In this document: piece after piece, positions 1 through 64,000 of the stretch | Position numbering within the stretch: the stretch's first letter is position 1 | Layout: each line of letters begins with the position of its first letter | From: an uncultured Prevotellaceae bacterium | GTDB lineage: Bacteria; Bacteroidota; Bacteroidia; Bacteroidales; Muribaculaceae | Reading direction: 5' to 3' | NCBI GenBank assembly: GCA_947169265.1 | Contig: CAMVPC010000016.1 | Location: 3,169-67,168 of the forward strand | DNA length: 64,000 bases | The notes under the pieces: generated by a model | Seen by the model: the letters and a program-made list of their open reading frames with translations, nothing else | What the model was told of the DNA's origin: nothing | The model's database searches: none | Made by a program: the position numbers and the translations under genes

Positions 1-19
1 GGTTCGCTATAGGACAAGC

Positions 20-598
20 TTATTTGTTGTCGATTTTTTGGAGTAGGGAGGGGTGAATCTCGGCGGTGATGACAGCTACTATACCCTCAATGCCTACCAC
101 GACGCGATGCTTGCTGCGAGTCTTGAGCAGCACGCCTTCGGCTCCTTCAAACATGCCGCCCATGACTCTCACGCGGTCGCCACGGCTGAGTTTCTCGAAG
201 TCCTCTTGGATGTATTCGAGCTGTTCGTCGTAGGTGCCGGCCACCGCGATGAAGTTCTTCATCTGGTTTTCGGGTACGATGACCGGTTTCTTCGTGGCAG
301 GGTTCATCATGTAAAAGATGGGCAACGATGTGAACGCTTTGAGTTCTTTCATCAGCGAAGGCTCGGCATGGATGAAAATAAGGTCATGAATGATGGGTAC
401 CAGCCTTTTGACACGGCGCGAACATGTAGTCACAATGGTGTGTTTCATCGGGATGAAACTCTCTACGCCGCGGGTGTCGAGGTTCTTCTTGACCTTAAGC
501 TCCTGCCGATACGACACCCTGATGGCATACCACACTTTCTCCTCGGTGACGCTCTCATGCCTTTTGGCTTTGTCGGATATGTTCTCGTTGTTCTGCAT
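20..598 (-). CDS. upxY: UpxY-family (NusG-like) transcription antiterminator
   Basis: N-terminal WYAIRVSYRQELKVK and ESFIPM (NGN domain), VIVPENQMKNFI, and C-terminal KOW GDRVRVMGGMFEGAEG. The track start at 667 lies inside a promoter motif, so the ATG at 598 is preferred. Confidence 0.9.
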   Translation of the reverse strand: MQNNENISDKAKRHESVTEEKVWYAIRVSYRQELKVKKNLDTRGVESFIPMKHTIVTTCSRRVKRLVPIIHDLIFIHAEPSLMKELKAFTSLPIFYMMNPATKKPVIVPENQMKNFIAVAGTYDEQLEYIQEDFEKLSRGDRVRVMGGMFEGAEGVLLKTRSKHRVVVGIEGIVAVITAEIHPSLLQKIDNK

Positions 599-664
599 AG
601 TTGCCCTTAAGGGTGAAATTGCCTTTTTGTAATAGCTAAGTTCGCTCGAACCTTTTGGCGACTG

Positions 665-672
665 CAAATGTA
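665..672 (-). promoter_or_regulatory. Bacteroidetes sigma-A -7 element (TACATTTG) driving upxY
   Basis: Reverse complement of caaatgta matches TAnnTTTG, about 65 nt upstream of the upxY ATG. No clear -33 element. Confidence 0.6.
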
Positions 673-834
673 ATTATTTAATTCGAGAAAATAGCAGTTT
701 TCGACCGATTTTGTGACGAACACACGTCGCTCGTTCGAGGCAGTTGAACATCTAATTCGTTGAATATGACTATTCCTAGCGCAAATGACACAAAATCATA
801 GTTTTATCTAAATAAGTCGACTTTTAACGGAAAA

Positions 835-868
835 TTTGATGCCAAGTCAAAAATAATACTTATCTTTG
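835..868 (+). promoter_or_regulatory. Bacteroidetes promoter for the polysaccharide operon (TTTG..N22..TATCTTTG)
   Basis: tttg at 835-838 and tatctttg at 861-868. The spacer is slightly longer than the usual 19-21 nt. Confidence 0.6.
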
Positions 869-1111
869 CATTTATAATTGTCGCTAATCGCGTACCTTAA
901 GGATTTTGGCAAATGATTGCTTTTCCTGAATTTAATACGTTGGTTGAAGAGATAAGCGAAATGGGCAGATTTTTACAATTTGCTGTAATGCAAGATATTA
1001 AGCCATCTTGCAAGCCCTAGAGGTATATACATAACACCACTTCGCTATAAGCGACAAAGCCTATTTGGGCAAAAATCACACGTCTTATTTGATTACTTCC
1101 CGGGAATATAA

Positions 1112-1333
1112 AAACGAACTTTAGTTCTCAAGGCTGAGTTGCAACTCGGTATGCAACTCGGCATGATGTATGCCGCCACTGGTGATGACCGGTTTGCGGC
1201 CAATCTGCATCAGCTCATAGACGACTGGGGCGAGCTTAAGACAACCTACCGCAAGAAGAAAAACGCGGTTTATTTGCTCGAGCAATTCGAGAAATATTAC
1301 GCCACAGCAAAGAAAATAAAGAAAATAGTTTGA
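1112..1333 (+). pseudogene. Probable 3' relic of a UpxZ-family anti-antiterminator gene
   Basis: LKAELQLGMQLGMMYAATGDDRFAANLHQLIDDW resembles the UpxZ C-terminal helix pattern as recalled (LKxQL..YxY....E.LA.EAH.IIDxW). In-frame stop at 1109-1111 upstream, a 12-bp tandem duplication at 1140-1163, and the stop lies 1 nt before the ugd ATG. Confidence 0.4.
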
Positions 1334-1334
1334 T

Positions 1335-2573
1335 ATGAAGATAGCAGTAGCCGGAACGGGATACGTGGGTCTGAGCATCGCCACGCTGCTTGCGCAGCAC
1401 AACGAGGTGGTGGCTGTGGATGTAGTGCCCGAGAAGGTTGACAAAATCAACCGCCGGCAGTCGCCCATCCAGGACGAATACATCGAGCGGTACCTTGCCG
1501 TGAAGCCGCTGAATCTCACGGCTACCATCGACGGCGAGGCGGCCTACCGCGGCGCCCGTTTCGTGATCATCGCCACGCCCACCAACTACGACCCGGTGAC
1601 CAACTACTTCGACACGCGCCACGTGGAAGAGGTCATCGAGCTTGTGATGCGTGTCAACCCCGAGGCCATCATGGTCATCAAGAGCACCATCCCGGTGGGC
1701 TACACCGAGAGCGTGCGCGAGAAATACGGATCGGATAACATCCTGTTCGCGCCCGAGTTCCTGCGCGAGACCAAGGCGCTCTACGACAACCTCTACCCGA
1801 GCCGCATAATCGTAGGCCGGCCCGAAGGCGACGAGCGCCTCGACACAGCGGCGCACGAATTTGCCGCCCTGCTGCAGCAAGGCGCGTTGAAGCCCGATGT
1901 CGAAACACTCTACATGGGCTTGACCGAGGCAGAGGCGGTGAAGCTCTTCGCCAACACCTACCTCGCCCTGCGGGTGAGCTACTTCAACGAACTCGACACC
2001 TACGCCGAGATGAAAGGACTCGACACCAAGTCGATTATCAACGGCGTGTGCCTCGACCCGCGCATCGGCTCTCACTACAACAACCCGTCGTTTGGCTACG
2101 GCGGCTACTGCCTGCCCAAAGACACCAAGCAGCTGCTGGCCAACTACAAAGAAGTGCCCGAGAACCTCATCGAGGCCATTGTGGAGAGCAACCGCACCCG
2201 CAAGGACTTCATCGCCGACCGCGTGCTGCGCATGGCTGGCTATTATGATTATTACCACCGTGGCGACTACAGCCGCGACGAGGAACGTGAGTGCGTCATA
2301 GGCGTCTATCGCCTCACGATGAAAAGCGGCAGCGACAACTTCCGCCAGAGCAGCATCCAGGGTGTGATGAAGCGCATAAAAGCCAAGGGGGCCAAAGTCA
2401 TCATCTACGAACCCACCCTCGACGACGGCACCACTTTCTTCGGCAGCAAAGTCATCAACGACCTAGAGCACTTTAAAGCTTTAAGCCAAGTAATTCTTGC
2501 TAATCGTTTCGACCAAAATCTCGCAGATGTAAAACATAAGGTTTACACCAGAGATTTGTTCAAGAGAGATTAA
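1335..2573 (+). CDS. ugd: UDP-glucose 6-dehydrogenase
   Basis: GTGYVGL Rossmann motif, [24 protein letters not shown] with the catalytic Cys, and KSGSDNFR. Confidence 0.95.
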
Positions 2574-2613
2574 AATTCTATATAGTTTTAAGTATTCCGC
2601 ATAAGTATTATTT

Positions 2614-3633
2614 ATGAGCTCATATTTAAATCGTAAGAGTAATTTCGAACTTCTTAGAATTGTTTCTCAATTTTATATTATTCTTTACCATATTTTTTGT
2701 TTTTTCATTTATCCTAATACGGGTGTTGCTTTTCATAAAGCAATTCAAATGACATTTCATGTTGGGGTAATTGATTTTGTTTTGATTAGTGGTTATTTTG
2801 GCATAAGGCCATCTTCGAAAGGATTTATAAAGTTATTATCGATTTTTTTAGTTTATTCTTTACCTTATGTTTTTTATAAAATAACAACTGCTGCAGATCT
2901 CAAAGATATATGTTCTCAACTACTAGTTATCTCTAGATCTCCATTATGGTTTGTTAAAACTTATATATATTTATATTTGTTTTCTCCAGTACTTAATCTT
3001 CATATAAAGCACTCTTCTGTACGTCAGAAATGGTATGTCATTTTTGTTTTGTTTTTTGTATGCATTTATATGGGCATGGTTAAAGGAGATGATTCGCTTT
3101 CATCTGGTAAGAATTTGCCAAATTTTATTCTGATTTATTTACTTGGAAATATTTTAATGCAATATAAAGATCTTTTGGCTAAGATATCTCAAAAACGATG
3201 GATTATTATTTATATCGTATTTAATTTAATTTTGGTCACTTTATATTGTTTGTTCTCAAATGGTATTATAGGAAAAATTATATGGCATATCAGTTTCATA
3301 TATTGTAGCCCGATTCTATTTATAAATGCGATTATCTTCTTTATGGTTTTTGCTCAAATGAACATTAAATCTAAATTCATTAATTGGACCGCAAAATCCA
3401 GCTTTGCAATCTATCTCATACATGGAAATCGTCCTTACGCATACACTTTAATTGGATTAGCTTCAGTTTATTGTGTTAATCACATTACTAATCCAATTAT
3501 ATTGTTTATATCTATAGTTTTGTTAGCGATTGCAATAATAGTAATTACAGTAAGTATTGATAAATTGTTGACACCATTATGGAATTTATTTGAGCGTTTA
3601 GGAAATTATATGTTTATGAGATTAAAGTTTTAA
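2614..3633 (+). CDS. Membrane O-acyltransferase (acyltransferase family 3)
   Basis: RKSNFELLRI..YH, V..FVLISGYF, and SFAIYLIH motifs; about 10 hydrophobic segments. Confidence 0.85.
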   Translation: MSSYLNRKSNFELLRIVSQFYIILYHIFCFFIYPNTGVAFHKAIQMTFHVGVIDFVLISGYFGIRPSSKGFIKLLSIFLVYSLPYVFYKITTAADLKDICSQLLVISRSPLWFVKTYIYLYLFSPVLNLHIKHSSVRQKWYVIFVLFFVCIYMGMVKGDDSLSSGKNLPNFILIYLLGNILMQYKDLLAKISQKRWIIIYIVFNLILVTLYCLFSNGIIGKIIWHISFIYCSPILFINAIIFFMVFAQMNIKSKFINWTAKSSFAIYLIHGNRPYAYTLIGLASVYCVNHITNPIILFISIVLLAIAIIVITVSIDKLLTPLWNLFERLGNYMFMRLKF

Positions 3634-3668
3634 AATGATTTTGATGGCAGATTAGACAATTTTTTCTA

Positions 3669-4778
3669 ATGAAAGAAAAATTATTGTTTTTTATTTTTGA
3701 TCTTGGTCATGGTGGCGCGGAAAAAGTGCTAGTACAATTAGTCAACGCGTTACCAGAGGACAAGTATGATATTACTGTTCAAACATTATTTGATGTCGGT
3801 GTCAATAAAGATAGTATTGAATCACATATAAAACGCAAAAGAGTTTTTAAAAAACTGTTTCATGGGATGAAATACTTTGTTAGGTTATTTCCTCCTAGAT
3901 TGTTGCATAAGTTACTTATAAAAGAACATTACGATTATGAAATTGCCTATTTAGAAGGAGCACCGACGCGTATAGTTAGCGGCTGCAGAGATAAAGACAC
4001 AAAACTTTTTGCATGGGTTCATCTTGAGATGATAGATAAGAATAAGTTTTTTAGTACGTATAGAAATTTAAATGATGCTAAACACTGTTATGAAAGATTT
4101 GATAAAATAGCTTTTGTATCTGAAATAGCTCAAACGACTTTTTTAGAGAAAACAGGATGGACATTTTTAGAATCGGGGATTGTCCATAACACACTTGATA
4201 TTCGACAGATATTGTCTTTATCCAAAGAACCAATATCCTTTGATTTAAATGCACATAATATTAATTTCTGTAGTGTTGGACGATTTGTAAAGCAAAAGGG
4301 ATATGTTCGGCTTATGAAGATTTTAACCAATATTCTTTTACATGGAATAACTAATTGGCATTTCTATCTTTTAGGGGAAGGTGAACTACGAACTGAAATA
4401 GAAAAAGAAATTAAACTTGGTGGTTTAGATAATTATGTGACCCTTCTTGGCTATGACATTAATCCTTACAAATATGTTGCTAAAATGGACTATTTTGTTT
4501 GTTCTTCTTATAAGGAAGGTTATAGCACAGCTGTGACAGAGTCTATTATAGTTGGTACTCCGGTTATTACAACAAATTGTGCTGGCATGCATGAAATTTT
4601 AGGAAGAGATGCAGGATTGATTGTTGAGAATGCTGATAATGCCCTTCAAGATGCATTAGTTCATATTCTTTCGGATTCTTCATTAAAAATTAAATATAAA
4701 GAAGGATGTATTCAACGTTCTTCCATATTTTCTATGGAGAGTACAATAAAAGAATTTGAAGATTTTATTCATAATTAA
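3669..4778 (+). CDS. GT4 glycosyltransferase
   Basis: GGAEKVL, SVGRFVKQKGY, and EGYSTAVTE (EX7E) motifs. Confidence 0.9.
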   Translation: MKEKLLFFIFDLGHGGAEKVLVQLVNALPEDKYDITVQTLFDVGVNKDSIESHIKRKRVFKKLFHGMKYFVRLFPPRLLHKLLIKEHYDYEIAYLEGAPTRIVSGCRDKDTKLFAWVHLEMIDKNKFFSTYRNLNDAKHCYERFDKIAFVSEIAQTTFLEKTGWTFLESGIVHNTLDIRQILSLSKEPISFDLNAHNINFCSVGRFVKQKGYVRLMKILTNILLHGITNWHFYLLGEGELRTEIEKEIKLGGLDNYVTLLGYDINPYKYVAKMDYFVCSSYKEGYSTAVTESIIVGTPVITTNCAGMHEILGRDAGLIVENADNALQDALVHILSDSSLKIKYKEGCIQRSSIFSMESTIKEFEDFIHN

Positions 4779-5880
4779 ATATATAATTAATATGATTCGT
4801 TGTGCTTCAGTTTCAAGTTATATGGGACCTTATATAAGTAATTATATACTTTCAGAATTAGCACTTGAGAAAGAATTTCGTAAAAAAGGTGACTATATTT
4901 TTCATGTATTTCCAAAAGATGTTGAGAACAAGGAGTGGGTGCAACTTTTCAAAGATCTTGATGCTAAGTTGTATTTCATTGATTATAAACCTGGAACATT
5001 TTGGAGTATAAAACTATTAAGAAGTATATTTAAAAAAGAAAAAGTTAATATCATTCATTGTCATTTTGGTGGATGGGATTTGGATGCAAAATTGGCTGCT
5101 CCATTTACACCAATCATTTGGCACCAAAGGATGTATGTAAACTTAAATACAAGAAAAAGACGTATTAAATATTGGCTGAAGTATAATATTTTAGGGATGT
5201 TTAAAACGCAAAATATTGCAATATCAGATGCGGTTTATGATGCAATCACGTCTATAACTAACAAAAAGACGTTTTGTGTGCCAAATTGTATAGATTTCCA
5301 AAGACTAGCTCCAGATTTAAGTTATCGTTTTCAGAGAAAAGACAAGAATCATATTTGGAAAATTTTATTATTTGGCTATTCTCCATATGTTAAAGGTTTA
5401 GATGTTGCATATAAAGCATGTGAATTATTAAATAATGAAGGCAAACTAATAGAATTGAGTGTTGTATCTCAGGATGTTTCTGATAAATATATAGAAGATA
5501 ATTTCAATCCTCTTCCTAGATGGTTTAAAGTTCTAAAGCCAAGCAACAATGTTTCTGAGTATTATAATCAATCAGACATTTTTCTCTCTGCGAGCCGTTC
5601 TGAGGGATTCTCAAATTCTTTATTGGAAGCTATTTACTGTGGCTGTACTGCTATTTATTCTGACATTCCTGGGACAAAATGGGCAAAAGAATTTGGACAG
5701 ACTTATGAATATGAAGTTGAATCTTATAATTCTTTAGCTTCAGCGATATTAAAGAGCATATCTAATCCCACATCAATTGAAATAATTGAGAAGAATCAAA
5801 AAGAAGCATTGCGAACCTATTCAATTGACTCTTGGACAAAGTATATTTATATTATTTTGTCTGACTTTCATAAAGAATAA
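4756..5880 (+). CDS. GT4 glycosyltransferase
   Basis: IIHCHFG, KGLD, and SRSEGFSNSLLEA (EX7E) motifs. The start codon is uncertain. Confidence 0.85.
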   Translation: MKILFIIKYIINMIRCASVSSYMGPYISNYILSELALEKEFRKKGDYIFHVFPKDVENKEWVQLFKDLDAKLYFIDYKPGTFWSIKLLRSIFKKEKVNIIHCHFGGWDLDAKLAAPFTPIIWHQRMYVNLNTRKRRIKYWLKYNILGMFKTQNIAISDAVYDAITSITNKKTFCVPNCIDFQRLAPDLSYRFQRKDKNHIWKILLFGYSPYVKGLDVAYKACELLNNEGKLIELSVVSQDVSDKYIEDNFNPLPRWFKVLKPSNNVSEYYNQSDIFLSASRSEGFSNSLLEAIYCGCTAIYSDIPGTKWAKEFGQTYEYEVESYNSLASAILKSISNPTSIEIIEKNQKEALRTYSIDSWTKYIYIILSDFHKE

Positions 5881-5882
5881 CA

Positions 5883-7403
5883 ATGACAGTTAATCGAACT
5901 AAAAAAAGTGCTATTAACACATCGGTTAGTATATTGTTTGCAGTAATAAACAGTATTCTTACTTTTGTATTAAATGCAGCATTTATTAGATTATTAGGAT
6001 TAGAGTATGCTGGTATTAATAGTCTTTTCTCATCAGTTTTAAATCTACTTAATATTGCTGATCTTGGAATTAGTAATGCAATATTATTCCGACTATATAA
6101 AAAGATTGCAGATGGAGATCAAGAAGGAATAGATTTGATAATAACAACCTATAAGCGGATTTGCTTTATAGTAGCGGGGGTAATCTGCTTAGGCGGAATA
6201 TGCTGTATTCCTTTCCTTGATCATTTAGTTAAAGAACCACCTTCTTTTCCAGAACCATTATGGTCATTATTTATTATTGTATTGGCCAATAGTGTGGTTG
6301 CACATGCTTTGAATTTTACTAACCAGATGATTACCGCTCGACAAGAGCAATACATAAAGACTATTGTCATGTATTGTTGCAAGTTTGCAATGACTGGTTT
6401 ACAACTTCTATTATTATTTATATATAAAAATATTTATATCTTTTTATTGATAGCCCTTTTATTAACAATAATAAGGAATGTTTGTTATGCTATAATTGTA
6501 AAGAAAAGATATAATGTCAGTTGGAATAGTCATGAGCATTTAGACAAAGCAGAAAAAATTAGTCTATTGAAAGATACGGGCAGCCTTGCATTCTATAAAA
6601 TATGTCGAACTCTTGATGTTACAATTGATACATTCTTAATTTCTAAATTTGTTGCCATCGCTACAACTGCCATATACGGTAGTTTTAATCTTCTGATTAC
6701 ATTTTTGGAAGAATGTTTTGGCAATATAAATGATGGAATGATGGCGAGTATTGGAGATCTAAATGCCCAAGGAAGCAAAAAACAAGTATCAAATGTATTC
6801 TATCAGTCTATGCACTTAACATTTCTTATTTTTGGTTGTCTTACTTTACTTTTAGTTCCGCTGATATCTCCTTTTGTAAAATGGTGGATTGGCTACACAT
6901 TGCCAGATATATGTATATATGTGATTCTCTTGAATTTCTTTATGGCAATGTTTGGAAATCATGTTGCTGTTTTTCGTAACTCAATGGGAATATTTAAGAA
7001 GGGATGGAAAAGGCCTTTCTTTACGGCTCTTTTGAATCTTGTTTTTTCTGTTTGGCTTACAATTAAATTTGGGTTAATAGGGACATTGTTGGGAACAACT
7101 ATAGCAAGAGTCTTTACATTGCATTGGTATGACCCTTGGATAGTTTGTAAATTTGGTTTTGAAGAAAAACCTGTTAAGTACTACATTCGTTTTGTATTAT
7201 ATCTTTTAATAGTATTTGTTTCATCAACTATTCTATTGTTTGTCAAATTTAATTTTCCTGATCCTAAAGTTTTTATTGACTTTTTATGGCAGGGTACTTT
7301 ATATTTAATAATAGCAATTATTTTAACATTCGGAATTGGTTTTTTATTTCCAGAGCAGAAACCTCTTTTGCAAAGAATAAAAAAACTTATTAAATTACAT
7401 TGA
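5883..7403 (+). CDS. wzx: Wzx-type oligosaccharide flippase
   Basis: NRTKKSAIN N-terminus, LNIADLGISNA, many TM segments, 506 aa; TacF/Wzx-like. Confidence 0.88.
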   Translation: MTVNRTKKSAINTSVSILFAVINSILTFVLNAAFIRLLGLEYAGINSLFSSVLNLLNIADLGISNAILFRLYKKIADGDQEGIDLIITTYKRICFIVAGVICLGGICCIPFLDHLVKEPPSFPEPLWSLFIIVLANSVVAHALNFTNQMITARQEQYIKTIVMYCCKFAMTGLQLLLLFIYKNIYIFLLIALLLTIIRNVCYAIIVKKRYNVSWNSHEHLDKAEKISLLKDTGSLAFYKICRTLDVTIDTFLISKFVAIATTAIYGSFNLLITFLEECFGNINDGMMASIGDLNAQGSKKQVSNVFYQSMHLTFLIFGCLTLLLVPLISPFVKWWIGYTLPDICIYVILLNFFMAMFGNHVAVFRNSMGIFKKGWKRPFFTALLNLVFSVWLTIKFGLIGTLLGTTIARVFTLHWYDPWIVCKFGFEEKPVKYYIRFVLYLLIVFVSSTILLFVKFNFPDPKVFIDFLWQGTLYLIIAIILTFGIGFLFPEQKPLLQRIKKLIKLH

Positions 7404-8251
7404 TAAAAATGGGGGATAATTTAAAAATGAATGAACTTGAGGCAAAATATTTGCTTCTATATCTGCTAAAGATATTTAAAACAATTTGCAAAAAAGCCTC
7501 TATAACTTATTACGCAAGTGGTGGGACTTGCCTTGGAGCTATTCGACATAAGGGTATAATTCCTTGGGATGATGATATCGACTTGATGATGCCCCGCAAA
7601 TATTATGACATCTTTGTTGATACATGCAACAAAGAATTAAAAGATCCTGTTGTTATCAGAACCCGTGAGAATGACCGTTATTTTTGTGGAGAATATATTA
7701 AAATGTGTTTCAAAGATGATGATAATAATTATAGTGATTTGTCAATAGATGTATTTTTTTTAGATGATACAAATCCAAAACGTAAATTTTTCAGAGCTAT
7801 TCAAAATAGGCTTTTGCTTGATCTGTATTTCATTAAAACTTTTAAGGTTTCCCGATTAGGCAAAGGACCACATTATGTGCCTCGAAATTTTTTTAGAAAA
7901 TGCCAAGTCTCACTATTTGGTATGTTACCAATAAGTTTCATTGATAAATTTCACAAGCGCATTATGACAGCTGAAAAATCTAATACAGATTTTTGGGTAA
8001 ACTGGGGAGCATGTTATTCATATAAAAAAGCTACATATAACAAAACTGAGTTAGGGAATCCGATCGAGATGCCTTTTGAGAATACTACCATATCTGTAGC
8101 CGAAAATCCCGAAGAAATTCTGTTGCATTTATATGGTCCCAATTATATGACACCACCTCCACCAGAAAAGAGATCGAATCACGGCATCAAACCATTTAAA
8201 TGCAAATTATTAGATATTAATCAGATTAAGCAAGAGATAGGAGTAATATAA
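7400..8251 (+). CDS. licD: LicD-family phosphotransferase
   Basis: GGTCLGAIRHKGIIPWDDDIDLMMPR, IDVF, and LYGPNYMTPPP motifs. Confidence 0.92.
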   Translation: MIKMGDNLKMNELEAKYLLLYLLKIFKTICKKASITYYASGGTCLGAIRHKGIIPWDDDIDLMMPRKYYDIFVDTCNKELKDPVVIRTRENDRYFCGEYIKMCFKDDDNNYSDLSIDVFFLDDTNPKRKFFRAIQNRLLLDLYFIKTFKVSRLGKGPHYVPRNFFRKCQVSLFGMLPISFIDKFHKRIMTAEKSNTDFWVNWGACYSYKKATYNKTELGNPIEMPFENTTISVAENPEEILLHLYGPNYMTPPPPEKRSNHGIKPFKCKLLDINQIKQEIGVI

Positions 8252-8253
8252 TC

Positions 8254-8664
8254 ATGATAATTGGTTATACACAAGGAACTTTTGACATGTTCCATATCGG
8301 TCATCTCAACTTACTTAAGAACGCAAAAGCACAATGTGACTTTTTGGTTGTTGGAGTAAATTCAGATGAATTAGTAAAGCAATATAAGAACAAAAGCGTA
8401 ATTGTCCCATTAGCGGAAAGAATGGACATTGTGGGTGCAATTAAATTCGTTGATCGAGTGATTAAATGTGACACACTTGATAAAGAAGTGGCTTTTGAGA
8501 AAATTAGATTCCAAAAAATATTTATTGGAGATGATTGGAAAGGTAACCCTCGTTGGGAAGAAACTGGCAAAAGAATGAAATCTTTAGGCGCAGAACTTGT
8601 TTACTTGCCACATACCCAAGGGACATCATCTACAATGCTGCGCAATAAATTAAAAGATTTATAA
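8254..8664 (+). CDS. Cytidylyltransferase (TagD/glycerol-3-phosphate cytidylyltransferase-like)
   Basis: GTFDMFHIGH (HxGH), GVNSDE, IGDDWKG, and YLPHTQGTSSTMLR motifs. Confidence 0.88.
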   Translation: MIIGYTQGTFDMFHIGHLNLLKNAKAQCDFLVVGVNSDELVKQYKNKSVIVPLAERMDIVGAIKFVDRVIKCDTLDKEVAFEKIRFQKIFIGDDWKGNPRWEETGKRMKSLGAELVYLPHTQGTSSTMLRNKLKDL

Positions 8665-8665
8665 G

Positions 8666-9166
8666 ATGAAAGGTTTTCATTCGTGGCTTTTGTCTGTCTG
8701 GAATGACGACATATGTGAACGTGTTAATCGAAAAGCTAATAAAAACGTATTAAAAGCATCTAAATTATGGCATTCTGGCAATAAGTTTAAGATGTTACGA
8801 GCTATGCTTTTGCATGCACGCAATATAAAGCGTTATGGATGTGAGGTTTATCCTCAAGCAAAATTAGGTGAAAATTTTTATATGCCACATTGTGTGGGGG
8901 TGGTAATTGGAAGTACTACTATTATTGGTGATAACTGCACAGTATTTCCAAATGTTGTTTTTGGGGCAAGATATTCTCCAGATAGGGATAATCCTAAAGG
9001 AAGAAGACATGCTAAAGTCGGAAACAACTGTGTATTTGGAGCGAATTCAACAATAATAGGCAATATAATAATTGGAAATAATGTTTTTATCGGTGCTGGA
9101 GCGGTTGTAACAAAAGATGTGCCTGATAATAGTATAATTATTGGCATAAATAATAAAATAAGATAA
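8666..9166 (+). CDS. Hexapeptide-repeat (CysE-like) O-acetyltransferase
   Basis: MPHCVGVVIG, IIGDNCTVFPNVVFG, and IGNNVFIGAGAVVTKDVP left-handed beta-helix repeats. Confidence 0.88.
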   Translation: MKGFHSWLLSVWNDDICERVNRKANKNVLKASKLWHSGNKFKMLRAMLLHARNIKRYGCEVYPQAKLGENFYMPHCVGVVIGSTTIIGDNCTVFPNVVFGARYSPDRDNPKGRRHAKVGNNCVFGANSTIIGNIIIGNNVFIGAGAVVTKDVPDNSIIIGINNKIR

Positions 9167-9170
9167 TAAT

Positions 9171-10223
9171 GTGGATTTTGTTTTATTGTTTTTCGCACTA
9201 GCTATTTGTGTTGCGTGTCGTAAGGCGGGAAAATCTAGTGAATTATATCTTTCATTAGATAACTCAATGAAATTGCGTGGAATTCTTGCTTTTGCGATAG
9301 TTCTGCATCACATGTCGGAGAAAATAACCACAGGTGGAAAATTCTTTCCTCTCATGGTTCATGCTGGATATTTAATTGTTGCTGTATTCTTTTTTCTGTC
9401 TGGATATGGTTGTTTGTTTTCATATATTAAGAAAGGAAAGTCTTATCTAAAAACATTTTGGAAAAATAGAATTTTGTACCTTATTATAATATATTTATTA
9501 ACAACAATAGCATATTTATTGTATTATAGAACTATAGGTCTATCTATGGGAATAAATAGTATTCTATATTCCTTTATTAATGGTAATCCTATTGCAATGA
9601 ATTCATGGTACATAATTGTACAATTATTTATGTACTTATTTTTTTATATTTCATATAGCATCCCCAAAATTAATAAATGGAGTAGAATATTATTGGCATT
9701 TAGTTTACTATTATTTTTAGCCATAATATTTGAATATTGCGAATATAAATCAATATGGTATATTTCAAATTTTGCATTTGTTTTTGGATTAATATATGCT
9801 CAAGAGAAAGATTTTTTTCAAAAAATATTGGAACGCAAATGGGCGATCATTTTTATTATTATACTTATGATTCTTGCTGTATTTTCTGCTTTGCCTTTAT
9901 TTTATGAAAATGACAATGTGTTTTCTGGTGTGTTTTCTATTCGACATATATCCAGATATATTTCTACAATATCGTTTGTTGCAATAATTATATTATTATT
10001 GTTTAAAGTCAGGATTATCGGTGTTTTTTGGGAAAGAATGGGTTTAATGTCATTAGAGATATATCTTTTACATGGTATGGTTTATTCATTCCTTCGTAGC
10101 CGTTTTTGTTACATAGAACAAGATGTGGTTTGGACAATCTTAACTATAGTCATTACTGTTATCATTTCATTCCCAGCTCATTATATTAATTCTTCAATTT
10201 CACAAATGATACGAAAAAAATGA
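9171..10223 (+). CDS. Membrane O-acyltransferase (acyltransferase family 3)
   Basis: LRGILAFAIVLHH, VAVFFFLSGYG, WYIIVQL, and SLEIYLLH motifs. Confidence 0.85.
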   Translation: MDFVLLFFALAICVACRKAGKSSELYLSLDNSMKLRGILAFAIVLHHMSEKITTGGKFFPLMVHAGYLIVAVFFFLSGYGCLFSYIKKGKSYLKTFWKNRILYLIIIYLLTTIAYLLYYRTIGLSMGINSILYSFINGNPIAMNSWYIIVQLFMYLFFYISYSIPKINKWSRILLAFSLLLFLAIIFEYCEYKSIWYISNFAFVFGLIYAQEKDFFQKILERKWAIIFIIILMILAVFSALPLFYENDNVFSGVFSIRHISRYISTISFVAIIILLLFKVRIIGVFWERMGLMSLEIYLLHGMVYSFLRSRFCYIEQDVVWTILTIVITVIISFPAHYINSSISQMIRKK

Positions 10224-10825
10224 GAGCGATTCATTTTGTATATAAATTATTTGGAGTTGCTTTTTGTAGATTGTGCCTTTGTTATTGGGATGTTCGAGAC
10301 TTTATTTCTCCACCGAAAGAAGAATCAATACTTTTTGTAGCTCATCCAGACGATGACACTCTGTTTTTCCATACATTTATCAAAAAGCATAAACCATATG
10401 TTGTATTATTAACTGCAGGGTGGTCTCTTAGACGACTCCCTTGTTTTTTTCGAACAATGAATCATTATGGTGTAAAGTATAGAGCTTATGATATGGGAAC
10501 AAGAGACAAACGTGTTTCACTATTAGAGAAACATATTAAAGCGTCTTTTTCAAAAGGAATTTTTAAGTGCTGTGCCACTCATAATGCAGAGGGGGAATAT
10601 GGTCATGAGATGCATCGTAGAGTTCATCAGGCTGTTTTAAAATACTCAAAGATTCCTGTTTTCGTACCTGTTGTATCAGATTTAATAGGTAAATATCCAT
10701 TAGACAGTACTGAAATAGACGAGAAGATTTATATTTTTAATTCATACTATACTACCGAAAAGTGGGTCATAGATCAATATTCTCATTGGGTGGTTAATGA
10801 AAAATTAGAGCTTTATACTTTATGA
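10220..10825 (+). CDS. PIG-L/LmbE-family de-N-acetylase
   Basis: VAHPDDD metal motif and GEYGHEMH second His motif. Confidence 0.75.
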   Translation: MRAIHFVYKLFGVAFCRLCLCYWDVRDFISPPKEESILFVAHPDDDTLFFHTFIKKHKPYVVLLTAGWSLRRLPCFFRTMNHYGVKYRAYDMGTRDKRVSLLEKHIKASFSKGIFKCCATHNAEGEYGHEMHRRVHQAVLKYSKIPVFVPVVSDLIGKYPLDSTEIDEKIYIFNSYYTTEKWVIDQYSHWVVNEKLELYTL

Positions 10826-11943
10826 TACCTGCTATTTATTATCATCTTTTCTATCTTCTATTTATTTCTTTTCTTAGTATATTAGCTTTTGCTAAATATC
10901 CCTGGGGAACTTCATTACAACCAATTATTAAAACAGATAATGTTAAATTTAGATTTGATATCTTATTATTTATTTTTTTGGTCTTTTTTATTGGTTTCCG
11001 TGACCCGTATTCTCGTGTATTTGTAGATACTGCTGCTTATACTTTGTTTTATGTGAGGCATTATTTAGATCTGTTTGAATGGGATTGGGATGCTCAAAAT
11101 GTTCTTTTTGATAATATCTATTACTTCATGGCCAGTACAATTCAGTCAGTGTCATGGTTTTATTTATTAATTTCATTAATTTATTTTGGTGGCATCTGGT
11201 ATGCGTGTAAAAGTTTGTTTCCAAAGGATCGATTTTCTTCTTTATTGGTTTATCTAGCTGCTTTTTCTACATTTTCTTATGCAACAAATGGAATAAAGGC
11301 TGGTGCAGCAGCATCACTTTTTTTAATTGCACTGGCTCTTAATGACAAAGATGGCAGATTAAAACTACTTTCTTATGTTCTTCTTATAATTACTATAGGA
11401 TTTCATCATTCCATGCGATTACCTGTGGTTGCTTTCGTAATTTGCAAACTAATTCGTAATCCTAGATTTTATACTTTTATATGGATAGTCTGTTTCATAC
11501 TAGCAGTTCTACGCATTTCATATTTTCAAGAATATTTTGTTGGGTTAGGAGAGGATATAGGTGATGAGAAAATAACTAGTTATCTTTCTTTAGATGATGG
11601 ACCTGGGGAAATTTATTTTACCGGTTTAAGGCTTGATTTTATAATATACTCAGTTGTTCCAATTATTGTTGGATGGATTAGTATTTATGGAAAGTCTGTA
11701 GAATCAAATAAATATTGTTTTTTGTTAAATCTTTATACATTAGTTAATGCAGTTTGGCTTCTATGTGTTCACGTTTATTTCTCTAATCGAATAGCATATT
11801 TGTCATGGCTAATGTACCCTATTGTTTTAATATATCCTTTTTTAAGGGAGAATTGGGGAGATAATAGATATGTTATTTTTAAATATGTTGCATACGGACA
11901 TCTATTGTTTACTTTGTTTATGAATTTTGTTTACTATGGATAA
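10822..11943 (+). CDS. wzy: Wzy/EpsG-family polysaccharide polymerase
   Basis: FIGFR...DT..Y, NGIKAG, FH.S, and RIAYLSW EpsG-like motifs; polytopic membrane protein. Confidence 0.8.
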   Translation: MIPAIYYHLFYLLFISFLSILAFAKYPWGTSLQPIIKTDNVKFRFDILLFIFLVFFIGFRDPYSRVFVDTAAYTLFYVRHYLDLFEWDWDAQNVLFDNIYYFMASTIQSVSWFYLLISLIYFGGIWYACKSLFPKDRFSSLLVYLAAFSTFSYATNGIKAGAAASLFLIALALNDKDGRLKLLSYVLLIITIGFHHSMRLPVVAFVICKLIRNPRFYTFIWIVCFILAVLRISYFQEYFVGLGEDIGDEKITSYLSLDDGPGEIYFTGLRLDFIIYSVVPIIVGWISIYGKSVESNKYCFLLNLYTLVNAVWLLCVHVYFSNRIAYLSWLMYPIVLIYPFLRENWGDNRYVIFKYVAYGHLLFTLFMNFVYYG

Positions 11944-12730
11944 ACCTCGTATTTCAGTAATTATTGGTATTTACAACTGTGGGTCAACTCTTAATGAGGC
12001 TCTTGACTCTTTATATGCACAGACATACCAAGACTTTAAAATTATTCTTTGTGAAGATGGCTCAACTGATAATACATATCAAGTTGCTTCTGATTATGCA
12101 TCAAGACACGACAATATTATTCTAATAAAGAATAACAAGAACATGGGATTGAATTATACTCTAAATCATTGTTTAGAGTATGCAGATACTGAATATATTG
12201 CTCGAATGGATGGAGATGATATTTCTTTGCCTGATCGTTTTGAGAAAGAAATTTCATTTCTTGACGAACACCCTGAATATGCCGTTGTTAGTGGACCTAT
12301 GATATATTTCGATGAAAAAGGTGATTTTCGTATTGGGAAGGGAAGAGGCGAAATAAAAAAAGAACATTTCATTCATGGCACGCCAATTTGTCATGCACCT
12401 TGTATGGCGAGAACAGATGTTATAAAAGCAGTCGGAGGATATACTGTTGATGATAAGCTTTTGCGTGTTGAAGATTATCATTTATGGTTTAAAGTTTTCG
12501 CTTCTGGATATAAATTGTATTCTTTAAATGAACCAATTTACAAAATGCGTGATGATAGAAATGCGAAGAATAGACGTAACTGGAAAACTCGAAGAAATGG
12601 TTTTTATGTAAGATATAAAGGTTATAGAATGATAGGAATACCATGGTACTATCAAATATATGCATTAAGACCTATCTTAGTATATTTGACACCTAATTTT
12701 ATTTATAATCACTTTCACAGGAAAGGATAA
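11927..12730 (+). CDS. GT2 glycosyltransferase
   Basis: ISVIIGIYN, EDGSTD, ARMDGDD, and VEDYHLW motifs. The start may be the ATG at 11936. Confidence 0.9.
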   Translation: MFTMDKPRISVIIGIYNCGSTLNEALDSLYAQTYQDFKIILCEDGSTDNTYQVASDYASRHDNIILIKNNKNMGLNYTLNHCLEYADTEYIARMDGDDISLPDRFEKEISFLDEHPEYAVVSGPMIYFDEKGDFRIGKGRGEIKKEHFIHGTPICHAPCMARTDVIKAVGGYTVDDKLLRVEDYHLWFKVFASGYKLYSLNEPIYKMRDDRNAKNRRNWKTRRNGFYVRYKGYRMIGIPWYYQIYALRPILVYLTPNFIYNHFHRKG

Positions 12731-12763
12731 AACAATTTATTATATTATTTAATAAAAAATTCA

Positions 12764-13732
12764 ATGAAAGTTTTAGTCACTGGTGGTGCCGGTTTTATCG
12801 GTTCTAACCTTACAGAACATTTGTTAGAGAATGGACATAGTGTGCGTGTCCTCGACAATTTTGCGACAGGTCACATTGAGAACTTATTGCCATTTTTTGA
12901 AAAGTATCCTGAAACTTTTGAGCTTCAGGTAGGTGACATACGTAATCTTGCTGATTGCCGAAAGGCTGTTGATAGTATGGAATATGTTCTCCATGAGGCT
13001 GCCTTAGGTAGTGTTCCACGTTCGGTTAAAGATCCAATCACAACCAATGAGGTTAATATTGGAGGATTTCTTAATATGATTGTTGCAAGTCGAGATGCTG
13101 GAATCAAACGATTTGTTTTCGCAGCCAGCAGTTCCACATACGGCGACAGTGAGACTTTACCTAAAGTGGAAGATAAGATAGGCCGCCCGCTTTCACCATA
13201 CGCAATAACTAAATATGTTGATGAACTTTATGCCGATGTTTTTGCACGCACATACGGAATTGAGTATATAGGTTTGCGTTACTTCAACGTGTTCGGTCGT
13301 CGTCAAGACCCACATGGAGCTTATGCAGCAGTAATTCCTCTTTTTGTAAAACAATTTATGAATCACGAGGCTCCTAATATTAATGGTGATGGCGAATACA
13401 GTAGAGATTTCACTTATATCGATAACGTGATTCAGATGAATATGCTCGCGCTTACTACAACTAATGAAGAAGCGTTGAATCAAATTTACAACACAGCTTT
13501 TGGCGAGAGAACTACACTAAATCAACTTGTTGGATACTTGCGGGAATACTTAGGAGAGTTTGATGAGCAGATAAAACATATTGAGCCCACTCATGGTCCT
13601 AATCGAGTTGGTGATATTCCCCATTCTCTTGCTTGTGTTGAAAAAGCTAAGAACTTGCTGAGCTATAATCCTAAGTTTAGTATGCGAGATGGATTAAAAG
13701 AGGCCGTTAAATGGTATTGGAATAATTTATAA
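12764..13732 (+). CDS. wbpP: UDP-GlcNAc(A) 4-epimerase, WbpP/TviC-like SDR
   Basis: [34 protein letters not shown] (YxxxK), LRYFNVFG, and RDFTYIDN motifs. Confidence 0.88.
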
Positions 13733-13746
13733 ATAACAAAAGTTAT

Positions 13747-15012
13747 ATGAATGATATCAAAATCTGTGTTATTGGTTTAGGTTATGTCGGACTTCCTTTA
13801 GCACGTCTTTTTTCAACAAAATACCCGACAGTTGGTTTTGACATGAGTCAAGCACGAGTAGATGCTTTGATGGAAGGTCATGATGCAACCCTTGAAGTTG
13901 CAGACGATTTATTGCAATCTGCATTGAAGAATGGTTTCAAATGTACAACTGACATTAATGCTATTCGTGATTGCAATTTCTATGTTGTAGCTGTTCCTAC
14001 CCCTGTTGATGAGAATAATAATCCAGATCTCACACCTCTTGTTGGAGCAAGCACTACAGTAGGTAAAGTTATTAATAAAGGAGATATTGTCGTGTATGAG
14101 AGCACTGTATATCCTGGTGTTACTGAAGATGAGTGTATCCCAGTTGTGGAACGCGTGAGCGGTTTGAAGTTCAATGAGGACTTCTTTGCCGGCTACAGCC
14201 CCGAGCGCATCAATCCCGGCGACAAGCTCCACACAGTAGAGAAAATCAAAAAAGTCACCTCAGGCTCTACACCCGAGGTGGCCGAAATCGTTAACAACGT
14301 TTATTCGAGCGTCATCACCGCCGGAACACACAAAGCAAGCAGCATCAAGGTGGCCGAGGCGGCGAAGGTGATTGAGAACTCACAACGTGATATCAACATA
14401 GCATTTGTCAACGAGTTATCGAAAATTTTCAACCGCATGGGCATAGATACGCAAGACGTGCTCGAAGCCGCCGGCACCAAGTGGAACTTCCTGCCGTTCA
14501 AGCCCGGTCTTGTGGGCGGTCACTGCATCGGCGTTGACCCGTACTACCTCGCCCAGTGCGCCCAGCGTTACGGTTACAACCCCGAAATCATTCTGGCCGG
14601 ACGCCGCATGAACGACGGCATGGGCGAATATGTCGCCAACGAGACCATCAAGCTCATGCTCAAGAAAGGCATTCAGGTACTCGGTAGCGACATCCTGATT
14701 ATGGGCTTCACCTTTAAGGAAAACTGCCCCGACGTGCGCAACACCAAAGTCATCGACATCTATCGCGCCCTCAAGGAATACAACCTGAATATCACCGTTT
14801 ACGACCCCTGGGCAAACCCCACAATCGCCAAACGCGAATACGGCATCGAAATCACAAACGAGTTGCCCAACCAAACCTATGATTCTGTAATTTTAGCAGT
14901 TGCACATAAAGAATTCATAGATATCAACATTACATCATTATGTAATTCAAACCACATCATTTTTGATGTTAAAGGAATGTTGGATAAATCTCTGATTGAT
15001 GGAAGGCTCTAA
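13747..15012 (+). CDS. wbpO: UDP-N-acetylhexosamine 6-dehydrogenase, WbpO/TviB-like
   Basis: [42 protein letters not shown], and [10 protein letters not shown] motifs. Confidence 0.88.
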
Positions 15013-16171
15013 AAAGAAGATCATTAGGATGACAACAATTCCAGGCTCTATGAGGGGATTGTTGCAAAACCAACTCAAATTTATGTCTCAACATGGATAT
15101 GAGATGGTTGCATTATCATCTGATGATTCATGTTTTGATGAGATGCTTCACGAACAAGGTGACATTAGAGGGATTCGCATCAATATGGAGCGCCACACTT
15201 CGCCTATCAAAGACCTTAAAGCTCTCATCAAAATATATAAGGTTTTTCGCAAAGAGAAACCATTTATTGTTCATACTCATACCCCTAAAGCTGGCTTGCT
15301 TGGCATGCTTGCGGCAAAACTCGCAGGAGTGCCTCACAGACTTCACACTACAGCCGGCCTTCCATTACTTGTCTATAGTGGCACATATCGTAAGATACTA
15401 AATGCAATGGAGAGGCTAACTAACACCTGCGCAACTCAAGTTTTCCCAAATTCTTTCAATATGATGAAAACTATGGAAGAACTTCATTTGTGCAGTTCCA
15501 AAAAGATGAGAGTTATCGGCAATGGCAGCAGTAACGGAATTGATACTAAGCATTTCTCTGTTGAAAAAACGATAGAAGATACAGGCAAAGATAGAAGCAT
15601 GTGGCGAAAAGAGCTTGGTCTAGAAGCAGATGATTTCGCTTTTGTCTATGTTGGTAGAGTTGTAAAAGATAAAGGAATTAACGAACTCGTTAATTGTATG
15701 CGCCGGCTATTGCCGCAGAACAAAAACTGCAGATTAATCATGGTTGGCAAATATGAATCAAATCTCGACCCGATTGCTCCAGAGAATGTGGAATTCTTCA
15801 AGAATGACAAATCGTCCATATTTATGGGATGGCAAAAGGATGTCAGGCCTTTCATGATGGCAGCTGATGCTTTAGTATTCCCTAGTTATAGGGAGGGGTT
15901 CCCTAACGTAGTTATGCAAGCAGGAGCAATGGGCTTGCCTTCAATTGTAACTGATATAAACGGATGTAATGAAATAATTGATGAAGGGAAAAATGGACGC
16001 ATAATACCCTCCAAAAATGAAGATGCGCTTTATAGCATGATGGAGTGGTTCCTCAATAATCCTGGGGATGTTAAGAATATGGCAAACAAGTCTCGAGAAA
16101 TGATAGTCTCACGATATGACCGCCAAGTAATGTGGGAAGAAATTCTTAAAATGTATAATGACTTGAAGTAA
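14996..16171 (+). CDS. GT4 glycosyltransferase (CapM-like)
   Basis: [18 protein letters not shown], and [13 protein letters not shown] motifs. Confidence 0.9.
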
Positions 16172-16782
16172 TGTACAAGCGGTTTTTCAAGCGGTTTTTG
16201 GATTTTTGGATTGCACTTATTGCGCTGATATGCTTATCGCCGCTGCTGTTGGTGGTGACTGTTTGGCTGCATTTTGCTAATAAAGGAGCCGGTGCATTTT
16301 TCTTGCAGGAGCGCCCTGGCAAGGATGCCAAGATTTTCAAGATTATCAAGTTCAAAACAATGACCGATGAGCGAGACGCGGAAGGAAATCTTCTTCCTAA
16401 CGATAAAAGAATAACAAAAATTGGCAACATTTTGCGTGGAACCTCAATTGACGAATTACCTCAACTAATAAACGTGCTTAAGGGCGACATGGCATTGATT
16501 GGCCCGAGGCCACTAATGCCACGATATCTTAAATTATATTCACCTGAGCAGGCTCGACGGCATGATGTGCGTCCAGGCATTACAGGTTGGGCTCAAGTGA
16601 ATGGACGTAATAACATTTCTTGGACAGATAAGTTTAAGCTTGATGTATGGTACGTTGATCATTGTTCATTTTGCCTTGATTGCAAAATCATTTATAAGAC
16701 AATAGTTAATGTCATCAATCGTAAAGACATTGAATATGACGGGAATTCATTAAACTCAGAGGGTTTCAACGGGCATAATTGA
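16171..16782 (+). CDS. PglC-like priming sugar-1-phosphate transferase
   Basis: KRFLD, QERPG, KFKTM, DELPQLINVLKGDMALIGPRP, and [14 protein letters not shown]; short single-TM form. Confidence 0.9.
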   Translation: MYKRFFKRFLDFWIALIALICLSPLLLVVTVWLHFANKGAGAFFLQERPGKDAKIFKIIKFKTMTDERDAEGNLLPNDKRITKIGNILRGTSIDELPQLINVLKGDMALIGPRPLMPRYLKLYSPEQARRHDVRPGITGWAQVNGRNNISWTDKFKLDVWYVDHCSFCLDCKIIYKTIVNVINRKDIEYDGNSLNSEGFNGHN

Positions 16783-16783
16783 T

Positions 16784-18019
16784 ATGAAGAAGTTTATGAT
16801 ATTAGCTGGTGGCAATGATCAGGCAGCGTTGATAAAAGAGTTGAAATATCATTTTAATGGTGATGTTGAGATTATATTACTTGATATGTCATCTAACGTG
16901 AAGGCAAAATCGTGTGCAGATAAATTTCTGCAAATCAGCACGATGGATCGTGATGCGGTTCTTAAATCCGCAAAAGAGGAAAATATAGACTATATCTTAA
17001 CGGCTTGTGGGGACCAACCTCTTTCGACTATGGCATATGTATCGGCAAAAATGGGGCTTCCTTGCTATTTAAGTGAAGATGATGTGCTGAATTTGACAAA
17101 TAAAATCTATATGAAACGTAAGATGGTAGAGAATGATATTCCCACATCTAAGTTTCAAATTATTGAAAATATTGATGATAAAATAAATCTTGATGAATTC
17201 GAGTGGCCTATCATAGTCAAGCCTGTTGATAGCAATGGGTCTAAAGGGGTCAAGAAAGTGGAGCGAAAGGAGGATTTCCGAACATTGCTCAAAGAAGCAC
17301 TTTCATTTTCTTTGTCGAGAAACGCTATAGTGGAAGAATTTAAGGCTGGAGAGGAATTGTCAGTGGATGTTTATGTAGAAGGTTCTACAGCTAAGATTCT
17401 CTTAGTGACTACATCTAAAAAGATTCGAGAGAACAAAGATTCTTTCACGATATTGCAAAGTGAATATCCTCCTAGGATTCATTTTTCGGAAACTCGAATT
17501 CTTGAGATTGTTCAAAAAATAGTTAACACATTTAATCTCCATGACACACCATTGTTGGTCCAAATGATAACAAATGGAGTTGATTATTATGTTGTCGAGT
17601 TTAGCGCCAGAATGGGCGGTGGCTCAAAGTATCATTTAATTAATGTTCTCACAGGTGTGAATATAATGAGTGTTTACGTAGATATGGTTTTGGGTAAACA
17701 TCCATCTGTTACACCAAACAAAAATTGGAATAATGCGCTGATGTGTTATCTATATTGCACTCCCGGCATTTTTATGAAATTAAGTTGTTTTGACGATATG
17801 TGTAATAAAGGTATTATGCACAGCTATTTCACTTACAAAATGCCGAATTCTGAGATTAAGAAATCTACAACAAGCAGCGATCGAGTTGCTGGATTCCTTG
17901 TCGTTGGAAATTCTCGTGTCGAGGTAGAAAATAAATTAAGACTAATCAATGAAACCGTAAAAGTTCTTGACCCTACGGGTAAAGACATTATGCGGCATGA
18001 TTTTTTTATTAATAGTTAA
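16784..18019 (+). CDS. ATP-grasp ligase
   Basis: IIVKPVDSNGSKGV, IVEEFKAGEELSVD, and VVEFSARMGGG motifs; pre-ATP-grasp ILAGG..Q N-terminus. Confidence 0.85.
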   Translation: MKKFMILAGGNDQAALIKELKYHFNGDVEIILLDMSSNVKAKSCADKFLQISTMDRDAVLKSAKEENIDYILTACGDQPLSTMAYVSAKMGLPCYLSEDDVLNLTNKIYMKRKMVENDIPTSKFQIIENIDDKINLDEFEWPIIVKPVDSNGSKGVKKVERKEDFRTLLKEALSFSLSRNAIVEEFKAGEELSVDVYVEGSTAKILLVTTSKKIRENKDSFTILQSEYPPRIHFSETRILEIVQKIVNTFNLHDTPLLVQMITNGVDYYVVEFSARMGGGSKYHLINVLTGVNIMSVYVDMVLGKHPSVTPNKNWNNALMCYLYCTPGIFMKLSCFDDMCNKGIMHSYFTYKMPNSEIKKSTTSSDRVAGFLVVGNSRVEVENKLRLINETVKVLDPTGKDIMRHDFFINS

Positions 18020-18022
18020 AAA

Positions 18023-19096
18023 ATGAAGATAGCAGTTATTGGAGCTGGGAATGGAGGTCAAGCCATATCTGGCTATTTAAGTATGATTGGTTATGAGATA
18101 AGTCTATATGATATAGATGAGAATCGTATAAGCCACCTTAAGACCAAAGGCGGTATTACCTTACAAGGTAGATTGCAAGGATTCGGGAAAGTTTCATGTA
18201 TTACGACTAGTTTATATGAGGCGGTAAAAGGTGCAAAGATTATCCTTATTACTACGGTTGCTAATGCTCATTCAAATGTAGCTAAAAGTATTGCTCCTTT
18301 TATAGAAGACGACCAAATTATTATCTTAAGTCCAGGAAGAACATGCGGTGCTATAGTGTTCAAGCAGACATTAAAGAACAATGGTTGCAATAAAAGAATA
18401 TATCTGGCAGAGGCTCAAACGCTTGTTTATGCCTGTCGCATTGTTGAGGATGGATGCGTCAATATTATAGGAATAAAAGATGAGGTGTTGCTCTCTGCAA
18501 TACCTGCAAGTGACACCGATCATGTCTTGAAAATGATAACACCAATATATCCATGTTTTCAAAAGGCTGAAAATGTTTTAAGGACAAGCCTTGAAAATAT
18601 TGGTGCGATGTTTCATCCTTGTGTATTATTGTTTAATGCTGCAACAATTGAAAGAAATGAAGTATTTTGGTTCTATCGGGACATGACAGAACAGGTGGCT
18701 TCATTCATAGAGAAATTTGACGCCGAGCGTTTAGCTGTAGGCAATGCATATGGTGTTAAATTGCTTGGAGTCAGGGACTGGATTAAATTCGCTTATAATG
18801 ATACTGAAGGAGAATCACTCTGTGAACGTATGCGTAACAATCCTGCTTATCATGATATAAAATCGCCTTCAACAATATTTACAAGGCAATTAATTGAAGA
18901 CATCCCAACCGGCGTGCTGCCAATTATGGAACTTGGAAGAGCTGCTGGCGTCAGGACACCACTTTTAGAGTCGATGGTGAATATTTGCGAGGCATTGTTG
19001 AATATGGATTTGAGAAGCAATGGAAGAAGCTTATCAAACTTAGGATTAAAAGGATTAAACAAAGACGAAATAATAAATTATATTATTAATGAGTAA
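18023..19096 (+). CDS. NAD(P)-dependent opine (octopine/nopaline family) dehydrogenase
   Basis: GAGNGG Rossmann motif, PGRTCGA, AEAQTLVYACR, NIGAMFHP, and EDIPTGVLP family motifs. Confidence 0.85.
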   Translation: MKIAVIGAGNGGQAISGYLSMIGYEISLYDIDENRISHLKTKGGITLQGRLQGFGKVSCITTSLYEAVKGAKIILITTVANAHSNVAKSIAPFIEDDQIIILSPGRTCGAIVFKQTLKNNGCNKRIYLAEAQTLVYACRIVEDGCVNIIGIKDEVLLSAIPASDTDHVLKMITPIYPCFQKAENVLRTSLENIGAMFHPCVLLFNAATIERNEVFWFYRDMTEQVASFIEKFDAERLAVGNAYGVKLLGVRDWIKFAYNDTEGESLCERMRNNPAYHDIKSPSTIFTRQLIEDIPTGVLPIMELGRAAGVRTPLLESMVNICEALLNMDLRSNGRSLSNLGLKGLNKDEIINYIINE

Positions 19097-20936
19097 CGAT
19101 GTTTATGGTTTTATAAAGCCCCTTGTTGATGTCCATACAATGGGGATGTTCACTATCGCCAATCTTCTTCGCGACTGTGGTTATGTCGTTCACATTGCAA
19201 ATGATGATATTAACAAGGCTATCGAGGATATTCATAAGATTAATAACTATAGCTTATTAAAAAGGTGGATAATTGATAATGGTATAACGAAATTAAGTGT
19301 TAGCTATAGGCTTGATCCTAAAGATGGTTGTGATTATTTCATGTCAGTATATGAACATTTGAGAAGTGATAATATGCTTGTCGAAAAAGGTGGAACGATT
19401 AAGAGTATATCTTTTGCTGGGCTACCTGACACATGTGACATGATTCGTTCTAAAACCGACAATATTTTGCTCTTTAAAGGCGATGAGACACCGATTGAAT
19501 CTCTTCGCTTATATGGTGTTCCTGATAATATACTTCCTCCTTCCATTGACAATGATAATCCATATGACAAAATGAGGTGGGAATTTGCGGAGAAACTGAT
19601 ATCTTCAGAACGATACAAAATCGAGCCGGCTCTTAACCACTATGGATATCCTGAATGTGGAAAAGATAACGATAGCTATCTCCGTCGTCTGAATTATGCT
19701 AAAATGAAGCATTCGCTTCCAATAATAAGGACTCACTCCGGTCCGTATAATCCAAACAGAGAGGAAGCTTTAAAAGAATACAACTCTTGGTGTCAAGATT
19801 TAGCTCAAAGTAAGTTACTTGATGTTCTTTCTATTGGGAGTTCTCAACTCACGCAATCTCATTTTGGAGAAGATTGGGAAGGCTTGCCAAATGGTGGAGG
19901 TATTCCTGTTAATTCAGAACTTGAATACCAGATTATAAGAGATAATGCAAGGCCAATGCTTACTAGAACATACTCAGGCACAAAGAATGTTCCCGAGCTC
20001 GCAAGAATTCATGAGCGGGCTCTAAATATTTCTTGGCATGCTTTATCGTTTTGGTGGTTTGATGAGTTGGATGGGAGGGGAGATAATTCTCTCCTTGACA
20101 ATCTTAAAGAACATTTTGAGGCAATACGTTATATAGCAACGACCGGGAAACCAGTTGAGCCCAATGTCCCTCATCATTTTGCCTTTAGGGGTGCTGATGA
20201 TATAACGTATATAATAAGTGGGTATTTGGCTGCAAAAGCTTGTAAAAAGCTTGGTGTAAAGCATCTGATACTTCAAAATATGCTCAATACGCCTAAATAC
20301 ACAATTGGTGTTCAGGACATTGCAAAGGGAAGGGCGATGTTGAGACTTGTAAGAGAGCTTGAAGATTTAGATTTCTCTGTAAGTTTACAACTAAGAGCTG
20401 GATTGGATTATTTTGCACCTGATTTGGAAAAAGCGAAAGTTCAACTAGCCGCAGTTACATGTATGATGGATGATATTGAACCGGAAAACGATAATAGTCC
20501 TGAGATTATACATGTGGTTAATTACAGTGAAGCGGTCAGATTAGCAACGCCACCTATTATAAAAGATAGCATCAGGATTACTTTAAATGCTCTTTACGAA
20601 TATAGGAATGCGCGTAAGCTTGGGAAAGTGCCAAATATGAAATATGACCTTGGCACAATTAATCGAACAGAAGCTTTGTATTCAGAGGCAAAGAGCGCTA
20701 TTATGCTATTGGAAAATAATATTCCGAATCTTTATACTCCAGAAGGATTCTATAAAGTCTTTATTGAGGGATTTCTTCCCGTGCCATACCTGATGGATCC
20801 CAAGAAAAAATTTCCGAAAGCGACAAGATATCATACAGCGATTAAGAATGGAGGTATAAGTGTTGTTGATGATAAAGGCACTATCTTTAATACCGCTGAA
20901 AGATACAAAAAGATTATCTCAAACATGGAGATCTAA
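19089..20936 (+). CDS. Cobalamin-binding protein: N-terminal His-on B12 domain fused to a probable TIM-barrel catalytic domain (mutase- or methyltransferase-like)
   Basis: DVHTMG matches the DxHxxG B12 motif at residues 13-18, followed by SYRL and FAG at positions matching SxL and GG. About 450 further residues show alternating beta/alpha character. Confidence 0.7.
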   Translation: MSNDVYGFIKPLVDVHTMGMFTIANLLRDCGYVVHIANDDINKAIEDIHKINNYSLLKRWIIDNGITKLSVSYRLDPKDGCDYFMSVYEHLRSDNMLVEKGGTIKSISFAGLPDTCDMIRSKTDNILLFKGDETPIESLRLYGVPDNILPPSIDNDNPYDKMRWEFAEKLISSERYKIEPALNHYGYPECGKDNDSYLRRLNYAKMKHSLPIIRTHSGPYNPNREEALKEYNSWCQDLAQSKLLDVLSIGSSQLTQSHFGEDWEGLPNGGGIPVNSELEYQIIRDNARPMLTRTYSGTKNVPELARIHERALNISWHALSFWWFDELDGRGDNSLLDNLKEHFEAIRYIATTGKPVEPNVPHHFAFRGADDITYIISGYLAAKACKKLGVKHLILQNMLNTPKYTIGVQDIAKGRAMLRLVRELEDLDFSVSLQLRAGLDYFAPDLEKAKVQLAAVTCMMDDIEPENDNSPEIIHVVNYSEAVRLATPPIIKDSIRITLNALYEYRNARKLGKVPNMKYDLGTINRTEALYSEAKSAIMLLENNIPNLYTPEGFYKVFIEGFLPVPYLMDPKKKFPKATRYHTAIKNGGISVVDDKGTIFNTAERYKKIISNMEI

Positions 20937-21074
20937 TTTAAGCTATTTCAAGAAATAGGATTTGGATGTGCTTGGCGCACATGAGCGAGAGCGGAGCCGA
21001 GACGGAGTTTTCCCAAGACACGATGTAACATGTATTGAGTGATATCTTTAAAATCAGAATCTGCTATCGTGTAA

Positions 21075-22064
21075 ATGAGTGTTTCTTTATCCATCATAAT
21101 TCCGGTTTATAACGTTGAGCGATACCTTCCTGTTTGTCTGGAAAGTATCGTTCAGCAGCATTTGGCGGATTATGAGGTCATCATGGTGGATGATGGCTCC
21201 ACCGACGGCTCTGGAGCGATATGTGACGAGTTTGCGGAGCGTTATCCTGAGTTTAGGGTAATTCACAAGGAGAATGGAGGAGTTTCCGCTGCTCGAAATC
21301 GCGGGATTGAGGAGGCTAAGGGTGAGTATATATTGTTCCTCGACTCAGACGACTTCTTGGTTCCTGATGCCATTAAACCTTTGCTTGAGCTTGCCGGGGA
21401 TAATAAACTTGACGTATTGGGCTTTGGCTATCGTGTGGTGCCTGAAAATGTGGCATCCGCTCCACCTGCCGACACAGAGGAACCGCAACACATACAGATT
21501 CTTGATGGATTTGAATATATCTCTCGTTACAACTATACAGCGCAAGTTTGGTGGTATCTTGTGCGACGTGAACTTCTAATTAAGAATAATCTTCGGCTTC
21601 CTGTTGGCCATGTGCTTGAGGAGGCTGCTTTTAATATGCGCCTGTTCTTAATGTCGAAATGTCTTGCCCAAGTCCCAAATGTTGCTTACTGCTACCGTAA
21701 CCGCGCATCCAGCATTATGCACATTGCCGACAAGGAGCATGTGTCGAAGATGCTTGCTGATTACATCTTTGCGGCAAGCAGCATGAACGAGGCAATTGAA
21801 GAATACCGAGACAAGCTGCACGGTGAGTGCTATGAACGCTGTCGCACACGCCGCGACAGCTATGTGATGTTTGGAGCCCTACGCGCTTTCAAACTTGGAA
21901 AAGTGAAAGAATATCTGCAAGAAGCCAAGCGAAATAATCTGTACCCTTTTAAGAAACTGAGTGAGGTTGACTATCCCGGCCTCAAGTTCAAACTGTTACA
22001 ATGGTGCGTATCAAAGCCTCGACTGCTGATGACACTAAGCCACATCTATAGATTCTTAAACTAA
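21075..22064 (+). CDS. GT2 glycosyltransferase
   Basis: SIIIPVYNVE, DDGSTD, NGGVSAARNRG, and FLDSDD motifs. Confidence 0.92.
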   Translation: MSVSLSIIIPVYNVERYLPVCLESIVQQHLADYEVIMVDDGSTDGSGAICDEFAERYPEFRVIHKENGGVSAARNRGIEEAKGEYILFLDSDDFLVPDAIKPLLELAGDNKLDVLGFGYRVVPENVASAPPADTEEPQHIQILDGFEYISRYNYTAQVWWYLVRRELLIKNNLRLPVGHVLEEAAFNMRLFLMSKCLAQVPNVAYCYRNRASSIMHIADKEHVSKMLADYIFAASSMNEAIEEYRDKLHGECYERCRTRRDSYVMFGALRAFKLGKVKEYLQEAKRNNLYPFKKLSEVDYPGLKFKLLQWCVSKPRLLMTLSHIYRFLN

Positions 22065-22082
22065 CCGTAACTGTTACAATTT

Positions 22083-23042
22083 ATGAATAATATCTTAATC
22101 TGTTCTGCGGGTCGGCGGGTTTCGCTTGTCAAGGAGTTTCAGCAAACAGCTGCCGACGTAGATAAATCAATAAAAGTATTTGCCTCAGATATGCGTCCCG
22201 ACATGGCGGCCGCATGCTTCGTTGCCGATGCCGCATTTCAGGTACCTCCCTTGTCGGATGAAAGATTTATCGACACGCTGCTGTCGATTTGTATATCCAA
22301 CAATGTGGGAATCGTAATTCCAACCATTGACACGGAATTGCCGCTACTGGCAGCCAATAAAGAGGAGTTTGCCTCCCATGGTATTCATTTAGTCGTGAGC
22401 TCGCCAGAATACATCGCAAAGTGCTGCGACAAGCGTAGCACGATAAGGGTTTTTGAAAAATACGGCATCCGCACACCGCGGCATATCGATCCCAATCATC
22501 CCGAGTTCCCGATGTTTGCAAAACCCTACAACGGCTCAAGCAGTAAGAATGTGCATGTTATCAAGAGTGCCGATGACTTGAGCGAGAGCGTGGCTAATGA
22601 TTCTAAACTTATGTTCATGGAGTATATCAACAAGAATGAATATGTCGAGTTCACTGTTGATATGTATTATGGCCGCGACAATCATGTGAAAGCCATCGTT
22701 CCGCGCGAGCGCTTTGAAATTCGCTGCGGCGAGATCAGCAAGGGCTTGACACGAAAGAATTTCCTTGTCGGCTTCTTGAAAGGGCGTGTGGAGTATCTAC
22801 CTGGTGTGGTCGGACCGGTGTGTATCCAGTTGTTTTACCGTGAGAGCGACAATGACATTGTCGGAATTGAAATCAACCCACGATTTGGAGGAGGCTATCC
22901 GTTATCCTATCATGCGGGAGCCAATTTCCCTAAAATGATATTTGAAGAGTATTTGCAAGGCAAAATGATGAACTATTGCGAAGACTGGCGCCACAACCTC
23001 ACGATGCTTCGCTACGATGCCGAAATAATTGTTGAATCTTAG
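22083..23042 (+). CDS. ATP-grasp protein (PylC/carbamoyl-phosphate-synthase-like small family)
   Basis: ILICSAGRRV, IPTIDTEL, AKPYNGSSSK, EFTVD, and EINPRFGGGYP motifs. Confidence 0.85.
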   Translation: MNNILICSAGRRVSLVKEFQQTAADVDKSIKVFASDMRPDMAAACFVADAAFQVPPLSDERFIDTLLSICISNNVGIVIPTIDTELPLLAANKEEFASHGIHLVVSSPEYIAKCCDKRSTIRVFEKYGIRTPRHIDPNHPEFPMFAKPYNGSSSKNVHVIKSADDLSESVANDSKLMFMEYINKNEYVEFTVDMYYGRDNHVKAIVPRERFEIRCGEISKGLTRKNFLVGFLKGRVEYLPGVVGPVCIQLFYRESDNDIVGIEINPRFGGGYPLSYHAGANFPKMIFEEYLQGKMMNYCEDWRHNLTMLRYDAEIIVES

Positions 23043-23054
23043 GCTTGATATGTC

Positions 23055-24077
23055 ATGATGCTAAGCATCATCATTCCTTTATATAACTGCGCCGCCTATG
23101 TTGAGCGGTGCATTCTCTCTATCTATGCGCAAGGCCTTAATGAGCGTGACTTTGAGGTGATAGTTGTCAATGATGGATCAACCGATGGAGGCGAGAAGAT
23201 CGTCGAAGAGCTTGCAAAGACACGCCCCAACCTTTTCTTGCTGAGTCAGGAGAACAAAGGGTTGTCGGTAACACGCAATCGTGGAGTGGAGGTGGCAAGA
23301 GGACGTTATGTGCAATTCCTCGATGCCGACGATTATCTCATTCCCAACGGTATGCCAAGATTGCTTAAAACCGCAGTTGATAACAATGTTGACATTTTGG
23401 TGTTCAAAACCAAGAGAGTGGAAGACACTATCGCACTTGGCTTGCCCGAACACAAAGAAGTTCTTAACGAGAACTACAAAGTATCTCCTGTCTTGACAGG
23501 TTATGAAGCTGAGATCTATGAGTCAATGCCGGAGTACATATTCTCGGTTAATTATATGTTCATGAGACGGCAGATGTATATAGACCACAATCTACGTTTC
23601 GCCACCGACATGGCATTCGGAGAGGACGGTATTGTTTCGATGCAGCTCTTCATCAACGCAAATCGGGTGATGGTGACTGACTGCCTCATTCACCGTTATG
23701 TGAACAGAATTTCAAGCTTGTGTAATTCACATGCGAAAAAGATTCACGTGAACCGTATAAGATGCTACAAGAAGGCGGCGATAGAGTTTCATCGCATTAA
23801 CGAGACCCACAAGGATCGCTCCGCACAAGGATATGATTTGCACCGCCAGCGCATAAATCTATTCATTTTCTTTTACCTTTATGGCGCGATGAAAGATGAT
23901 ATTCCTACCTCCGAACTTATTGCCGAAATAAAAGAACTCAGAGAACATGATTTATATCCTATAGGAACATTTGAATATTTTGGCTATACAGGTTTTAAGA
24001 ACAAGTTCCTGATTGCTTTCTGTAACACGGGTGGACTTTTCACATTGTCCCACAGAATCCTACACTTATTTAGATGA
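23055..24077 (+). CDS. GT2 glycosyltransferase
   Basis: SIIIPLYN, NDGSTD, NKGLSVTRNRG, FLDADD, and GED motifs. Confidence 0.9.
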   Translation: MMLSIIIPLYNCAAYVERCILSIYAQGLNERDFEVIVVNDGSTDGGEKIVEELAKTRPNLFLLSQENKGLSVTRNRGVEVARGRYVQFLDADDYLIPNGMPRLLKTAVDNNVDILVFKTKRVEDTIALGLPEHKEVLNENYKVSPVLTGYEAEIYESMPEYIFSVNYMFMRRQMYIDHNLRFATDMAFGEDGIVSMQLFINANRVMVTDCLIHRYVNRISSLCNSHAKKIHVNRIRCYKKAAIEFHRINETHKDRSAQGYDLHRQRINLFIFFYLYGAMKDDIPTSELIAEIKELREHDLYPIGTFEYFGYTGFKNKFLIAFCNTGGLFTLSHRILHLFR

Positions 24078-24712
24078 AGGTCATAGTATTCGATCTTGAC
24101 GACACGCTCTACAAAGAGATTGATTTCCTCAAGTCGGCCTACCGTGAGATGGCTGAGAATTTGGGGCGTCCAGAGATGTATGACTATATGTTGCGACTAT
24201 ATCGTGATGGCGACAATGCATTCAAGTGTGCCATAGAAAAATATCATTTGCCGGTTACGATTGAACAATTGCTCGAAATATACCGAACACACAAACCACA
24301 CATAGCACTTGATGATGCTGCGAGAACGACGCTTGCTACACTAATGTCACGCAGTATCGTTTTGGGGCTGATGACCGACGGACGCTCAGTAACTCAGCGC
24401 AACAAGATAGAGGCATTAGGTTTAGGGCATTGGATTGGCAACGAAGATATACTGGTTTCAGAAGAGTTCGGTTGTGGAAAGCCCGACGAGCGTTGCTATC
24501 GTTATTTCATGGACAAGCGCCCTAATGCCAGGCACTACTACGTTGGCGACAATCTCAGCAAAGATTTCGTGATGGCAAACAAACTGGGCTGGACCACGAT
24601 GTGCCTGCTTGATGATGGAAGAAACATTTTCAAACAAGACTTCACTATTGAGACACAATATTTGCCGAAATACAAAATTAATACCTTAAAAGAAATACTG
24701 AATTTAATATGA
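24074..24712 (+). CDS. HAD-superfamily hydrolase
   Basis: FDLDDTLY (motif I), TDG, KP, and YVGDNLSKD (motif IV). Confidence 0.9.
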   Translation: MKVIVFDLDDTLYKEIDFLKSAYREMAENLGRPEMYDYMLRLYRDGDNAFKCAIEKYHLPVTIEQLLEIYRTHKPHIALDDAARTTLATLMSRSIVLGLMTDGRSVTQRNKIEALGLGHWIGNEDILVSEEFGCGKPDERCYRYFMDKRPNARHYYVGDNLSKDFVMANKLGWTTMCLLDDGRNIFKQDFTIETQYLPKYKINTLKEILNLI

Positions 24713-24773
24713 AAGAGAGTTGTGGCTCGTTGCGGAGCTGATGGCTCGGTTTAAAGAATGGCTATGGAAATTG

Positions 24774-24794
24774 GCTGGGTTGTGCCGGCTTTTT
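24774..24794 (+). terminator. Weak candidate intrinsic terminator after the polysaccharide operon
   Basis: gctgg-N6-ccggc stem (one GU pair) followed by ttttt. Confidence 0.3.
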
Positions 24795-24940
24795 GTTGAT
24801 GGGAAATGGGCGTCTTCCGGGGGGGTGGGAGGCGTTTTTTATGTTTTTGGTGGGTGGGTTTGGCGTTTTGGGTTGATTTCGCTATCTTTGCGGTTTTGAG
24901 ATTGTTAACGTAAGTTGATTTTTCGAGAAATCGCGCTGTT

Positions 24941-25870
24941 ATGATTGCTTTTTGGAAATATGATGCCGGGTATCGGCAGGTCGGCGAGTGGGAGCCCGGG
25001 TGCTGGATCCGTGTGGCTAATCCCACGCCCGAGGAGTTGCTTGTGCTGGAACGTCGTTGGGGCGTGCCGCTCGACTTTGTGCACGATGCCGAGGATGCCG
25101 AGGAGCGTCCGCGTCTCGACCAGGATGAGGACTGGCTCATGCTGATAGTGCGCGTGCCCAGCAGTAGCGTGGACGACGATGGCGACACGCAGTTCCACAC
25201 ACGTCCGTTGGCGTTGTTGATGCGTGGTGATGTGTTTGTCTCGGTGAGTTTCTTCGCGTGCGATGTACTTGCCGACTTTGTGGCGTGGAGTAATCGCCGC
25301 CGTCAGCCCGAGCGCCGCCGTTATGACCTGATGCTGTCAGTCTTGCTCTCGAGTTCGGTGTGGTACTTGAAGTACCTCAAGCAGATGAACGTGATGATGA
25401 AGAATACCGAGGAGAGGCTCGAGCAGTCGATGGACAACGAGGAGTTGCAAAAGCTGATGGGTTTGGGCAAGCACCTTATCTATTTCATCACGTCGTTGCG
25501 CGGCAACGAGATGGTGCTCATGCGGTTGAAGAAGATATTGCGCACGGTCGAGTTTGACGATGATTTGCTCGACGATGTGGAAATCGAGATGCAGCAGGCC
25601 TACGACACGGCGACCATCTACAGCAAAATCCTCGACCGTCAGCAGTCGGCTTATTCGTCTATAATCGGCAACAATATGAACGTGATAATGCGCACACTCA
25701 CTGTCATCACCATTATCCTGATGGTGCCCACCGGGATTGCCGGTTTCTATGGCATGAACGTGCCTAACGGCATGGAGGCTTGGCGCTGGGGCTTCGTGTT
25801 CAGCATTCTGCTGTCTATCGTGCTGAGTGTCGCCATCTATGCTTACTTGAAGCGGAAGCGTCTCATTTGA
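24941..25870 (+). CDS. corA: CorA-family Mg2+ transporter
   Basis: EERPR, NNMNVIMRTLT, and GFYGMN signature with two C-terminal TMs. TATCTTTG promoter at about 24882-24889. Confidence 0.92.
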   Translation: MIAFWKYDAGYRQVGEWEPGCWIRVANPTPEELLVLERRWGVPLDFVHDAEDAEERPRLDQDEDWLMLIVRVPSSSVDDDGDTQFHTRPLALLMRGDVFVSVSFFACDVLADFVAWSNRRRQPERRRYDLMLSVLLSSSVWYLKYLKQMNVMMKNTEERLEQSMDNEELQKLMGLGKHLIYFITSLRGNEMVLMRLKKILRTVEFDDDLLDDVEIEMQQAYDTATIYSKILDRQQSAYSSIIGNNMNVIMRTLTVITIILMVPTGIAGFYGMNVPNGMEAWRWGFVFSILLSIVLSVAIYAYLKRKRLI

Positions 25871-25898
25871 GCTCGTGTTCCACTTTTAACTGTCTTTT

Positions 25899-26834
25899 GT
25901 GATGCGATACCTTGGCGAACTGATTTCGATTGGCGTGGCTTTCTCGTGGACAGCGACAGCGTTGTTGAGCGAGTATGGCAGCAAACGCATGGGCAATCTT
26001 ACGCTCAATGTGGCTCGCATGGGCATCGCGCTACTGTTCTCGGCGTTGTTGTTTTGGGGCATGACGGGTAGTCCGTTGCCTGCCGGAGCCTCCACCGAGG
26101 CTTTCATGTGGATGATGCTCTCGGGGCTGGTGGGGTATGTGATAGGTGACTTTTGTCTTTTTCAGTGCTATATCATCATCGGTTCCAAATTCGGCCAACT
26201 GTTCATGACCCTGGCACCGGTCACGGCCGCTGTCATGGCGTGGCTCACGCTGGGGCAGCGCATCGACGCCATGGGCATTGTGGCGATGATGGTCACGCTC
26301 ACCGGCATTGCCATCACGGTGCTTGGCCGTGGCGGCGACAATCATCACAAGGTGGTGTTCAACTTGCCGCTCAACGGCATGCTCTATGCCATCGGTGCTG
26401 CCGTGTGTCAGGGCGTGGGACTGGTGCTGAGCAAGATAGGCATGGACCACTACGAGGCCACTATCGCTACGCCGTGCGAACCGTGGTTGCTGCCGTTCTT
26501 TGCCAACTTCTTCCGCTGCGTGGCCGGCATCGTGGGATTTTCAATCCTGCTCGCGTGGCGCGAGGGATTCTCGTCGTTGCGAAGAAATCTTGCCGATGGC
26601 AAGAGCATGACGACCGCGGTGCTGACCACCATTTTCGGTCCCTTTGTGGGGGTGGGGCTGTCGTTGCTTGCCGTCCAATATACCGGCGCCGGTATCGCGA
26701 GCACCCTCATGGCGCTCACTCCCATCATCATCATCTTGCCCGCCTACTGGATTTTCAAGCAACCCATCACGCTCAAGAGCATCGTGGGCGCGCTCATCTC
26801 GGTGGCCGGCGTGTCGCTGTTTTTCCTGCTGTGA
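25899..26834 (+). CDS. EamA/DMT-family transporter
   Basis: Two EamA repeats, about 10 TM helices, and a typical LMALTPIIII motif. Confidence 0.85.
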   Translation: MMRYLGELISIGVAFSWTATALLSEYGSKRMGNLTLNVARMGIALLFSALLFWGMTGSPLPAGASTEAFMWMMLSGLVGYVIGDFCLFQCYIIIGSKFGQLFMTLAPVTAAVMAWLTLGQRIDAMGIVAMMVTLTGIAITVLGRGGDNHHKVVFNLPLNGMLYAIGAAVCQGVGLVLSKIGMDHYEATIATPCEPWLLPFFANFFRCVAGIVGFSILLAWREGFSSLRRNLADGKSMTTAVLTTIFGPFVGVGLSLLAVQYTGAGIASTLMALTPIIIILPAYWIFKQPITLKSIVGALISVAGVSLFFLL

Positions 26835-26867
26835 GTCCTCTTTGGGACGAGGCGGGGCCTACACCGT

Positions 26868-27572
26868 TTATTTCAGGATTTTTTTGCCGCCCTTGATAAA
26901 AATGCCGGCGTCGGGCTCTTGCTGCAACAGGCGCCCCTTCAGGTCAAACATCCGTCCGTCATCGCCATGGTTATCGCTGAATGTGTCGACAACTGTGGCT
27001 ACCGAGTTGTAGTGGATGTCGTTGAGCCACTGGTCGAGCATGGCCGACGCGTTACTCACTTGAGCCGAGCGAATCCACAAATTGGGCTCGACAAACACGC
27101 CGCCGGGAATCAACCGTTTGGCATCTGCTACCGTGCTGCTGATTGAACTGCTTGCGCTCGACACAATTAGGGCGATGGTTTTGCCGGCCATCTTGCTGCC
27201 ATTCTCAAAGAGGAACGTTTGCATGGGCGCGGCCATCTGACTCCACCATAGGGGCGTGGCGACGATGATGTAGTCATATTCTTCGACATTGACACCGGTG
27301 GGCTTGATTGCCGGATAGCTGCTCGCGTCGTTGGGGTTATTACGGATAGCCGCAATCAATCTGCTGCCGATGGCGTAGTTGTTGGCGGCGTAGTCCAGTC
27401 CCTCTTCGGCCGGCTGCACTTCGACCACATCGGCCTGAATCTTGGTGTCAAGACTGCTGACAATGGTCTTCACGTTGTTAGTGAAACTGTAATAGACGAC
27501 AAGCGTTTTAGCGTTGACATTCGTGCCGATAAGGGAGAGCACGGCCATGATGGCGATAATTAACTTTTTCAT
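26868..27572 (-). CDS. Secreted flavodoxin-like protein with signal peptide and T9SS-type C-terminal tail
   Basis: MKKLIIAIMAVLSLIGTNVNA signal peptide; LVVYYSFTNN and ATPLWWS flavodoxin motifs; tail MFDLKGR....GIFIKGGKKILK. Confidence 0.8.
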   Translation of the reverse strand: MKKLIIAIMAVLSLIGTNVNAKTLVVYYSFTNNVKTIVSSLDTKIQADVVEVQPAEEGLDYAANNYAIGSRLIAAIRNNPNDASSYPAIKPTGVNVEEYDYIIVATPLWWSQMAAPMQTFLFENGSKMAGKTIALIVSSASSSISSTVADAKRLIPGGVFVEPNLWIRSAQVSNASAMLDQWLNDIHYNSVATVVDTFSDNHGDDGRMFDLKGRLLQQEPDAGIFIKGGKKILK

Positions 27573-27811
27573 ATTTAATACATTAAATGGTTTGATGATT
27601 TAGTCCATGAAGCGGGTGAGCCGGCTGCGACCATCCTCACTCGCCGATTACACTGCAAAATTACTGTGATTCACGCGTAATGTCGGTAAACAAATCATGG
27701 CAAAATTTACCATAATTACCGAGATGCCATCATGTGGATACACCACACCCCCAAAAAAATGCCTAAAACCATCAAAAATAGTAGGGGAATTTGAATTTTT
27801 TCATAAAAAAT

Positions 27812-27842
27812 TTTGCCGGGTCGAAAAAAGTGCGTACCTTTG
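27812..27842 (+). promoter_or_regulatory. Consensus Bacteroidetes promoter for tRNA-Met
   Basis: TTTG (27812-15), a 19-nt spacer, then TACCTTTG (27835-42). Confidence 0.85.
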
Positions 27843-27852
27843 CACCGCAAAT

Positions 27853-27924
27853 CGCGGGGTGGAGCAGTGGTAGCTCGTTGGGCTCATAACCCAGAGGTCG
27901 TAGGTTCAAATCCTGCCCCCGCCA
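27853..27924 (+). tRNA. Initiator tRNA-Met (CAT)
   Basis: Cloverleaf with CAT anticodon, GGG/CCC anticodon stem, mismatched 1:72 pair, A11:U24, and a TTCAAAT T-loop. CCA is not encoded. Confidence 0.95.
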
Positions 27925-27928
27925 CAAC

Positions 27929-27956
27929 AAAGGCTCAAGCAATTGCTTGAGCCTTT
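27929..27956. terminator. Perfect 28-bp palindrome, bidirectional terminator between tRNA-Met and rimO
   Basis: aaaggctcaagcaattgcttgagccttt. Confidence 0.8.
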
Positions 27957-28069
27957 AAATTTTGGTGCGCTCGGCGCGCTTGCGTTCTAACGTGTTTGTT
28001 GGGGTGACCCGTGATATGCCCGGAATCGCTATTGATGAGGGACCGCTCTTTTGCCCAAGTCATCCCTTC

Positions 28070-29371
28070 TTAAGAGGGTTGAACAGTCCCAATTAGTTCG
28101 AAGGGGAGAGCCTCGGTTATGGTGACCGGGTAGAAATCGCCCACCGTGAGCTTGCGGTCTTTCTTGATGAGCACTTCGGGGTCGACCTCGGGCGAGTCAA
28201 ACTCGGTGCGTCCCACGTAATAGTCGGCCTCTTCACTATCGATAATAACACGCATCGTGGCGCCCACTTTGGCATTTTGTGTTTCTTGGGAGATGCTTGC
28301 TTGGCGCTCCATGAGCGTGTCGAGGCGACGTTGCTTCTCTTCGGCCGAAATCTCGTCGGAGTAGTGCGCGGCGGCATAGGTACCAGCTTCTTCACTGTAA
28401 GCAAAAGCGCCCATGCGCTCAAATCGCATTGTGTCGACAAATTCCAGGAGTTCCTCAAATTCCCGCTCGCCTTCGCCGGGAAAGCCCACCATAAGGGTGG
28501 TGCGCAGGTGAATGCCCGGCACCCGGTCGCGCATCGTGTGGATAAGGCGCTCGGTGGTGTCGCGGTCGATGCGCCGACGCATCTTGTCCAGCACGGTGTC
28601 GCTGCAGTGTTGCAGCGCGATGTCGAGATACTTGCACACGTTGTCGCGCCGCGCCATCACGTCCAGCAGGTCTAGCGGGAACTGAGTGGGGTAGGCGTAG
28701 TGCAATCTTATCCATTCCACGCCGGCGATGTCGGCCATGCGGTCGATGAGCTCGGGAAGCATCATGCGGCCCTCCAGGTCAAGACCATAGCTTGACAGGT
28801 CTTGGGCGATGACGTTAAATTCCTTTACCCCCGAGGCGGCAAGGCGGCGAACTTCGTTGAGTAACACCTCGGGCGGCACCGACTTGTGGCGCCCGGTAAT
28901 GAGGGGAATGGCGCAAAAGGCGCAAAACCGATTGCAACCCTCGCTCACCTTGAGGTAGGCATAGTGGGGTGGGGTGGTGAGGACCCGTTCGCTTGCCAGC
29001 TCGGGCAGGTATTTGTGCCCCAAGTCGTGAAGCATTTCGGTCCAGTTGAACTTGCCGTAGTAGCGGTCTACTTCGGGAATACTCTCCATCAAGTCGGCGG
29101 CAAAGCGCTCGCTTAAGCAACCCATGACGAAGAGTTTGCGCAACTTGCCCGCTTTCTTGGCCTCGCACAGCGACAGGATGGTGTCGATCGACTCCTCCTG
29201 TGAGTCGGCGATAAAACCGCAGGTGTTGACCACGACAATCTCGCCGTTGACACGTTGCGGGTTATGTTCGGTAGTGAAACCCTGCGCTTGGAGCTGGCGC
29301 AACAGGTGCTCGCTGTCGACGAGGTTCTTGCTGCAGCCCAGGGTGATGATGTCGACTTTGTTGCGTCGCAT
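28070..29371 (-). CDS. rimO: Ribosomal protein S12 methylthiotransferase
   Basis: LGCSKNLVDSE, NTCGFI, EGCNRFCAFC (radical SAM), and C-terminal TRAM domain with SPEVD. Confidence 0.95.
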   Translation of the reverse strand: MRRNKVDIITLGCSKNLVDSEHLLRQLQAQGFTTEHNPQRVNGEIVVVNTCGFIADSQEESIDTILSLCEAKKAGKLRKLFVMGCLSERFAADLMESIPEVDRYYGKFNWTEMLHDLGHKYLPELASERVLTTPPHYAYLKVSEGCNRFCAFCAIPLITGRHKSVPPEVLLNEVRRLAASGVKEFNVIAQDLSSYGLDLEGRMMLPELIDRMADIAGVEWIRLHYAYPTQFPLDLLDVMARRDNVCKYLDIALQHCSDTVLDKMRRRIDRDTTERLIHTMRDRVPGIHLRTTLMVGFPGEGEREFEELLEFVDTMRFERMGAFAYSEEAGTYAAAHYSDEISAEEKQRRLDTLMERQASISQETQNAKVGATMRVIIDSEEADYYVGRTEFDSPEVDPEVLIKKDRKLTVGDFYPVTITEALPFELIGTVQPS

Positions 29372-29377
29372 GCCTGC

Positions 29378-30334
29378 TTATTTGCCAAAGAGCGACTTGA
29401 CGAACTCCTCTTTGCGAAAAATTTGCAGGTCGGTGATGCCTTCGCCCAGCCCGATGTATTTGACCGGAATCTGGAACTGGTCGCTGATGCCAATCACCAC
29501 GCCGCCCTTGGCGGTGCCGTCGAGTTTGGTGATGGCTAGTGCGTTGACCTCGGTGGCGGCCACAAACTGCTTGGCTTGCTCAAAGGCGTTTTGCCCTGTG
29601 GAACCGTCAAGCACGAGCAAAATCTCGTTAGGTGCCGTATCGACCACTTTCTTCATCACGTTCTTGATTTTGGTGAGCTGGTTCATCAGCCCGATGTTAT
29701 TGTGCAGGCGGCCGGCGGTGTCGATAATCACCACGTCGGCGCCCTGGGCCTTGGCGCTGGCCACGGCGTCATAGGCCACACTGGCCGGGTCGGTACCCAT
29801 GTTATGCTTGATCACGGGCACGCCCACGCGCTGTCCCCAAATTTCAAGCTGTTCGTCGGCGGCGGCGCGATAAGTGTCGGCGGCACCGAGCACCACCTTG
29901 TTGCCGGCTTCTTTATATTGGTAGGCGAGTTTGCCTATTGTAGTGGTCTTGCCCACGCCGTTGACGCCCACAACCATGATGACGTATGGTTTCTTGTCGG
30001 CCGGCACGGTGAAGTCCTCGCGGTCGCTGTTGTCATTGTCGGCAAGCAGTTTGGTGATCTCGTAGCACAGCAGCTCGTTGAGTTCGGCTGTGCCTACATA
30101 TTTGTCGCGTGCCACGCGTTCTTGAATGCGGTCGAGAATTTTCAGTGTGGTATCAACACCTACGTCGCTGGTGACGAACACTTCCTCGAGGTTGTCGAGC
30201 ACATCGTCGTCGATTTTCGATTTCCCGGCCACAGCGCGCGTGAGCTTGGCGAAAAATCCTTCCTTTGTCTTGTTAAGCCCTTTGTCGAGCGTTTCTTTTT
30301 TCTCGCGTGAAAATATGTTCTTGAAAAATCCCAT
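29378..30334 (-). CDS. ftsY: Signal recognition particle receptor
   Basis: GVNGVGKTTTIGKLA, DTYRAAA, DTAGRLH, and TKLDGTAKGG motifs. Confidence 0.97.
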   Translation of the reverse strand: MGFFKNIFSREKKETLDKGLNKTKEGFFAKLTRAVAGKSKIDDDVLDNLEEVFVTSDVGVDTTLKILDRIQERVARDKYVGTAELNELLCYEITKLLADNDNSDREDFTVPADKKPYVIMVVGVNGVGKTTTIGKLAYQYKEAGNKVVLGAADTYRAAADEQLEIWGQRVGVPVIKHNMGTDPASVAYDAVASAKAQGADVVIIDTAGRLHNNIGLMNQLTKIKNVMKKVVDTAPNEILLVLDGSTGQNAFEQAKQFVAATEVNALAITKLDGTAKGGVVIGISDQFQIPVKYIGLGEGITDLQIFRKEEFVKSLFGK

Positions 30335-30384
30335 AGGTTGTAATTGATTGTTGTTCAGTTTGATGTTTTAATGATGGGGCCGCT

Positions 30385-31227
30385 TTACTTGAGTTGCTTG
30401 GTGGAGATGCGTCGAAGCACAAGCACCACGTTGTTGTCGCGATCGAGCAACTCGGTCTCGTTGTCGTTCTTCTTGCGGCAGTACATTGTTTCTTCCAGGG
30501 CGATGAGCACCTGCATATCAACATCGGCCGGTGGACAATTATCGAGCGATGCCTTGAGGTCTCCAAACTCAACGGCAAAGTCCTTGGTATGGTCAATGGT
30601 GACCACCCCGTTGATGATATTGCAGCCACTCGAGGCGTTGACGGTGAGCTGGTCCATGTCAATCACCAGTTTCACGTCTTTGCCGTTCACGCTGTTGCCG
30701 TTCACGCTCTTCACCATCCATGGGCCGGCCAGGAAGTCGAAGTTTTGCCGGCGGAGTACGAGCAACGCGGCGCCGTGCTTGCCGGTCAGGTGCAAGAAGT
30801 CCACGTCATTGACACGCGTGACGTAGAAGCCTTCCACGGCACGCAACGCGTCGTTGATTTCCTCCTCCACGGCAGTCCCGCTACACGACAATTCGGTGCT
30901 CGACAGCTCCTTGAATTTAATGTCGTTGCCTTTGAGCGTGAACGTGCCGTTGGTAGTGTTGCAGCCCGTGCAGGCAAATACTTGATTCTTGCGCGAGAAG
31001 TACAAGTACAGGTAAGCCCGTTCGGGGGTGCGTACCACTTTTTTGTTCACCAGCTCAATGTTCCACTCGCCACCAAGCTGGCGGCGGGCATCGGTGATGC
31101 GAAGCCGGTTCGTGGCCTCGTTTTTCTCCACTTTTTTCTCCTTTTTCTTCTTGGCAAATGTCTCAATGGGCGCTATGCCCAAGCTCAATGCCGCAATCAA
31201 AATAAAGGCTGTTATTCTTAATTTCAT
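30385..31227 (-). CDS. Exported protein with two META (HslJ-like) domains
   Basis: Signal peptide; two repeats of W.....V..K...GCN...G.........ST...C. Confidence 0.8.
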   Translation of the reverse strand: MKLRITAFILIAALSLGIAPIETFAKKKKEKKVEKNEATNRLRITDARRQLGGEWNIELVNKKVVRTPERAYLYLYFSRKNQVFACTGCNTTNGTFTLKGNDIKFKELSSTELSCSGTAVEEEINDALRAVEGFYVTRVNDVDFLHLTGKHGAALLVLRRQNFDFLAGPWMVKSVNGNSVNGKDVKLVIDMDQLTVNASSGCNIINGVVTIDHTKDFAVEFGDLKASLDNCPPADVDMQVLIALEETMYCRKKNDNETELLDRDNNVVLVLRRISTKQLK

Positions 31228-31359
31228 CGTGCTTTCGTTTAATTTTAGCTAACAAAATTCGTAAAAAATTCTTAAACCCACAAATTCTTTCTATTCTTTT
31301 AAGAAAATAACGTAATTTTGTCAGGCGAATTAAGAACATTCAACATTATATCATCAATC

Positions 31360-32442
31360 ATGTCACAACAAATGAACAATAACGCGCTTACTATGTCGGG
31401 ACTCGATCCCGCCCGTTTTAACGCCACTGTCGATGGCAAACCGGTGAAGCTTTTTGTGCTCACCAATGCCCGCGGTGCCGAGGCTTGTATCATCAACTAC
31501 GGTGGCCGTGTGGTCTCGCTCATGGTGCCCGACCGCGATGGCCGCATGACCGACGTTGAACTCGGTTATGACAATATCGACGACTATGTGAACAACGACG
31601 GCAACTATGGCGCACTCATCGGGCGTTACGGTAACCGCATCGGCAACGCGCGTTTCACGCTCGACGGCGTTACCTATGAACTGCCTGTCAACAATGGTCC
31701 TCATTGTCTCCACGGTGGCCCTAAGGGCTTCGATAAGCTCGTGTGGGACGCTTGCCTTGAAGGCAATAGTCGCCTGGTGCTTACGTTGCTCAGCCCCGAT
31801 GGCGATGCCGGCTTTCCCGGAAACTTGAATGTGAAAGTGACCTATACGCTCACCGACGAGAATGCCCTCGATATAGAATATGAGGCTACAACCGACGCCC
31901 CCACAGTGGTGAACCTAACCAACCACTCCTATTTCAACCTCAATGGCGACCTCTCGAGCTCAATCCACAACCACGAGGTGATGATCGACGCCAACGTCAT
32001 CACGCCCAGCGATGAAACGCTCATCACCGATGGCTCGATGCGCAACATCCTGGGCTCACCCCTCGACTTCACCACAGCCAAGCCGCTGGGACGCGACATC
32101 AATGCTCCTTATGACCAACTTATCAATGGCAACGGGTATGACCAAAACTTTGTACTCAATAATCGTGGTAATATAAATAAGGTGGCAGCCACCTGCTATT
32201 CGCCTGTGACGGGAATCAAAATGGAAATCCTCACCAGTGAGCCCGGTCTGCAAATCTATACCGGCAATTTCCTCGATGGACAGCCCGGAAAGCATGGTGT
32301 GCCTTACCCCGAGCGCTCGGCAGTGGCCTTCGAGACGCAACATTACCCCAACACACCCAATTGTCCATCTTATCCGCCGTGCGAACTCCGACCGGGAGAG
32401 ATTTACCGCACGCGCACCATTTATCGTTTCACGGTGGCTTGA
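31360..32442 (+). CDS. galM: Aldose 1-epimerase (mutarotase)
   Basis: GRYGNRI, LHGG, NLTNHSYFNL, YDQNF, and AFETQHYP motifs. The start was moved to ATG 31360 because 31313-31320 is a TAATTTTG promoter element. Confidence 0.93.
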   Translation: MSQQMNNNALTMSGLDPARFNATVDGKPVKLFVLTNARGAEACIINYGGRVVSLMVPDRDGRMTDVELGYDNIDDYVNNDGNYGALIGRYGNRIGNARFTLDGVTYELPVNNGPHCLHGGPKGFDKLVWDACLEGNSRLVLTLLSPDGDAGFPGNLNVKVTYTLTDENALDIEYEATTDAPTVVNLTNHSYFNLNGDLSSSIHNHEVMIDANVITPSDETLITDGSMRNILGSPLDFTTAKPLGRDINAPYDQLINGNGYDQNFVLNNRGNINKVAATCYSPVTGIKMEILTSEPGLQIYTGNFLDGQPGKHGVPYPERSAVAFETQHYPNTPNCPSYPPCELRPGEIYRTRTIYRFTVA

Positions 32443-32446
32443 TATA

Positions 32447-34528
32447 ATGCCAGCTACCATTTTCACAGTACCACGTCGCATGGCAACCTTGGTTGCCATG
32501 CTGCTGTGTGCTGTGATGTCATCGGCCCAAATCAATACCGACCAGGTGATGAAAATTGGGCGCAACGCTCTGTATTTTGAGGATTATATCCTCTCGATAC
32601 AGTATTTTAACCAAGTGGTTGAGGCTAAGCCCTATCTTGCTGAACCCTATTTTTATCGTGCTGTGGCCAAGCTGAGCCTCGATGATTTCAAGGGTGCCGA
32701 GCAGGACGCCTCGCTGTGTATCGACCGCAACCCGTTTATAGTCGATGCCTATCAGGTGCGCGGCGTAGCCCGTCAAAACACCGGGCGTTTCGACCTTGCC
32801 GTCGGCGACTACGACAAAGGCCTGAATCTCATGCCCGAAGATAAAATATTGCTCTACAACAAAGCGATGTGCCACACCGAACTTAAGCAATTCGATGAGG
32901 CGCAAGCCGCTTTCGACCGCTTGAGTCATCTCGACAGTAAGAGCGACAAAGCTGCTCTGGGAATGGCCCGTCTTAACCTCTTGCGGGCCGACACCGTGAA
33001 GGCCCTTGAGCAACTTGGCCGCTCGATAGAATTGAACAAAAACAATGTCACGGCCTTTGCGATGCGAAGCGAGGTGGAGATGCGTCAGCAGGACTATGCG
33101 CGAGCTCAAGCCGATATGGACGAGGCTATCAAACTCGACCCGCAGTACGCTGGTTACTTCGTCAACCGCGCTTTCATGAAGTATAAGCAGGACGACTATT
33201 ATGGCGCCATGGCCGACTATGACTATGCCTTGAGTATATCGCCCGACGACATGGCGGCGCACTACAACCGCGCCATGCTCAGCGCCGAGGTGGGCGATAT
33301 GCAACGTGCTATTGATGACTTCTCGTGGGTGTTGAAGCGGGAGCCCGACAACACCCTGGCGCGCTATAACCGCGCCATGCTCTATGTCAACACGGGCCAT
33401 TATCGTGAGGCTATTGCCGACTATGACCGGGTGCTTGAGAAATACCCCAAATTCGAGGCCGGATACATGGCGCGCAGCGAGGCGCGACGGCGCATGGGCG
33501 ACGCACGTGGTGGTGAACGCGACCTCAATATGGCCGTCAACATCATGAAGCGCAAGGGGGTGCATCGCAGCGACTATAATCCTGTCATCGACGAGGCCGG
33601 ACAGGCACGTCAAAAGGCCGATGATGATTTCGCGGCCGAAGCCGAGAGCGAAGACGAAATCATGAGCCGATTCAACGACCTGCTCACCGTCGAAACCACC
33701 CACGAAAGCAAGCCCGAGTATGCTAACCGCTCTCGCGGTCACATCCAGAATACCAATTTCGACATCAAGCCCGAGGGCATGTTTGTCCTCTCTTATTATA
33801 ATAACGATAACAAGCTCAACGGAAAAACGCATTTCATGAACGAAATGCTTGAGGTCAACGAAATGAGGCAACTGCCGGCCAACCTTGTACTCGTGCCCGA
33901 TGGCAAGAAACTGGACGAGGAGGAGATTGGCAAGCGATTTGCAAGCATTCACTACTACGACGGTATGCTCGCTACCGCGAAACCACGGCCCATCGACCTG
34001 CTGGCGCGAGCCGTTGATTACCTGCTTGTGAAGAATCCGCAGGCTGCCGTCGCCGATGCCTCACGAGCCATTGAGCTGGCGCCCGATTTCTCGTTGGCCT
34101 ATTTCCTGCGTGCCAATGCCGAGGTGCTCGGCTACCAGATGGCCACAAGCGCTATCGCCGATGAGGCTACACCCACCACCACGCCACAAGACCAAGCGGC
34201 CATGATGCTGCGCGAACGCGAAGCGGCACAGGCGCTCAAAGATGCCCTGGCCGACATCGGGCAGGTGCTCAAATTCTCTCCCCGAAATGTGTATGCCCAC
34301 TACGACCGTGGATATGTTTATTTGTTGCTGAACGACTATACCGAGGCCATCAGCGCTTTCTCAAAGGCCATTGAGCTTAAGCCCGACCTGGGTGAGGCAT
34401 ATTATAATCGCGGACTCATGTACCTGCGCATGGGCAACAAGGAAATGGGAATGAATGACTTGAGCAAAGCGGGTGAATTGGGTGTATTACCAAGTTATAA
34501 TGTGCTTAAACGCATGAACAGGAGATGA
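32447..34528 (+). CDS. Exported tetratricopeptide-repeat protein
   Basis: Signal-like N-terminus and many TPR repeats (A..Y..RA/G..AI.DY..A..L.P). The track start at 32237 overlaps galM, so ATG 32447 was used. Confidence 0.88.
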   Translation: MPATIFTVPRRMATLVAMLLCAVMSSAQINTDQVMKIGRNALYFEDYILSIQYFNQVVEAKPYLAEPYFYRAVAKLSLDDFKGAEQDASLCIDRNPFIVDAYQVRGVARQNTGRFDLAVGDYDKGLNLMPEDKILLYNKAMCHTELKQFDEAQAAFDRLSHLDSKSDKAALGMARLNLLRADTVKALEQLGRSIELNKNNVTAFAMRSEVEMRQQDYARAQADMDEAIKLDPQYAGYFVNRAFMKYKQDDYYGAMADYDYALSISPDDMAAHYNRAMLSAEVGDMQRAIDDFSWVLKREPDNTLARYNRAMLYVNTGHYREAIADYDRVLEKYPKFEAGYMARSEARRRMGDARGGERDLNMAVNIMKRKGVHRSDYNPVIDEAGQARQKADDDFAAEAESEDEIMSRFNDLLTVETTHESKPEYANRSRGHIQNTNFDIKPEGMFVLSYYNNDNKLNGKTHFMNEMLEVNEMRQLPANLVLVPDGKKLDEEEIGKRFASIHYYDGMLATAKPRPIDLLARAVDYLLVKNPQAAVADASRAIELAPDFSLAYFLRANAEVLGYQMATSAIADEATPTTTPQDQAAMMLREREAAQALKDALADIGQVLKFSPRNVYAHYDRGYVYLLLNDYTEAISAFSKAIELKPDLGEAYYNRGLMYLRMGNKEMGMNDLSKAGELGVLPSYNVLKRMNRR

Positions 34529-36387
34529 CCATGGACGTCCGCATTAACGCCTCACACCACGTCGAAGGGCAATGGTTGCCCACCACGCGAAAAGAAATGG
34601 AACATCTGGGCTGGGAACAGGCCGACGTGATTCTTTTCACCGGTGATGCCTACATTGACCACCCTTCGATGGGAGTGGCGGTCATTGGGCGTGTGCTTGA
34701 AGCGCATGGCTTCAAGGTGGCCGTGGTGCCACAGCCAAACTGGCGCGACGACCTGCGCGACTTCAAGAAACTGGGGGCGCCGCGACTTTTCTTCGGCGTG
34801 AGTGCAGGTGCTATGGATTCTATGGTGAACCACTACACGGCGGCGCGCAGGCGGCGCAGTGACGACGCTTACACGCCTGGCGGCCGTGCCGGTGCGCGTC
34901 CCGACTATCCTACCATCGTCTATTCGCGAATCCTACGCAAACTTTTCCCCGACGTACCCATCGTAGCGGGCGGCATCGAGGCCTCATTGCGGCGTCTTAG
35001 TCATTACGACTACTGGCAGGATGCGTTGCGGCCGTCTATTTTGACGCTTTGTGACGCCGATATTATTACTTACGGCATGGGTGAAATAGCCACTATCACC
35101 ATCGCCGAGCGGCTGGCGGCGGGAACGGCAGTGGCCCAACTGGTGGATATTCCCCAAACAGTGGTGCGGCAACCGCTCGAAATGGTGCCGCCCGCAACCG
35201 ACCGGAATAATGTGGTGCTCCACTCCTTTGACGAGTGTCTTGCCTCGAAACGTTGCCAGGCCCAGAACTTTATGCACATCGAGGTGGAGAGCAACCGCTG
35301 GCTGGGACGCACCTTGTGGCAGGTGACCGGCAAGCTGGCGATTAGGGTGAACCCCATGAACCCGCCCATGTCCACCGAGCAAATTGATGCTTCGTTCGAC
35401 CTGCCCTATACGCGCCTTCCTCACCCGCGATATCGGGGAAAACGCATCCCGGCTTACGAGATGATACGCCACTCGGTGACGTTGCACCGTGGCTGCTTTG
35501 GTGGTTGCGCGTTTTGCACCATCAGTGCCCATCAAGGAAAATTTATAGCCTCGCGAAGCAAGGAGTCAATACTGCGTGAGGTGCGACAAGTGGTGAAAAT
35601 GCCCGATTTCAAGGGGTATATCAGCGACTTGGGAGGCCCCAGCGCCAATATGTATGCCATGCATGGACACGACTTGGAACGATGCCGTCGTTGCGCGCGT
35701 CCCTCATGCCTTCACCCTCAGCCGTGCCCCAATCTCAACAGTGACCACGGCCCGTTGCTCGATGTGTACCATGCCGTCGACGCCATAAAAGAGGTCAAAA
35801 AATCGTTTGTGGGCAGTGGCGTGCGTTACGACCTGTCGATGCACAAGACGGGTGACCCGCAGGTGGATCGCGTCAACGCGCAATATAATAAGGAACTCAT
35901 TTGTCACCATGTGTCGGGACGGCTCAAAGTGGCGCCCGAACACACCAGCGACCATGTGCTTGAGGTGATGCGCAAGCCGTCGTTCGAACTTTTTATCCGC
36001 TTCAAGCGGCTCTTTGACCGGCTCAACGAGCGGCATGGTCTGCGACAACAGCTCATCCCCTATTTCATTTCGTCACACCCCGCCTGTACCGAGGCCGATA
36101 TGGCCGAGCTTGCCGCCATTACCCGTGACCTTAACTTCCACCTTGAGCAAGTGCAGGATTTCACGCCCACGCCCATGACTGTGGCTACCGAAATCTACTA
36201 TACCGGCCTTCATCCTTACACGCTGCAACCGCTGTTCACCGCCCATGGCAAGGACGAAAAGGAGAACCAGCGCAAGTACTTCTTTTGGTACGACAAATCA
36301 AAAAAACGCGACATCGTGGCTTCGTTGCGGCGCATGCGCCGATTCGACCTCATCGACCGGCTATACGGCTCGGGACGCCACTATTAG
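34525..36387 (+). CDS. ygiQ: YgiQ/UPF0313 radical SAM protein
   Basis: GDAYIDHPS, QPNW, RGCFGGCAFC, KVAPEH, and QVQDFTPTP motifs. Confidence 0.92.
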   Translation: MTMDVRINASHHVEGQWLPTTRKEMEHLGWEQADVILFTGDAYIDHPSMGVAVIGRVLEAHGFKVAVVPQPNWRDDLRDFKKLGAPRLFFGVSAGAMDSMVNHYTAARRRRSDDAYTPGGRAGARPDYPTIVYSRILRKLFPDVPIVAGGIEASLRRLSHYDYWQDALRPSILTLCDADIITYGMGEIATITIAERLAAGTAVAQLVDIPQTVVRQPLEMVPPATDRNNVVLHSFDECLASKRCQAQNFMHIEVESNRWLGRTLWQVTGKLAIRVNPMNPPMSTEQIDASFDLPYTRLPHPRYRGKRIPAYEMIRHSVTLHRGCFGGCAFCTISAHQGKFIASRSKESILREVRQVVKMPDFKGYISDLGGPSANMYAMHGHDLERCRRCARPSCLHPQPCPNLNSDHGPLLDVYHAVDAIKEVKKSFVGSGVRYDLSMHKTGDPQVDRVNAQYNKELICHHVSGRLKVAPEHTSDHVLEVMRKPSFELFIRFKRLFDRLNERHGLRQQLIPYFISSHPACTEADMAELAAITRDLNFHLEQVQDFTPTPMTVATEIYYTGLHPYTLQPLFTAHGKDEKENQRKYFFWYDKSKKRDIVASLRRMRRFDLIDRLYGSGRHY

Positions 36388-36496
36388 TGCCGGAATAGGT
36401 ATATTTATTGCATAAACCATGTTTTTTGGCGATAAAAAACTTTTTAGGGACCCAAAAGTTGCGTGTTTGTCGCCTTTTTACTATCTTTGCACAACA

Positions 36497-36773
36497 ATGA
36501 CGCATCACAGCTGATAGTTCTTTGAAACAATGATATCATCCACATCAAAGCTGATTGGGATACTCTTCAAATTATTATGAAATGCCGAGACCGGTGTTCA
36601 TACTAATGGCGGGCCTCGACCGGCAACGGTGTCTTCGCGACCGGAGGATTACAAAGGTATGAACGCTCTCAAATCCTGTCTTTTTCGGAGTTTCATCACA
36701 TCCCTTTGGTGTGGATTTCTCATCATGACGTGCCACAATGAGTAGCTACACTCTTGTGGCACGTTATTTTTTT
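36497..36773 (+). ncRNA. Structured small RNA, probable 6S/Bacteroidales-1-like
   Basis: Own promoter (GTTG 36458-61, TATCTTTG 36482-89); nested long-range stems 36538-50/36704-16, 36577-90/36683-96 and 36594-603/36657-66; strong terminator at the end; no credible ORF. Confidence 0.7.
36728..36773 (+). terminator. Intrinsic terminator of the ncRNA
   Basis: acgtgccacaa/ttgtggcacgt 11-bp stem followed by T7. Confidence 0.85.
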
Positions 36774-36910
36774 GGGAAGATTTCTCAAAAAAAAAAGTAA
36801 AAAGTGCTTGCATGATAAAAAAAATGGCTATCTTTGGGGTTAAATTGAAATCACGAGGCAATGACCTCTCTATATTGGGGAGCGATGAGTCTTAAAAAAA
36901 CAATGAATTT

Positions 36911-38860
36911 ATGGAAACGCGTGACATGAACGAAAAGCTTGAGAACAATGTGTCTCAGAACGCTGAACAAACCGCGCCCGTCGTGGACAACAGCGCTGTA
37001 GAGAATGATGAAGTAGTGGCTGAAGAACAAGCCGCTCAGGTTAGCGAACAAGTGAAGGAAGCTCCGGTCGAGACTCCCGCGGTCGAACAATCCGCGCCCG
37101 AAGAACCTGTCGTGCAGGAACCCGTGCAAGACGAGCCGGCTCGAGACCCCATCGACTACGCTTCGCTGGGCAAGGACGAACTTGTCGAGGAGTTGAGGAA
37201 ACTCTCCGAGCGCGCCGTCGAGTCGATTAAAGACGAGGTGACGCAGGTCAAGGCTGCTTTCTACGCCATTCGCAAGGATGAGGTGGCCGCCGAGAAAGCC
37301 GCTTTCCTTGAGAAGGGGAACGAGGAAGCCGCGTTCGCTCCTCTCGACGATGATGCCGAAACCACTTTCAAGGAACTACTGAATGTAATCAAGGAAAAGC
37401 GCGCCGAGCTTGTGGCCGCGCGCGAGAACGTCAAGCGTGAGAATTTAGAGAAGAAAACCAATATCATTGAGAGCATCAACAGGCTCACCGACGATCCCGA
37501 CAACATCAATCGCCAGTACAGCAAGCTCCAGCAGCTGCAACAAGAGTTCAAAGCGGTGGGTGAAGTGCCCGCTACCGATGCCACCGATGTGTGGAAAAAC
37601 TATCAGAAGGCCGTCGAAAAGTTCTACGACTTGCTTAAGATGAACAAGGAGCTGCGCGACTACGATTTCAAGAAGAACCTCGAAATCAAGCAGCAGCTTT
37701 GTGCCGAGGCCGAGGCGCTCGACGACGAGCCCGACGTGGTGGCGGCTTTCAAGAAGTTGCAGGACTTGCATACCAACTGGCGTGAGACCGGGCCAGTGGC
37801 CAAAGACCTGCGCGAAGACTTGTGGGCGCGCTTCAAGAACGCTTCGTCGGTCGTCAATAAGAAGTATCAAGCTTTCTTCGAGGAACGAAAGGCCAACGAG
37901 AAGATGAACGCCGACGCTAAGGAGGCGCTGTGTGAGCGCATCGAGCAAATAAGCACCGAGAATCTCAAGAGCTATGCCGCATGGGATGAGGTTACCAAGC
38001 AAATCATCGGCCTGCAAGACGAATGGAAAAAACTGGGCTTCGCCTCGCGTCGTCTCAATAACGAACTCTTTACACGTTTCCGTAAAAAATGCGACGAATT
38101 TTTTGCGCAAAAAGCTGAGTTCTTCAAGAAAATGAAAGAGGACCTCGCCGCAAACCTCGCCCGCAAGAACGAATTATGTGAAAAGGCCGAGGCTCTCAAG
38201 GATTCTACCGACTGGAAAGCCACTACCGATGCCCTCGTGGCACTGCAAAAGGAATGGAAAACCATCGGGCCGGTGTCGAAGAAGCACAGCGATGCCGTGT
38301 GGAAACGTTTCATCACCGCATGCGACTCGTTCTTCGAGCAAAAGAAGAAACAAACCTCGGGTACGCGCGCGGCCGAACACGAAAACCTCAAGGCCAAGAA
38401 GGCCATCATTGCCAAACTTAAAGAAATTTTTGCCGCCGATGAGACGCCCGAGGACGCTCCGCAACAAGTGCGTAACCTCATGGACGAGTGGCAGCAAATA
38501 GGCCACGTGCCCTACAAGGAGAAAGATAAACTCTATGCCGCTTACCGCGAGCTGATTGATAAGGCATTTGACGAACTCGACATGCGCGGCACGCGTGCCC
38601 GCATGGCTCACTTTGAACGCTCGGTGCGTGAGATGGACGGCAACGGAGACAAGATGTCGCGCGAACGTGAGCGTCTCGTGCGCGCTTACGAGCAAAAGTG
38701 CGGTGAACTCAAGACCTACGAGAATAATATGGGCTTCTTCAGCGCGCGCAGTAAAGACGGCAATTCCATCGTCAAGGAGATGGAGCGCAAAATCGCCAAC
38801 CTCAAGGAAGAGATTGTGGCACTTGAGCAAAAAATTAAAATCCTCGACGAGAATGCTTGA
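36911..38860 (+). CDS. DUF349 domain protein
   Basis: Acidic low-complexity N-terminus then repeated NL..K..LCE.AE.L....W......L...Q..WK..GPV units. TATCTTTG promoter at 36829-36. Confidence 0.9.
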   Translation: METRDMNEKLENNVSQNAEQTAPVVDNSAVENDEVVAEEQAAQVSEQVKEAPVETPAVEQSAPEEPVVQEPVQDEPARDPIDYASLGKDELVEELRKLSERAVESIKDEVTQVKAAFYAIRKDEVAAEKAAFLEKGNEEAAFAPLDDDAETTFKELLNVIKEKRAELVAARENVKRENLEKKTNIIESINRLTDDPDNINRQYSKLQQLQQEFKAVGEVPATDATDVWKNYQKAVEKFYDLLKMNKELRDYDFKKNLEIKQQLCAEAEALDDEPDVVAAFKKLQDLHTNWRETGPVAKDLREDLWARFKNASSVVNKKYQAFFEERKANEKMNADAKEALCERIEQISTENLKSYAAWDEVTKQIIGLQDEWKKLGFASRRLNNELFTRFRKKCDEFFAQKAEFFKKMKEDLAANLARKNELCEKAEALKDSTDWKATTDALVALQKEWKTIGPVSKKHSDAVWKRFITACDSFFEQKKKQTSGTRAAEHENLKAKKAIIAKLKEIFAADETPEDAPQQVRNLMDEWQQIGHVPYKEKDKLYAAYRELIDKAFDELDMRGTRARMAHFERSVREMDGNGDKMSRERERLVRAYEQKCGELKTYENNMGFFSARSKDGNSIVKEMERKIANLKEEIVALEQKIKILDENA

Positions 38861-38988
38861 GGAATATTTGGTTAAACTTGAATAAACTTGATTCACTCCC
38901 CATCGGCATCATCAGCGATGCGGGTGGGGAGTGATTTCGTTTTCGGGTGGGCGGCACGCGATTGCCGCCTGCCTACAGCACTTGCCAG

Positions 38989-40359
38989 GTGAAATATAAA
39001 GGAAGGTATGGCTACCTGATTGGGTGGATTTTCACGTTCATCGACTTCGTCGTGATGAACGCTACTTTTGTGACCGTGGCTTGGATGAACCATGTCACAC
39101 ATTTCATCGCGCCGCTACCGTTGCTGGCCCTGAATGTGGCCATGATGGCCACCACCATGGCCACTCGCGGCATTCACACGCGGCGCACTGTATATCTCGA
39201 CCAGGCCCTGCTCGAGATGCTCAAGGAACTGCTTCTGCATGGCGTGCTCACCATTGCCCTAATGGCCTTGCTTGATGTGCCCATCGTGTGGCGCGTGCTC
39301 GCGCGATTTTATCTCTTGCTGGTTTTCACGCTGGGATTGTGGTGGATATTGTCGCGAAAGGTTATCAAGAATTATCGTAGCCGCGGCTACAACTATCGTC
39401 GCACCATTGTGGTGGGAAGCGGTTCGGTGGCCCAGCGACTTATCGATGAGCTTGAAGGCGATCGAGGCTACGGATATAAGATAGTGGGACTTTTCGACGA
39501 CACTGGCCCATCGTGCGGGCGGGAACTTACCGGCACGGTGGCCGATGTAGAACCGTTTGTGACGCAAAACGTGGTCGACGAGATGTATTGCACTATTCCC
39601 GACAGCGAGAGTGCCACTGTGAAACGACTCATCGCGCTGGCCGAGGCCCACGATATCGAGTTCTATCTCGTGCCGCAAATCGAGCGGGAGGTGACGAGAC
39701 GTTTCGACCTTGACAAGGTGGGCACAGTGCCCATCCTCGCCATTCACTCCTATCCGCTTCACAATCCGTTTAATCGCTTCGCGAAACGAATGTTTGACCT
39801 CGTGGTGTCGACAATACTCCTGGCGCTTTTCCCCCTGGTGTGGATTCCTGTGGCTATAGGCATCAAACTCTCGTCGCCCGGACCGGTCTTTTTCAAGCAG
39901 CGGCGCACGGGCTACCGCGGACGCTCGTTCACGTGCTACAAATTCCGCACGATGCGCGTCAACAAAGACAGTGACACGCGTCAGGCCACGCCCGACGACG
40001 AGCGCACTACGCGCTTCGGCAATTTCCTGCGTCGCACGAGTCTCGACGAGTTGCCCCAGCTGTTCAACGTGTGGCTCGGCGAGATGTCGCTCGTGGGGCC
40101 ACGCCCACACATGCTGGTTCACACCGAACTTTACAGCAAACTCATCGATAAGTATATGTTGCGTCATTCCATCAAGCCCGGCATCACCGGTTGGGCGCAG
40201 GTCAACGGCTATCGCGGCGTGACCGACCAGTTGTGGAAAATGGAACGACGTGTCGAGTTCGATGTGTGGTACACCGAGAATTGGACTTTTATGCTCGACC
40301 TTAAAATATTGTATCTCACGGTTTTCAAAGTCCTCTTTGGCGATGAGAAAGCCGTTTAG
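38989..40359 (+). CDS. wcaJ: Undecaprenyl-phosphate sugar-1-phosphate transferase (WcaJ-like)
   Basis: Four N-terminal TMs, Rossmann-like [37 protein letters not shown], and [15 protein letters not shown] 38989 assumed as start. Confidence 0.88.
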
Positions 40360-40369
40360 CACTTCATTA

Positions 40370-42205
40370 ATGATGACACAACCGGCAACCACTCTCGAAG
40401 CACGAGCGCTGGCGTTACTCAAGCGTTTCTATGGTTACGATAGTTTCTTACCTATGCAGCTTGATGTTATCAAGCATATCATGAACGGTAACGATTGTCT
40501 CGTACTCATGCCCACGGGCGGCGGTAAGTCGATGTGTTACCAAATGCCGGCACTGCTCGGCGAGGGCTGTGCTATTGTGGTGTCGCCCTTGCTGGCGCTC
40601 ATGGCCGACCAGGTTGAAGCGCTCGTGGGCAACGGCATTCCGGCCGCAGCCCTTAATAGTGACAACAGTGAGGCGCAAAACCGCGACATCGTTGAGCAGG
40701 TTTACGCAGGGCATATTAAGTTGCTCTATGTCTCTCCCGAACGTCTCATGACCGACCTCGACGTGTGGCTCAACCGCATCAAGGTGAGCCTTATAGCTAT
40801 CGACGAGGCGCACTGCATCTCGCAGTGGGGACACGATTTCCGTCCCGAGTATGCCCAGTTGGGCGTGCTTAAGGAGCGATTCCCCGCTGTGCCCATTGTG
40901 GCGCTGACGGCTACCGCCGATAAAATCACGCGCGAAGATATCGTCAAGCAGCTTCACATCGACGGGGCGCGGCAGTTCATCAACTCGTTTGACCGCCCTA
41001 ACATCCACCTGGCGGTGCGTAGTGCCGTTAAGGGGGCCGACAAGTTGCGCGAGATTGCCCGCTTCATCGCCCGTCATGATGGCGAAAGCGGAATCATCTA
41101 TTGTCTGCGGCGCAAAGACACCGAGAACATGGCGCGCAACCTGCAACGCATGGGAATCACCGCCAAGCCCTTTCATGCGGCTCTACCGGTGGCCGAGAAA
41201 AAACTCACGCAACGTCAGTTTATCAACGATGAAGTGCAGGTGGTGTGCGCCACCATCGCTTTCGGTATGGGCATTGACAAGAGTAATGTGCGATGGATAA
41301 TCCACAGCAACATGCCCAAGAGTATGGAAGGCTATTACCAGGAAGTGGGCCGTGCAGGACGTGATGGAGCTCCGGCCGAGGCGCTTATGTTCTATTCATT
41401 TGGCGATGTCTCCACTTTGATGAGCTTTGCCATCGATTCGGGGCAACGTGCTGTTAACGAGGAGAAATTAAGGCGCATGCAACAGTATGCCGAGTCGACC
41501 GTGTGTCGCCGCCGCGTCTTGCTCAGCTATTTCAATGAGCGTTACGACAAGGACTGTGACTATTGTGACGTGTGCGACAACCATCCCGAGCAAATCGACG
41601 GCACCACGCTGGCGCAAATGGCGCTGAGCGCAATCGCGCGCACCGGCGAGAAGGCCGGCGTTACAACTATTATCAACATTCTCAGGGCTTCGCGCAATGC
41701 CGATATCGTGAGCGCCGGTTACGATCGTCTTAAGACTTACGGGGTGGGCCGCGCGCTATCCCACGCTGCATGGAATCATTACATGTTGCAAATGTTGCAG
41801 CAGGGGGCTTTCGAAATGGCCTACGACCGCGGCAACGTGCTCCTGCTCACCGACTATGGCCGTGACTTGCTGCAAGGCCGCGCTACCATCAGCTTCACCG
41901 AGTTCCAATACCGCGACAAGGCGCCCGACAAATCCAAGGTGGCTAAACAACGCGCCTTCAATCTCGCCAATGAGCGTGACGAGGAGCTCTTTAAGGAACT
42001 CAAGGCTTTGCGACTCGAGCTGGCGCGTCAACTCGGCAAACCCGCTTATACTATTTTCAGCGACAAGGTGCTCATGGTGATGGCTACCGAGAAACCCGTT
42101 ACGCGTCCGGCCTTCGCCACCATGTACGGCGTGGGAGAGGCCAAGACCCAACAATTCTGGCACCCGTTCACCCAAGCTATCGCACGTTTTCTCAACGAGC
42201 ATTGA
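40370..42205 (+). CDS. recQ: ATP-dependent DNA helicase RecQ
   Basis: MPTGGGKS, DEAHCISQWGHDFRPEY, QEVGRAGRDG, Zn CRR..CDYCDVC, RQC and HRDC domains. ATG 40370 used as start. Confidence 0.95.
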   Translation: MMTQPATTLEARALALLKRFYGYDSFLPMQLDVIKHIMNGNDCLVLMPTGGGKSMCYQMPALLGEGCAIVVSPLLALMADQVEALVGNGIPAAALNSDNSEAQNRDIVEQVYAGHIKLLYVSPERLMTDLDVWLNRIKVSLIAIDEAHCISQWGHDFRPEYAQLGVLKERFPAVPIVALTATADKITREDIVKQLHIDGARQFINSFDRPNIHLAVRSAVKGADKLREIARFIARHDGESGIIYCLRRKDTENMARNLQRMGITAKPFHAALPVAEKKLTQRQFINDEVQVVCATIAFGMGIDKSNVRWIIHSNMPKSMEGYYQEVGRAGRDGAPAEALMFYSFGDVSTLMSFAIDSGQRAVNEEKLRRMQQYAESTVCRRRVLLSYFNERYDKDCDYCDVCDNHPEQIDGTTLAQMALSAIARTGEKAGVTTIINILRASRNADIVSAGYDRLKTYGVGRALSHAAWNHYMLQMLQQGAFEMAYDRGNVLLLTDYGRDLLQGRATISFTEFQYRDKAPDKSKVAKQRAFNLANERDEELFKELKALRLELARQLGKPAYTIFSDKVLMVMATEKPVTRPAFATMYGVGEAKTQQFWHPFTQAIARFLNEH

Positions 42206-42255
42206 GCGGCGCGCCACCAGGCTGTCGGCTCAGCACTGACTGTCGTAGATGAAGG

Positions 42256-43146
42256 TTATCTGAAGAGTCTGCCGCGAAGCACGATACCCAGTGTCCAGCG
42301 GTTCTTGATTTCGGGACCTTGTCCGGTCTTGAACACGCTTTGCGGGGAATAACGGAAGAAGGCACCCACGCCATTATAACTCACCATAGCCACATAGTCG
42401 AGCGAGAAACCACGCACGTTGCGCACTCGTGCCGATGTGCTGTAGTCCTTGCCGTCGAGGCTGTAGCCGTTTCTGTAGCGGGCATAAAAGTTCCAGTTGA
42501 GCACGGGGCCCGCGGCAATGTTCCAGCGTTTGCTTATCTGTTGGCTGAACAACAATGGAAACTGTAACGAATAGACCGTGAGCGTGGCGCGGTGGCTCTT
42601 GATGGCGTCGGATGATGGCTCAAGGACGACGTTTCCCTCCTCGCCGATATTCCAAAATGTCGGTTTGTTGAGGCGGTGCCACGTCCAGTTGATGCCCACA
42701 CCGGCCGACACGCGCGTGCGGTTATGGTTGAAAACAGCGCCCAGCCCTATCACATTGAGGATGCCGAAGTGGGTGGTGGAACGCTTAATGAGCTCGCGGT
42801 TGCCTTTCTCCACGCTGTTGCCGCCCCAGCCCACATAAAGGTCGCTCAAAAACACTTGGAGGTGGGGGCGCTTGACGCTGTCGGTGCCGCACATGGGGCG
42901 GTTCTCGTGTTGTTCGGTGACCAAGGCGACGTCATTGCCGGGCTTTACGCAGTATTCATATTCGTAGTCGCGCGCGTGATAGCCGCCCTTGACGTTTACA
43001 CGCACTTGCCCGCTGTCGACCGAGATAACGACGCGCGAAGGTCGATTGATGACTTTTACGGTGTCGGCCGTGGAAACTCCATGGGCTTGAGCCAATGGCG
43101 CGATCAGTGTGAGCGCGACGATGACGAAGAATAGTCTGTATGTCAT
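42256..43146 (-). CDS. Exported protein, probable outer-membrane beta-barrel
   Basis: Signal peptide; amphipathic alternating strands in the C-terminal half (LQFPLL, AGPVLNWN, FFRYSP). Confidence 0.6.
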   Translation of the reverse strand: MTYRLFFVIVALTLIAPLAQAHGVSTADTVKVINRPSRVVISVDSGQVRVNVKGGYHARDYEYEYCVKPGNDVALVTEQHENRPMCGTDSVKRPHLQVFLSDLYVGWGGNSVEKGNRELIKRSTTHFGILNVIGLGAVFNHNRTRVSAGVGINWTWHRLNKPTFWNIGEEGNVVLEPSSDAIKSHRATLTVYSLQFPLLFSQQISKRWNIAAGPVLNWNFYARYRNGYSLDGKDYSTSARVRNVRGFSLDYVAMVSYNGVGAFFRYSPQSVFKTGQGPEIKNRWTLGIVLRGRLFR

Positions 43147-43185
43147 ATTGTGAGGTTAATTATTAGCGACCTGTGGCCATGAGGC

Positions 43186-44883
43186 TCATGGATATCGCAG
43201 GTGGTTACGGTTGAACATGTCGATGTCGAGCTGCTTGAGGCCGGCACTGTCGAGTGGCACAAACTCGTTGTGGTCGGTGACAAAGAGACGGCGCGCTGGC
43301 TTGAAGTCGCTATGGCTCAAGGCGAGGCGCGTCTTGAGATGGGAGGTGTTCACGCCGCTCATGTCGAGCATAGTGTGGAATAGCACCATGTTGGTCGACA
43401 CGGCAATATCGCGGTGCGACGCGAGGTTGCGCCACTTTTCGGGGTAACGTGTTTGGTATTGCGTTGTTGACCACACGAATAGCGGCACACGCAGCTGGTA
43501 GTAGGTGGGAAGTGGCGAGGCGTGCAGGAAGCGCTCGCGCTCGTCGTCGTAGATGTCTTCGCCATGGTCGCTTGTGTACGCCAGCAAGGCGGGCACGTTT
43601 TTCTCACGCAGCAACTCAATGATGTCGGCGATGAGGTTGTCGTCGAAGCGGATGGTGTTGTCGTAGGCGTTGACGAGTTTGTCGCGCTGCGAACGTTCAG
43701 CAGCCACTACATTGTCGGGCTTGAAATAGGCCCCCGAAGCTGGGTAACGATCGCGGTAATTAAAATGCGAACCATAGCAGTGCACCACAATCAGCAGGTG
43801 CCCGCCGTCGTAGCTCTTAAGGCGGCGCTCCACAAGGCTCTTGAGGGCATCGTCGCTCACATTCTCGGTCATGGGCACGTTGTCCTTGGTGAAAACCACG
43901 TCTTGGGCCTCACAGCCAAAGAAATCGATGAACGAGTGGTTGCGGCGCTGGTTGCTATAGTACGATGTGCGGTAGCCGGCCTCGTTAAAGGCGCTGATAA
44001 GGCCCTTGCGGTAATAGATGCTGTCCCATGCCTCGCTAGCTACGGGTGAGAGCAGCAGCGGCACGCTCTTGTGGGTGGTGTTGCTCATCGTGATGGCGTC
44101 GCGATAGATGACGAGGTTGTCGATGGCGCCCAGTCGCGGTGTGGTGTTGCGTTCGTAGCCATAGATGCCCCAGTTGTCGGCACGCGCCGTCTCGCCGATG
44201 ATGAGCACGGTGATTTGCGGTACGCTATCGGGGAGCGTACTGGTGGCGTGGTAGGAAAAATCGCGTGACGTGTTCTCATAGTTCGATGTTTTAATAACGC
44301 GTTGCACGGCAAGGCCGGTATTGTAGGCCGCGTTGAATGGGAACACGTCGTTTCGCAGTTTGAACGAGGGTGTGACAAAGTAGTTGACGGCAAGTAGCAC
44401 CACGCCCACACCGAGTAGCGCGAGGGCGCGCTTGCGGTTGCGGCGGCGGTAGTCGGTGTCGAGTGTCTCTTTTTTCCTGATGGAAACAATCGAGAGGACA
44501 ATGCACGCCATGTAAAGGATTACGGCAAAGAGGACTGCCGGCAAGAGGTTGGAAAGCAGTTCGTTGACTTCGGTGACGTTGGTCGTGGTGACGTTGAGCA
44601 ACATGTCCACGGCGAGGGGTGTCTCGCCGTAGAGCTTGAGCAGAACGATTTCAAAGGCGTCGTAGAAAGCCACGATGAAAAGCCACCAAAACATTTTGCC
44701 GGGTTTCTTGCCCAACGTCATCACTAACCAGTAGATGGCAAAGGGTAGCACAATTTGCACTACACGGGTGAGCGTCGAGGTCGATTCGGTGAAAAACATC
44801 ATCACGTTAGTGACGATGAGCGAGATGGTGATGAACCAAAAGATGAATTTCTGGTTAGTGAGTATTTGTTTAAAACGCTTCAT
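43186..44883 (-). CDS. eptA: Phosphoethanolamine transferase (EptA/sulfatase family)
   Basis: Five N-terminal TMs, IIGETARADNWGIYGYERNTTP, catalytic Thr in NTTHKSVP, YDNTI, and SDHGE motifs. Confidence 0.85.
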   Translation of the reverse strand: MKRFKQILTNQKFIFWFITISLIVTNVMMFFTESTSTLTRVVQIVLPFAIYWLVMTLGKKPGKMFWWLFIVAFYDAFEIVLLKLYGETPLAVDMLLNVTTTNVTEVNELLSNLLPAVLFAVILYMACIVLSIVSIRKKETLDTDYRRRNRKRALALLGVGVVLLAVNYFVTPSFKLRNDVFPFNAAYNTGLAVQRVIKTSNYENTSRDFSYHATSTLPDSVPQITVLIIGETARADNWGIYGYERNTTPRLGAIDNLVIYRDAITMSNTTHKSVPLLLSPVASEAWDSIYYRKGLISAFNEAGYRTSYYSNQRRNHSFIDFFGCEAQDVVFTKDNVPMTENVSDDALKSLVERRLKSYDGGHLLIVVHCYGSHFNYRDRYPASGAYFKPDNVVAAERSQRDKLVNAYDNTIRFDDNLIADIIELLREKNVPALLAYTSDHGEDIYDDERERFLHASPLPTYYQLRVPLFVWSTTQYQTRYPEKWRNLASHRDIAVSTNMVLFHTMLDMSGVNTSHLKTRLALSHSDFKPARRLFVTDHNEFVPLDSAGLKQLDIDMFNRNHLRYP

Positions 44884-46054
44884 TTACTGTAAAGATAAAG
44901 CCGTTGTTTCTTTTAGAACCTATGCCAAAGTCGATGCGGATATTCGTGTGCGGACGGATGGCCCAGCGAAGACCCACACCGCCGTTGGGCAACACATGGC
45001 GCATCGAATGGCTGTCGTGGAACACCATGCCGGCGCCACACCAAGCCGCCATGCCCAGCGGGCCCCAAATGTGTTGCCGCAGTTCCACTTGCGCCGCCAG
45101 CAGGTGCTTGTCGTTGAAACGGCCGGGATAATAACCGCGCATTGAGTAATTGTCGCCCAGCGAGGCCATGCCGGCCCACGATGGGTAGCCGCCCCAGTTG
45201 AAGATGCCCGTCAACTCACCGGCCACGATAGCGCCGCGCCAGGCTTTGTGGTAGTAAGCTATCTTGGCGTTGGTGGTGTAGTAGTGGTAGTGGTTGCCCA
45301 GCCACTTGGGGCGAAGTAGCTGCGCCAGGTGGATATAAAGGCCGCGCGAAGCGCCGGTGATATAGTCGCGCGTGTCGTAGTCAATTACGATGCCCGCGCC
45401 ATAGTTGCGCACGGTGCGGTCGTCGCCTTCGAGCAGTTCGGGCCGGTCAAGCGCGTCGGTGTGGGTGTAGTCCCATTGCGCGATGGGGCCGATGTAGAAA
45501 CCCGGCGCGAGCCGCCACAGCACATTGGCTGTGACGACAAAATCAAGTTTCTTCATCGGGGTACGGTTATTGTTGTTACTGGCCATTTCGTAACCCATTC
45601 CCCAGTAATTGGTGGGAGAATAAGTGAGCACGGCGTCAACGTTAATGCGCATTTTGTCGTCAGGGAATAACAAATTGCTACGCAGACTTAACGACCAGAA
45701 TCCCTTGAGTGAAATATCGCCCGTGACGGCCGCGTTGCTCGGTTGCATGAGGCTATCGCAGCCTTTCATGTGGAACATGACGTTACCCACCACGCCCAGG
45801 CCCAGGCCAGCTTGGCTGTCGTAGTGCGGTCCGCCGATGATGCTGAAACGGGTCTTCCTGGTGTTTGCCGTGCTGTCGTTACCGCCGCCCATCAGGTAGT
45901 TGCCCACCTTTTTCCAAAAGCCCGGTTTCGATGGTTGTGTCTCGGCCAATGGCAATACCTCAAAGCTCACGCTATCGTTAAGTGGGCGCGCCTGGGCGCA
46001 CCACGCCCATAGCGTGAGCAGTGAGGTTATCGTTGCCAGTCGTTTTGCGGTCAT
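44870..46054 (-). CDS. Omp85/BamA-TamA-like outer-membrane barrel protein without POTRA domains
   Basis: Signal peptide, MRGY..GRF lid-lock motif, and terminal FIFTVNEAF. Confidence 0.8.
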   Translation of the reverse strand: MTAKRLATITSLLTLWAWCAQARPLNDSVSFEVLPLAETQPSKPGFWKKVGNYLMGGGNDSTANTRKTRFSIIGGPHYDSQAGLGLGVVGNVMFHMKGCDSLMQPSNAAVTGDISLKGFWSLSLRSNLLFPDDKMRINVDAVLTYSPTNYWGMGYEMASNNNNRTPMKKLDFVVTANVLWRLAPGFYIGPIAQWDYTHTDALDRPELLEGDDRTVRNYGAGIVIDYDTRDYITGASRGLYIHLAQLLRPKWLGNHYHYYTTNAKIAYYHKAWRGAIVAGELTGIFNWGGYPSWAGMASLGDNYSMRGYYPGRFNDKHLLAAQVELRQHIWGPLGMAAWCGAGMVFHDSHSMRHVLPNGGVGLRWAIRPHTNIRIDFGIGSKRNNGFIFTVNEAF

Positions 46055-46081
46055 ATTGTGATAATGGCCGATGTGGGCAGA

Positions 46082-47563
46082 TTAATAGTTGCGAGCAAAA
46101 ATCACGCGGCGGTGCGACGGCTTGCCGGTGAGCATGTCCACTCCTTCCTCGTCGGGGGCGTCCATGGGGATGCAGCGAATGGTAGCCTTGGTAAGCTCCT
46201 TGATGCGCTCCTCGGTCTCGGTGGTGCCGTCCCAGTGGGCGAGAATGAATCCGCCTTTCTCGATTTGCTCTTGGAACTCTTCCCACGTGTCGACCTTGAA
46301 GGTCATCGACTCGCGCAGTTTAAGCGCCTTGTTGTAAATGCCTTGCTGGATGTCGTCGAGCAAGCGAGCCACATAGTCCTCAATGCCGTCGAGCGTGACG
46401 GTATCTTTCTCGAGCGTGTCGCGGCGCATTACCTCGATGGTGTTGTTGGCAATATCGCGCGCGCCAAGCACGAGGCGCACGGGTACGCCCTTGAGCTCGT
46501 AGTCGGCAAATTTGAAGCCGGGACGCTTGTTGTCGGCGTTGTCATACTTCACCGAGATGCCTCGCGAGCGCAGGTTGGCGACAATGGGAGCCACTTTCGC
46601 GTCAACTTCCTTGAGTTGCTCATCGTTCTTGTATACGGGCACGATGACCACCTGAATTGGAGCCAGCTTGGGAGGCAGCACCAGGCCGTTGTCGTCGCTG
46701 TGTGTCATGATGAGCGCGCCCATCAGGCGGGTCGAAACACCCCACGAGGTAGCCCACACATAGTCAAGGTTGTTTTCGTTGTTGACAAACTTCACGTCGA
46801 AAGCCTTGGCGAAGTTCTGGCCCAGATAGTGCGACGTGCCGCTTTGAAGTGCCTTGCCATCTTGCATCATGGCCTCGATAGTGTAGGTCTCAAGTGCGCC
46901 GGCAAAACGTTCGTTGGCGGTTTTGACACCCGTAACCACGGGCAATGCCATGAAATTGTGGGCAAAGTCGCGATACACGTTCAGCATCTCGATTGCCTTG
47001 GCCTGTGCCTCTTCGCTCGTGGCGTGAGCCGTGTGGCCTTCTTGCCACAAAAATTCGGCGGTGCGCAGGAACAGGCGGGTACGCATTTCCCAGCGAAACA
47101 CGTTGGCCCATTGATTGATGAGCAATGGCAGGTCGCGGTAGCTGCTTATCCAGTTGCGATAAGTGTTCCAAATGATGGTTTCGCTCGTGGGGCGAATGAT
47201 GAGCTCTTCTTCGAGACGGGCCTCGGGGTCGACGATGACCGAGTCGCCGTCGGGCGAGCTCTTGAGGCGGTAGTGCGTCACCACGGCACATTCCTTGGCG
47301 AACCCTTTGACGTGGCTGGCTTCCTTGCTCAAGTAGGACTTGGGGATGAGTAGGGGGAAGTAGGCGTTCTGCACGCCGGTGAGTTTGAACATCTGGTCAA
47401 GCTCGTGCTGCATCTTTTCCCAAATGGCGTAGCCGTAGGGCTTGATGACCATGCAGCCGCGCACCGACGATGGCTCGGCCAAGTCGGCTTTGACGACCAG
47501 TTCATTATACCATTGTGAGTAATTCTCGGAGCGTTTTGTTAAGTCTTTTAGCTCTTTAGCCAT
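46082..47563 (-). CDS. proS: Proline--tRNA ligase (archaeal/eukaryotic type)
   Basis: [41 protein letters not shown], and ARNY C-terminus. Confidence 0.97.
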
Positions 47564-47595
47564 GATAAGTTGAATTATTAGTGTAAGTGTTGTTG

Positions 47596-48219
47596 TTATC
47601 GGTGATTAATATTGATTTTACCGTTTTTGGCTTGCTCAAGCATGCCATTGCCGGGAATAAGGTACACCTCAAGCCGACGATTGTTGCGCCGGTTTTCCAT
47701 CGAGTTGTTGGGAGCCATGGGCTCCTCGTCGCCCACGGCAATCGACTCGATGCGGTTGTTACCGGTGTTCGACTGCACCCACGCGTCGATCGACTTGATG
47801 CGCTCAAAGGAGAAGTCGAGCAGATATTGCTTGCTACCGGTGTTGTCGGTGTGCATGATCATCAGCACCTTGTAAAAGTTGGGGTTTTTGAGGTAGGGTA
47901 GAAGGGGCTTGAGATGGCTTTTTCCCTGCTCGGTGAGCGTGGTGGCGTTGTTGTCAAAGAGGCGTTCGGCGAGCACGGTGACCACAATGACCTCGTCGTC
48001 GCGTGTGGTCTCGACCAGGTACCGCTCCTTGTCGCGCGCCAGCTTGATACTCACCTCTTCCTGGTAGGCTTTCACCTTTTTCTTTACCTTGTCGCTTTTG
48101 ATGGCGGGGGTTTCGACAAAATCGTCGATGTCAAAGTCGTCTTGCGCTGTGGCGCTGAGCGCCCAGGTCATTGCCGCCACAATCATGGTGGCGATACTGA
48201 GAAAACGATGAGATGTCAT
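47596..48219 (-). CDS. OmpA-like peptidoglycan-binding domain protein
   Basis: Signal peptide; HTDNTG, R...I, P...N...E.R..NRRLE OmpA motif. ATG 48219 used as start. Confidence 0.85.
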
Positions 48220-48497
48220 AGCGATAAAGTTTCTTCGTAAGCGATTTCGGCGGCCACGATGGCTTTCACGTCCTGTGGCTCGATGTGGTTGTTCTTGTCT
48301 TTGCGCAATTCTTTGGCGACCCAAGCAGCGACAAGCTCAATATCGTCATCGTCGTCGTGGGCATCAAAGTAGTCGAACATCGTGTCGATGAGTAGCACGA
48401 TGTCGTCGTCGGTATATTTTGCGGCGATTTCATCGCCCACTTGCCCGCGGATGAATTGTACCGCGTCGTTCTCGTCGTAATATTTTTCTTCTTCCAT
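48216..48497 (-). CDS. Small acidic hypothetical protein
   Basis: 93-aa ORF with operon-type overlap to the downstream gene and host-like codon usage. Confidence 0.7.
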   Translation of the reverse strand: MEEEKYYDENDAVQFIRGQVGDEIAAKYTDDDIVLLIDTMFDYFDAHDDDDDIELVAAWVAKELRKDKNNHIEPQDVKAIVAAEIAYEETLSL

Positions 48498-48523
48498 AGT
48501 CGTGGTGGGGGAAATATTGCGAA

Positions 48524-49066
48524 TTATAGATGTAACAGTTCGTCGGGCACGTCGAGCGCGATCGATTGTTCGTCAAGGTCGATTGAGACAATCATCTCGT
48601 CGACGGCGGGCACCAGTAGTGTCTTGCGCTCATCGGTCTCGACGACAAACAGCACGTTAATGGTACTGTCGTCAATGTCGGTTATCGTGCCGGTCACTTC
48701 TTCGTTAATCGTGACGTTGAAGCCGATGAAATAGTCAACGGGCAGCTCGTCGGGCTCGTCGTCATCAAGTTCGTGGCGTGCATGGCTCTCGTAGTCTTGC
48801 TTGAGGACAAGAATCTCTTTGTTCACGAGCGTGGCGGCTTCTTTTTCGTTGTGGATGCCCATGAGCGAGAGTAACACGCTGTGTTCGTTCTTGGTGCGCA
48901 TGCCCTCGATGAAAAAGGGGACGAATATACCGTCAATGTCGCTCACCAGGCAACGGGCGTGTCCCAATAGGTCGAGAGGTGCCTCGACGGTGGCCGTGAG
49001 TTCGCCTTCGATGCCGTGAGGCTTGCGGTATTGGCCTATGGCGATGAGTTCGTCGCGTGCTATCAT
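48524..49066 (-). CDS. rimM: 16S rRNA processing protein RimM
   Basis: IGQYRKPHGIEGEL, DGIFVPFFI, and PRC barrel with LLVPAVDEMI. Confidence 0.92.
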   Translation of the reverse strand: MIARDELIAIGQYRKPHGIEGELTATVEAPLDLLGHARCLVSDIDGIFVPFFIEGMRTKNEHSVLLSLMGIHNEKEAATLVNKEILVLKQDYESHARHELDDDEPDELPVDYFIGFNVTINEEVTGTITDIDDSTINVLFVVETDERKTLLVPAVDEMIVSIDLDEQSIALDVPDELLHL

Positions 49067-49083
49067 TGTGCTGTCGTGTAGAT

Positions 49084-49677
49084 TTATCTTTTCTTCTTCT
49101 TTTTCTTGCTTTGCTGCTGCACGGGTGCCATTTTGTATTGCCTGAGCTGGTGCTCGGCGGGATTGAGCTTGATGGCGCCGCCCGAATACATCTCGAGGTC
49201 TTTGAAGATTTTGCTGTCTTCAACATCCTCGTTGCTGATTTGCGTGATGAGCTTTTTCATGTGGTTGGCAAGCAACATCACCAGGGCGTCTTTCTCTTCG
49301 CCTTCGGGATACTCGACGGCGCGCGCTATCATGCGCTCGATAGTTTTGCCGTACTGGCGCATTTTGATTTTCTCGAGTTTATAGGCGATGGGCTGAGGCG
49401 GCGTCACGAGGTTCTCCTCGTTGACTACATCGTAGGGGTAGTCGATGTCGAGCTTGAAGTCGCTCATGATGGCCAAGTGGTCCCACAGCTTGTGCTTGTA
49501 GTCGGGCTCGTTGCGCAACTGGGGAAATAAGTTGGCCATGGCCCGCACTATACTATAGGCGCAATGGGTGCGTTCCTCGCGATCTTCGATGGTGACGCAG
49601 TGGTCCACCATTTGCTGGATGTTGCGGCCATACTCGGGCAGGGCCAGTTTCTTGAGTTGTGAGTTGTAGGTGAGCAT
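49084..49677 (-). CDS. DUF4290 domain protein
   Basis: YNSQLKKLALPEYGRNIQQMV, KLWDHL, and YGK.I motifs; basic tail. Confidence 0.88.
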   Translation of the reverse strand: MLTYNSQLKKLALPEYGRNIQQMVDHCVTIEDREERTHCAYSIVRAMANLFPQLRNEPDYKHKLWDHLAIMSDFKLDIDYPYDVVNEENLVTPPQPIAYKLEKIKMRQYGKTIERMIARAVEYPEGEEKDALVMLLANHMKKLITQISNEDVEDSKIFKDLEMYSGGAIKLNPAEHQLRQYKMAPVQQQSKKKKKKR

Positions 49678-49693
49678 TGTGGGGTAAGGGGGG

Positions 49694-50416
49694 TTAGTTG
49701 TTCCTCTCTTGATTGTCGATATCTAATACTTTATTCTTGGGGCGAGTGGCCTGGAATTCCTTTAGGTAAAGCGGTGTGGAATAGGCCACGTCGATAAAGC
49801 GTCCTTCGCGATAAGCTTTCTCGCTCAAGGCCATCATGTCGAGTGCCACCGGGTGGATGTCGTCAACATAGCGGGCGTGGGGGTGCGTAATGACGCGTTT
49901 CACTTTCTCGGCACCGTTACCGCTGAATATCACCACATGATGGCGCAACTGTTCGGCAAACGACTCTTCGTCGACTATCATCGCCCGGGGCGTGACAATT
50001 GCGTCGAGGGCCGGCGTGAATGCCGCGGTATACACTTCCATGCGGCGCGCGTCGAGCATGGGCGCGTAGAGTATGTCGTCCTCATCGATGAACCGGGAGA
50101 ACATGGTCGACACGGCTACCAGCTCAAGCGTGTTGACGCCTATCAAAGGCACGCCCAGACCAAAGGCTACGCCCTTGGCCTCGCTCAACCCTATGCGTAG
50201 CCCGGTGTAGGAACCGGGGCCCAACGACACGGCCACGGCGTCAATCTTCAGCTCGCGCGAGGTGGCGTAGTCAAGGGCGTCGCGCACATAGGCGCTAAGC
50301 AGCGTCGAGTGCGTTTGCCCATCGTAATTCTCATGGTGCTCAAGCACTTGCCCGTCGGCGGTGAGCGCTGTCGAGCACACGTGGGTAGAGGTCTCTATGT
50401 TTAAAATACAAGCCAT
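49694..50416 (-). CDS. tsaB: tRNA threonylcarbamoyladenosine biosynthesis protein TsaB
   Basis: LNIETST, GPGSYTGLRIG, DARRMEVY, and PLYLK motifs. Confidence 0.95.
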   Translation of the reverse strand: MACILNIETSTHVCSTALTADGQVLEHHENYDGQTHSTLLSAYVRDALDYATSRELKIDAVAVSLGPGSYTGLRIGLSEAKGVAFGLGVPLIGVNTLELVAVSTMFSRFIDEDDILYAPMLDARRMEVYTAAFTPALDAIVTPRAMIVDEESFAEQLRHHVVIFSGNGAEKVKRVITHPHARYVDDIHPVALDMMALSEKAYREGRFIDVAYSTPLYLKEFQATRPKNKVLDIDNQERNN

Positions 50417-50627
50417 TCGTTTATTTCAAACCGCAAAATTACAAAAAAATGCCGGAACAGCCTGCATGTTGCCTCGAAAATGTGTTTGTGACGACCTTTT
50501 CTCGCCTTTTTCGGTTTTCTCTTTTTTACATGGTGGCTAAATGAATTTATGTGCACAATTCTTGTGTTTTGTCATCGAAAATGTCTAACTTTGCGCAAAT
50601 CAACATCAAACCTTTGTTTTTTGTAAT

Positions 50628-52043
50628 ATGTTTACTTCCGATGGATGGCTGAACGAGGCTGTGAAATTTTGCTCCGATAATCTGTGGACCTATTTCTTGC
50701 TGGGACTGCTCGTGCTGTGTGGACTCTATTTCACTGTAGGTACGCGATTCGTTCAGTTTCGCATGGTGGGCGAGATGTTCCGCCTGCTGGGCGACAAGCC
50801 CGCGCAACGAAAGGGAAAACGGGCCATCAGCTCGTTCGAGGCGTTTGCCGTCTCGGTCGCCACGCGTGTGGGAACCGGCAACTTGGCCGGAGTGGCTTCG
50901 GCCATCGCCATCGGTGGGCCCGGCGCTGTGATGTGGATGTGGATTATCGCGCTCATCGGGGCGGCCACGGCTTTTGTTGAGTCGACTTTGGCCCAGCTCT
51001 ACAAGCGCCGCGACAAGGATTCGTTTATCGGCGGCCCGGCTTATTATATCTTTCACGGTCTGCACAGTAAGTGGATGTCGGTGACTTTTGCTGTGCTCCT
51101 CACGCTCACCTTCGGCCTATCTTATAATTCTATCCAGAGTAACACTATCTGCGGCGCCATGCACGAAGCTTTCAACTTCGACCCGTTTTGGGTGGGTGTG
51201 GCTCTCGCCGCTGTCGCCTTGATTATCGTGTTTGGCGGTATTCACCGCATCGCCCGCGTGAGTAGCGTTATCGTGCCTGTTATGGCGCTGGGCTATCTGG
51301 CGCTGGCGATTGTCGTTGTGGCGATGAACGTGAAGCTCTTGCCCGGCGTGTTCCGCCTCATTTTCGACAACGCTTTTGGCGTGGGGCCGCTGGCGGGTGG
51401 TGCCGTGGGCGCCGCCATGCTGGCAGGTATCAAGCGTGGCCTGTTCAGCAACGAGGCCGGCGAGGGCTCGGCGCCCAATGTGGCGGCCACCGCTCATGTG
51501 AGCCACCCCGTCAAGCAGGGTCTCATCCAGGCTCTGGGCGTGTTTACCGATACACTGCTCGTGTGCTCCTGCACCGCATTCATCATCCTGCTGAGTGGAC
51601 TCTATACCGGTGGCGAGAAGGACGGCATCGCCATCACGCAAAACGCCCTCAGCGCCGAAGTTGGTGCCAGCGGCACCTATTTTGTCGCTTTCGCCATCTT
51701 GTTTTTCGCTTTCAGCAGCATCATCGGCAATTATTATTATGGTGAGGCTAACATCCGGTTCCTCACCCGCCGACGCTGGCCCGTCATCGTCTTTCGTGTG
51801 CTTTCGGCCGGCGTGATGGTTATGTTCGGCGCCATGGCCGAACTGCCACTGGTGTGGAACATTGGCGACCTGTTCATGGGCCTGCTCACAATGTGCAACC
51901 TTACTGCCATCGTGTTGCTGGGACGCTATGCATTCCGTCTGCTTAACGACTATCGCCGCCAGAAGCGTGCCGGCATCAAGGAACCCACCTTCAGCGCCGA
52001 CTCTATGCCCGAAATCCGCGACGACCTTGACGCCTGGCGGTAA
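50628..52043 (+). CDS. Alanine/glycine:cation symporter (AgcS/AlsT family)
   Basis: RVGTGNLAGVA, GGPGAVMWMW, GLFSNEAGEGSAP, and DTLLVCSCTA motifs. TAACTTTG promoter at 50586-93. Confidence 0.93.
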   Translation: MFTSDGWLNEAVKFCSDNLWTYFLLGLLVLCGLYFTVGTRFVQFRMVGEMFRLLGDKPAQRKGKRAISSFEAFAVSVATRVGTGNLAGVASAIAIGGPGAVMWMWIIALIGAATAFVESTLAQLYKRRDKDSFIGGPAYYIFHGLHSKWMSVTFAVLLTLTFGLSYNSIQSNTICGAMHEAFNFDPFWVGVALAAVALIIVFGGIHRIARVSSVIVPVMALGYLALAIVVVAMNVKLLPGVFRLIFDNAFGVGPLAGGAVGAAMLAGIKRGLFSNEAGEGSAPNVAATAHVSHPVKQGLIQALGVFTDTLLVCSCTAFIILLSGLYTGGEKDGIAITQNALSAEVGASGTYFVAFAILFFAFSSIIGNYYYGEANIRFLTRRRWPVIVFRVLSAGVMVMFGAMAELPLVWNIGDLFMGLLTMCNLTAIVLLGRYAFRLLNDYRRQKRAGIKEPTFSADSMPEIRDDLDAWR

Positions 52044-52227
52044 AGGACACGATGAATGCCCGTGTGTTTTTTAGGATAGAACTTAATCGGGGGATTAGTC
52101 TTTTTTCGGCCTTTCGCGAATTGATATGATAGATTTTATGGCCGTTTGTTTGGGTGGGTGAAAGATTCTCGCTATTTTTGCGGATTATATTTAAAATGTC
52201 AACCAAACCGAGAAGTTTTTTTTGGAA

Positions 52228-53571
52228 ATGAAGAATATAAGAGCAAGTTTCGGGACGCGCATGGGCGCGATAGCCGCTTCGGTGGGTAGCGCTGTGGGGT
52301 TGGGCAACATTTGGCGTTTCCCTTATCAGGCCGGTGAGAATGGTGGCGGCGCCTACATTTTGGTGTATCTCTTGTGTGTGGTACTGCTGGGCATTCCTGT
52401 CATTATGAGTGAGTTCATTATTGGCCGTTCGACCCACAAAAATATACAGGGGGCGCTCCGCCAACTGTCACCCGGGAGTAAGATTCATTATTTCGCTTAC
52501 TTCTGTGTGCTGGGAGCTATAGTGATTTGCAGTTTCTATAGTGTGGTGTGCGGTTGGGTGATAGAGTACCTTTACCAAGCCGCAACAGGCGCACTCGCCG
52601 GCCATGGTTCCGAAGACTATGGCCGGTTTTTCGCCGATTTCGTGGGCAGTCCCGTGCGATGTGTGTTGTGGACCATACTATTTCTTTGCATTAACTTTGC
52701 GGTGATGACGCTGGGTGTGCGTCGTGGCGTGGAGGGCGTGTCACGCGTGATGATGCCCCTGTTGTTCGTCATCCTTATCGTGTTCTGCGCCAACTCGCTT
52801 ATGTTGCCCGGTAGCCACAAGGGCCTCGATTTCTTGTTCTCGCCTAACTTTAAGGCGCTGGGATGGGAGGGCGTGGTCGACGCGATGGGCCAGGCTTTCA
52901 TGTCGCTCTCGCTGGGCGTCGCCGCGTTAGTAACCTTTTCGTCTTATTTCAGCGACGACACGCCGCTCATGAAAGACGCTGTGACTATCGCGTCGCTCGA
53001 CTCGCTGGTGGCTTTGCTGGCCGGCGTGCTGATCTTCCCGGCGGTGTTCTCGTTTGGCTTTGAGCCCACAGCGGGGCCCAAGCTCGTCTTCGAGGTGCTT
53101 CCGGCGGTGTTCTACCAAATGCCGGGCGGCTACTGGTGGGCGATATTGTTCTTCTTGTTACTGTTCTTCGCGTCACTCACGAGCACGATTTCGTTAAGCG
53201 AGATTCCCATCACGTTCCTCACCGAGGAATTCAAGATGAGCCGCGGCCTTGCCACGCTGTGTTGCGCCGTGGTGGTTATAGCGATAGCCACATTGTGTGC
53301 CTTGTCGTTCAATGTACTCAGTGATGTGACGGTCGCCGGAATGAATATATTCTCGTTACTCGACTTTGTGGGAAGTAATGTGTTTATGCTGTTGGGTGGA
53401 CTGTTCACTGCCATTTATGTTGGCTGGTTCCTGCGCAAGAAAGTGATTAAGGACCAACTTGCGGTGAAAGGCCGCACCTCGTCACTTACTTATAACTATG
53501 TGCTCGTGTGCCTGCGTTACGTCGCGCCGGTCGCCATCCTCATCATCCTCTACTACTACGTCACCGCGTGA
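52228..53571 (+). CDS. Sodium-dependent transporter (NSS/SNF family)
   Basis: GSAVGLGNIWRFPY, NGGGAY, QAFMSLSLG, and FFASLTSTISLSE motifs. Confidence 0.93.
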   Translation: MKNIRASFGTRMGAIAASVGSAVGLGNIWRFPYQAGENGGGAYILVYLLCVVLLGIPVIMSEFIIGRSTHKNIQGALRQLSPGSKIHYFAYFCVLGAIVICSFYSVVCGWVIEYLYQAATGALAGHGSEDYGRFFADFVGSPVRCVLWTILFLCINFAVMTLGVRRGVEGVSRVMMPLLFVILIVFCANSLMLPGSHKGLDFLFSPNFKALGWEGVVDAMGQAFMSLSLGVAALVTFSSYFSDDTPLMKDAVTIASLDSLVALLAGVLIFPAVFSFGFEPTAGPKLVFEVLPAVFYQMPGGYWWAILFFLLLFFASLTSTISLSEIPITFLTEEFKMSRGLATLCCAVVVIAIATLCALSFNVLSDVTVAGMNIFSLLDFVGSNVFMLLGGLFTAIYVGWFLRKKVIKDQLAVKGRTSSLTYNYVLVCLRYVAPVAILIILYYYVTA

Positions 53572-53601
53572 GCAAGCAAATTGAGGATACTATATGTTTA
53601 A

Positions 53602-53631
53602 AGCCCTTGTGACCAATCGATCGCAAGGGCT
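53602..53631. terminator. Hairpin terminator between convergent genes
   Basis: agcccttgtga-N8-tcgcaagggct, 11-bp stem with one GU pair. Confidence 0.7.
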
Positions 53632-53658
53632 CGTTGTTCGAAACTCGAAGCTCAAAGC

Positions 53659-54624
53659 TCAATTCACTACGTTGATGGGCTTGCCGGCGAGGTAGGATTC
53701 GATGTTGTCGGCCAGTACTTTATGGAGGCGGCGGCGCGCCTCGTTGCTCGTCCAGCCCAGGTGGGGCGTGATGTGGCAGTTGGGTAGCGAGGTTACCGGG
53801 TTGTCGGCCTTGGGCGGCTCGTCGTTGAGCACGTCGAGAGCGGCAGCGGCGAGACGTCCTTCTTTCAATGCTGAGGCCAAAGCGTCTTCGTCGATGAGGG
53901 CACCGCGCGATGTGTTGATGAGAATAGCCGTGGGCTTCATCAGGGCGAGACGGCGTTTACCGACGAGCCTTCGCGTTTCGGGCGTGAGCGGGCAGTGCAG
54001 CGACACCACGTCGGCGCGCGTGAAGAGGTCATCAAGACTTTCGGCCTTGGTGACGAAGGGTGGTAACTGCCCGGGTGCCTTCGACGAGAAAGCGAGAATC
54101 TTCATACCCAGGGCATGTGCGGTGGTAGCCACCGCGGTGCCAATGTTGCCCATTCCCACGATGCCCATCGTTTTGTCGGCCAGCTCGATGAAGGGGCGGT
54201 CCCAATAGGTGTAATCGGAACAACGGCTCCACACACCCTGCCGCGTCTGCTCGGCATAGTGCGCTGTGCCCGTGGTGATGTCGAGCAAGTGAGCGATGGC
54301 GATTTGTGCCACCGACGCCGTGCTGTAAGCGGGCACGTTGGTCACTACAATGCCATGTTCGGTGGCTGCCTCGATGTCAACAATATTAAAGCCGGTGGCG
54401 ATGACACCGATGTATCGCAGCTCGGGCAACCGCTCGATGGTCTCGCGCGAGAAAGGCACTTTATTAGTGAGCACGATTTGCGCGCCGCGCGCCCGCTCAA
54501 TCATTTCGTTGCCCTGACTGGTGCGGTCAAACACGGTAAGGTCGCCAAGCCTGGCGAGTGGCTCCCACGAGATGTCGCCGGGATTGCCCGCGGCGCCGTC
54601 AAGTACTACTATTTTCTGTTTCAT
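53659..54624 (-). CDS. D-2-hydroxyacid dehydrogenase (glycerate dehydrogenase/HprA-like)
   Basis: NPGDISW, ATGFNIVD, GIVGMGNIG, LHCPLT, INTSRG, DVL..EPP, and TPHLGW motifs. ATG 54624 used as start; TAAATTTG promoter at about 54663-70. Confidence 0.92.
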   Translation of the reverse strand: MKQKIVVLDGAAGNPGDISWEPLARLGDLTVFDRTSQGNEMIERARGAQIVLTNKVPFSRETIERLPELRYIGVIATGFNIVDIEAATEHGIVVTNVPAYSTASVAQIAIAHLLDITTGTAHYAEQTRQGVWSRCSDYTYWDRPFIELADKTMGIVGMGNIGTAVATTAHALGMKILAFSSKAPGQLPPFVTKAESLDDLFTRADVVSLHCPLTPETRRLVGKRRLALMKPTAILINTSRGALIDEDALASALKEGRLAAAALDVLNDEPPKADNPVTSLPNCHITPHLGWTSNEARRRLHKVLADNIESYLAGKPINVVN

Positions 54625-54781
54625 GAAGTGAAAGTTTTGTGGATTATGAATGATTTTTGGCGCAAATTTAGCAAAAAAATGGCTCAAACATAAAAAAATT
54701 GCGTTAATTGCCTGATTTGTAGCGGTGTATTGTTGTCGGCTTTTGGCGTTAAAAACGCCCTCGACAATAATTCGGCAATTT

Positions 54782-55036
54782 TTATACCGGTATGACTTCC
54801 GCGTCAGAAAGCTCGATGCCTCCAAAAGAGAGTGTGGGGCGGTCGCTGGAGTAAATCTCGATGGCATAGGGCATGGCGGATTGGAATGGGAACCCTTTTA
54901 CAAGTCCTTTCACTTTGTAGTCCATGCCTTCGTAAAATGTTGCAGCCTCTTCCCTTGTGGCTTTGACGCAGACCTGCACCTCTTGTCCGAGGTCTTTTTT
55001 GTCTGCTTCACTTTGATACATGAGTACGGCCACCAA
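54782..55036 (-). CDS. Small hypothetical ORF, possibly a gene fragment
   Basis: 84-aa ORF; TATCTTTG promoter at 55176-83 upstream; hairpin downstream at about 54733-68. Confidence 0.35.
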   Translation of the reverse strand: MVAVLMYQSEADKKDLGQEVQVCVKATREEAATFYEGMDYKVKGLVKGFPFQSAMPYAIEIYSSDRPTLSFGGIELSDAEVIPV

Positions 55037-55212
55037 ATAGTAGAACTCCTTTTTTTGAATTGAATATCAGCGAGTTACCTTTGAACGAGAAAGATGAAGG
55101 TAACACTTTAGAAACGAGAGGACTTACATATTCCTACACATTTCTCACTAAGCCAAAGAACGCTCATCTTGGGTGCAAAGATACAAAACAAATTCCTTCT
55201 TGCCAAATGGTG

Positions 55213-55668
55213 TCATATATTTTTTTCAAGTTTATTGCGATATTCATTTTTATAGGGATACAAACTACTCTGTTCGGTCACTCCGACGAACAGAATCCTG
55301 TCTGCCATTTCACATACATATTTGTTCCTAGCCATTGCAGTCATCTTTGACTGGCGGATGGCAGTACTAACGGAGATTATCAATAGACGGTTCTGAGCCA
55401 ATGGCTCTTTTAGTTCGTCAGGAATAACCTTATACATCTTTCGTGCAAGCACAATGATAATGGGCTGACTGCCCTTCAGCAGGAAGTGAAGCACGTCTTG
55501 CTCCAACTTGCTACTGAAGCCGCTGATTACACACGCCCCACGATTGCGCATTTCTGTTGCCCAATCATACACTTGCAGCACTGTTTCCGAAGAAATGGTG
55601 CTCGATGCCAAGAATGCTGTCTTCCTCAGCTTCAGCAGTTCCTGATTGCCAAGATACTCTACCGTCAT
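55213..55668 (-). CDS. Stand-alone short DprA/Smf-like (SLOG superfamily) protein
   Basis: YLGN.ELLK..KTAFLAS, VISGFSSKLEQDV, IIIVLA, and AMARNKYVCEMAD; Rossmannoid SLOG core without the DprA SAM or wHTH domains. Confidence 0.7.
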   Translation of the reverse strand: MTVEYLGNQELLKLRKTAFLASSTISSETVLQVYDWATEMRNRGACVISGFSSKLEQDVLHFLLKGSQPIIIVLARKMYKVIPDELKEPLAQNRLLIISVSTAIRQSKMTAMARNKYVCEMADRILFVGVTEQSSLYPYKNEYRNKLEKNI

Positions 55669-55678
55669 AGTCCCTCAA

Positions 55679-57145
55679 TTACGTCTCTGCATTGTCTTCA
55701 ATAATTTCCCAGTGACCACTATAACCACTGCCGACATATTTGATATGAGCGAGTTTATTGATATGCCTCTTTATTGTTTTAGACGTAAAACCGCTTAATG
55801 TCGCTAATTCTTCTGTAGTAACTTTAGGATTTTTCCTAATCTGTTCTTCTATCCATATATCAAGTGCATCACCTTGAGTGCCACCTTGAGTGCCACCTTG
55901 AGTGCCACCTTGGGTATCACCTTGAGGGACATCTTGAGGGACATCTTGAGGGACATCCACAGTTGAAAGCACAGTTACTTCAAATGCAGTCAACTTTGAC
56001 ACATCGAAAACAGCCTCCTTGTTGCCATTTTCAAGCAGCATATCCTGCACACGTCTTATACCTTGGTTGAACATATTGACATACTTCATCTCTTTCATGG
56101 CTTCCGCTATAATAGGATTGCGATAGTCGTTTACATTGGGAAAATTCTCAGGACGTGCCTCACCATATAACCCTCCGGCGTTCATAATTTCGATATGGTC
56201 GTCAAACTGATATAGCCGGATTGGCATATTCGATTGATAGTCACGATGCATACAGGCATTCATCATCAACTCACGCAATGCGTTGTTGGGATAATTGATA
56301 ACGGTCTTCTCACGGAACAGACTCACAGCGACGGGTCTTTGTGTGATAATGGCATCACTGACAAAGGATTCCAATGCGGGTAGCAACTGGAAAAGCGGGC
56401 CCTGAAAGCGTTTCTCGTTCAACACCTCACCGCCAATAGTCTTGCCTGCAAAGCGTACAAACTGAACGTATGCCCCTGGCAGATAATACCGCGGATTTTT
56501 GCCAAACAAGATGATGGCTGCGTATGTAGGGCAACCATGAATGCGGTCATACAGACGGACTGAAGCCAACTGCTCCTGGATGTCCCGTTTGTCATCAGCC
56601 AAGACCTCTGGGGTCACTACAGAAGGTAGATACTCCTTCTTAATATACTCCAGATTCAAGTCATCCAATGTCGCACCAAGACAAGGTGTAGCATCAAAAG
56701 TTGCCATATATGCCATGCGTCGTTCCGTTAATATCCGTTCTTCCGCTTCACTGGCTATGTCACGTCTGGGACCGATACGCACGAACACCCTTCCACGATA
56801 CCGCACAGGAGGCAGCAGCGAAGGGGAAACCTCTGCTACCAGCAAATCACCATCAGGAAATTCCACCCGCTCTACCGTCATCACAGGTAATGGTAGGATG
56901 TTACCATCCGAGCGGATGCCAGAAATCTTTTTCAGCAGAGCATCGTCCACCTTCAGTCCCGACAGCCGTCCGTCATCATAGGCACCTATCAGCAGATAAC
57001 CCTTTTGCCGAGAGTCTGGCAAATCATTGGAGAAGGCACAAATGGCTTCACAGAATTTGTCCATGTTCGTCGTGGATACCGTTCGCTCTACCCGAAAATT
57101 CTCCGTGCTGTGCAGCAATGCCTGTACTTCTTCTTTTGATATCAT
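55679..57145 (-). CDS. Schlafen/AlbA_2 domain, RecG-C-like ATP-binding domain and C-terminal winged HTH
   Basis: ENFRVERT, EAICAFSN, LLIGAYDDG (AlbA_2); ALRELMMNACMHRDY, NAGGLYG, YRNPIIAE; HTH TTEELATLSG..KTIKRHI..L..VGS..SGHW. Confidence 0.85.
   Translation of the reverse strand: MISKEEVQALLHSTENFRVERTVSTTNMDKFCEAICAFSNDLPDSRQKGYLLIGAYDDGRLSGLKVDDALLKKISGIRSDGNILPLPVMTVERVEFPDGDLLVAEVSPSLLPPVRYRGRVFVRIGPRRDIASEAEERILTERRMAYMATFDATPCLGATLDDLNLEYIKKEYLPSVVTPEVLADDKRDIQEQLASVRLYDRIHGCPTYAAIILFGKNPRYYLPGAYVQFVRFAGKTIGGEVLNEKRFQGPLFQLLPALESFVSDAIITQRPVAVSLFREKTVINYPNNALRELMMNACMHRDYQSNMPIRLYQFDDHIEIMNAGGLYGEARPENFPNVNDYRNPIIAEAMKEMKYVNMFNQGIRRVQDMLLENGNKEAVFDVSKLTAFEVTVLSTVDVPQDVPQDVPQGDTQGGTQGGTQGGTQGDALDIWIEEQIRKNPKVTTEELATLSGFTSKTIKRHINKLAHIKYVGSGYSGHWEIIEDNAET
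55871..55954. repeat. Seven 12-bp tandem repeats encoding a DVPQ/GGTQ linker
   Basis: (accttgagtgcc)x3, accttgggtatc, accttgagggac, (atcttgagggac)x2. Confidence 0.95.
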
Positions 57146-57191
57146 AATTACTTTCTTTTTGATTCAAATATTCTCTTACTTCTTGCGATTG

Positions 57192-57199
57192 CAAAGTTA
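57192..57199 (-). promoter_or_regulatory. -7 promoter element TAACTTTG for the Schlafen-SLOG pair
   Basis: caaagtta on the + strand, about 45 nt upstream of ATG 57145. Confidence 0.6.
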
Positions 57200-57204
57200 A
57201 ATCT

Positions 57205-60200
57205 TTAATTTATATTCCGCGTATTTATCTGATAGTATTTATCTTCTTCCTTATATGTAGATATAAATTTCCGATTAAGCAAATATAATATTAATTCTCT
57301 ATTATAGTGCCCTTTATTTATCTTAGGACGTAAACCTTTCTGCATCGCAATTTCTGCATATTCTGCTCCCATCGTGCTTAGAGCCTCTTTAATAAATGCA
57401 TCATTAATATCTTGATGTTCAACATAATGCATAAATGCTTTAACTTTCAGTTCTATATTATTCGATGCAGATATATAGTTGATAAAAACATCTTTCTTTT
57501 CTTTTAATCTATCCAAATGCCCATTGACAAAAAATAGGCAAATGGAGTTCGCCAAAGAAGTCGATATATTAAAATCAACTGGCAATGAATAAACCACCTG
57601 AACTTTTTCCTCCTTTTTTAAAGATGACGATTTTACTAATCCTTCTGCGATATCAGATGATAAGGGATATAAACTAATATCTTTGAGGTAATCTGTTTTA
57701 TTATTGATGATAAAAGTAATTGTCAGTTGAGGATACTTTTCACATATAAATTTGTAATAGTATTCATTAAACTTGATACCGCTTGTATCTATTAGATATG
57801 ACATTCTATTACTCTCAAGTCCTGTTAAATCGTATGCGGTAAATATTCTATCAAAACTGTCCCTAAATTTCTTGTATGAAGAATAATTTAATACATTTGT
57901 TCCAACAAAATATGTAAACATTTTGCTCTTTATTGCTTCTGACAATACAGATGTTGCTTTTACAGAACATAATTCGTCTATATTCTTTTCTATATAATCA
58001 ACAAGTTCATCCCTTTTTATATTATCGTCTTCTTCATTGACAAAATCTTCAATATTCTCCCATCTGGGCTTCAAAATATTTGTCGCTATTGACATGATTT
58101 TCCTCTCGTTGTCTAAAATGTCAGACAAGTTATTTATCTTATTGACTTGCTTTCTTAAGTATTCTTTGGTCTTGTCACTAACTTGACATGTGTTTACAAT
58201 ACACAACAAATTCTCCTCTGTTTCTTCTACACTTGAATCGGGAAAGCACCGGATGTATTCATCCATATTATTATCCATGTCATCCATAACATCAGTATTT
58301 CCAATTCCTCTAATCGTAGTCATGCTTGCCATGCGATAAGATGCGATTTTATCTGGTGCCAAAAAAGATACGATACTTAATAGATTGTCTCTGCGACGTT
58401 CAAAAAAGCATCCATCAATTACATATGACATAAAATCTGGAGAAAGTGAATTAGCGTTTAGGTTATAGAATCTTAGATTCCTTTTTTGAGTAACATTCAT
58501 GATCCTCTTAAGTCCAATAATTCCAATACGTTCATTAAGCCAACCAAAATTATCGCACATATGGATATCAAAATCATCATTTTCTTTTCCAATGACATCA
58601 AAATTAACATATCTCAAAAACATCTCAAAGAAAATGTCAAAGCGACTTCTATCTCTTTCTTTTCCTTCATATAGACATTCTACATCAAAACGCGTCCATT
58701 TCGCAAATATTCTTTCGAACAACACAGAACAATCGGCATGTGCCTTATAAAAAGCAAGCACAAATTCTTTTTCTCTTTTGCTTACGATGTACTTTATTAT
58801 TTTATCCAGTTTTGAAGATATGTCTATATTGTCTACATGATCAGACATGTATTTCACTAATGAAACATTTAATACTCCGCCATTATTATATGATTTAGCA
58901 GGTATCTCTTCTATTACAGACTCAAATTTGCATAGTTGATATGTATATTCTTTTTTGTTTCCAATTCTTAGGTCTGCAATGAAGTCTTTATCTTCTGGCA
59001 TTAGGGTTCCTGGATAGAAATAGGAAATATAATCGTAATAAAATTCATTTATATACCCTTCTTTCAATAAGAATTCAACAAGTTTTGTTTTGTCATCTAA
59101 CTTGCTAATGTCAACATGAAAAGATTCTACTTTGGGAATTCGAATCAGTTCTGAAATACTCATCTGCTGATATTTAGATATCGCCATTTCTAACTGCTCT
59201 ATTTCTTTCCTTTTTTGAGCAATTACTTCTGATTCGAAGTTCAATCTTTGTGTATAACTATATTCAGAATCAACAGCCTTTTCAACGTCGCTAAATTTGA
59301 TATCTAAAGTTTCTGTTGATAAGTTGTTATAGTAGTAGTAATACTCGTATTGATTAAACTCATCATTAATCAGTTTCGTGAATTTGTTTTCATCATCAAT
59401 GAGTTCCTTCGGGAGCATTTTTTCTCCTTTTTTTGTAATGAATCTATAGATTCTTGGTTTTTTCTTCAAATACTCCATTACGTATAATGACCTCAAATCT
59501 TTCCCGTTGTCAATTCTGTTTTTCACAATTATCTCGTTTAGTTGTGTTTTAAGTTCTGCTATTTTCTTTTGGCTTGATTCTGTAATCTCATCTATGTATT
59601 TATGTTTGCTTGAGATAATTGTATACACAACCCCTTTACGATTATGTAAGTCTGCAAAATCCTTGGGAAAATAATTTTTATAAACAATCATTCCTAAGAG
59701 ATTCTTTGATGAAATCTTTTCGCCTATTTTGGACCGATATTGCAAATACTCATCAACTATATTATACAATATTCTCATGTCATCAATATAAAATCCAAGT
59801 TCCTTACAAGTTGTCTCAGTTATTTCATTAACTCCCTTTTCTTGTAATGCAGATATCAGTTTGTCACAAGCGTTAGAAGAATTTACGACAGGTATAACTG
59901 TCGTTATATAATCAAAGAATTTAGTGCGATTTGTGTCATGGAAGATATCATCCCTAACTGCATATATAAAAACTATACGTCTACCAATAGAAGTAGAGGC
60001 ATTCAGTAATTGGTTTATCTCTCTCAACTTTAGAAAGATATGATTTGTATCAAATCTATCCAGATCTTCTATAATAACAACATTGTATTTTGTGACCTCA
60101 AAGAAATAAATTATCTCATCCAAATGTTTGTTAAATATGGATGTGTTTTCTTTAATATCAATCTCTCCATTCTTGAAATTCAGTTTGTTGATTTTAGAGT

Positions 60201-60972
60201 TATATGTTGAAACAATAATATAACTAAGGATATAGATGGATATGATTATTAGATATAACATACATATTACATCCCATATTTGTTTCCATCTTTTACTGCA
60301 CGAGAATACTTCACATAAAGAATCTACCATTATAAAATTTGGCATAAATAAGACAATTGCTGCAATTACAGCAACTATCAGTGAGGTCGAAATTGGCAAG
60401 GCCTTCTTCCATTTTATGTCCTGTATTCTTTTTAGTCTTGATTGTCTGAGTTTATGAGCCTTTTCTTTATATATGATTTGTTGAAGTATGCTATATTCTA
60501 TCAGATGATTAATTGCATCCTTGTCTATTGTTTTTTGATTGTTGTTCGCTTTTGGTTTCATAGCGGGAACCATCTGCTTATTTGCTTCTTCATTTGTAGT
60601 TTTATCTTTTTCTACAAGTTCTTTATAAAGCGTGTCATCTTCCAAAGTGGCCAAAGAGATGCATAGATAGTTCGCTTTACGATAATCGCGCATTAGGGTT
60701 TGGAGAACAGAACTTTTCCCTGCTCCATATGGCCCTGTCAGTGCTATATTTTTGACATTTCTATTTCCAAGCTTATTGGCAATATCTTTTACTGGTCCAT
60801 ATTTAGGATTGTCATTCCCATTCTCGTCTTTAACCTCTATAAAAGCGGGTGCTAAATCAAAATGACTATTGTCATCTTTAAAATATCGAAGCAAAGGATC
60901 TTCATGTATAGACTTGATTCTGTCCACACATTGATTAAATCGTATAACAAAGGACTTAATGCTAAATTTCAT
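57205..60972 (-). CDS. YobI/KAP-family P-loop NTPase with two TM helices and a long C-terminal region
   Basis: Walker A GPYGAGKSS, two TMs (approx. residues 190-260), Walker B VVIIEDLDRF, FIYAVRDDIF, and RTKFFDYITTVIPVVN. Confidence 0.85.
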   Translation of the reverse strand: MKFSIKSFVIRFNQCVDRIKSIHEDPLLRYFKDDNSHFDLAPAFIEVKDENGNDNPKYGPVKDIANKLGNRNVKNIALTGPYGAGKSSVLQTLMRDYRKANYLCISLATLEDDTLYKELVEKDKTTNEEANKQMVPAMKPKANNNQKTIDKDAINHLIEYSILQQIIYKEKAHKLRQSRLKRIQDIKWKKALPISTSLIVAVIAAIVLFMPNFIMVDSLCEVFSCSKRWKQIWDVICMLYLIIISIYILSYIIVSTYNSKINKLNFKNGEIDIKENTSIFNKHLDEIIYFFEVTKYNVVIIEDLDRFDTNHIFLKLREINQLLNASTSIGRRIVFIYAVRDDIFHDTNRTKFFDYITTVIPVVNSSNACDKLISALQEKGVNEITETTCKELGFYIDDMRILYNIVDEYLQYRSKIGEKISSKNLLGMIVYKNYFPKDFADLHNRKGVVYTIISSKHKYIDEITESSQKKIAELKTQLNEIIVKNRIDNGKDLRSLYVMEYLKKKPRIYRFITKKGEKMLPKELIDDENKFTKLINDEFNQYEYYYYYNNLSTETLDIKFSDVEKAVDSEYSYTQRLNFESEVIAQKRKEIEQLEMAISKYQQMSISELIRIPKVESFHVDISKLDDKTKLVEFLLKEGYINEFYYDYISYFYPGTLMPEDKDFIADLRIGNKKEYTYQLCKFESVIEEIPAKSYNNGGVLNVSLVKYMSDHVDNIDISSKLDKIIKYIVSKREKEFVLAFYKAHADCSVLFERIFAKWTRFDVECLYEGKERDRSRFDIFFEMFLRYVNFDVIGKENDDFDIHMCDNFGWLNERIGIIGLKRIMNVTQKRNLRFYNLNANSLSPDFMSYVIDGCFFERRRDNLLSIVSFLAPDKIASYRMASMTTIRGIGNTDVMDDMDNNMDEYIRCFPDSSVEETEENLLCIVNTCQVSDKTKEYLRKQVNKINNLSDILDNERKIMSIATNILKPRWENIEDFVNEEDDNIKRDELVDYIEKNIDELCSVKATSVLSEAIKSKMFTYFVGTNVLNYSSYKKFRDSFDRIFTAYDLTGLESNRMSYLIDTSGIKFNEYYYKFICEKYPQLTITFIINNKTDYLKDISLYPLSSDIAEGLVKSSSLKKEEKVQVVYSLPVDFNISTSLANSICLFFVNGHLDRLKEKKDVFINYISASNNIELKVKAFMHYVEHQDINDAFIKEALSTMGAEYAEIAMQKGLRPKINKGHYNRELILYLLNRKFISTYKEEDKYYQINTRNIN

Positions 60973-61092
60973 TTCTTTTTTCTTTTATAATAAACATCTC
61001 TTTTGGAGTTACCTACTAAATGTATCGTAGTTACCCACTAACTCATAAGAGTTAAGCAGTTACTTGAAATGTAATCATCTATCTTTTGCTCG

Positions 61093-61917
61093 TCACTCAT
61101 AATCACATTCAATATCTAAATAAACATTCTCTTTCAAATACAAAGCCAATTCTTTGTGTGGTTTTATTATTTTGTTGAAAGTTTCTTGCGCTATATTTGC
61201 AATCCAATTCTCTGAACCTTCTGGAGGTGTTTGCCCCAAGTCTAAATAATCCACATAATTCGAAGCCATACAATACTGTGGGTTAAGATATAAGCATGAC
61301 GCAAAGTGGAAAAGGAACAAATCATTTATACAGGTATCTAATAAGTTCAGATATCTTGTTCTATATTGATTATGTATTTCATTGTCATTAGTTATCATCC
61401 ACTGGTAACTATTTATATGCATATTATCATCTAATATATCCCTGATTCTTCGATACCTTTTCTCAAAATCGAAAAAACAGAATAGAGACTTATATGATTC
61501 TGAACGCTCAAAATATTTTATCACGTCACCATACTTGGGCATTTTGAAGTTCTCTTCTATCCATTTTTTTACACGTTCTGCAGTTAGCAAGAATACTTCA
61601 GGATTTTTTCTTTTTTGTTCTTGCCGATATACCGTAAAATATATATCCAGAAGTATCTCGTCAAAGTACTTCCTTACGATAGCAAAAGCGTCATTAATAT
61701 GTGCTTTATTCAATAACAAGCATACAGAATCTATCGTTCCCTTTATTGAACTAAAAATATAAGTGTCGATATTGGGAAAAGTTCCAGGAAGTCCTTCAGG
61801 CAAGAAGTTAAAAGAACTATATGATAGGAAATCATAGAAATCTTTTATAGAATCCAAGTTCTTAAAGATTATATGTTCCCTATATTCTTTAGGCAATTGT
61901 TCTATGTCCCATTTCAT
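61093..61917 (-). CDS. Hypothetical all-alpha protein, possibly HEPN-like
   Basis: NDAFAIVRKYFD and YRRIRDILDDNMH; helical; the R..H spacing is one residue longer than the canonical Rx4-6H. Confidence 0.55.
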   Translation of the reverse strand: MKWDIEQLPKEYREHIIFKNLDSIKDFYDFLSYSSFNFLPEGLPGTFPNIDTYIFSSIKGTIDSVCLLLNKAHINDAFAIVRKYFDEILLDIYFTVYRQEQKRKNPEVFLLTAERVKKWIEENFKMPKYGDVIKYFERSESYKSLFCFFDFEKRYRRIRDILDDNMHINSYQWMITNDNEIHNQYRTRYLNLLDTCINDLFLFHFASCLYLNPQYCMASNYVDYLDLGQTPPEGSENWIANIAQETFNKIIKPHKELALYLKENVYLDIECDYE

Positions 61918-61949
61918 ATTGTTATCTTCTTTTAAATCTGGTCAAGAAG

Positions 61950-63734
61950 TTAATTTGTTTTATATACTGATACACAATGACATTTACATTGTGCATATGT
62001 ATTTGGAGAAGAATTCTGTGAAGATATCCAACTAAAGCATTTGGGGCAAAATGTCTTTTCATATAATTTTTGAACATTATATGCAAACTCTCTGATTTCT
62101 TGATCGCTCAACGCAATTGCCCATTCATTATAGTGACATGCTAAGAGATTCCTGATATATAAAGAATTATGAATTGCCTCAATAAGTGGTTCCAAATCTT
62201 TTGATTTTTTTAGTTGTTTTCTTATTCCTGGCCATAAATCACCAATAGTATATTTGTCATCTCGAACTCTCTTAATATCTATTCTTAATTCTATACTCAA
62301 ATTTTGACAAATCTTTTCTAACATCAGTCCTGACATTGATGCCATTAAAGTTGTATTTCCCGATTTAATTGCAATTTCTAAAGAGTCATCATACATCTTG
62401 GCTAATTGTGACATAATGATAGGCCCTTGATCAAAACTCCAACTCGCTATTTGAAATTCTTTAAATTCATGATTATTATTAGTGAACAAATATCGCAATT
62501 GATTTAGCCATAGTCTATCGTGGGCGGTAATAAATATTTGCCAATCCTTTAATTCTGAAAGAATGTAATTAACAAATTTTGCCCGTATTTGTGTGTCAAC
62601 ACTTTGGAGAACATCATCTAGTATAAAAACCTTTGCCTGTCCTCTGTTAGCACCAACCCTAATAATAGATACATATAGCAGCAATATTAGCAAATCATAA
62701 TTCGCTTCACTGAAAATTGAACTTGGCGTAACTGTTAGACCATTTTTTAATTTTATTAATATTTCTAACGAAGTATCTGTTTTTTTCCCAAAAGACAATT
62801 GTATATAATCAATATAGTCAACAGAGGAAGTTGATTTAAATGCTTCTGTCAAGTATGAACTCGCTTCTGTTAAAAACTCCATATTCTGCTTTAATCTCTT
62901 ATTGGATTTTACAGATGATGTATCAGTTAGTTTCGTAATCTGCCCCTTTATCATCTTAATCTCCAAAAGTTTCTCAACCAATGCATTTGATATTCTTGCA
63001 ATTTCGTCATATTCTTCTTGAGAAACCAATTTACGCCCTTGGGTTCTTTGCCGTGGATTGCCATTTTGTAAAACGACACTCCTTTTTATGCAAAGATCTA
63101 TCGCTTCTTTATCATTTATAGAAAACCGATGTGGATTCACTCCAATTTTTTCTCCCAATATTTTTTTTAACTCGTCTCTACGCCTTTTAATACTTATGCA
63201 TTCTTCTTGAAGATCTTCTATTTCCGGATCTATTTCTAATAATACCTCTGAATCATTTTCGTCATTATCTGGTACTTGATAAATAAACTTGAAAAACAAG
63301 ATTTGACGTTCTATCCCTGACAAAATATTATAAGTCATAATGTCATTTCGCCTTAAAGCTACAGGAACATACGAGAAATTCTCATTGCTTTCCTTGTCAG
63401 TCGCTTTGTAAATAACTTTATCATTCTTTACAAAAATATCTATACCTCTTTCTATAATACAACCGTTATCTAACTCAACCTTAGTCTTTGCAGGAATAGA
63501 CTGGGTATAACATTTCGAAATAGCAGAAGGTCTACGGCTATTTTTTATTTTTGAATCACGTTCTATACGTGCTTGCAAATTAAACTCAATAGCATCAACT
63601 ATAGACGATTTCCCTGTACCATTGTCACCATAAATTATAGTAGAAACAGCATCTCCATTTCTATTTGAGAAATCCAATTCTACACTTTTAGGGATTCCTC
63701 GAAAGGCTTCAATATATAATTTTTTGATTTTCAT
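61950..63734 (-). CDS. ABC/SMC-type ATPase fused to a C-terminal HEPN domain and Zn finger (PrrC/RloC-like)
   Basis: FRGIP, Walker A GDNGTGKSS, central coiled coil, signature FSEAN, Walker B FILDDVLQSVD, switch ITAHD, HEPN RNLLACH, and CPKC...CKC. Confidence 0.8.
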   Translation of the reverse strand: MKIKKLYIEAFRGIPKSVELDFSNRNGDAVSTIIYGDNGTGKSSIVDAIEFNLQARIERDSKIKNSRRPSAISKCYTQSIPAKTKVELDNGCIIERGIDIFVKNDKVIYKATDKESNENFSYVPVALRRNDIMTYNILSGIERQILFFKFIYQVPDNDENDSEVLLEIDPEIEDLQEECISIKRRRDELKKILGEKIGVNPHRFSINDKEAIDLCIKRSVVLQNGNPRQRTQGRKLVSQEEYDEIARISNALVEKLLEIKMIKGQITKLTDTSSVKSNKRLKQNMEFLTEASSYLTEAFKSTSSVDYIDYIQLSFGKKTDTSLEILIKLKNGLTVTPSSIFSEANYDLLILLLYVSIIRVGANRGQAKVFILDDVLQSVDTQIRAKFVNYILSELKDWQIFITAHDRLWLNQLRYLFTNNNHEFKEFQIASWSFDQGPIIMSQLAKMYDDSLEIAIKSGNTTLMASMSGLMLEKICQNLSIELRIDIKRVRDDKYTIGDLWPGIRKQLKKSKDLEPLIEAIHNSLYIRNLLACHYNEWAIALSDQEIREFAYNVQKLYEKTFCPKCFSWISSQNSSPNTYAQCKCHCVSVYKTN

Positions 63735-63750
63735 AAATATAAAATCTTAG

Positions 63751-63851
63751 TTATTCTTCGTTTAATTCATCACCCATACGATATTTGATGTCGTAGTTCT
63801 TCGCAAGCGAAGCGGCAGAGCTGAGCGGATGATGAAATCTAATTCTTCTTC
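63751..63851 (-). pseudogene. Relic C-terminal tail of an R-M (type IIG/Eco57I-like) methyltransferase gene, interrupted by a 29-bp insertion
   Basis: Reads EEELDFII (63851-63828), then a 29-bp insert (63827-63799), then NYDIKYRMGDELNEE* (63798-63751). No long upstream ORF in frame within the window. Confidence 0.6.
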
Positions 63852-64000
63852 GGCGTAATCATATTGAACAGGGGAACGATTCTCTTTTGTATTAAACACA
63901 GATGTTAAACTAATAAATGTTCTGTTACGTCAATTTCATGCATTTGAGGTCTGGACAAGGACCATTTAACACGTTTGTCTTTACCTATAGTAAAAACAAT

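What the first reader, a model, noticed from the sequence alone, without database searches (positions are those of the whole stretch)
16784..20936. ATP-grasp ligase + opine dehydrogenase + B12 enzyme: candidate undescribed pathway for a non-standard amino-acid decoration of a surface glycan
Seen: three genes follow the priming transferase with gaps of 1 nt and 3 nt and an 8-nt overlap, all AT-rich, indicating one coupled module inside the glycan operon. Known: octopine-family dehydrogenases reductively condense an amino acid with a 2-oxo acid to give N-carboxyalkyl amino acids. ATP-grasp enzymes form amides. N-(1-carboxyethyl)-amino acids such as alaninolysine occur amide-linked to uronic acids in Proteus and Providencia O-antigens. 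DxHxxG proteins include glutamate, lysine and ornithine mutases. The locus makes uronic acids (Ugd, WbpO-like). Inference: the B12 enzyme rearranges or methylates an amino acid, the dehydrogenase converts it to an opine, and the ligase attaches it to a sugar. The mutase-ligase-dehydrogenase logic parallels pyrrolysine synthesis (PylBCD). This would make the glycan structure depend on cobalamin supply. I know of no characterised B12-dependent step in surface-polysaccharide biosynthesis.
Basis: partly seen in the sequence, partly recalled or inferred. Interest (0 to 1): 0.9.

Follow-up and report, generated by a model that had tools for sequence, protein, structure and literature searches.

The report
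B12 mutase–opine module in glycan locus
A rumen Bacteroidales surface-sugar operon carries three tightly packed genes (an amide ligase, an opine dehydrogenase and an uncharacterised single-chain relative of the vitamin-B12 enzyme glutamate mutase) that probably make an unusual branched acidic amino acid and attach it to a sugar, which would be the first B12-dependent step known in surface-glycan synthesis.

Summary
Three co-directional genes follow the priming transferase with gaps of 1 nt and 3 nt and an 8-nt overlap.

- **Ligase:** gene 1 is an ATP-grasp ligase of the L-amino-acid-ligase/PurT type.
- **Dehydrogenase:** gene 2 is a CENDH-like opine dehydrogenase. It carries both residues shown experimentally to give a preference for acidic amino acids.
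- **Mutase:** gene 3 has no Pfam or NCBIfam assignment. It is a fusion of a cobalamin-binding domain and a glutamate-mutase-E-type barrel (model pLDDT 92.7; best PDB fold match 1CB7_B). The axial His and the adenosyl-binding Glu are kept, but all three substrate "arginine claw" positions are replaced. It is therefore not a glutamate mutase in the strict sense.

The mutase–dehydrogenase pairing was predicted in 2009 and, in the literature searched, has not been characterised. In 23 of 23 genome-collection loci (22 Bacteroidales, one Lachnospiraceae) the trio sits among glycan genes: priming transferases, C4 aminotransferases and glycosyltransferases. In Clostridia the pair mostly lies elsewhere.

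Best reading: the pair makes a rearranged opine-type acidic amino acid, and the ligase links it by an amide bond to a sugar, more likely an amino sugar than a uronic acid. The chemistry is inferred, not shown.

The parts
16171..16782 (+). Small (203 aa) polyprenyl-phosphate sugar-phosphate transferase, the priming transferase. It lies 1 nt upstream of the ligase.
   Evidence: PF02397 Bac_transf, E 2.9e-64. An ortholog sits directly upstream of the ligase in 11 loci and is present in 14 of 23 loci.
16784..18019 (+). ATP-grasp amide ligase (P0002, 411 aa) of the L-amino-acid-ligase/PurT/PurD structural group.
   Evidence: PF13535, 48 bits. By sequence it matches PDB 4dim, RizA (4wd3) and BL00235 (3vot). 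The model has pLDDT 91.6. Its top fold matches are 4dim, 4wd3, 3vot and PurT 1kj8. No NCBIfam equivalog reaches its cut-off.
18023..19096 (+). NAD(P)H-dependent opine dehydrogenase (P0003, 357 aa) of the acidic-amino-acid subclass.
   Evidence: PF02317, 134 bits. It matches 1BG6 at E 7.7e-72. R106 aligns with ArODH A111 and G194 with ArODH N198. R106, G194, H198 and D293 are invariant in 39 mutase-linked homologues.
19089..20936 (+). Single-chain glutamate-mutase-like protein (P0001, 615 aa), a presumed adenosylcobalamin-dependent carbon-skeleton isomerase of unknown substrate.
   Evidence: The model has pLDDT 92.7 and pTM 0.92. Foldseek gives 1cb7_B at E 2.9e-13, then lysine 5,6-aminomutase. 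hhalign against canonical GlmE gives probability 85%, E 6e-6. Remote relatives carry PF02310 plus weak PF06368, and some are fused to MutL.
19089..19508 (+). Cobalamin-binding Rossmann domain of the mutase (residues ~1-140), with DVHTMG encoded at nt 19128-19145.
   Evidence: The family profile hits PDB B12-binding domains 4jgi (1.3e-4) and 2yxb (7.4e-4). In the 38-member alignment H16 is kept in 34, G19 in 34, S72 in 33 and G111 in 36. D14 is Asp in 22 and Cys in 13.
19674..20894 (+). GlmE-like TIM-barrel domain (residues 196-602) with an altered substrate pocket.
   Evidence: hhalign mapping: R66->H216, R100->Q256, R149->Y295, E171->D328 and E330->E481. Y177 and Y181 fall in a deleted segment. 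R214, R293 and R330 are conserved instead.
12764..15012 (+). TviC-like epimerase and TviB-like C6 dehydrogenase (route to UDP-GalNAcA), upstream in the same operon.
   Evidence: NF011728, E 4e-111. NF011729, E 1.4e-166.
14996..16171 (+). GT4 glycosyltransferase preceding the priming transferase.
   Evidence: PF00534 and PF13692.
21075..24712 (+). Downstream end of the operon: GT2, a second ATP-grasp (22083-23042), GT2 and a HAD hydrolase (24074-24712).
   Evidence: The second ATP-grasp scores 367.6 bits on NF009405 (cut-off 390).
24773..24837 (+). Terminator-like hairpins closing the operon.
   Evidence: One search found a 12-pair stem followed by a T run. It found no intergenic terminator-like site between 16171 and 24712.

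Best explanation
The three genes form a portable cassette that makes a non-standard acidic amino acid and links it by an amide bond to a sugar of this bacterium's surface polysaccharide.

Most likely sequence of steps:
1. The opine dehydrogenase reductively condenses an acidic L-amino acid of the Glu/Asp type with pyruvate, using NAD(P)H. The product is an N-(1-carboxyethyl) amino acid.
2. The single-chain glutamate-mutase-like enzyme uses adenosylcobalamin to carry out a radical 1,2 carbon-skeleton shift on the glutamyl part. This gives a branched product of the 3-methylaspartate type. The order of steps 1 and 2 is not settled. I favour dehydrogenase first, roughly 55:45.
3. The ATP-grasp ligase activates a carboxylate of this product as an acyl phosphate and couples it to an amine. 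The most likely acceptor is the 4-amino group of a 4-amino-4,6-dideoxy-hexose nucleotide or lipid-linked sugar.
4. The adjacent small priming transferase and the glycosyltransferases build that sugar into the polymer.

Shown here: the gene arrangement, the three folds and families, the conserved and replaced active-site residues, and the gene neighbourhoods. Inferred: cobalamin use, the substrates, the order of steps and the acceptor.
For: **Identity of the mutase**
- Confident model.
- Best fold match is the glutamate mutase E chain, followed by other AdoCbl mutases.
- Profile-profile alignment to seven canonical GlmE sequences runs over 364 columns.
- Remote family members carry PF02310 plus PF06368, and some are fused to MutL, the glutamate-mutase chaperone.

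**Cobalamin use**
- The axial His, the Gly and the Ser of the B12 motifs are conserved, and so is the equivalent of GlmE E330 (E481, 34 of 38).
- The host genome encodes a PduO-type adenosyltransferase and methylmalonyl-CoA mutase.

**Substrate is not free glutamate bound as in GlmE**
- R66, R100 and R149 become H, Q and Y. The roles of these residues are taken from PMC10947579.
- Arg residues appear instead at R214, R293 and R330.

**Obligate pairing**
- The dehydrogenase is directly upstream in 22 of 23 genome-collection loci.
- It is adjacent in 13 of 15 Clostridia loci.
- The pairing was noted in 2009.

**Acidic substrate for the dehydrogenase**
- R106 and G194 are invariant in 39 homologues.
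- These two positions switch specificity experimentally. The characterised enzymes prefer L-Asp and L-Glu with pyruvate and are 44-55% identical to mutase-linked dehydrogenases.

**Ligase link**
- An ATP-grasp gene is present in 23 of 23 modules.
- One relative fuses the mutase to an ATP-grasp domain (P0164).
- The fold group (PurD, PurT, L-amino-acid ligases) activates small acids and couples them to amines.

**Glycan context and amino-sugar acceptor**
- Among 117 neighbouring proteins from 21 loci, the commonest families are Bac_transf (13), GT1 (13), DegT (12), Epimerase (8) and GT2 (8).
- The DegT proteins are LegC/PseC-like or DesI-like C4 aminotransferases.
- A chemical precedent exists: alanopine N-linked to Qui4N in Providencia alcalifaciens O35.
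Against: - No biochemical data exist for any member of the mutase family.
- This window's locus has no aminotransferase of its own. The nearest LegC-like gene is on another contig (C1:104482-105609). The locus does make UDP-GalNAcA and UDP-GlcA.
- The active-site mapping rests on a profile alignment of 85% probability and a predicted model, not on a solved structure.
- The Asp of DxHxxG is Cys in 13 of 38 family members.
- No MutL-type reactivase is present in the genome.
- The characterised relatives of the dehydrogenase prefer Asp over Glu. That fits the opposite order better: mutase first, giving 3-methylaspartate.
- In Clostridia the pair is not in glycan loci.
Confidence: 0.55

Rival explanations
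1. Mutase-first version. The enzyme still interconverts free L-glutamate and 3-methylaspartate. The dehydrogenase then pulls this unfavourable equilibrium by condensing 3-methylaspartate with pyruvate, and the ligase attaches the product. The end product is the same as in the best explanation, but there is no new mutase substrate.
For: Characterised relatives of the dehydrogenase convert L-Asp better than L-Glu, as expected if the native substrate is an aspartate analogue. The equivalent of E171 is kept as Asp (D328, 37 of 38). The glutamate-mutase fold is retained.
Against: All three arginine-claw positions are replaced. PF06368 does not detect the protein. Natural-product pathways that need 3-methylaspartate use canonical GlmS/GlmE (my own knowledge).
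Confidence: 0.25
2. The ligase activates the C6 carboxylate of GalNAcA or GlcA and forms an amide with the amino group of the unusual amino acid, as with the amino-acid amides of uronic acids in Proteus and Providencia.
For: The window encodes TviB/TviC-like enzymes and a Ugd immediately upstream, and locus L017 has the same order. An ATP-grasp domain, Cj1438C, is known to amidate GlcA in a capsule. The window's locus has no aminotransferase.
Against: An opine of a mono-amino acidic amino acid has only a secondary amine left. Across loci the recurrent partners are C4 aminotransferases, not uronate dehydrogenases. The ligase's fold neighbours activate small acids, and Cj1438C belongs to a different, TupA-like ATP-grasp type. 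A second ATP-grasp plus a HAD phosphatase in the same operon fits the uronate-amidation role better.
Confidence: 0.12
3. The pair makes a soluble metabolite, such as an opine-type chelator, osmolyte or signal. Its position in the glycan operon is incidental.
For: In Clostridia the pair lies next to Ddl-like ligases, an ECF transporter S component, sugar-alcohol dehydrogenases and similar genes, not glycan genes. Opine dehydrogenases also make metallophores such as staphylopine (my own knowledge).
Against: All 23 genome-collection loci place the trio inside glycan operons, co-directional and often 1-10 nt from a priming transferase. No exporter or receptor gene was seen next to it. The glycan-locus copies group together in the tree.
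Confidence: 0.05
4. The N-terminal domain is a degenerate B12-like Rossmann fold, and the protein is a cofactor-independent or differently cofactored barrel enzyme.
For: P0001 alone scores below the Pfam threshold for PF02310. The Asp of DxHxxG is not conserved. K326 of GlmE is not kept.
Against: His16 and Gly19 are each conserved in 34 of 38 members. The family profile finds solved B12 domains. The equivalent of adenosyl-binding E330 is conserved. Some relatives are fused to the mutase chaperone MutL.
Confidence: 0.1

Closest known systems
Glutamate mutase GlmS/GlmE (MutS/MutE), EC 5.4.99.1; PDB 1CB7, 1CCW, 6H9E
   Same: Both have a B12-binding Rossmann domain with the His ligand motif and a GlmE-type TIM barrel. 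Conserved motifs align (G68/G218, D89/D245, GT151-152/GT297-298, E171/D328, E330/E481). Some relatives are fused to MutL.
   Different: This protein is one chain (S-E fusion) rather than two subunits. The arginine claw R66/R100/R149 is replaced by H/Q/Y, and other Arg residues are conserved. Y177 and Y181 are deleted. PF06368 does not detect it. It has no methylaspartase or MutL neighbour and is always paired with an opine dehydrogenase.
'Novel B12-dependent protein family' predicted by Zhang, Rodionov, Gelfand and Gladyshev 2009 (BMC Genomics 10:78)
   Same: The description matches: an N-terminal distant B12-binding domain, always adjacent to a PF02317 dehydrogenase, with D-Ala-D-Ala-ligase-type genes nearby. 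The Clostridia loci examined here fit it.
   Different: That paper reported 11 genomes of Firmicutes, Chloroflexi and Thermotogae. It gave no fold assignment to glutamate mutase E and no glycan context. I did not compare its sequences directly.
Arthrobacter N-(1-D-carboxyethyl)-L-norvaline dehydrogenase (1BG6) and the metagenomic opine dehydrogenases mODH-45/47/48/582
   Same: Full-length homology (E 7.7e-72). The catalytic His/Asp are present. It carries the Arg/Gly pair of the acidic-amino-acid subclass.
   Different: It is 35-38% identical to the mODHs. Its substrates are untested. Its gene overlaps a mutase gene.
L-amino acid ligases RizA and BL00235, and PurT/PurD ATP-grasp enzymes
   Same: Same three-domain ATP-grasp fold (Foldseek E 1e-24 to 1e-28). 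The chemistry is a small acid activated as an acyl phosphate and then coupled to an amine.
   Different: Identity is 17-20%. No equivalog model is reached. The acceptor is unknown.
Opine-decorated O-antigens: alanopine on Qui4N (Providencia alcalifaciens O35) and N-epsilon-(1-carboxyethyl)-lysine on GalA (P. rustigianii O14)
   Same: They are chemical precedents for N-carboxyethyl amino acids amide-linked to glycan sugars.
   Different: Their opines have unbranched skeletons. In the literature searched, their biosynthetic genes are not linked to a B12 enzyme. They come from a different phylum.
Pyrrolysine enzymes PylB/PylC/PylD
   Same: The logic is mutase plus ATP-grasp ligase plus dehydrogenase.
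   Different: PylB is a radical-SAM enzyme, and this protein has no CxxxCxxC motif. The ligase scores 40.5 bits against 248 for PylC. I did not compare PylD with the dehydrogenase. The parallel is an analogy only.

Membership tests
Glutamate mutase (GlmS+GlmE) | Cobalamin-binding domain with His ligand motif (DxHxxG, SxL, GG) | tested here: met
   DVHTMG at residues 14-19. H16 and G19 are each kept in 34 of 38 members, S72 in 33 and G111 in 36. The profile hits 4jgi and 2yxb. The Asp is variable (D 22, C 13).
Glutamate mutase (GlmS+GlmE) | GlmE-type TIM-barrel fold | tested here: met
   Foldseek 1cb7_B, E 2.9e-13, TM(target) 0.62, 508 columns. hhalign probability 85%.
Glutamate mutase (GlmS+GlmE) | Match to Pfam PF06368 (Met_asp_mut_E) above the gathering score | tested here: not met
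   P0001 gives no hit. The own genome gives no match at E<=1. Only remote relatives match weakly, for example P0164 at 27.5 bits.
Glutamate mutase (GlmS+GlmE) | Arginine claw R66/R100/R149 binding the substrate carboxylates | tested here: not met
   The aligned residues are H216, Q256 and Y295, each conserved in 34-36 of 38 members. The roles of the claw residues are taken from PMC10947579.
Glutamate mutase (GlmS+GlmE) | Acidic residue contacting the substrate amine (E171) | tested here: inconclusive
   It is Asp (D328, 37 of 38) rather than Glu.
Glutamate mutase (GlmS+GlmE) | Two separate subunits with MutL and methylaspartase neighbours | tested here: not met
   The protein is a single 615-aa chain. 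tblastn finds no MutL in the genome. Canonical loci do show MutL-GlmE-methylaspartase-like neighbours.
Glutamate mutase (GlmS+GlmE) | Glutamate/3-methylaspartate isomerase activity dependent on AdoCbl | not testable with these tools
   This needs an enzyme assay.
Opine dehydrogenase (PF02317, CENDH type) | PF02317 domain above threshold plus an N-terminal GxGxxG Rossmann fold | tested here: met
   134.3 bits against 30. GAGNGG at residues 7-12. 1BG6 at E 7.7e-72.
Opine dehydrogenase (PF02317, CENDH type) | Catalytic His-Asp dyad | tested here: met
   H198 and D293 are invariant in 39 homologues. The dyad is described in PMC10787698.
Acidic-amino-acid subclass of opine dehydrogenases (mODH type) | Arg at ArODH position 111 and Gly at position 198 | tested here: met
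   R106 and G194 by alignment to 1BG6. Both are invariant in 39 homologues. Activity itself was not tested.
ATP-grasp amide ligases (L-amino-acid-ligase/PurT group) | ATP-grasp domain above threshold and a three-domain fold | tested here: met
   PF13535, 48.3 bits against 27. Fold matches 4dim, 4wd3, 3vot and 1kj8 at E 1e-24 to 1e-28.
PylBCD pyrrolysine pathway | PylC equivalog score; radical-SAM PylB | tested here: not met
   TIGR03909 scores 40.5 bits against 248.3. P0001 has no CxxxCxxC motif and no PF04055 hit.
B12-dependent radical SAM enzymes | Radical_SAM domain with a CxxxCxxC cluster motif | tested here: not met
   No PF04055 hit and no such Cys motif in the sequence.

The most novel reading that the evidence does not exclude
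P0001 would represent a new class of adenosylcobalamin-dependent carbon-skeleton isomerase, an 'opine mutase'. It would rearrange an N-(1-carboxyalkyl)glutamate made by its obligate partner dehydrogenase. In Bacteroidales the branched tricarboxylic product would be amide-linked to a 4-amino sugar. Surface-glycan structure would then depend on cobamide supply in the gut.
Probability: 0.35. Interest if true: 0.9.

Novelty: new variant of a known kind. Interest (0 to 1): 0.75.

Why it matters
Only about a dozen adenosylcobalamin-dependent isomerases are known (my own knowledge). This family is small: 422 representative clusters among 1.84 billion. Close copies are nonetheless numerous; a capped search returned more than 2,800 homologous 90%-identity clusters, most of the best ones from rumen and gut metagenomes. 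Its fold is confidently predicted, its partner enzyme is clear, and its substrate pocket differs from glutamate mutase. It is therefore a well-defined target for finding a new B12 reaction.

If the product ends up on capsule or O-antigen sugars, three things would follow. It would be the first cobamide-dependent step in surface-polysaccharide biosynthesis. It would tie glycan (serotype) chemistry to cobamide availability in gut and rumen communities, where most Bacteroidales must scavenge cobamides. And it would add a new type of acidic decoration relevant to phage and host recognition.

Tried and rejected
**Searches that found nothing**
- Direct searches with P0001 failed: Pfam and NCBIfam and PDB by sequence.
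- The family profile against PDB found only B12 domains.
- The remote relative P0164 against PDB did not reach GlmE.
- PF06368 found nothing in the host genome.

The link to GlmE came only from domain hits in remote relatives, the fold search and hhalign against GlmE sequences fetched from Clostridia genomes.

**Ideas rejected**
- B12-dependent radical-SAM enzyme: no Cys motif and no PF04055 hit.
- Corrinoid methyltransferase: the best folds are mutases.
- Membership of PylBCD: scores are far below the cut-offs.

**Other negative results**
- No cobalamin riboswitch in the window.
- No DegT aminotransferase in the window's locus. One lies on contig C1 in a non-glycan context.
- Nine literature searches found no characterised member of the family and no paper linking glutamate mutase, an opine dehydrogenase and glycans.
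- One call failed on syntax.
The pocket geometry could not be inspected, and the residue mapping relies on the profile alignment.

Full report
**1. Observation**

The window is contig C16:3169-67168 of a 2.9-Mb, 74-contig genome that is 95.6% complete. Its closest loci come from uncultured rumen Prevotellaceae. A Bacteroidales-1 RNA lies at 36538-36722.

ORF calling confirms the genes:
- priming transferase, 16171-16782
- 411-aa gene, 16784-18019
- 357-aa gene, 18023-19096
- 615-aa gene, 19089-20936

All are on the + strand, separated by a 1-nt gap, a 3-nt gap and an 8-nt overlap. GC is 0.36-0.39 across the trio and 0.53-0.58 in the flanking core.

The surrounding 1.3-24.7 kb is a typical Bacteroidales glycan operon. 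In order it encodes:
- Ugd, acyltransferases, two GT4 enzymes and a Wzx-like flippase
- LicD with a cytidylyltransferase, and a GT2
- a TviC-like epimerase and a TviB-like dehydrogenase (route to UDP-GalNAcA)
- a GT4, the small priming transferase and the trio
- a GT2, a second ATP-grasp, a GT2 and a HAD hydrolase

Terminator-like hairpins at 24773-24837 close the operon.

**2. The dehydrogenase and the ligase**

P0003 is a clear opine dehydrogenase. It scores 134 bits on PF02317 and matches 1BG6 (Arthrobacter CENDH) at E 7.7e-72 over the full length.

A 2024 study of metagenomic opine dehydrogenases (PMC10787698) showed a subclass that prefers L-Asp and L-Glu with pyruvate. It also showed that Arg at ArODH position 111 together with Gly at position 198 switches this specificity. 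In the alignment to 1BG6, P0003 has R106 and G194 at these two positions. Both residues, and the catalytic H198 and D293, are invariant in 39 mutase-linked dehydrogenases from Bacteroidales and Clostridia. Three of the characterised enzymes are 44-55% identical to Clostridia mutase-linked dehydrogenases and 35-38% identical to P0003.

P0002 is an ATP-grasp enzyme. Its nearest solved relatives, by sequence and by fold, are 4dim, the L-amino-acid ligases RizA and BL00235, and PurT and PurD. These enzymes activate a small acid and couple it to an amine. No equivalog model is reached.

**3. The 615-aa protein**

On its own P0001 gives only a sub-threshold B12-binding hit and no PDB sequence match.

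The family is well populated but narrow:
- A capped search (only the 8,000 candidates sharing most words were scored) found more than 2,800 homologous 90%-identity clusters. The best 120 are 74-90% identical to P0001 and come mainly from rumen and gut metagenomes.
- It has only 422 representatives at E<=0.001 among 1.84 billion 50%-identity clusters.

Remote members show what the family is. They carry PF02310 plus weak PF06368 (glutamate mutase E). Several are fused to MutL, the glutamate-mutase chaperone. One is fused to a glutathione-synthetase/RimK-type ATP-grasp domain.

An AlphaFold model built from 38 family members is confident (pLDDT 92.7, pTM 0.92). Its best PDB fold match is the glutamate mutase E chain (1cb7_B: E 2.9e-13, 508 columns), followed by lysine 5,6-aminomutase and IcmF.

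I fetched seven canonical GlmE sequences from Clostridia genomes. They sit between MutL-like and methylaspartase-like genes. The family profile aligns to them at probability 85% and E 6e-6, with P0001 residues 196-602 matching GlmE residues 47-440.

Anchoring motifs agree:
- G68/G218 and D89/D245
- NGFPG/GGIPV
- GT151-152/GT297-298 and W167/W316
- D260/D410 and FxxDxxKA

The substrate "arginine claw" of GlmE is R66, R149 and R100; E171 contacts the glycyl amine (PMC10947579). The claw is not kept:

| GlmE residue | P0001 residue | Conservation or note |
|---|---|---|
| R66 | H216 | 35 of 38 |
| R100 | Q256 | 34 of 38 |
| R149 | Y295 | 36 of 38 |
| E171 | D328 | 37 of 38 |
| Y177, Y181 | none | fall in a deleted segment |

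Other Arg residues are conserved instead: R214 (38 of 38), R293 (30), R330 (35), R200 (37) and R436 (36). GlmE E330 binds the adenosyl ribose in glutamate mutase (my own knowledge). It is kept as E481 (34 of 38).

In the B12 domain, H16 and G19 are each conserved in 34 of 38 members, S72 in 33 and G111 in 36. The Asp of DxHxxG is Asp in 22 and Cys in 13. The family profile finds solved B12 domains (4jgi at 1.3e-4, 2yxb at 7.4e-4).

The host genome has a PduO-type adenosyltransferase and methylmalonyl-CoA mutase. It has no canonical GlmE or MutL.

Conclusion: P0001 is a single-chain S-E fusion related to glutamate mutase. It is very probably AdoCbl-dependent, and its substrate pocket is different.

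**4. Gene context**

The genome collection yielded 23 loci with a full or nearly full copy: 22 Bacteroidales and one Lachnospiraceae. In these loci:
- The dehydrogenase lies directly upstream of the mutase in 22. In L009 it is 2.7 kb away.
- An ATP-grasp gene belongs to the module in all 23, though it comes from several subfamilies.
- A small priming transferase is present in 14, and directly upstream of the ligase in 11.

I scanned 117 proteins, the three nearest neighbours on each side in 21 Bacteroidales loci. The commonest families were Bac_transf (13), GT1 (13), DegT (12), Epimerase (8), GT2 (8), Polysacc_synt_2 (5) and flippases (4). The DegT proteins are C4 aminotransferases, either LegC/PseC-like or DesI-like.

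Two arrangements recur:
- transferase - ligase - dehydrogenase - mutase - (LegC-like aminotransferase)
- DesI-like aminotransferase - ligase - dehydrogenase - mutase - flippase or GT2

The window has the first arrangement without the aminotransferase. A 70%-identical LegC-like gene lies alone on contig C1.

The module is patchy within the host's taxonomic family, present in 5 of 201 genomes. That fits a variable glycan cassette.

In Clostridia, 17 of 300 genomes carry the family. I examined 15 of these loci:
- The dehydrogenase is adjacent in 13.
- The neighbours identified are Ddl-like ATP-grasp ligases, an ECF transporter S component, a mannitol-dehydrogenase-like protein, a transaldolase and SDRs, not glycan genes.

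A maximum-likelihood tree shows a deep split between a short (~550 aa), Ddl-linked Clostridia clade and a long clade. Within the long clade the glycan-locus copies form one group. Support is 100/100 for the Bacteroidales copies and 86/47 when the Lachnospiraceae copy is included.

**5. Literature**

Zhang et al. [quoted passage not shown] They described it as always adjacent to a PF02317 dehydrogenase, with D-Ala-D-Ala ligase and asparagine synthase genes nearby. The description fits this family.

Nine full-text searches found no characterised member and no link to glycans.

Chemical precedents for opine decorations exist:
- alanopine N-linked to Qui4N in P. alcalifaciens O35
- N-epsilon-(1-carboxyethyl)-lysine on GalA in P. 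rustigianii O14

An ATP-grasp domain, Cj1438C, amidates capsule GlcA with phosphorylated amines. A phosphatase then removes the phosphate.

**6. Mechanism**

Shown here: the folds, the residues and the neighbourhoods.

Inferred: the dehydrogenase and mutase act consecutively on an acidic amino acid of the glutamate type, with pyruvate, to give a branched N-carboxyethyl (3-methylaspartate-type) tricarboxylic acid. The ligase then couples one of its carboxylates to an amine.

The order of the first two steps is open:
- For dehydrogenase first: the replaced claw with extra arginines, and the mutase-ligase fusion protein.
- For mutase first: the Asp-over-Glu preference of the characterised relatives.

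For the acceptor, an amino sugar is favoured because of the recurrent C4 aminotransferases, the small priming transferases and the ligase's fold class. The second ATP-grasp plus the HAD hydrolase fit that role better.

**7. Earlier notes of this scan**

Earlier notes had reached similar readings on other genomes. I used them as leads only and re-derived each point here: the fold, the claw replacement, the 2009 paper and the acidic-substrate determinants.

**8. Verdict**

The gene pair was already predicted in the literature, but its function is unknown. Its placement in a glycan operon next to a priming transferase and the altered glutamate-mutase pocket make it a strong candidate for new B12 chemistry.

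Noticed in passing
window 22083-23042 and 24074-24712: A second ATP-grasp gene (PylC-like_N; NF009405 at 367.6 bits, just under its cut-off of 390) and a HAD hydrolase sit among GT2 genes at the end of the operon. The same pair follows the mutase directly in locus L005. The logic resembles C. jejuni Cj1438C plus the Cj1435 phosphatase, which amidate a uronic acid with a phosphorylated amine and then remove the phosphate.
   Followed up: partly
window 7400-9166: A LicD-family transferase, a small cytidylyltransferase and a serine-acetyltransferase-like hexapeptide protein lie together. This suggests a phospho-alcohol decoration (choline or glycerol type) on the same glycan.
   Followed up: no
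window 3000-25000: The glycan locus has a mosaic base composition. GC is 0.27-0.33 from 3 to 13 kb, 0.36-0.48 from 13 to 21 kb and 0.43-0.46 from 21 to 25 kb, against 0.53-0.58 in the core. This suggests cassettes of different origin.
   Followed up: no
window 55213-63734, minus strand: A second low-GC island (GC ~0.31) encodes a Schlafen/AlbA_2 protein, a 1255-aa YobI-like P-loop NTPase, a 274-aa protein with no family and a 594-aa SMC_N/AAA_15 ATPase. It looks like a defence island.
   Followed up: partly
window 10220-11943: Two ORFs inside the operon (201 aa and 373 aa) have no significant Pfam or NCBIfam match; the 201-aa one has only a sub-threshold PIG-L hit. The larger might be the polymerase.
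   Followed up: no
L012 5829-7986 and L018 5829-7986: Two tandem opine dehydrogenase paralogues (about 63% identical to P0003) precede a single mutase gene.
   Followed up: no
L009 4211-7984: A sugar-transfer-associated ATP-grasp (PF14397), an SDR and an aldo-keto reductase are inserted between the dehydrogenase and the mutase.
   Followed up: no
L024 8001-8579: Only the last ~190 residues of the mutase are encoded, next to a priming-transferase-like gene. It looks like a decayed remnant of the cassette.
   Followed up: no
proteins P0204, P0223, P0235, P0164, P0198 (distant family members): These are natural fusions of the mutase-like protein to MutL, to a glutathione-synthetase/RimK-type ATP-grasp domain, or to an M15 peptidase domain.
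   Followed up: partly
alignment A1, column of residue 14: The Asp of the DxHxxG cobalamin motif is Cys in 13 of 38 family members, mostly the distant ones.
   Followed up: no
own genome C1:104482-105609: A lone LegC-like C4 aminotransferase lies in a non-glycan neighbourhood. It is 70% identical to the aminotransferase that follows the mutase in locus L001.
   Followed up: partly
window 36538-36722 and 27853-27924: A Bacteroidales-1 (6S-like) RNA scores 111.7 bits, and there is a tRNA gene.
   Followed up: no

What the first reader, a model, noticed from the sequence alone, without database searches (positions are those of the whole stretch)
55213..63851. Five-gene co-oriented candidate defence island with at least two layers
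Seen: GC falls from 40/60 (53761-53820) to 19/60 (58021-58080). Five minus-strand genes have gaps of 32, 120, 59 and 10 bp: ABC-HEPN, possible HEPN-like, KAP NTPase, Schlafen-ATPase, SLOG. The last two are visibly less AT-rich and have their own promoter. Known: each domain family recurs in anti-phage or conflict systems. Inference: an accreting defence hotspot rich in predicted RNases/tRNases. I do not recognise this combination as a named system. No integrase lies in the window.
Basis: partly seen in the sequence, partly recalled or inferred. Interest (0 to 1): 0.7.

Follow-up and report, generated by a model that had tools for sequence, protein, structure and literature searches.

The report
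Mosaic anti-phage island beside rpsO
The five genes are real and are the cargo of a 13-kb decayed mobile island that sits between a dehydrogenase gene and rpsO; close relatives lack the island or carry other cargo, and it holds independent anti-virus modules, some known and some uncharacterised, not one new system.

Summary
In detail: five minus-strand ORFs, the stated gaps and the exact GC counts are all present. The region is part of a 12,973-bp insertion (window 54,664 to about 67,661, past the window end). It is bounded by a 25-bp direct repeat and carries a truncated tyrosine integrase, an XRE regulator and a GmrSD type IV restriction enzyme just outside the window.

Related metagenome contigs show the empty site, with the dehydrogenase gene 134 bp from rpsO. 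A 98%-identical island has SIR2 and DUF4062 genes in place of genes 1-3.

The cargo consists of separate modules:
- GmrSD.
- A stand-alone ABC ATPase with an invariant R-N-x4-H motif and a zinc ribbon. It is built like PrrC/RloC, but membership is not shown.
- An all-alpha orphan weakly related to DUF5677. A HEPN fold is not supported.
- A bona fide Tmn.
- A Schlafen-GHKL-HTH protein coupled to a mini-DprA.

In about 80 related loci only the last two genes travel together. Homologues of Tmn and of the ABC ATPase are nearly absent from 60 species of the same genus.

Verdict: an ordinary kind of object, a defence hotspot, documented unusually cleanly and containing two or three untested gene families. 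No function was assayed.

The parts
54664..54688 (.). Left direct repeat (attL-like), AAATTTAGCAAAAAAATGGCTCAAA. The right copy lies outside the window at about 67637-67661.
   Evidence: Two copies in L002 against 0.00 expected by chance. The repeat is a single copy in the empty-site contig L089.
54761..54771 (-). ATTATTGTCGA repeat, a possible integrase arm-type site. Three more copies lie next to the right repeat, outside the window.
   Evidence: Four matches cluster at the two island ends; 1 of 200 shuffles reached four matches.
54782..55036 (-). 84-aa ORF in the spacer between attL and gene 5; function unknown.
   Evidence: ORF found; no Pfam hit.
55213..55668 (-). Gene 5: mini-DprA / SLOG-type Rossmann protein, 151 aa.
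   Evidence: PF02481 29.8 bits (cut-off 29.6) and PADLOC PsyrA 3e-13. More than 2,100 homologues, 85-95% identical across Prevotella/Segatella. In closely related Prevotellaceae contigs it lies 10 bp behind a gene-4-type gene or its stump.
55679..57145 (-). Gene 4: Schlafen(AlbA_2)-GHKL ATPase-wHTH protein ('Schlatpase-HTH'), 488 aa.
   Evidence: PF04326 8e-14, PF13749 4e-14, HTH_24 9e-4. PDB 3lmm 2e-06. Its motif is E14-x4-E19-x-T21, where the family has Ex4(E/D)xK (PMC13056530).
57192..57199 (-). TAACTTTG, a Bacteroidetes-type -7 promoter box 54 nt upstream of gene 4.
   Evidence: Pattern scan. Consensus match only.
57205..60972 (-). [quoted passage not shown]
   Evidence: PF20693 2.2e-113 and PADLOC Tmn 1.7e-93. 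Walker A GPYGAGKS at 80-87, two TM helices at 189-259 inside the P-loop domain, Walker B VVIIEDLD at about 298.
60977..61054 (.). 78-bp conserved joint upstream of gene 3, containing the palindrome TAACTCTTATGAGTTA and GGTAACT repeats.
   Evidence: 88% identical in sister island L091, where it precedes a DUF4062 gene instead of Tmn.
61093..61917 (-). Gene 2: all-alpha orphan of 274 aa, a remote relative of DUF5677.
   Evidence: No hit in Pfam, NCBIfam or PADLOC. 18 of 27 family members weakly hit PF18928, best E 1.6e-4. 611 representative clusters. Model pLDDT 83, pTM 0.84, with no PDB or viral fold neighbour.
61950..63734 (-). Gene 1: stand-alone ABC (Rad50/SMC-type) ATPase with a C-terminal alpha-helical R-N-x4-H domain and a CxxC...CxC zinc ribbon, 594 aa.
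   Evidence: SMC_N 4.6e-14. Foldseek finds Rad50/SMC heads at E 5e-15. Invariant residues are K42, D373, D374, H405, R528, N529, H534, C563, C566, C583 and C585. There is no conserved neighbour in 13 loci.
63735..63904 (.). Spacer between GmrSD and gene 1, holding the cargo-swap breakpoint at about 63749-63828.
   Evidence: The L091 alignment to the island stops here.
63905..64000 (-). 3' end of the GmrSD type IV restriction gene (818 aa). The gene continues to about 66361, beyond the window.
   Evidence: GmrSD_N 1.4e-35, GmrSD_C 2.1e-29, PADLOC Orf5 2.7e-197 and HEC-06 1.7e-87.

Best explanation
The five genes are the larger part of the cargo of a 12,973-bp integrative island. The island inserted into the 134-bp spacer between a 2-hydroxyacid dehydrogenase gene and rpsO in a rumen/gut Prevotellaceae genome. 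It has since lost its integrase catalytic domain and is now fixed in place.

Gene order, all on the minus strand, is: attR, integrase stump, XRE regulator, GmrSD, ABC-ATPase nuclease, DUF5677-like orphan, Tmn, Schlafen-GHKL-HTH, mini-DprA, attL.

The island is a mosaic of independently exchangeable anti-phage modules, not one system.

Shown here:
- The insertion and its boundaries.
- The cargo swap in a sister island.
- The independent distribution of the modules elsewhere.
- The family-defining features of Tmn and GmrSD.

Inferred:
1. GmrSD cuts modified phage DNA.
2. The ABC ATPase acts like PrrC/RloC. Its ATPase head would hold a C-terminal HEPN-like RNase inactive until infection.
3. Tmn senses a phage protein through its helical C-terminal region and collapses the cytoplasm, as shown for E. 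coli Tmn.
4. The Schlafen-GHKL protein oligomerises on ATP and cuts tRNA. The 10-bp-coupled mini-DprA would act as its regulator or antitoxin.
5. Tmn may be potentiated by the neighbouring switch ATPases, as reported in E. coli.
For: Insertion:
- Contigs L089, L090 and L092 carry an identical S15 and the same left flank, with the dehydrogenase gene next to rpsO.
- Their alignment to the island flanks overlaps by 26 bp.
- That overlap is a 25-bp direct repeat present at both island ends, with 0 expected by chance.
- The integrase has only its arm-binding and core-binding parts, plus a frameshift.

Foreign origin:
- GC is 0.31-0.46 against 0.60 in the flank and 0.547 in the genome.
- A Tmn homologue occurs in 1 of 60 same-genus species and a gene 1 homologue in 0 of 60.

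Mosaic structure:
- L091 is 98% identical over rpsO, the integrase stump, XRE and GmrSD, but has SIR2_2 and a DUF4062 gene instead of genes 1-3.
- The XRE is 92.6% identical to the one heading a different island made of XRE, a type IIG R-M enzyme, a gene 2 homologue and a Schlafen-ATPase.
- A tblastn search of about 80 loci shows gene 1 and gene 2 never co-occurring with each other or with Tmn, while genes 4-5 always occur together.

Defence context of gene 1 relatives: a type I R-M system overlapping by 1 nt, BrxL, a WYL regulator, GIY-YIG, and a Streptomyces plasmid.

Tmn features are met (PMC13001434).

Literature:
- Tmn synergy with PrrC, Septu and Gabija (10.1101/2022.08.21.504612).
- Schlafen-GHKL mechanism (10.64898/2026.05.29.728809; PMC13056530).
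Against:
- The HEPN assignment of gene 1 rests on a conserved motif and on architecture only. Pfam, a PDB profile search and hhalign found nothing for its C-terminal domain.
- Gene 2 has no assignable function, and some relatives sit inside capsule-synthesis loci, not defence islands.
- Gene 4 lacks the catalytic lysine. The same K-to-T change is present in a 64%-identical relative.
- Mini-DprA relatives follow many different upstream genes, so its partnership with gene 4 is not exclusive.
- The empty-site contigs are only 93% identical on the dehydrogenase flank. They are close relatives, not the same strain.
- The promoter calls are consensus matches.
Confidence: 0.85

Rival explanations
1. 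The five (or eight) co-oriented genes form one new multi-gene defence system, whose components need each other and are transcribed as one operon.
For: All genes are co-oriented with short gaps of 10-170 bp. Only two Bacteroidetes-type -7 boxes were found, upstream of XRE and of gene 4, so long co-transcripts are possible.
Against: Homologues of gene 1 (about 55 loci) and gene 2 (13 loci) never co-occur with each other, with Tmn or with genes 4-5. The sister island L091 keeps GmrSD but replaces genes 1-3. GC differs between blocks: 0.31, 0.365 and 0.44-0.46. Tmn and GmrSD-like enzymes are reported to protect on their own (PMC13001434; 10.1101/2024.01.29.577857).
Confidence: 0.04
2. Gene 1 and gene 2, 32 bp apart, are a two-gene system: an ABC ATPase sensor with a separate effector, in the manner of Lamassu, AbiL, Septu or PARIS.
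For: The gap is 32 bp and the two genes have the same GC of 0.31. Gene 1 gives weak PADLOC hits to LmuB, AbiLi, PtuA and AriA.
Against: The PADLOC hits are 22-47 bits and mostly confined to the N-terminal P-loop region. None of 13 orthologue loci of gene 1 has a gene 2 relative or any conserved neighbour. Gene 2 relatives sit beside type IIG or type I-like R-M genes, toxin-antitoxin pairs, a Schlafen-ATPase or capsule genes, never beside a gene 1 relative. Gene 1 already carries its own putative effector domain.
Confidence: 0.05
3. The genes mainly serve the mobile element, as addiction or toxin-antitoxin and inter-element competition modules, and do not protect the host from phage. Alternatively they are decaying passengers with no current function.
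For: The island is a dead integrative element. Copies of the gene 4-5 unit elsewhere are 5'-truncated, which shows decay in this family. The catalytic lysine of gene 4 is replaced. A tested DUF5677 ORF is not listed among the ORFs reported as protective (PMC12632615).
Against: All ORFs in this island except the integrase are intact and full-length relative to homologues. The catalytic ATPase motifs of gene 1 and Tmn are invariant or present. The K-to-T change in gene 4 recurs at 64% identity, so it is a conserved clade trait and not random decay. Stabilising the element and defending the host are not mutually exclusive roles.
Confidence: 0.1

Closest known systems
[quoted passage not shown]
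   Same: Gene 3 has the full YobI-ATPase domain (2e-113). [quoted passage not shown]
   Different: Only profile positions 53-675 of 1273 align with the PADLOC Tmn model; the C-terminal half is unrelated in sequence. This is the expected variable sensor region. The host is a Bacteroidota member, not an Enterobacteriaceae member. The only same-genus homologue is 28% identical.
PrrC and RloC anticodon nucleases (ABC ATPase + HEPN)
   Same: Gene 1 is a single polypeptide with an N-terminal Rad50/SMC-type ABC ATPase and a C-terminal alpha-helical domain. That domain has an invariant R-N-x4-H motif, which fits Rx4-6H with a polar residue after the arginine. Relatives sit beside R-M and BREX genes, and one overlaps hsdR by 1 nt.
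   Different: The C-terminal domain shows no detectable sequence homology to PrrC or RloC. AAA_13 hits in relatives cover only the ATPase part and are mostly below the cut-off. There is no zinc hook in the coiled coil. There is an extra C-terminal four-Cys zinc ribbon. There is no obligatory R-M linkage. The family spans Bacteroidota, Actinomycetota, Gemmatimonadota, Spirochaetota and Bacillota, with longer cousins in Archaea.
GmrSD / BrxU / HEC-06 type IV restriction enzymes
   Same: The 818-aa protein just past the window end has both the GmrSD_N (DUF262) and GmrSD_C (DUF1524) domains. It matches PADLOC Orf5 at 3e-197 and HEC-06 at 2e-87.
   Different: It carries a C-terminal extension of about 280 aa with no Pfam match.
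Prokaryotic Schlafen defence proteins (pSlfn; the 'Schlatpase-HTH' architecture)
   Same: Gene 4 has SLFN_AlbA_2 + GHKL (PF13749) + HTH. This is reported as the second most frequent pSlfn composition, and most Schlatpases are reported to carry an HTH tail.
   Different: The catalytic motif reads Ex4ExT, not Ex4(E/D)xK. The gene is coupled by 10 bp to a mini-DprA gene, a pairing not mentioned in the papers read.
ShosA and PsyrA, the DprA-like antitoxins of the ShosTA and PsyrTA systems
   Same: Gene 5 matches the DprA-like part of PsyrA (3e-13) and weakly matches ShosA. It lies directly downstream of a putative toxic effector.
   Different: Gene 5 consists of the Rossmann core only (151 aa). 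The partner is not a PRTase or a RecQ-like helicase. Relatives follow many kinds of upstream gene.
Integrase-associated defence hotspots with swappable cargo
   Same: It has a site-specific insertion with direct repeats, an integrase at one end, low-GC cargo, and different cargo at the same site in related strains.
   Different: The integrase is a stump, so the island is immobilised. Exchange seems to occur at conserved intergenic joints inside the island.

Membership tests
Tmn (YobI-family NTPase) | [quoted passage not shown] | tested here: met
   PF20693 2.2e-113 over residues 63-450; GPYGAGKS at 80-87; VVIIEDLD at about 298.
Tmn (YobI-family NTPase) | Two transmembrane helices inserted within the P-loop domain | tested here: met
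   Hydrophobic segments at 189-223 and 230-259 lie between Walker A and Walker B. The feature is as defined in PMC13001434.
Tmn (YobI-family NTPase) | Alpha-helical solenoid C-terminal sensor region | not tested
   No structure was predicted for gene 3. Only the length and the lack of other domains are consistent.
GmrSD type IV restriction enzymes | N-terminal DUF262 (ParB-like NTPase) plus C-terminal DUF1524 (HNH-type) domain | tested here: met
   GmrSD_N 1.4e-35 and GmrSD_C 2.1e-29; PADLOC Orf5 and HEC-06.
PrrC/RloC anticodon nucleases | N-terminal ABC ATPase with intact catalytic motifs | tested here: met
   SMC_N and AAA_23 hits. Rad50/SMC heads by Foldseek at E 5e-15. Invariant Walker A K42, Walker B D373/D374 and H-loop H405.
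PrrC/RloC anticodon nucleases | C-terminal anticodon-nuclease (HEPN) domain homologous to that of PrrC/RloC | tested here: inconclusive
   R528, N529 and H534 are invariant and fit Rx4-6H. No Pfam, PDB-profile or hhalign signal was found. AAA_13 hits in relatives stop at profile position 591 of 713, before the nuclease part.
PrrC/RloC anticodon nucleases | Embedding in a type I R-M operon (PrrC) or a coiled-coil zinc hook (RloC) | tested here: not met
   The upstream gene is GmrSD. Only 1 of 13 orthologue loci has hsdMSR. There is no CxxC in the 150-320 insert (sequence). The cysteines lie in a C-terminal ribbon.
HEPN superfamily (for gene 2) | Rx4-6H motif in a four-helix HEPN fold | tested here: not met
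   The conserved pair is R159-x7-H167. A confident all-alpha model has no PDB or viral neighbour, best E 0.54 and 0.35. There is no profile similarity to the gene 1 C-terminal domain.
DUF5677 (PF18928) (for gene 2) | Match to the Pfam model above its gathering score | tested here: inconclusive
   18 of 27 family members match weakly, best E 1.6e-4, and the one score seen (16.2 bits) is below the 27.1-bit cut-off. The window's own protein gives no match.
Prokaryotic Schlafen nucleases (pSlfn / Schlatpase) | SLFN_AlbA_2 domain fused to a GHKL ATPase (PF13749), usually with an HTH tail | tested here: met
   PF04326 8.1e-14, PF13749 3.9e-14, HTH_24 9e-4.
Prokaryotic Schlafen nucleases (pSlfn / Schlatpase) | Catalytic Ex4(E/D)xK motif | tested here: not met
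   The sequence is E14-NFRV-E19-R-T21. Both acidic residues are kept and the lysine is replaced by threonine. The same change occurs in relatives at 92% and 64% identity, while other Schlatpases in the fetched loci keep the lysine.
ShosTA / PsyrTA | DprA-like antitoxin paired with a PRTase or RecQ-like toxin | tested here: not met
   Gene 5 matches the DprA-like part of PsyrA (3e-13) and ShosA (0.003). Its partner is a Schlafen-GHKL protein.
Lamassu / AbiL / Septu / PARIS (ABC ATPase two-gene systems) | Cognate partner gene (LmuA, AbiLii, PtuB or AriB) next to the ATPase | tested here: not met
   Only weak PADLOC hits of 47 bits or less, mostly N-terminal. Gene 2 matches none of the partners. 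Orthologues have no conserved neighbour.

The most novel reading that the evidence does not exclude
Gene 1 founds an undescribed family of stand-alone 'guard' ribonucleases that spans many phyla. The architecture is an ABC ATPase switch, a divergent HEPN-like R-N-x(3-4)-H domain and a zinc ribbon, in 580-600 aa and 780-810 aa forms, the latter reaching Archaea. Members would work like PrrC/RloC beside DNA-targeting defences (GmrSD, type I R-M, BREX). In this island gene 1 would also potentiate the adjacent Tmn, as PrrC does in E. coli. In parallel, the mini-DprA would be a plug-in regulator shared by GHKL-ATPase effectors whose N-terminal domain can be swapped, for example Schlafen or cytidine deaminase.
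Probability: 0.3. Interest if true: 0.6.

Novelty: new member of a known kind. Interest (0 to 1): 0.4.

Why it matters
- The locus gives a base-pair-resolved example of how a defence hotspot is built and remodelled in rumen/gut Prevotellaceae, a group in which few phage defences have been tested. The empty site, the att-like repeats, the dead integrase and a sister island with different cassettes are all in hand.
- It places a Tmn directly beside two ATPase-switch modules in Bacteroidota. This echoes the Tmn-PrrC, Tmn-PsyrTA and Tmn-AbiL co-occurrence and synergy reported for E. coli.
- It singles out three untested families for cloning:
  - the ABC-ATPase/R-N-x4-H/zinc-ribbon family (at least 625 homologues; none found in 50,697 phage genomes);
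  - the DUF5677-like all-alpha family (611 representative clusters; no fold neighbour);
  - the mini-DprA that trails GHKL-ATPase effectors.

Tried and rejected
- Genus-level synteny. In 17 same-genus species the dehydrogenase gene and rpsO are on different contigs, and their neighbourhoods share no genes with this contig. That level is too distant to show an empty site. The look-up by identical S15 solved it.
- tRNA as integration target. There is none in the 16.8-kb stretch.
- HEPN proof for the gene 1 C-terminal domain. Whole-chain Foldseek is dominated by the ATPase head. Pfam on isolated C-terminal pieces, a PDB profile search and hhalign against gene 2 were all negative.
- RloC link through the longer 780-810 aa relatives. 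They do not match AAA_13 above its cut-off either.
- Gene 2. PDB sequence search, Foldseek against PDB and Foldseek against BFVD were all negative.
- The 'R-M methylase tail relic' in the spacer between GmrSD and gene 1. The frame YDYAEEELDFII is there, but no type IIG or type I enzyme in the fetched loci matches it.
- The 78-bp joint motif as a general cassette signal. It was found only in this island and in L091.
- The sigma-70 promoter scan gave 60 sites against 51 expected and is not informative.
- Krishnan et al. 2020, the ABC ATPase classification, is not in the paper library, so I could not check whether the gene 1 family is named there.

Full report
**1. Observation**

The five minus-strand ORFs are at the stated coordinates, with gaps of 32, 120, 59 and 10 bp. 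The two 60-base GC counts are exact, 40/60 and 19/60.

| Feature | GC |
|---|---|
| Genome | 0.547 |
| Dehydrogenase gene | 0.60 |
| Genes 4-5 | 0.44-0.46 |
| Genes 1-3 | 0.31 |

The window is contig C16:3169-67168 of a 2.9-Mb, 74-contig assembly. The contig continues 5.6 kb past the window end, and I read that stretch as locus L002 (window coordinate = L002 coordinate + 52,831).

**2. What lies beyond the window**

Three more minus-strand features follow gene 1:
- An 818-aa GmrSD type IV restriction enzyme (GmrSD_N 1.4e-35, GmrSD_C 2.1e-29; PADLOC Orf5 3e-197, HEC-06 2e-87).
- A 68-aa XRE regulator.
- A tyrosine-integrase stump.

The stump keeps the arm-binding domain (PF17293) and the core-binding part. 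It is frameshifted and ends where the catalytic domain should begin. After it come rpsO and a BspA-type LRR-dockerin gene. There is no tRNA gene.

**3. It is an insertion with exact ends**

Looking up contigs that encode the identical S15 protein gave three metagenome contigs: L089, L090 and L092. They have the same left flank as the window (Na/Ala symporter, SNF transporter, dehydrogenase), but the dehydrogenase gene lies 134 bp from rpsO.
- L089 aligns with the island's left flank at 93% and with its right flank at 99.3%. The two alignments overlap by 26 bp.
- The overlap is a 25-bp direct repeat, AAATTTAGCAAAAAAATGGCT(C/T)AAA. It occurs at window 54664-54688 and again at about 67637-67661, and once in the empty site. 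None is expected by chance.
- The island is therefore 12,973 bp long.
- ATTATTGTCGA repeats cluster at both ends, one near the left repeat and three near the right. They look like arm-type sites.
- The 402-aa ORF call for the dehydrogenase over-extends into the island edge. Orthologues begin at residue 54-86, mostly 80-84, and the called gene in relatives has 322 aa.

**4. It is accessory and remodelled**

- Among 60 other species of the genus, a Tmn homologue occurs once, at 28% identity. A gene 1 homologue never occurs.
- The mini-DprA occurs in 17 of 300 other genomes sampled across the order.
- A sister island, L091, is 98% identical across rpsO, the integrase stump, XRE and GmrSD. It carries a SIR2_2 gene (875 aa) where genes 1 and 2 sit, and a DUF4062 gene where Tmn sits.
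- The breakpoints lie in the spacer between GmrSD and gene 1 (about 63749-63828) and in a 78-bp joint upstream of Tmn (60977-61054). The joint is conserved in both islands and contains the palindrome TAACTCTTATGAGTTA.
- The XRE is 92.6% identical to the XRE that heads another island, made of XRE, a type IIG R-M enzyme, a gene 2 homologue and a Schlafen-ATPase.
- Composition shows at least four strata: integrase stump 0.54; XRE, genes 4-5 and the spacer 0.42-0.46; GmrSD 0.365; genes 1-3 0.31.

**5. The modules are independent**

I ran a tblastn search with all island proteins against about 80 fetched loci.
- Gene 1 relatives (about 55 loci) never co-occur with gene 2, Tmn or genes 4-5.
- Gene 2 relatives (13 loci) never co-occur with gene 1 or Tmn.
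- Genes 4 and 5 are together in 6 of 7 loci. The seventh is cut by a contig end.
- Clustering the neighbours of 13 gene 1 orthologues from five phyla found no conserved partner.

**6. Gene 1 (594 aa)**

- The N-terminal 430 residues are a Rad50/SMC-type ABC ATPase. The evidence is SMC_N 4.6e-14 and Foldseek hits to Rad50 and cohesin heads at E 5e-15, on a model with pLDDT 82.7.
- Walker A K42, Walker B D373/D374 and H405 are invariant in 33 sequences.
- The C-terminal 160 residues are helical and end in a CxxC...CxC ribbon. R528, N529, H534 and the four cysteines are invariant, also in Actinomycetota, Gemmatimonadota, Spirochaetota and Bacillota.
- R-N-x4-H fits the HEPN Rx4-6H signature with the usual polar residue after the arginine (PMC3710099).
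- I could not demonstrate homology. Pfam on the isolated domain, a PDB profile search and hhalign were all negative. AAA_13 hits in some relatives cover only the ATPase part and are mostly below the cut-off.
- Longer cousins of 780-810 aa in Elusimicrobiota, Archaea and Bacteroidota share the C-terminal module: RNxxx(x)H, or GNLLSH in several archaeal loci, plus the ribbon. They do not match AAA_13 above its cut-off either.
- Neighbours of orthologues are hsdM-hsdS-hsdR (overlapping by 1 nt), BrxL, a WYL regulator and a GIY-YIG protein. On a Streptomyces plasmid the gene is a lone insert in a transfer cluster.
- No homologue was found in 50,697 phage records.
- I therefore call it built like PrrC/RloC, and I do not file it as a member of that family.

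**7. Gene 2 (274 aa)**

- It gives no hit in Pfam, NCBIfam or PADLOC.
- The word-index search found 60 relatives. The exhaustive profile search found 611 representative clusters, typically 250-300 aa with no obvious added domains.
- 18 of 27 members weakly match DUF5677, best E 1.6e-4.
- A confident all-alpha model (pLDDT 83, pTM 0.84) has no neighbour in PDB or BFVD.
- The conserved polar residues are R82, K83, D86, R159, H167 and N177. The R-to-H spacing is seven residues, outside the HEPN range.
- Relatives stand alone beside R-M genes, HigB-type toxin-antitoxin pairs, a Schlafen-ATPase or AAA_15 genes. They also occur inside capsule loci.
- DUF5677 is statistically enriched in recombinase-linked defence islands. 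The one DUF5677 ORF tested is not among the five ORFs the paper lists as protective (PMC12632615).
- Function: unknown. A stand-alone defence or abortive-infection-type protein is my best guess, at low confidence.

**8. Gene 3**

Gene 3 meets the defining Tmn features: the YobI domain, Walker A and B motifs, and two transmembrane helices inserted in the P-loop domain (PMC13001434). Its C-terminal half is unrelated in sequence to the E. coli profile, as expected for the variable sensor region.

**9. Genes 4 and 5**

- Gene 4 has the common 'Schlatpase-HTH' architecture: SLFN_AlbA_2 + GHKL + HTH (10.64898/2026.05.29.728809; PMC13056530).
- Its active-site motif reads Ex4ExT. The lysine-to-threonine change is shared by relatives at 92% and 64% identity, while other Schlatpases in the fetched loci keep the lysine.
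- Gene 5 is a 151-aa DprA-like Rossmann core.
- The 2-kb gene 4-5 unit recurs at about 91% nucleotide identity in other Prevotellaceae contigs, always with the 10-bp gap. In some copies gene 4 is decapitated, starting near residue 176 or at residue 350.
- Across the order, about half of the mini-DprA genes follow a GHKL-ATPase protein. One of these has a cytidine deaminase in place of the Schlafen domain. The rest follow DUF3644, HipA-like, YhcG, UvrD-fragment or ImmA/DUF4411 genes.
I treat it as a lead that my neighbour survey partly confirms.

**10. Mechanism**

Shown: the insertion, the cargo exchange, the independence of the modules, and the family features of Tmn and GmrSD.

Inferred from the literature on relatives:
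- GmrSD cuts modified DNA.
- Gene 1 is an ATP-gated RNase released on infection.
- Tmn senses a phage protein and causes plasmolysis.
- Gene 4 oligomerises on ATP and cleaves tRNA, with gene 5 as its regulator or antitoxin.

In E. coli, Tmn co-occurs with PrrC, AbiL, PsyrTA, Septu and CBASS II, and it synergises with Gabija, Septu I and PrrC (10.1101/2022.08.21.504612). Here Tmn is flanked by a PrrC-like ATPase and by a module with a PsyrA-like protein, so synergy is a reasonable hypothesis to test.

A Bacteroidetes -7 box was found only upstream of XRE and of gene 4.

**11. Verdict**

This is a well-delimited, strain-specific defence island of a familiar kind.
- It contains two known systems, Tmn and GmrSD.
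- It contains one known architecture with a variant active site, the Schlafen-GHKL protein.
- It contains three uncharacterised families: the ABC-ATPase/R-N-x4-H/zinc-ribbon protein, the DUF5677-like orphan and the mini-DprA.

It is not a new multi-gene system.

Noticed in passing
L002 15391-16593 (about window 68222-69424, outside the window): The BspA-type LRR-dockerin gene downstream of rpsO is itself an indel. It is present here and in L091, L093 and L094, and absent from the empty-site contigs L089, L090 and L092.
   Followed up: partly
L089 10853-20276: In the contigs that lack this island, the other side of rpsO carries a second defence cluster: a Schlafen-GHKL protein (511 aa), an ASCH protein, a 682-aa GNAT protein, HNH_5, a 639-aa AAA_15 ATPase and an MmeI-type IIG enzyme. 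Both sides of rpsO are therefore hotspots in this lineage.
   Followed up: no
window 60977-61054: A 78-bp intergenic joint with a perfect palindrome (TAACTC-TTAT-GAGTTA) and GGTAACT repeats is conserved upstream of two unrelated cargo genes: Tmn here and a DUF4062 gene in L091. It may be an operator or a recombination joint. It was not found elsewhere in the genome or in the other loci.
   Followed up: partly
window 63751-63851: The spacer between GmrSD and gene 1 reads ...YDYAEEELDFII... in one frame, which another first-reader note calls an R-M methylase tail relic. It coincides with the cargo-swap breakpoint. No type IIG or type I enzyme in the fetched loci matched it.
   Followed up: partly
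window 53659-54867: The 402-aa ORF for the 2-hydroxyacid dehydrogenase is over-extended. Orthologues align from residue 54-86, mostly 80-84, and the called gene in relatives has 322 aa, so the true start is near 54627, just inside the left repeat.
   Followed up: yes
L129 4108-5628: A 506-aa protein fuses a cytidine/dCMP deaminase domain to the GHKL ATPase (PF13749), in the position where Schlafen normally sits, and is followed about 650 bp downstream (a small opposite-strand ORF between) by a mini-DprA gene. This suggests effector swapping on a constant GHKL + mini-DprA chassis.
   Followed up: no
L003, L005 and L007 (gene 2 relatives): Relatives of gene 2 at about 40% identity sit inside or at the edge of capsular-polysaccharide loci, among glycosyltransferases and acyltransferases, not in obvious defence islands.
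   Followed up: no
L002 11074-11913 (GmrSD residues about 540-818): The GmrSD protein has a C-terminal extension of about 280 aa with no Pfam match.
   Followed up: no
window 54782-55036: An 84-aa minus-strand ORF lies between gene 5 and the left repeat. It has no Pfam match, and coding status is unknown.
   Followed up: partly
L019 388-7251: In an Actinomycetales MAG the gene 1 homologue follows hsdM-hsdS-hsdR and overlaps hsdR by 1 nt, an arrangement reminiscent of PrrC.
   Followed up: partly

What the first reader, a model, noticed from the sequence alone, without database searches (positions are those of the whole stretch)
63751..63851. R-M methyltransferase tail relic split by a 29-bp hairpin insert at the head of the island
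Seen: the minus strand encodes EEELDFII, then cgctcagctctgccgcttcgcttgcgaag (29 bp, frameshifting, containing the hairpin cttcg-cttg-cgaag), then NYDIKYRMGDELNEE*. The upstream frame closes 25 codons earlier, so no parent gene is present. Recalled knowledge: EEELDFIINYDIKYRMG is a conserved C-terminal motif of Eco57I-like/type IIG R-M proteins. Inference: this short conserved sequence may be a recombination or integration site through which defence cassettes or alternative specificity domains are added behind an R-M gene. The insert may be a mobile mini-element or a recoding/pausing signal at a fixed position.
Basis: partly seen in the sequence, partly recalled or inferred. Interest (0 to 1): 0.65.

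Follow-up and report, generated by a model that had tools for sequence, protein, structure and literature searches.

The report
Methylase-gene stump carrying a mini-repeat
This is the leftover last 28 codons of a restriction-type DNA methylase gene, kept as the joint where defence genes are swapped in a rumen bacterium's defence island. It is interrupted by one copy of a 29-base hairpin repeat that is scattered through related Prevotella genomes, so it is instructive but not a new kind of system.

Summary
On the minus strand, 63866-63751 reads QYDYAEEELDFII, then a 29-bp insert (63827-63799), then NYDIKYRMGDELNEE*. Sister contigs that are 98% identical carry the intact parent: an 1100-aa Eco57I/MmeI-type methylase, paired with a PLD-SNF2 helicase, that ends with this tail 17 bp before the same ATPase gene.

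In the window, GmrSD has replaced helicase and methylase. A third allele has GmrSD, an uninterrupted relic and different downstream genes (SIR2, DUF4062). Homology breaks 2 nt after the relic's stop codon and resumes 15 nt before the AlbA_2 gene.

Among Prevotella alleles the last 30 codons are 93-100% identical in DNA, although the preceding ~330 codons are unrelated. The tail is therefore a homology arm for swapping specificity domains and cargo.

The insert is real: it is present in three assemblies and absent from the other two alleles, with no target duplication. It belongs to a two-hairpin repeat family with about 40 distinct contexts, 18-34 model matches in three Prevotella genomes and one in this genome. 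The same 29-mer sits at the same codon in a second relic in another genome. How it moves is unknown.

It is not a recoding signal, and the locus is not the island's head.

The parts
63828..63866 (-). 5' half of the methyltransferase tail relic (QYDYAEEELDFII). The last 26 nt are 25/26 identical to the intact alleles. The first ~13 nt are diverged.
63799..63827 (-). 29-bp insert CGCTCAGCTCTGCCGCTTCGCTTGCGAAG. It is a copy of a two-hairpin REP-like repeat family (consensus CGCTCGGCTCTGCCG + CTTCG-CTTG-CGAAG). This copy has a G>A change that breaks one pair of hairpin 1. There is no target duplication.
63751..63798 (-). 3' half of the relic (NYDIKYRMGDELNEE + TAA). Homology with the allele that carries different cargo ends 2 nt after this stop codon.
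63905..64000 (-). 3' end of an 818-aa GmrSD type IV restriction gene. It continues beyond the window (contig C16 67073-69529) and occupies the place of the helicase and methyltransferase genes.
61950..63734 (-). 594-aa SMC/Rad50-like ATPase, the first gene of the cargo block. In sister contigs it starts 17 bp after the intact methyltransferase stop codon.
57205..61917 (-). Rest of the cargo block: a 274-aa protein with no family match (61093-61917) and a 1255-aa YobI/Tmn-type P-loop NTPase (57205-60972).
55213..57145 (-). Right-hand conserved anchor: an AlbA_2/HATPase_c_4 gene (55679-57145) and a DprA-like gene (55213-55668). Homology between alleles with different cargo resumes 15 nt before the AlbA_2 start codon.

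Best explanation
The stretch is a dead stump: the last ~28 codons of an Eco57I/MmeI-type (type IIG-like) DNA methyltransferase gene.

In the ancestral layout, still present in sister strains, the locus reads HTH regulator, PLD-SNF2 helicase, methyltransferase, cargo defence genes, AlbA_2 ATPase, DprA-like gene. Here the helicase and the body of the methyltransferase were replaced by a GmrSD type IV restriction gene, and only the tail survived.

The tail survives and recurs because it is the one piece of these genes that stays near-identical in DNA between alleles. It is the 3' homology arm that lets homologous recombination swap the variable target-recognition domain upstream of it and the cargo genes downstream of it. 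Crossovers therefore pile up there, and homology between alleles ends right after its stop codon (inferred mechanism; the mosaic pattern is shown).

The 29-bp insert is a later, separate event. It is one copy of a short GC-rich two-hairpin repeat (REP-like) that occurs in rumen Prevotella-type genomes. It was inserted cleanly before AAC, without target duplication. It is most likely inherited together with the right half of the tail from an allele also seen in another genome. It has no function here; its first hairpin is already damaged. What moves the repeat is unknown.
For: Parent gene and alleles:
- Contigs carrying the identical ATPase protein have HTH, an 1125-aa PLD-SNF2 helicase and an 1100-aa Eco57I/MmeI_Mtase protein ending ...EEELDFIINYDIKYRMGDELNEE*. 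They are 98% identical to the window from the insert's right edge onward.
- The methylase hits PADLOC REase_MTase_IIG at E 8e-285.
- Contigs with the identical GmrSD show the uninterrupted relic followed by SIR2 and DUF4062.
- Homology to the window ends at TAACT and resumes 15 nt before AlbA_2.

Tail as a joint:
- A further relic of about 77 codons in Prevotella sp. khp7 precedes yet another cargo gene and the same AlbA_2/DprA-like pair.
- Between four Prevotella alleles, nucleotide identity is 79-96% in the methylase core, 26-65% over ~330 codons and 93-100% in the last 30 codons. Third-position identity in that last block is 80-100%.
- The same 68-aa HTH protein heads type I-like, type III and GmrSD cargo elsewhere.

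Insert:
- It is identical in three independent assemblies and absent from the other two alleles.
- A 23-nt core matches 25 metagenome contigs in about 19 unrelated contexts with sharp 29-nt boundaries.
- The covariance model finds 34, 23, 18 and 5 matches in four other genomes against 1 significant match here.
- 99% of structure cells are paired, and one pair is seen as CG, UA and GC.
- The same 29-mer (1 mismatch) sits at the same codon in a second relic in a red-deer MAG.
Against: - The recombination is inferred from mosaic sequence patterns and was not observed.
- How GmrSD first came to sit next to a tail needs at least one illegitimate event that I cannot reconstruct.
- The left 13 nt of the relic (QYDYA) match no allele in hand.
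- For the insert, no mobilising enzyme is identified. Y1 transposase genes (PF01797) do not track copy number in five genomes. The apparent preference for hairpin loops is not significant (24% vs 16%, p=0.10).
- Whether the two same-codon insertions share one origin or are independent hits cannot be decided.
Confidence: 0.75

Rival explanations
1. The tail is a dedicated attachment site of an integron-like capture platform. A site-specific recombinase inserts defence cassettes right after the methyltransferase stop codon and duplicates the tail each time. The 29-mer marks or derives from the crossover point between II and NY.
For: - Cargo always starts within 1-2 nt of the tail's stop codon.
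- In L033 two tail copies flank a 118-aa ORF.
- The 29-mer is at the same codon in two different relics.
- Elements with the same HTH carry two integrases and MobC.
Against: - The left ends of the relics differ (about 13, 19 and 77 codons), which suggests no fixed crossover.
- The only integrase-like ORF near this locus has just an Arm DNA-binding domain.
- The 29-mer occurs in about 40 contexts unrelated to methyltransferases.
- The sharp identity step at the last 30 codons is what plain homologous recombination produces.
Confidence: 0.1
2. The 29-mer was not transposed. It was copied in by a repair or replication template switch (microhomology C...AAC) from another copy of the repeat in a previous host, or it arrived by gene conversion from another tail that already carried it.
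For: - The junctions share 1 nt (C or G) on the left and AAC on the right with nearly all other copies.
- There is no target duplication and no inverted ends.
- No transposase correlates with copy number.
- The same core appears as an optional module inside another palindromic repeat family, with filled and empty copies.
- The right half of the tail next to the insert is almost identical in the window and in L033.
Against: The 29-nt unit has strict boundaries and strong sequence conservation across about 40 unrelated sites and several genera. That is easier to explain by a sequence-specific enzyme.
Confidence: 0.3
3. The insert is kept because it is useful: a hairpin between GmrSD and the ATPase gene that stabilises or attenuates the transcript, as REP elements do in E. 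coli operons.
For: It lies in the 170-nt gap between the two genes, 64 nt before the ATPase start codon. Members of the family usually sit just after genes.
Against: - This copy has a G>A change that breaks hairpin 1, and it folds no better than shuffles (z +1.0).
- No terminator-like site is present.
- The allele without the insert has the same GmrSD gene.
Confidence: 0.08
4. The insert is an assembly artefact or a programmed frameshift/recoding signal of a live gene.
For: The insert is 29 bp, so it shifts the frame. It also contains a hairpin.
Against: - An identical insert is present in three independent assemblies.
- There is no ORF upstream of the relic.
- None of the 120 homologues ends in the shifted frame.
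- None of the 15 uninterrupted tails found in genomes carries an insert.
Confidence: 0.01

Closest known systems
Allelic exchange of target-recognition domains between conserved flanks in R-M genes (type I hsdS, type III mod, MmeI-family type IIG enzymes; from my own knowledge of work by Furuta, Kobayashi and colleagues and by Morgan and colleagues)
   Same: A hypervariable specificity region lies between a conserved methylase core and a short, DNA-level conserved 3' block. Alleles are mosaics with breakpoints at those blocks.
   Different: Here the same 3' block also serves as the joint for swapping whole unrelated defence genes on both sides. It persists as an orphan stump after the methylase itself is gone.
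Insertion with long target duplication at R-M loci (Nobusato et al. 2000, Gene 259:99; recalled, not read here)
   Same: Direct repeats of about 100 bp, derived from the target gene's end, flank an inserted gene. L033 shows tail, a 118-aa ORF, then tail.
   Different: In the window only one copy remains, and the upstream gene has been replaced. The mechanism was not tested.
REP/BIME/REPIN elements of Proteobacteria and Rickettsia palindromic elements
   Same: A short GC-rich hairpin repeat, mostly just after genes, sometimes in arrays, occasionally inside coding sequence, with compensatory changes in the stem.
   Different: - It has two adjacent mini-hairpins in 29 nt and no GTAG head.
- There is no RAYT or Y1 transposase link.
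- Copy numbers are low (1-34 per genome).
- The insert is not in frame.
- No Rfam family matches.
IS200/IS605-derived palindrome-associated elements (PATEs)
   Same: Insertion without target duplication next to a fixed short sequence (here AAC). Hairpins at both ends.
   Different: The element is far shorter than any known PATE. Y1 transposase genes are absent from two of the three genomes with most copies.

Membership tests
Eco57I/MmeI-type (type IIG-like) methyltransferase, C-terminal tail | Conserved C-terminal motif HYGFTxEELDFIINYDIKYRMG a few residues before the stop codon | tested here: met
   The joined relic matches from Q/Y onward. 101 of 120 homologues carry the motif 4-14 aa from the end. 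The parent proteins hit PF07669, PF20473 and PADLOC REase_MTase_IIG.
Functional methyltransferase gene | Open reading frame with a SAM-binding/NPPY catalytic domain | tested here: not met
   Only about 28 codons remain, split by a 29-bp frameshifting insert. The frame closes about 25-28 codons upstream. GmrSD lies upstream.
REP/REPIN | Short hairpin repeat present in many intergenic copies per genome | tested here: inconclusive
   The model gives 34, 23 and 18 matches at E<=1 in three Prevotella genomes (roughly 12-25 at stringent E-values) but 1 significant match in the window's genome. Only 1-6 matches occur in 29 of 251 family genomes.
REP/REPIN | Association with a RAYT (Y1 HUH transposase) | tested here: not met
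   PF01797 is absent from G453, G455 and G456, which carry 5-23 model matches. It is present in the window's genome, which carries one. Only five genomes were compared.
MITE | Terminal inverted repeats and a target-site duplication | tested here: not met
   Comparison of filled and empty alleles shows ATCATC|29 nt|AACTAC with no duplicated base. The ends CGCTC... and ...CGAAG are not inverted repeats.
Programmed recoding signal (frameshift or bypass) | A long upstream ORF that needs the shift to reach a conserved downstream frame | tested here: not met
   There is no upstream ORF. The insert is absent from all intact genes examined.
Site-specific attachment site (att, attC-like) | Fixed crossover point and a cognate recombinase nearby | tested here: inconclusive
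   The right end of the joint is constant (the stop codon), but the left ends of the relics vary. The nearest integrase-like ORF has only an Arm DNA-binding domain.

The most novel reading that the evidence does not exclude
The last ~30 codons of this widespread methyltransferase family are more than a passive homology patch. They would be the attachment site of a cross-phylum 'cargo bay' that captures defence genes one after another, duplicating the tail at each capture. The II^NY position, hit by the same 29-mer in two different relics, would be its preferred breakage point.
Probability: 0.1. Interest if true: 0.75.

Novelty: new member of a known kind. Interest (0 to 1): 0.35.

Why it matters
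- It gives a clean, allele-resolved example of how defence islands are rebuilt. Three haplotypes of one locus differ by whole cassettes whose borders fall within a few bases of a 90-bp gene stump. That stump is the DNA-conserved arm that also drives specificity-domain swapping in the parent methylase.
- Annotators should read such orphan 'EELDFIINYDIKYRMG' peptides as markers of cassette joints, not as genes.
- The 29-bp insert documents a short two-hairpin repeat family of rumen Prevotella-type bacteria that has no Rfam entry. A true filled/empty allele pair shows insertion without target duplication.
- Near-consensus copies are missing from the other 132 species of this genus. That is compatible with the insert having been acquired while the island sat in another host, but this is only an inference.

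Tried and rejected
- Copies in the window's genome: neither the relic nor the insert occurs elsewhere (blastn-short, tblastn, regex).
- Near-consensus insert in relatives: none in 400 genomes of the family at <=3 mismatches or in the 133 species of the genus at <=2 mismatches. The covariance model later found diverged single copies in 2 genus members, so 'absent from the genus' had to be softened.
- Rfam: no family matches the insert in ten loci that contain it.
- Y1/RAYT transposase as the mobiliser: no correlation with copy number.
- Hairpin-loop targeting: two fold-based tests against random N^AAC sites were not significant. The 9-bp stem that the uninterrupted tail forms (z -3.75) depends on the GDELNEE variant and is not conserved across the family.
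- Exact look-up of the 39-aa relic ORF as a called gene: not on record.
- A methyltransferase ending in the frameshifted tail (RSALPLRL...): none among 120 homologues.
- Literature search for Prevotella REP elements: nothing relevant.
- The BREX-related systems paper (PMC12839542) does not describe the PLD-SNF2/methylase/DprA-like layout.

Full report
**Observation.**
On the minus strand the window reads, from 63866 down to 63751: CAA TAT GAT TAC GCC GAA GAA GAA TTA GAT TTC ATC ATC (QYDYAEEELDFII), then the 29 bases CGCTCAGCTCTGCCGCTTCGCTTGCGAAG (63827-63799), then AAC TAC GAC ... GAA GAA TAA (NYDIKYRMGDELNEE*). The frame of the first half is open for only about 25-28 codons. Relic and insert are each single-copy in the 2.9-Mb draft genome.

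**Surroundings.**
- The genome has 54.7% G+C. The locus lies in a ~31% G+C island.
- The window ends inside the island, so I fetched the rest of the contig.
- Read along the minus strand, the order is as follows:
  1. rpsO
  2. a 174-aa ORF with only an Arm DNA-binding domain (an apparently truncated integrase)
  3. a 68-aa HTH protein
  4. an 818-aa GmrSD type IV restriction enzyme, whose last codons are 63905-64000
  5. the relic
  6. a 594-aa SMC-like ATPase (61950-63734)
  7. a 274-aa protein
  8. a 1255-aa YobI/Tmn NTPase
  9. an AlbA_2/HATPase_c_4 protein
  10. a DprA-like protein
- The relic is therefore internal to the island. The gene beyond position 64000 is not an R-M methylase.

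**The parent gene exists in sister strains.**
An exact-protein look-up of the ATPase returned 10 contigs.
- In two of them the ATPase is preceded by HTH, an 1125-aa PLD-SNF2 helicase and an 1100-aa protein with Eco57I and MmeI_Mtase domains. In seven shorter ones it is preceded by the 3' part of the same methyltransferase gene. The tenth (L024) carries the window's own arrangement.
- That protein hits PADLOC REase_MTase_IIG at E 8e-285. It ends ...KHYGFTEEELDFIINYDIKYRMGDELNEE*, 17 bp before the ATPase start codon.
- These contigs are 98% identical to the window from the first base after the insert for up to 7 kb. They have no insert.
- The family is large: more than 6000 homologues. 101 of the 120 best carry the motif 4-14 residues before the C-terminus.

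**Three haplotypes, and the tail as the joint.**
- Look-up of the GmrSD protein found contigs of the same chromosomal locus (rpsO flank, 98% identity). In them GmrSD is followed by the same relic without the insert, and then by SIR2_2 and DUF4062 genes instead of the ATPase block.
- Homology with the window ends 2 nt after the relic's stop codon and resumes 15 nt before the AlbA_2 start codon.
- The haplotypes are:
  - A: helicase, methylase, ATPase block.
  - B (the window, plus L024 and L026): GmrSD, relic with insert, ATPase block.
  - C: GmrSD, relic, SIR2 block.
- All three share only the HTH gene, the ~90-bp tail and the AlbA_2/DprA-like genes.
- Prevotella sp. khp7 has a relic of about 77 codons followed by yet another gene and the same AlbA_2/DprA-like pair.
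- A red-deer MAG (L033) has a methylase gene ending in the tail, a 118-aa ORF, and then a second 22-codon tail.
- The identical HTH protein heads type III, type I-like and GmrSD cargo in other contigs, some with integrases and MobC.

**Why the tail?**
- A codon-aligned comparison of four Prevotella alleles shows three zones:
  - 79-96% nucleotide identity in the methylase core;
  - 26-65% over the next ~330 codons, the target-recognition region;
  - 93-100% in the last 30 codons, with 80-100% identity at third positions.
- This is the signature of recombination between conserved flanks, as known for specificity domains of type I, type III and type IIG enzymes (established knowledge).
- The tail is thus the natural crossover site between otherwise unrelated islands. 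That explains both the constant right border (the stop codon) and the survival of orphan tails.
- I infer homologous recombination. A dedicated site-specific mechanism is not excluded. It is disfavoured by the variable left ends of the relics and by the lack of an intact recombinase nearby.

**The insert.**
- It is identical in three independent assemblies, so it is not an artefact. Comparison of filled and empty alleles shows a clean 29-nt insertion between ATC and AAC with no duplication.
- A scan of metagenome contigs for its 23-nt core gave 25 contigs with about 19 unrelated flanks. These are mostly intergenic, next to housekeeping genes of high-GC rumen Bacteroidales. The boundaries are sharp and the sequence is almost always followed by AAC.
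- It contains two adjacent mini-hairpins, CGGC-TCT-GCCG and CTTCG-CTTG-CGAAG.
- A covariance model built from 22 copies gives these results:
  - 34, 23, 18 and 5 matches in four other genomes, against one significant match in the window's genome;
  - scattered diverged copies in 29 of 251 genomes of the family.
- On 35 distinct copies, 99% of cells pair, and one stem position occurs as CG, UA and GC.
- Some copies form arrays with 8-mer repeats. Others sit as an optional core inside another palindromic repeat that also exists without it.
- No Rfam family matches.
- The window's copy carries a G>A change that breaks hairpin 1 and folds no better than shuffles.
- The same 29-mer (one mismatch) lies at the same codon in the second tail of L033. 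The adjacent right half of the tail is almost identical to the window's, while the left half differs. I favour one insertion spread by recombination in the tail over two independent hits, but I cannot decide between them.
- The mobilising agent is unknown. Y1 transposases do not track copy number, and a preference for hairpin loops is not significant.

**Earlier notes of this scan.**
Notes seen had already described tail relics between defence genes, routine specificity-cassette swapping and a cargo bay ahead of a DprA-like gene in this family. They had also described several REP-like repeat families in rumen Prevotella. I tested the first three here on independent data, and they hold for this locus.

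**Verdict.**
This is a real and well-explained scar of cassette exchange carrying a stray mini-repeat. It is instructive for how defence islands are rebuilt, but it belongs to known kinds.

Noticed in passing
window 63751-63851 without the insert; allele C in L025 12480-12590: The uninterrupted tail of the GDELNEE variant folds into a 9+5-bp hairpin (TTCATCATC...GGTGATGAA; MFE -13.4, z -3.75). The 29-mer landed exactly at the foot of its 5' arm. The 3' arm is not conserved in other family members, so this may be incidental.
   Followed up: partly
L047 2390-3900, L048, L059 (metagenome contigs): A second palindromic repeat family, ATGATCA-NN-AGAACCGACCCC-N-TGATC, occurs in both orientations several times per contig. 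Copies exist with and without the two-hairpin core at the same internal position.
   Followed up: partly
L078 (Prevotella sp. khp7, contig 5 around 334460-334600); L056 and L066: Tandem arrays of the 29-mer family. In L056/L066 the copies are separated by three AACYTTTC octamers (period 53). In khp7 the spacers are repeated ~35-nt units.
   Followed up: no
L071, L073-L075 (contigs with the identical 68-aa HTH): The same HTH protein sits directly upstream of a type III R-M pair, a type I-like M+S pair or GmrSD, downstream of MobC and two integrases. It looks like the fixed left anchor of the cargo region of an integrative mobilisable element.
   Followed up: partly
L031/L032, L036/L039/L042 (Poribacteria chromosomes): Up to three paralogous ~1100-1200-aa methyltransferase genes per genome share the exact 32-nt tail sequence, although their upstream protein sequences differ.
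   Followed up: no
L038 6107- (Latescibacterota MAG): Here the methyltransferase reads through the usual end and gains about 40 extra residues after KYRMG.
   Followed up: no
L057 1605-1641 (-): A strong match to the abiF RNA motif (RF03085, 58.5 bits, E 1e-8) about 1 kb from a copy of the 29-mer and next to a 301-aa ORF.
   Followed up: no
contig C16 69600-70800, beyond the window end (L001 9920-10623): Next to rpsO lies a 174-aa ORF with only an Arm DNA-binding domain, plus fragments. It is probably a decayed integrase, so the island may no longer be mobile.
   Followed up: partly
window 63762-63899 (-): A 45-aa GTG-started ORF runs through the relic and the insert (…EEELDFIIRSALPLRLRRTTTSNIVWVMN). 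It is a by-product of the frameshift and should not be annotated as a gene.
   Followed up: yes
L070 992-1032 and 2444-2484 (IMG/VR contig): Two copies of the 29-mer family lie on a 9.9-kb contig classified as viral.
   Followed up: no
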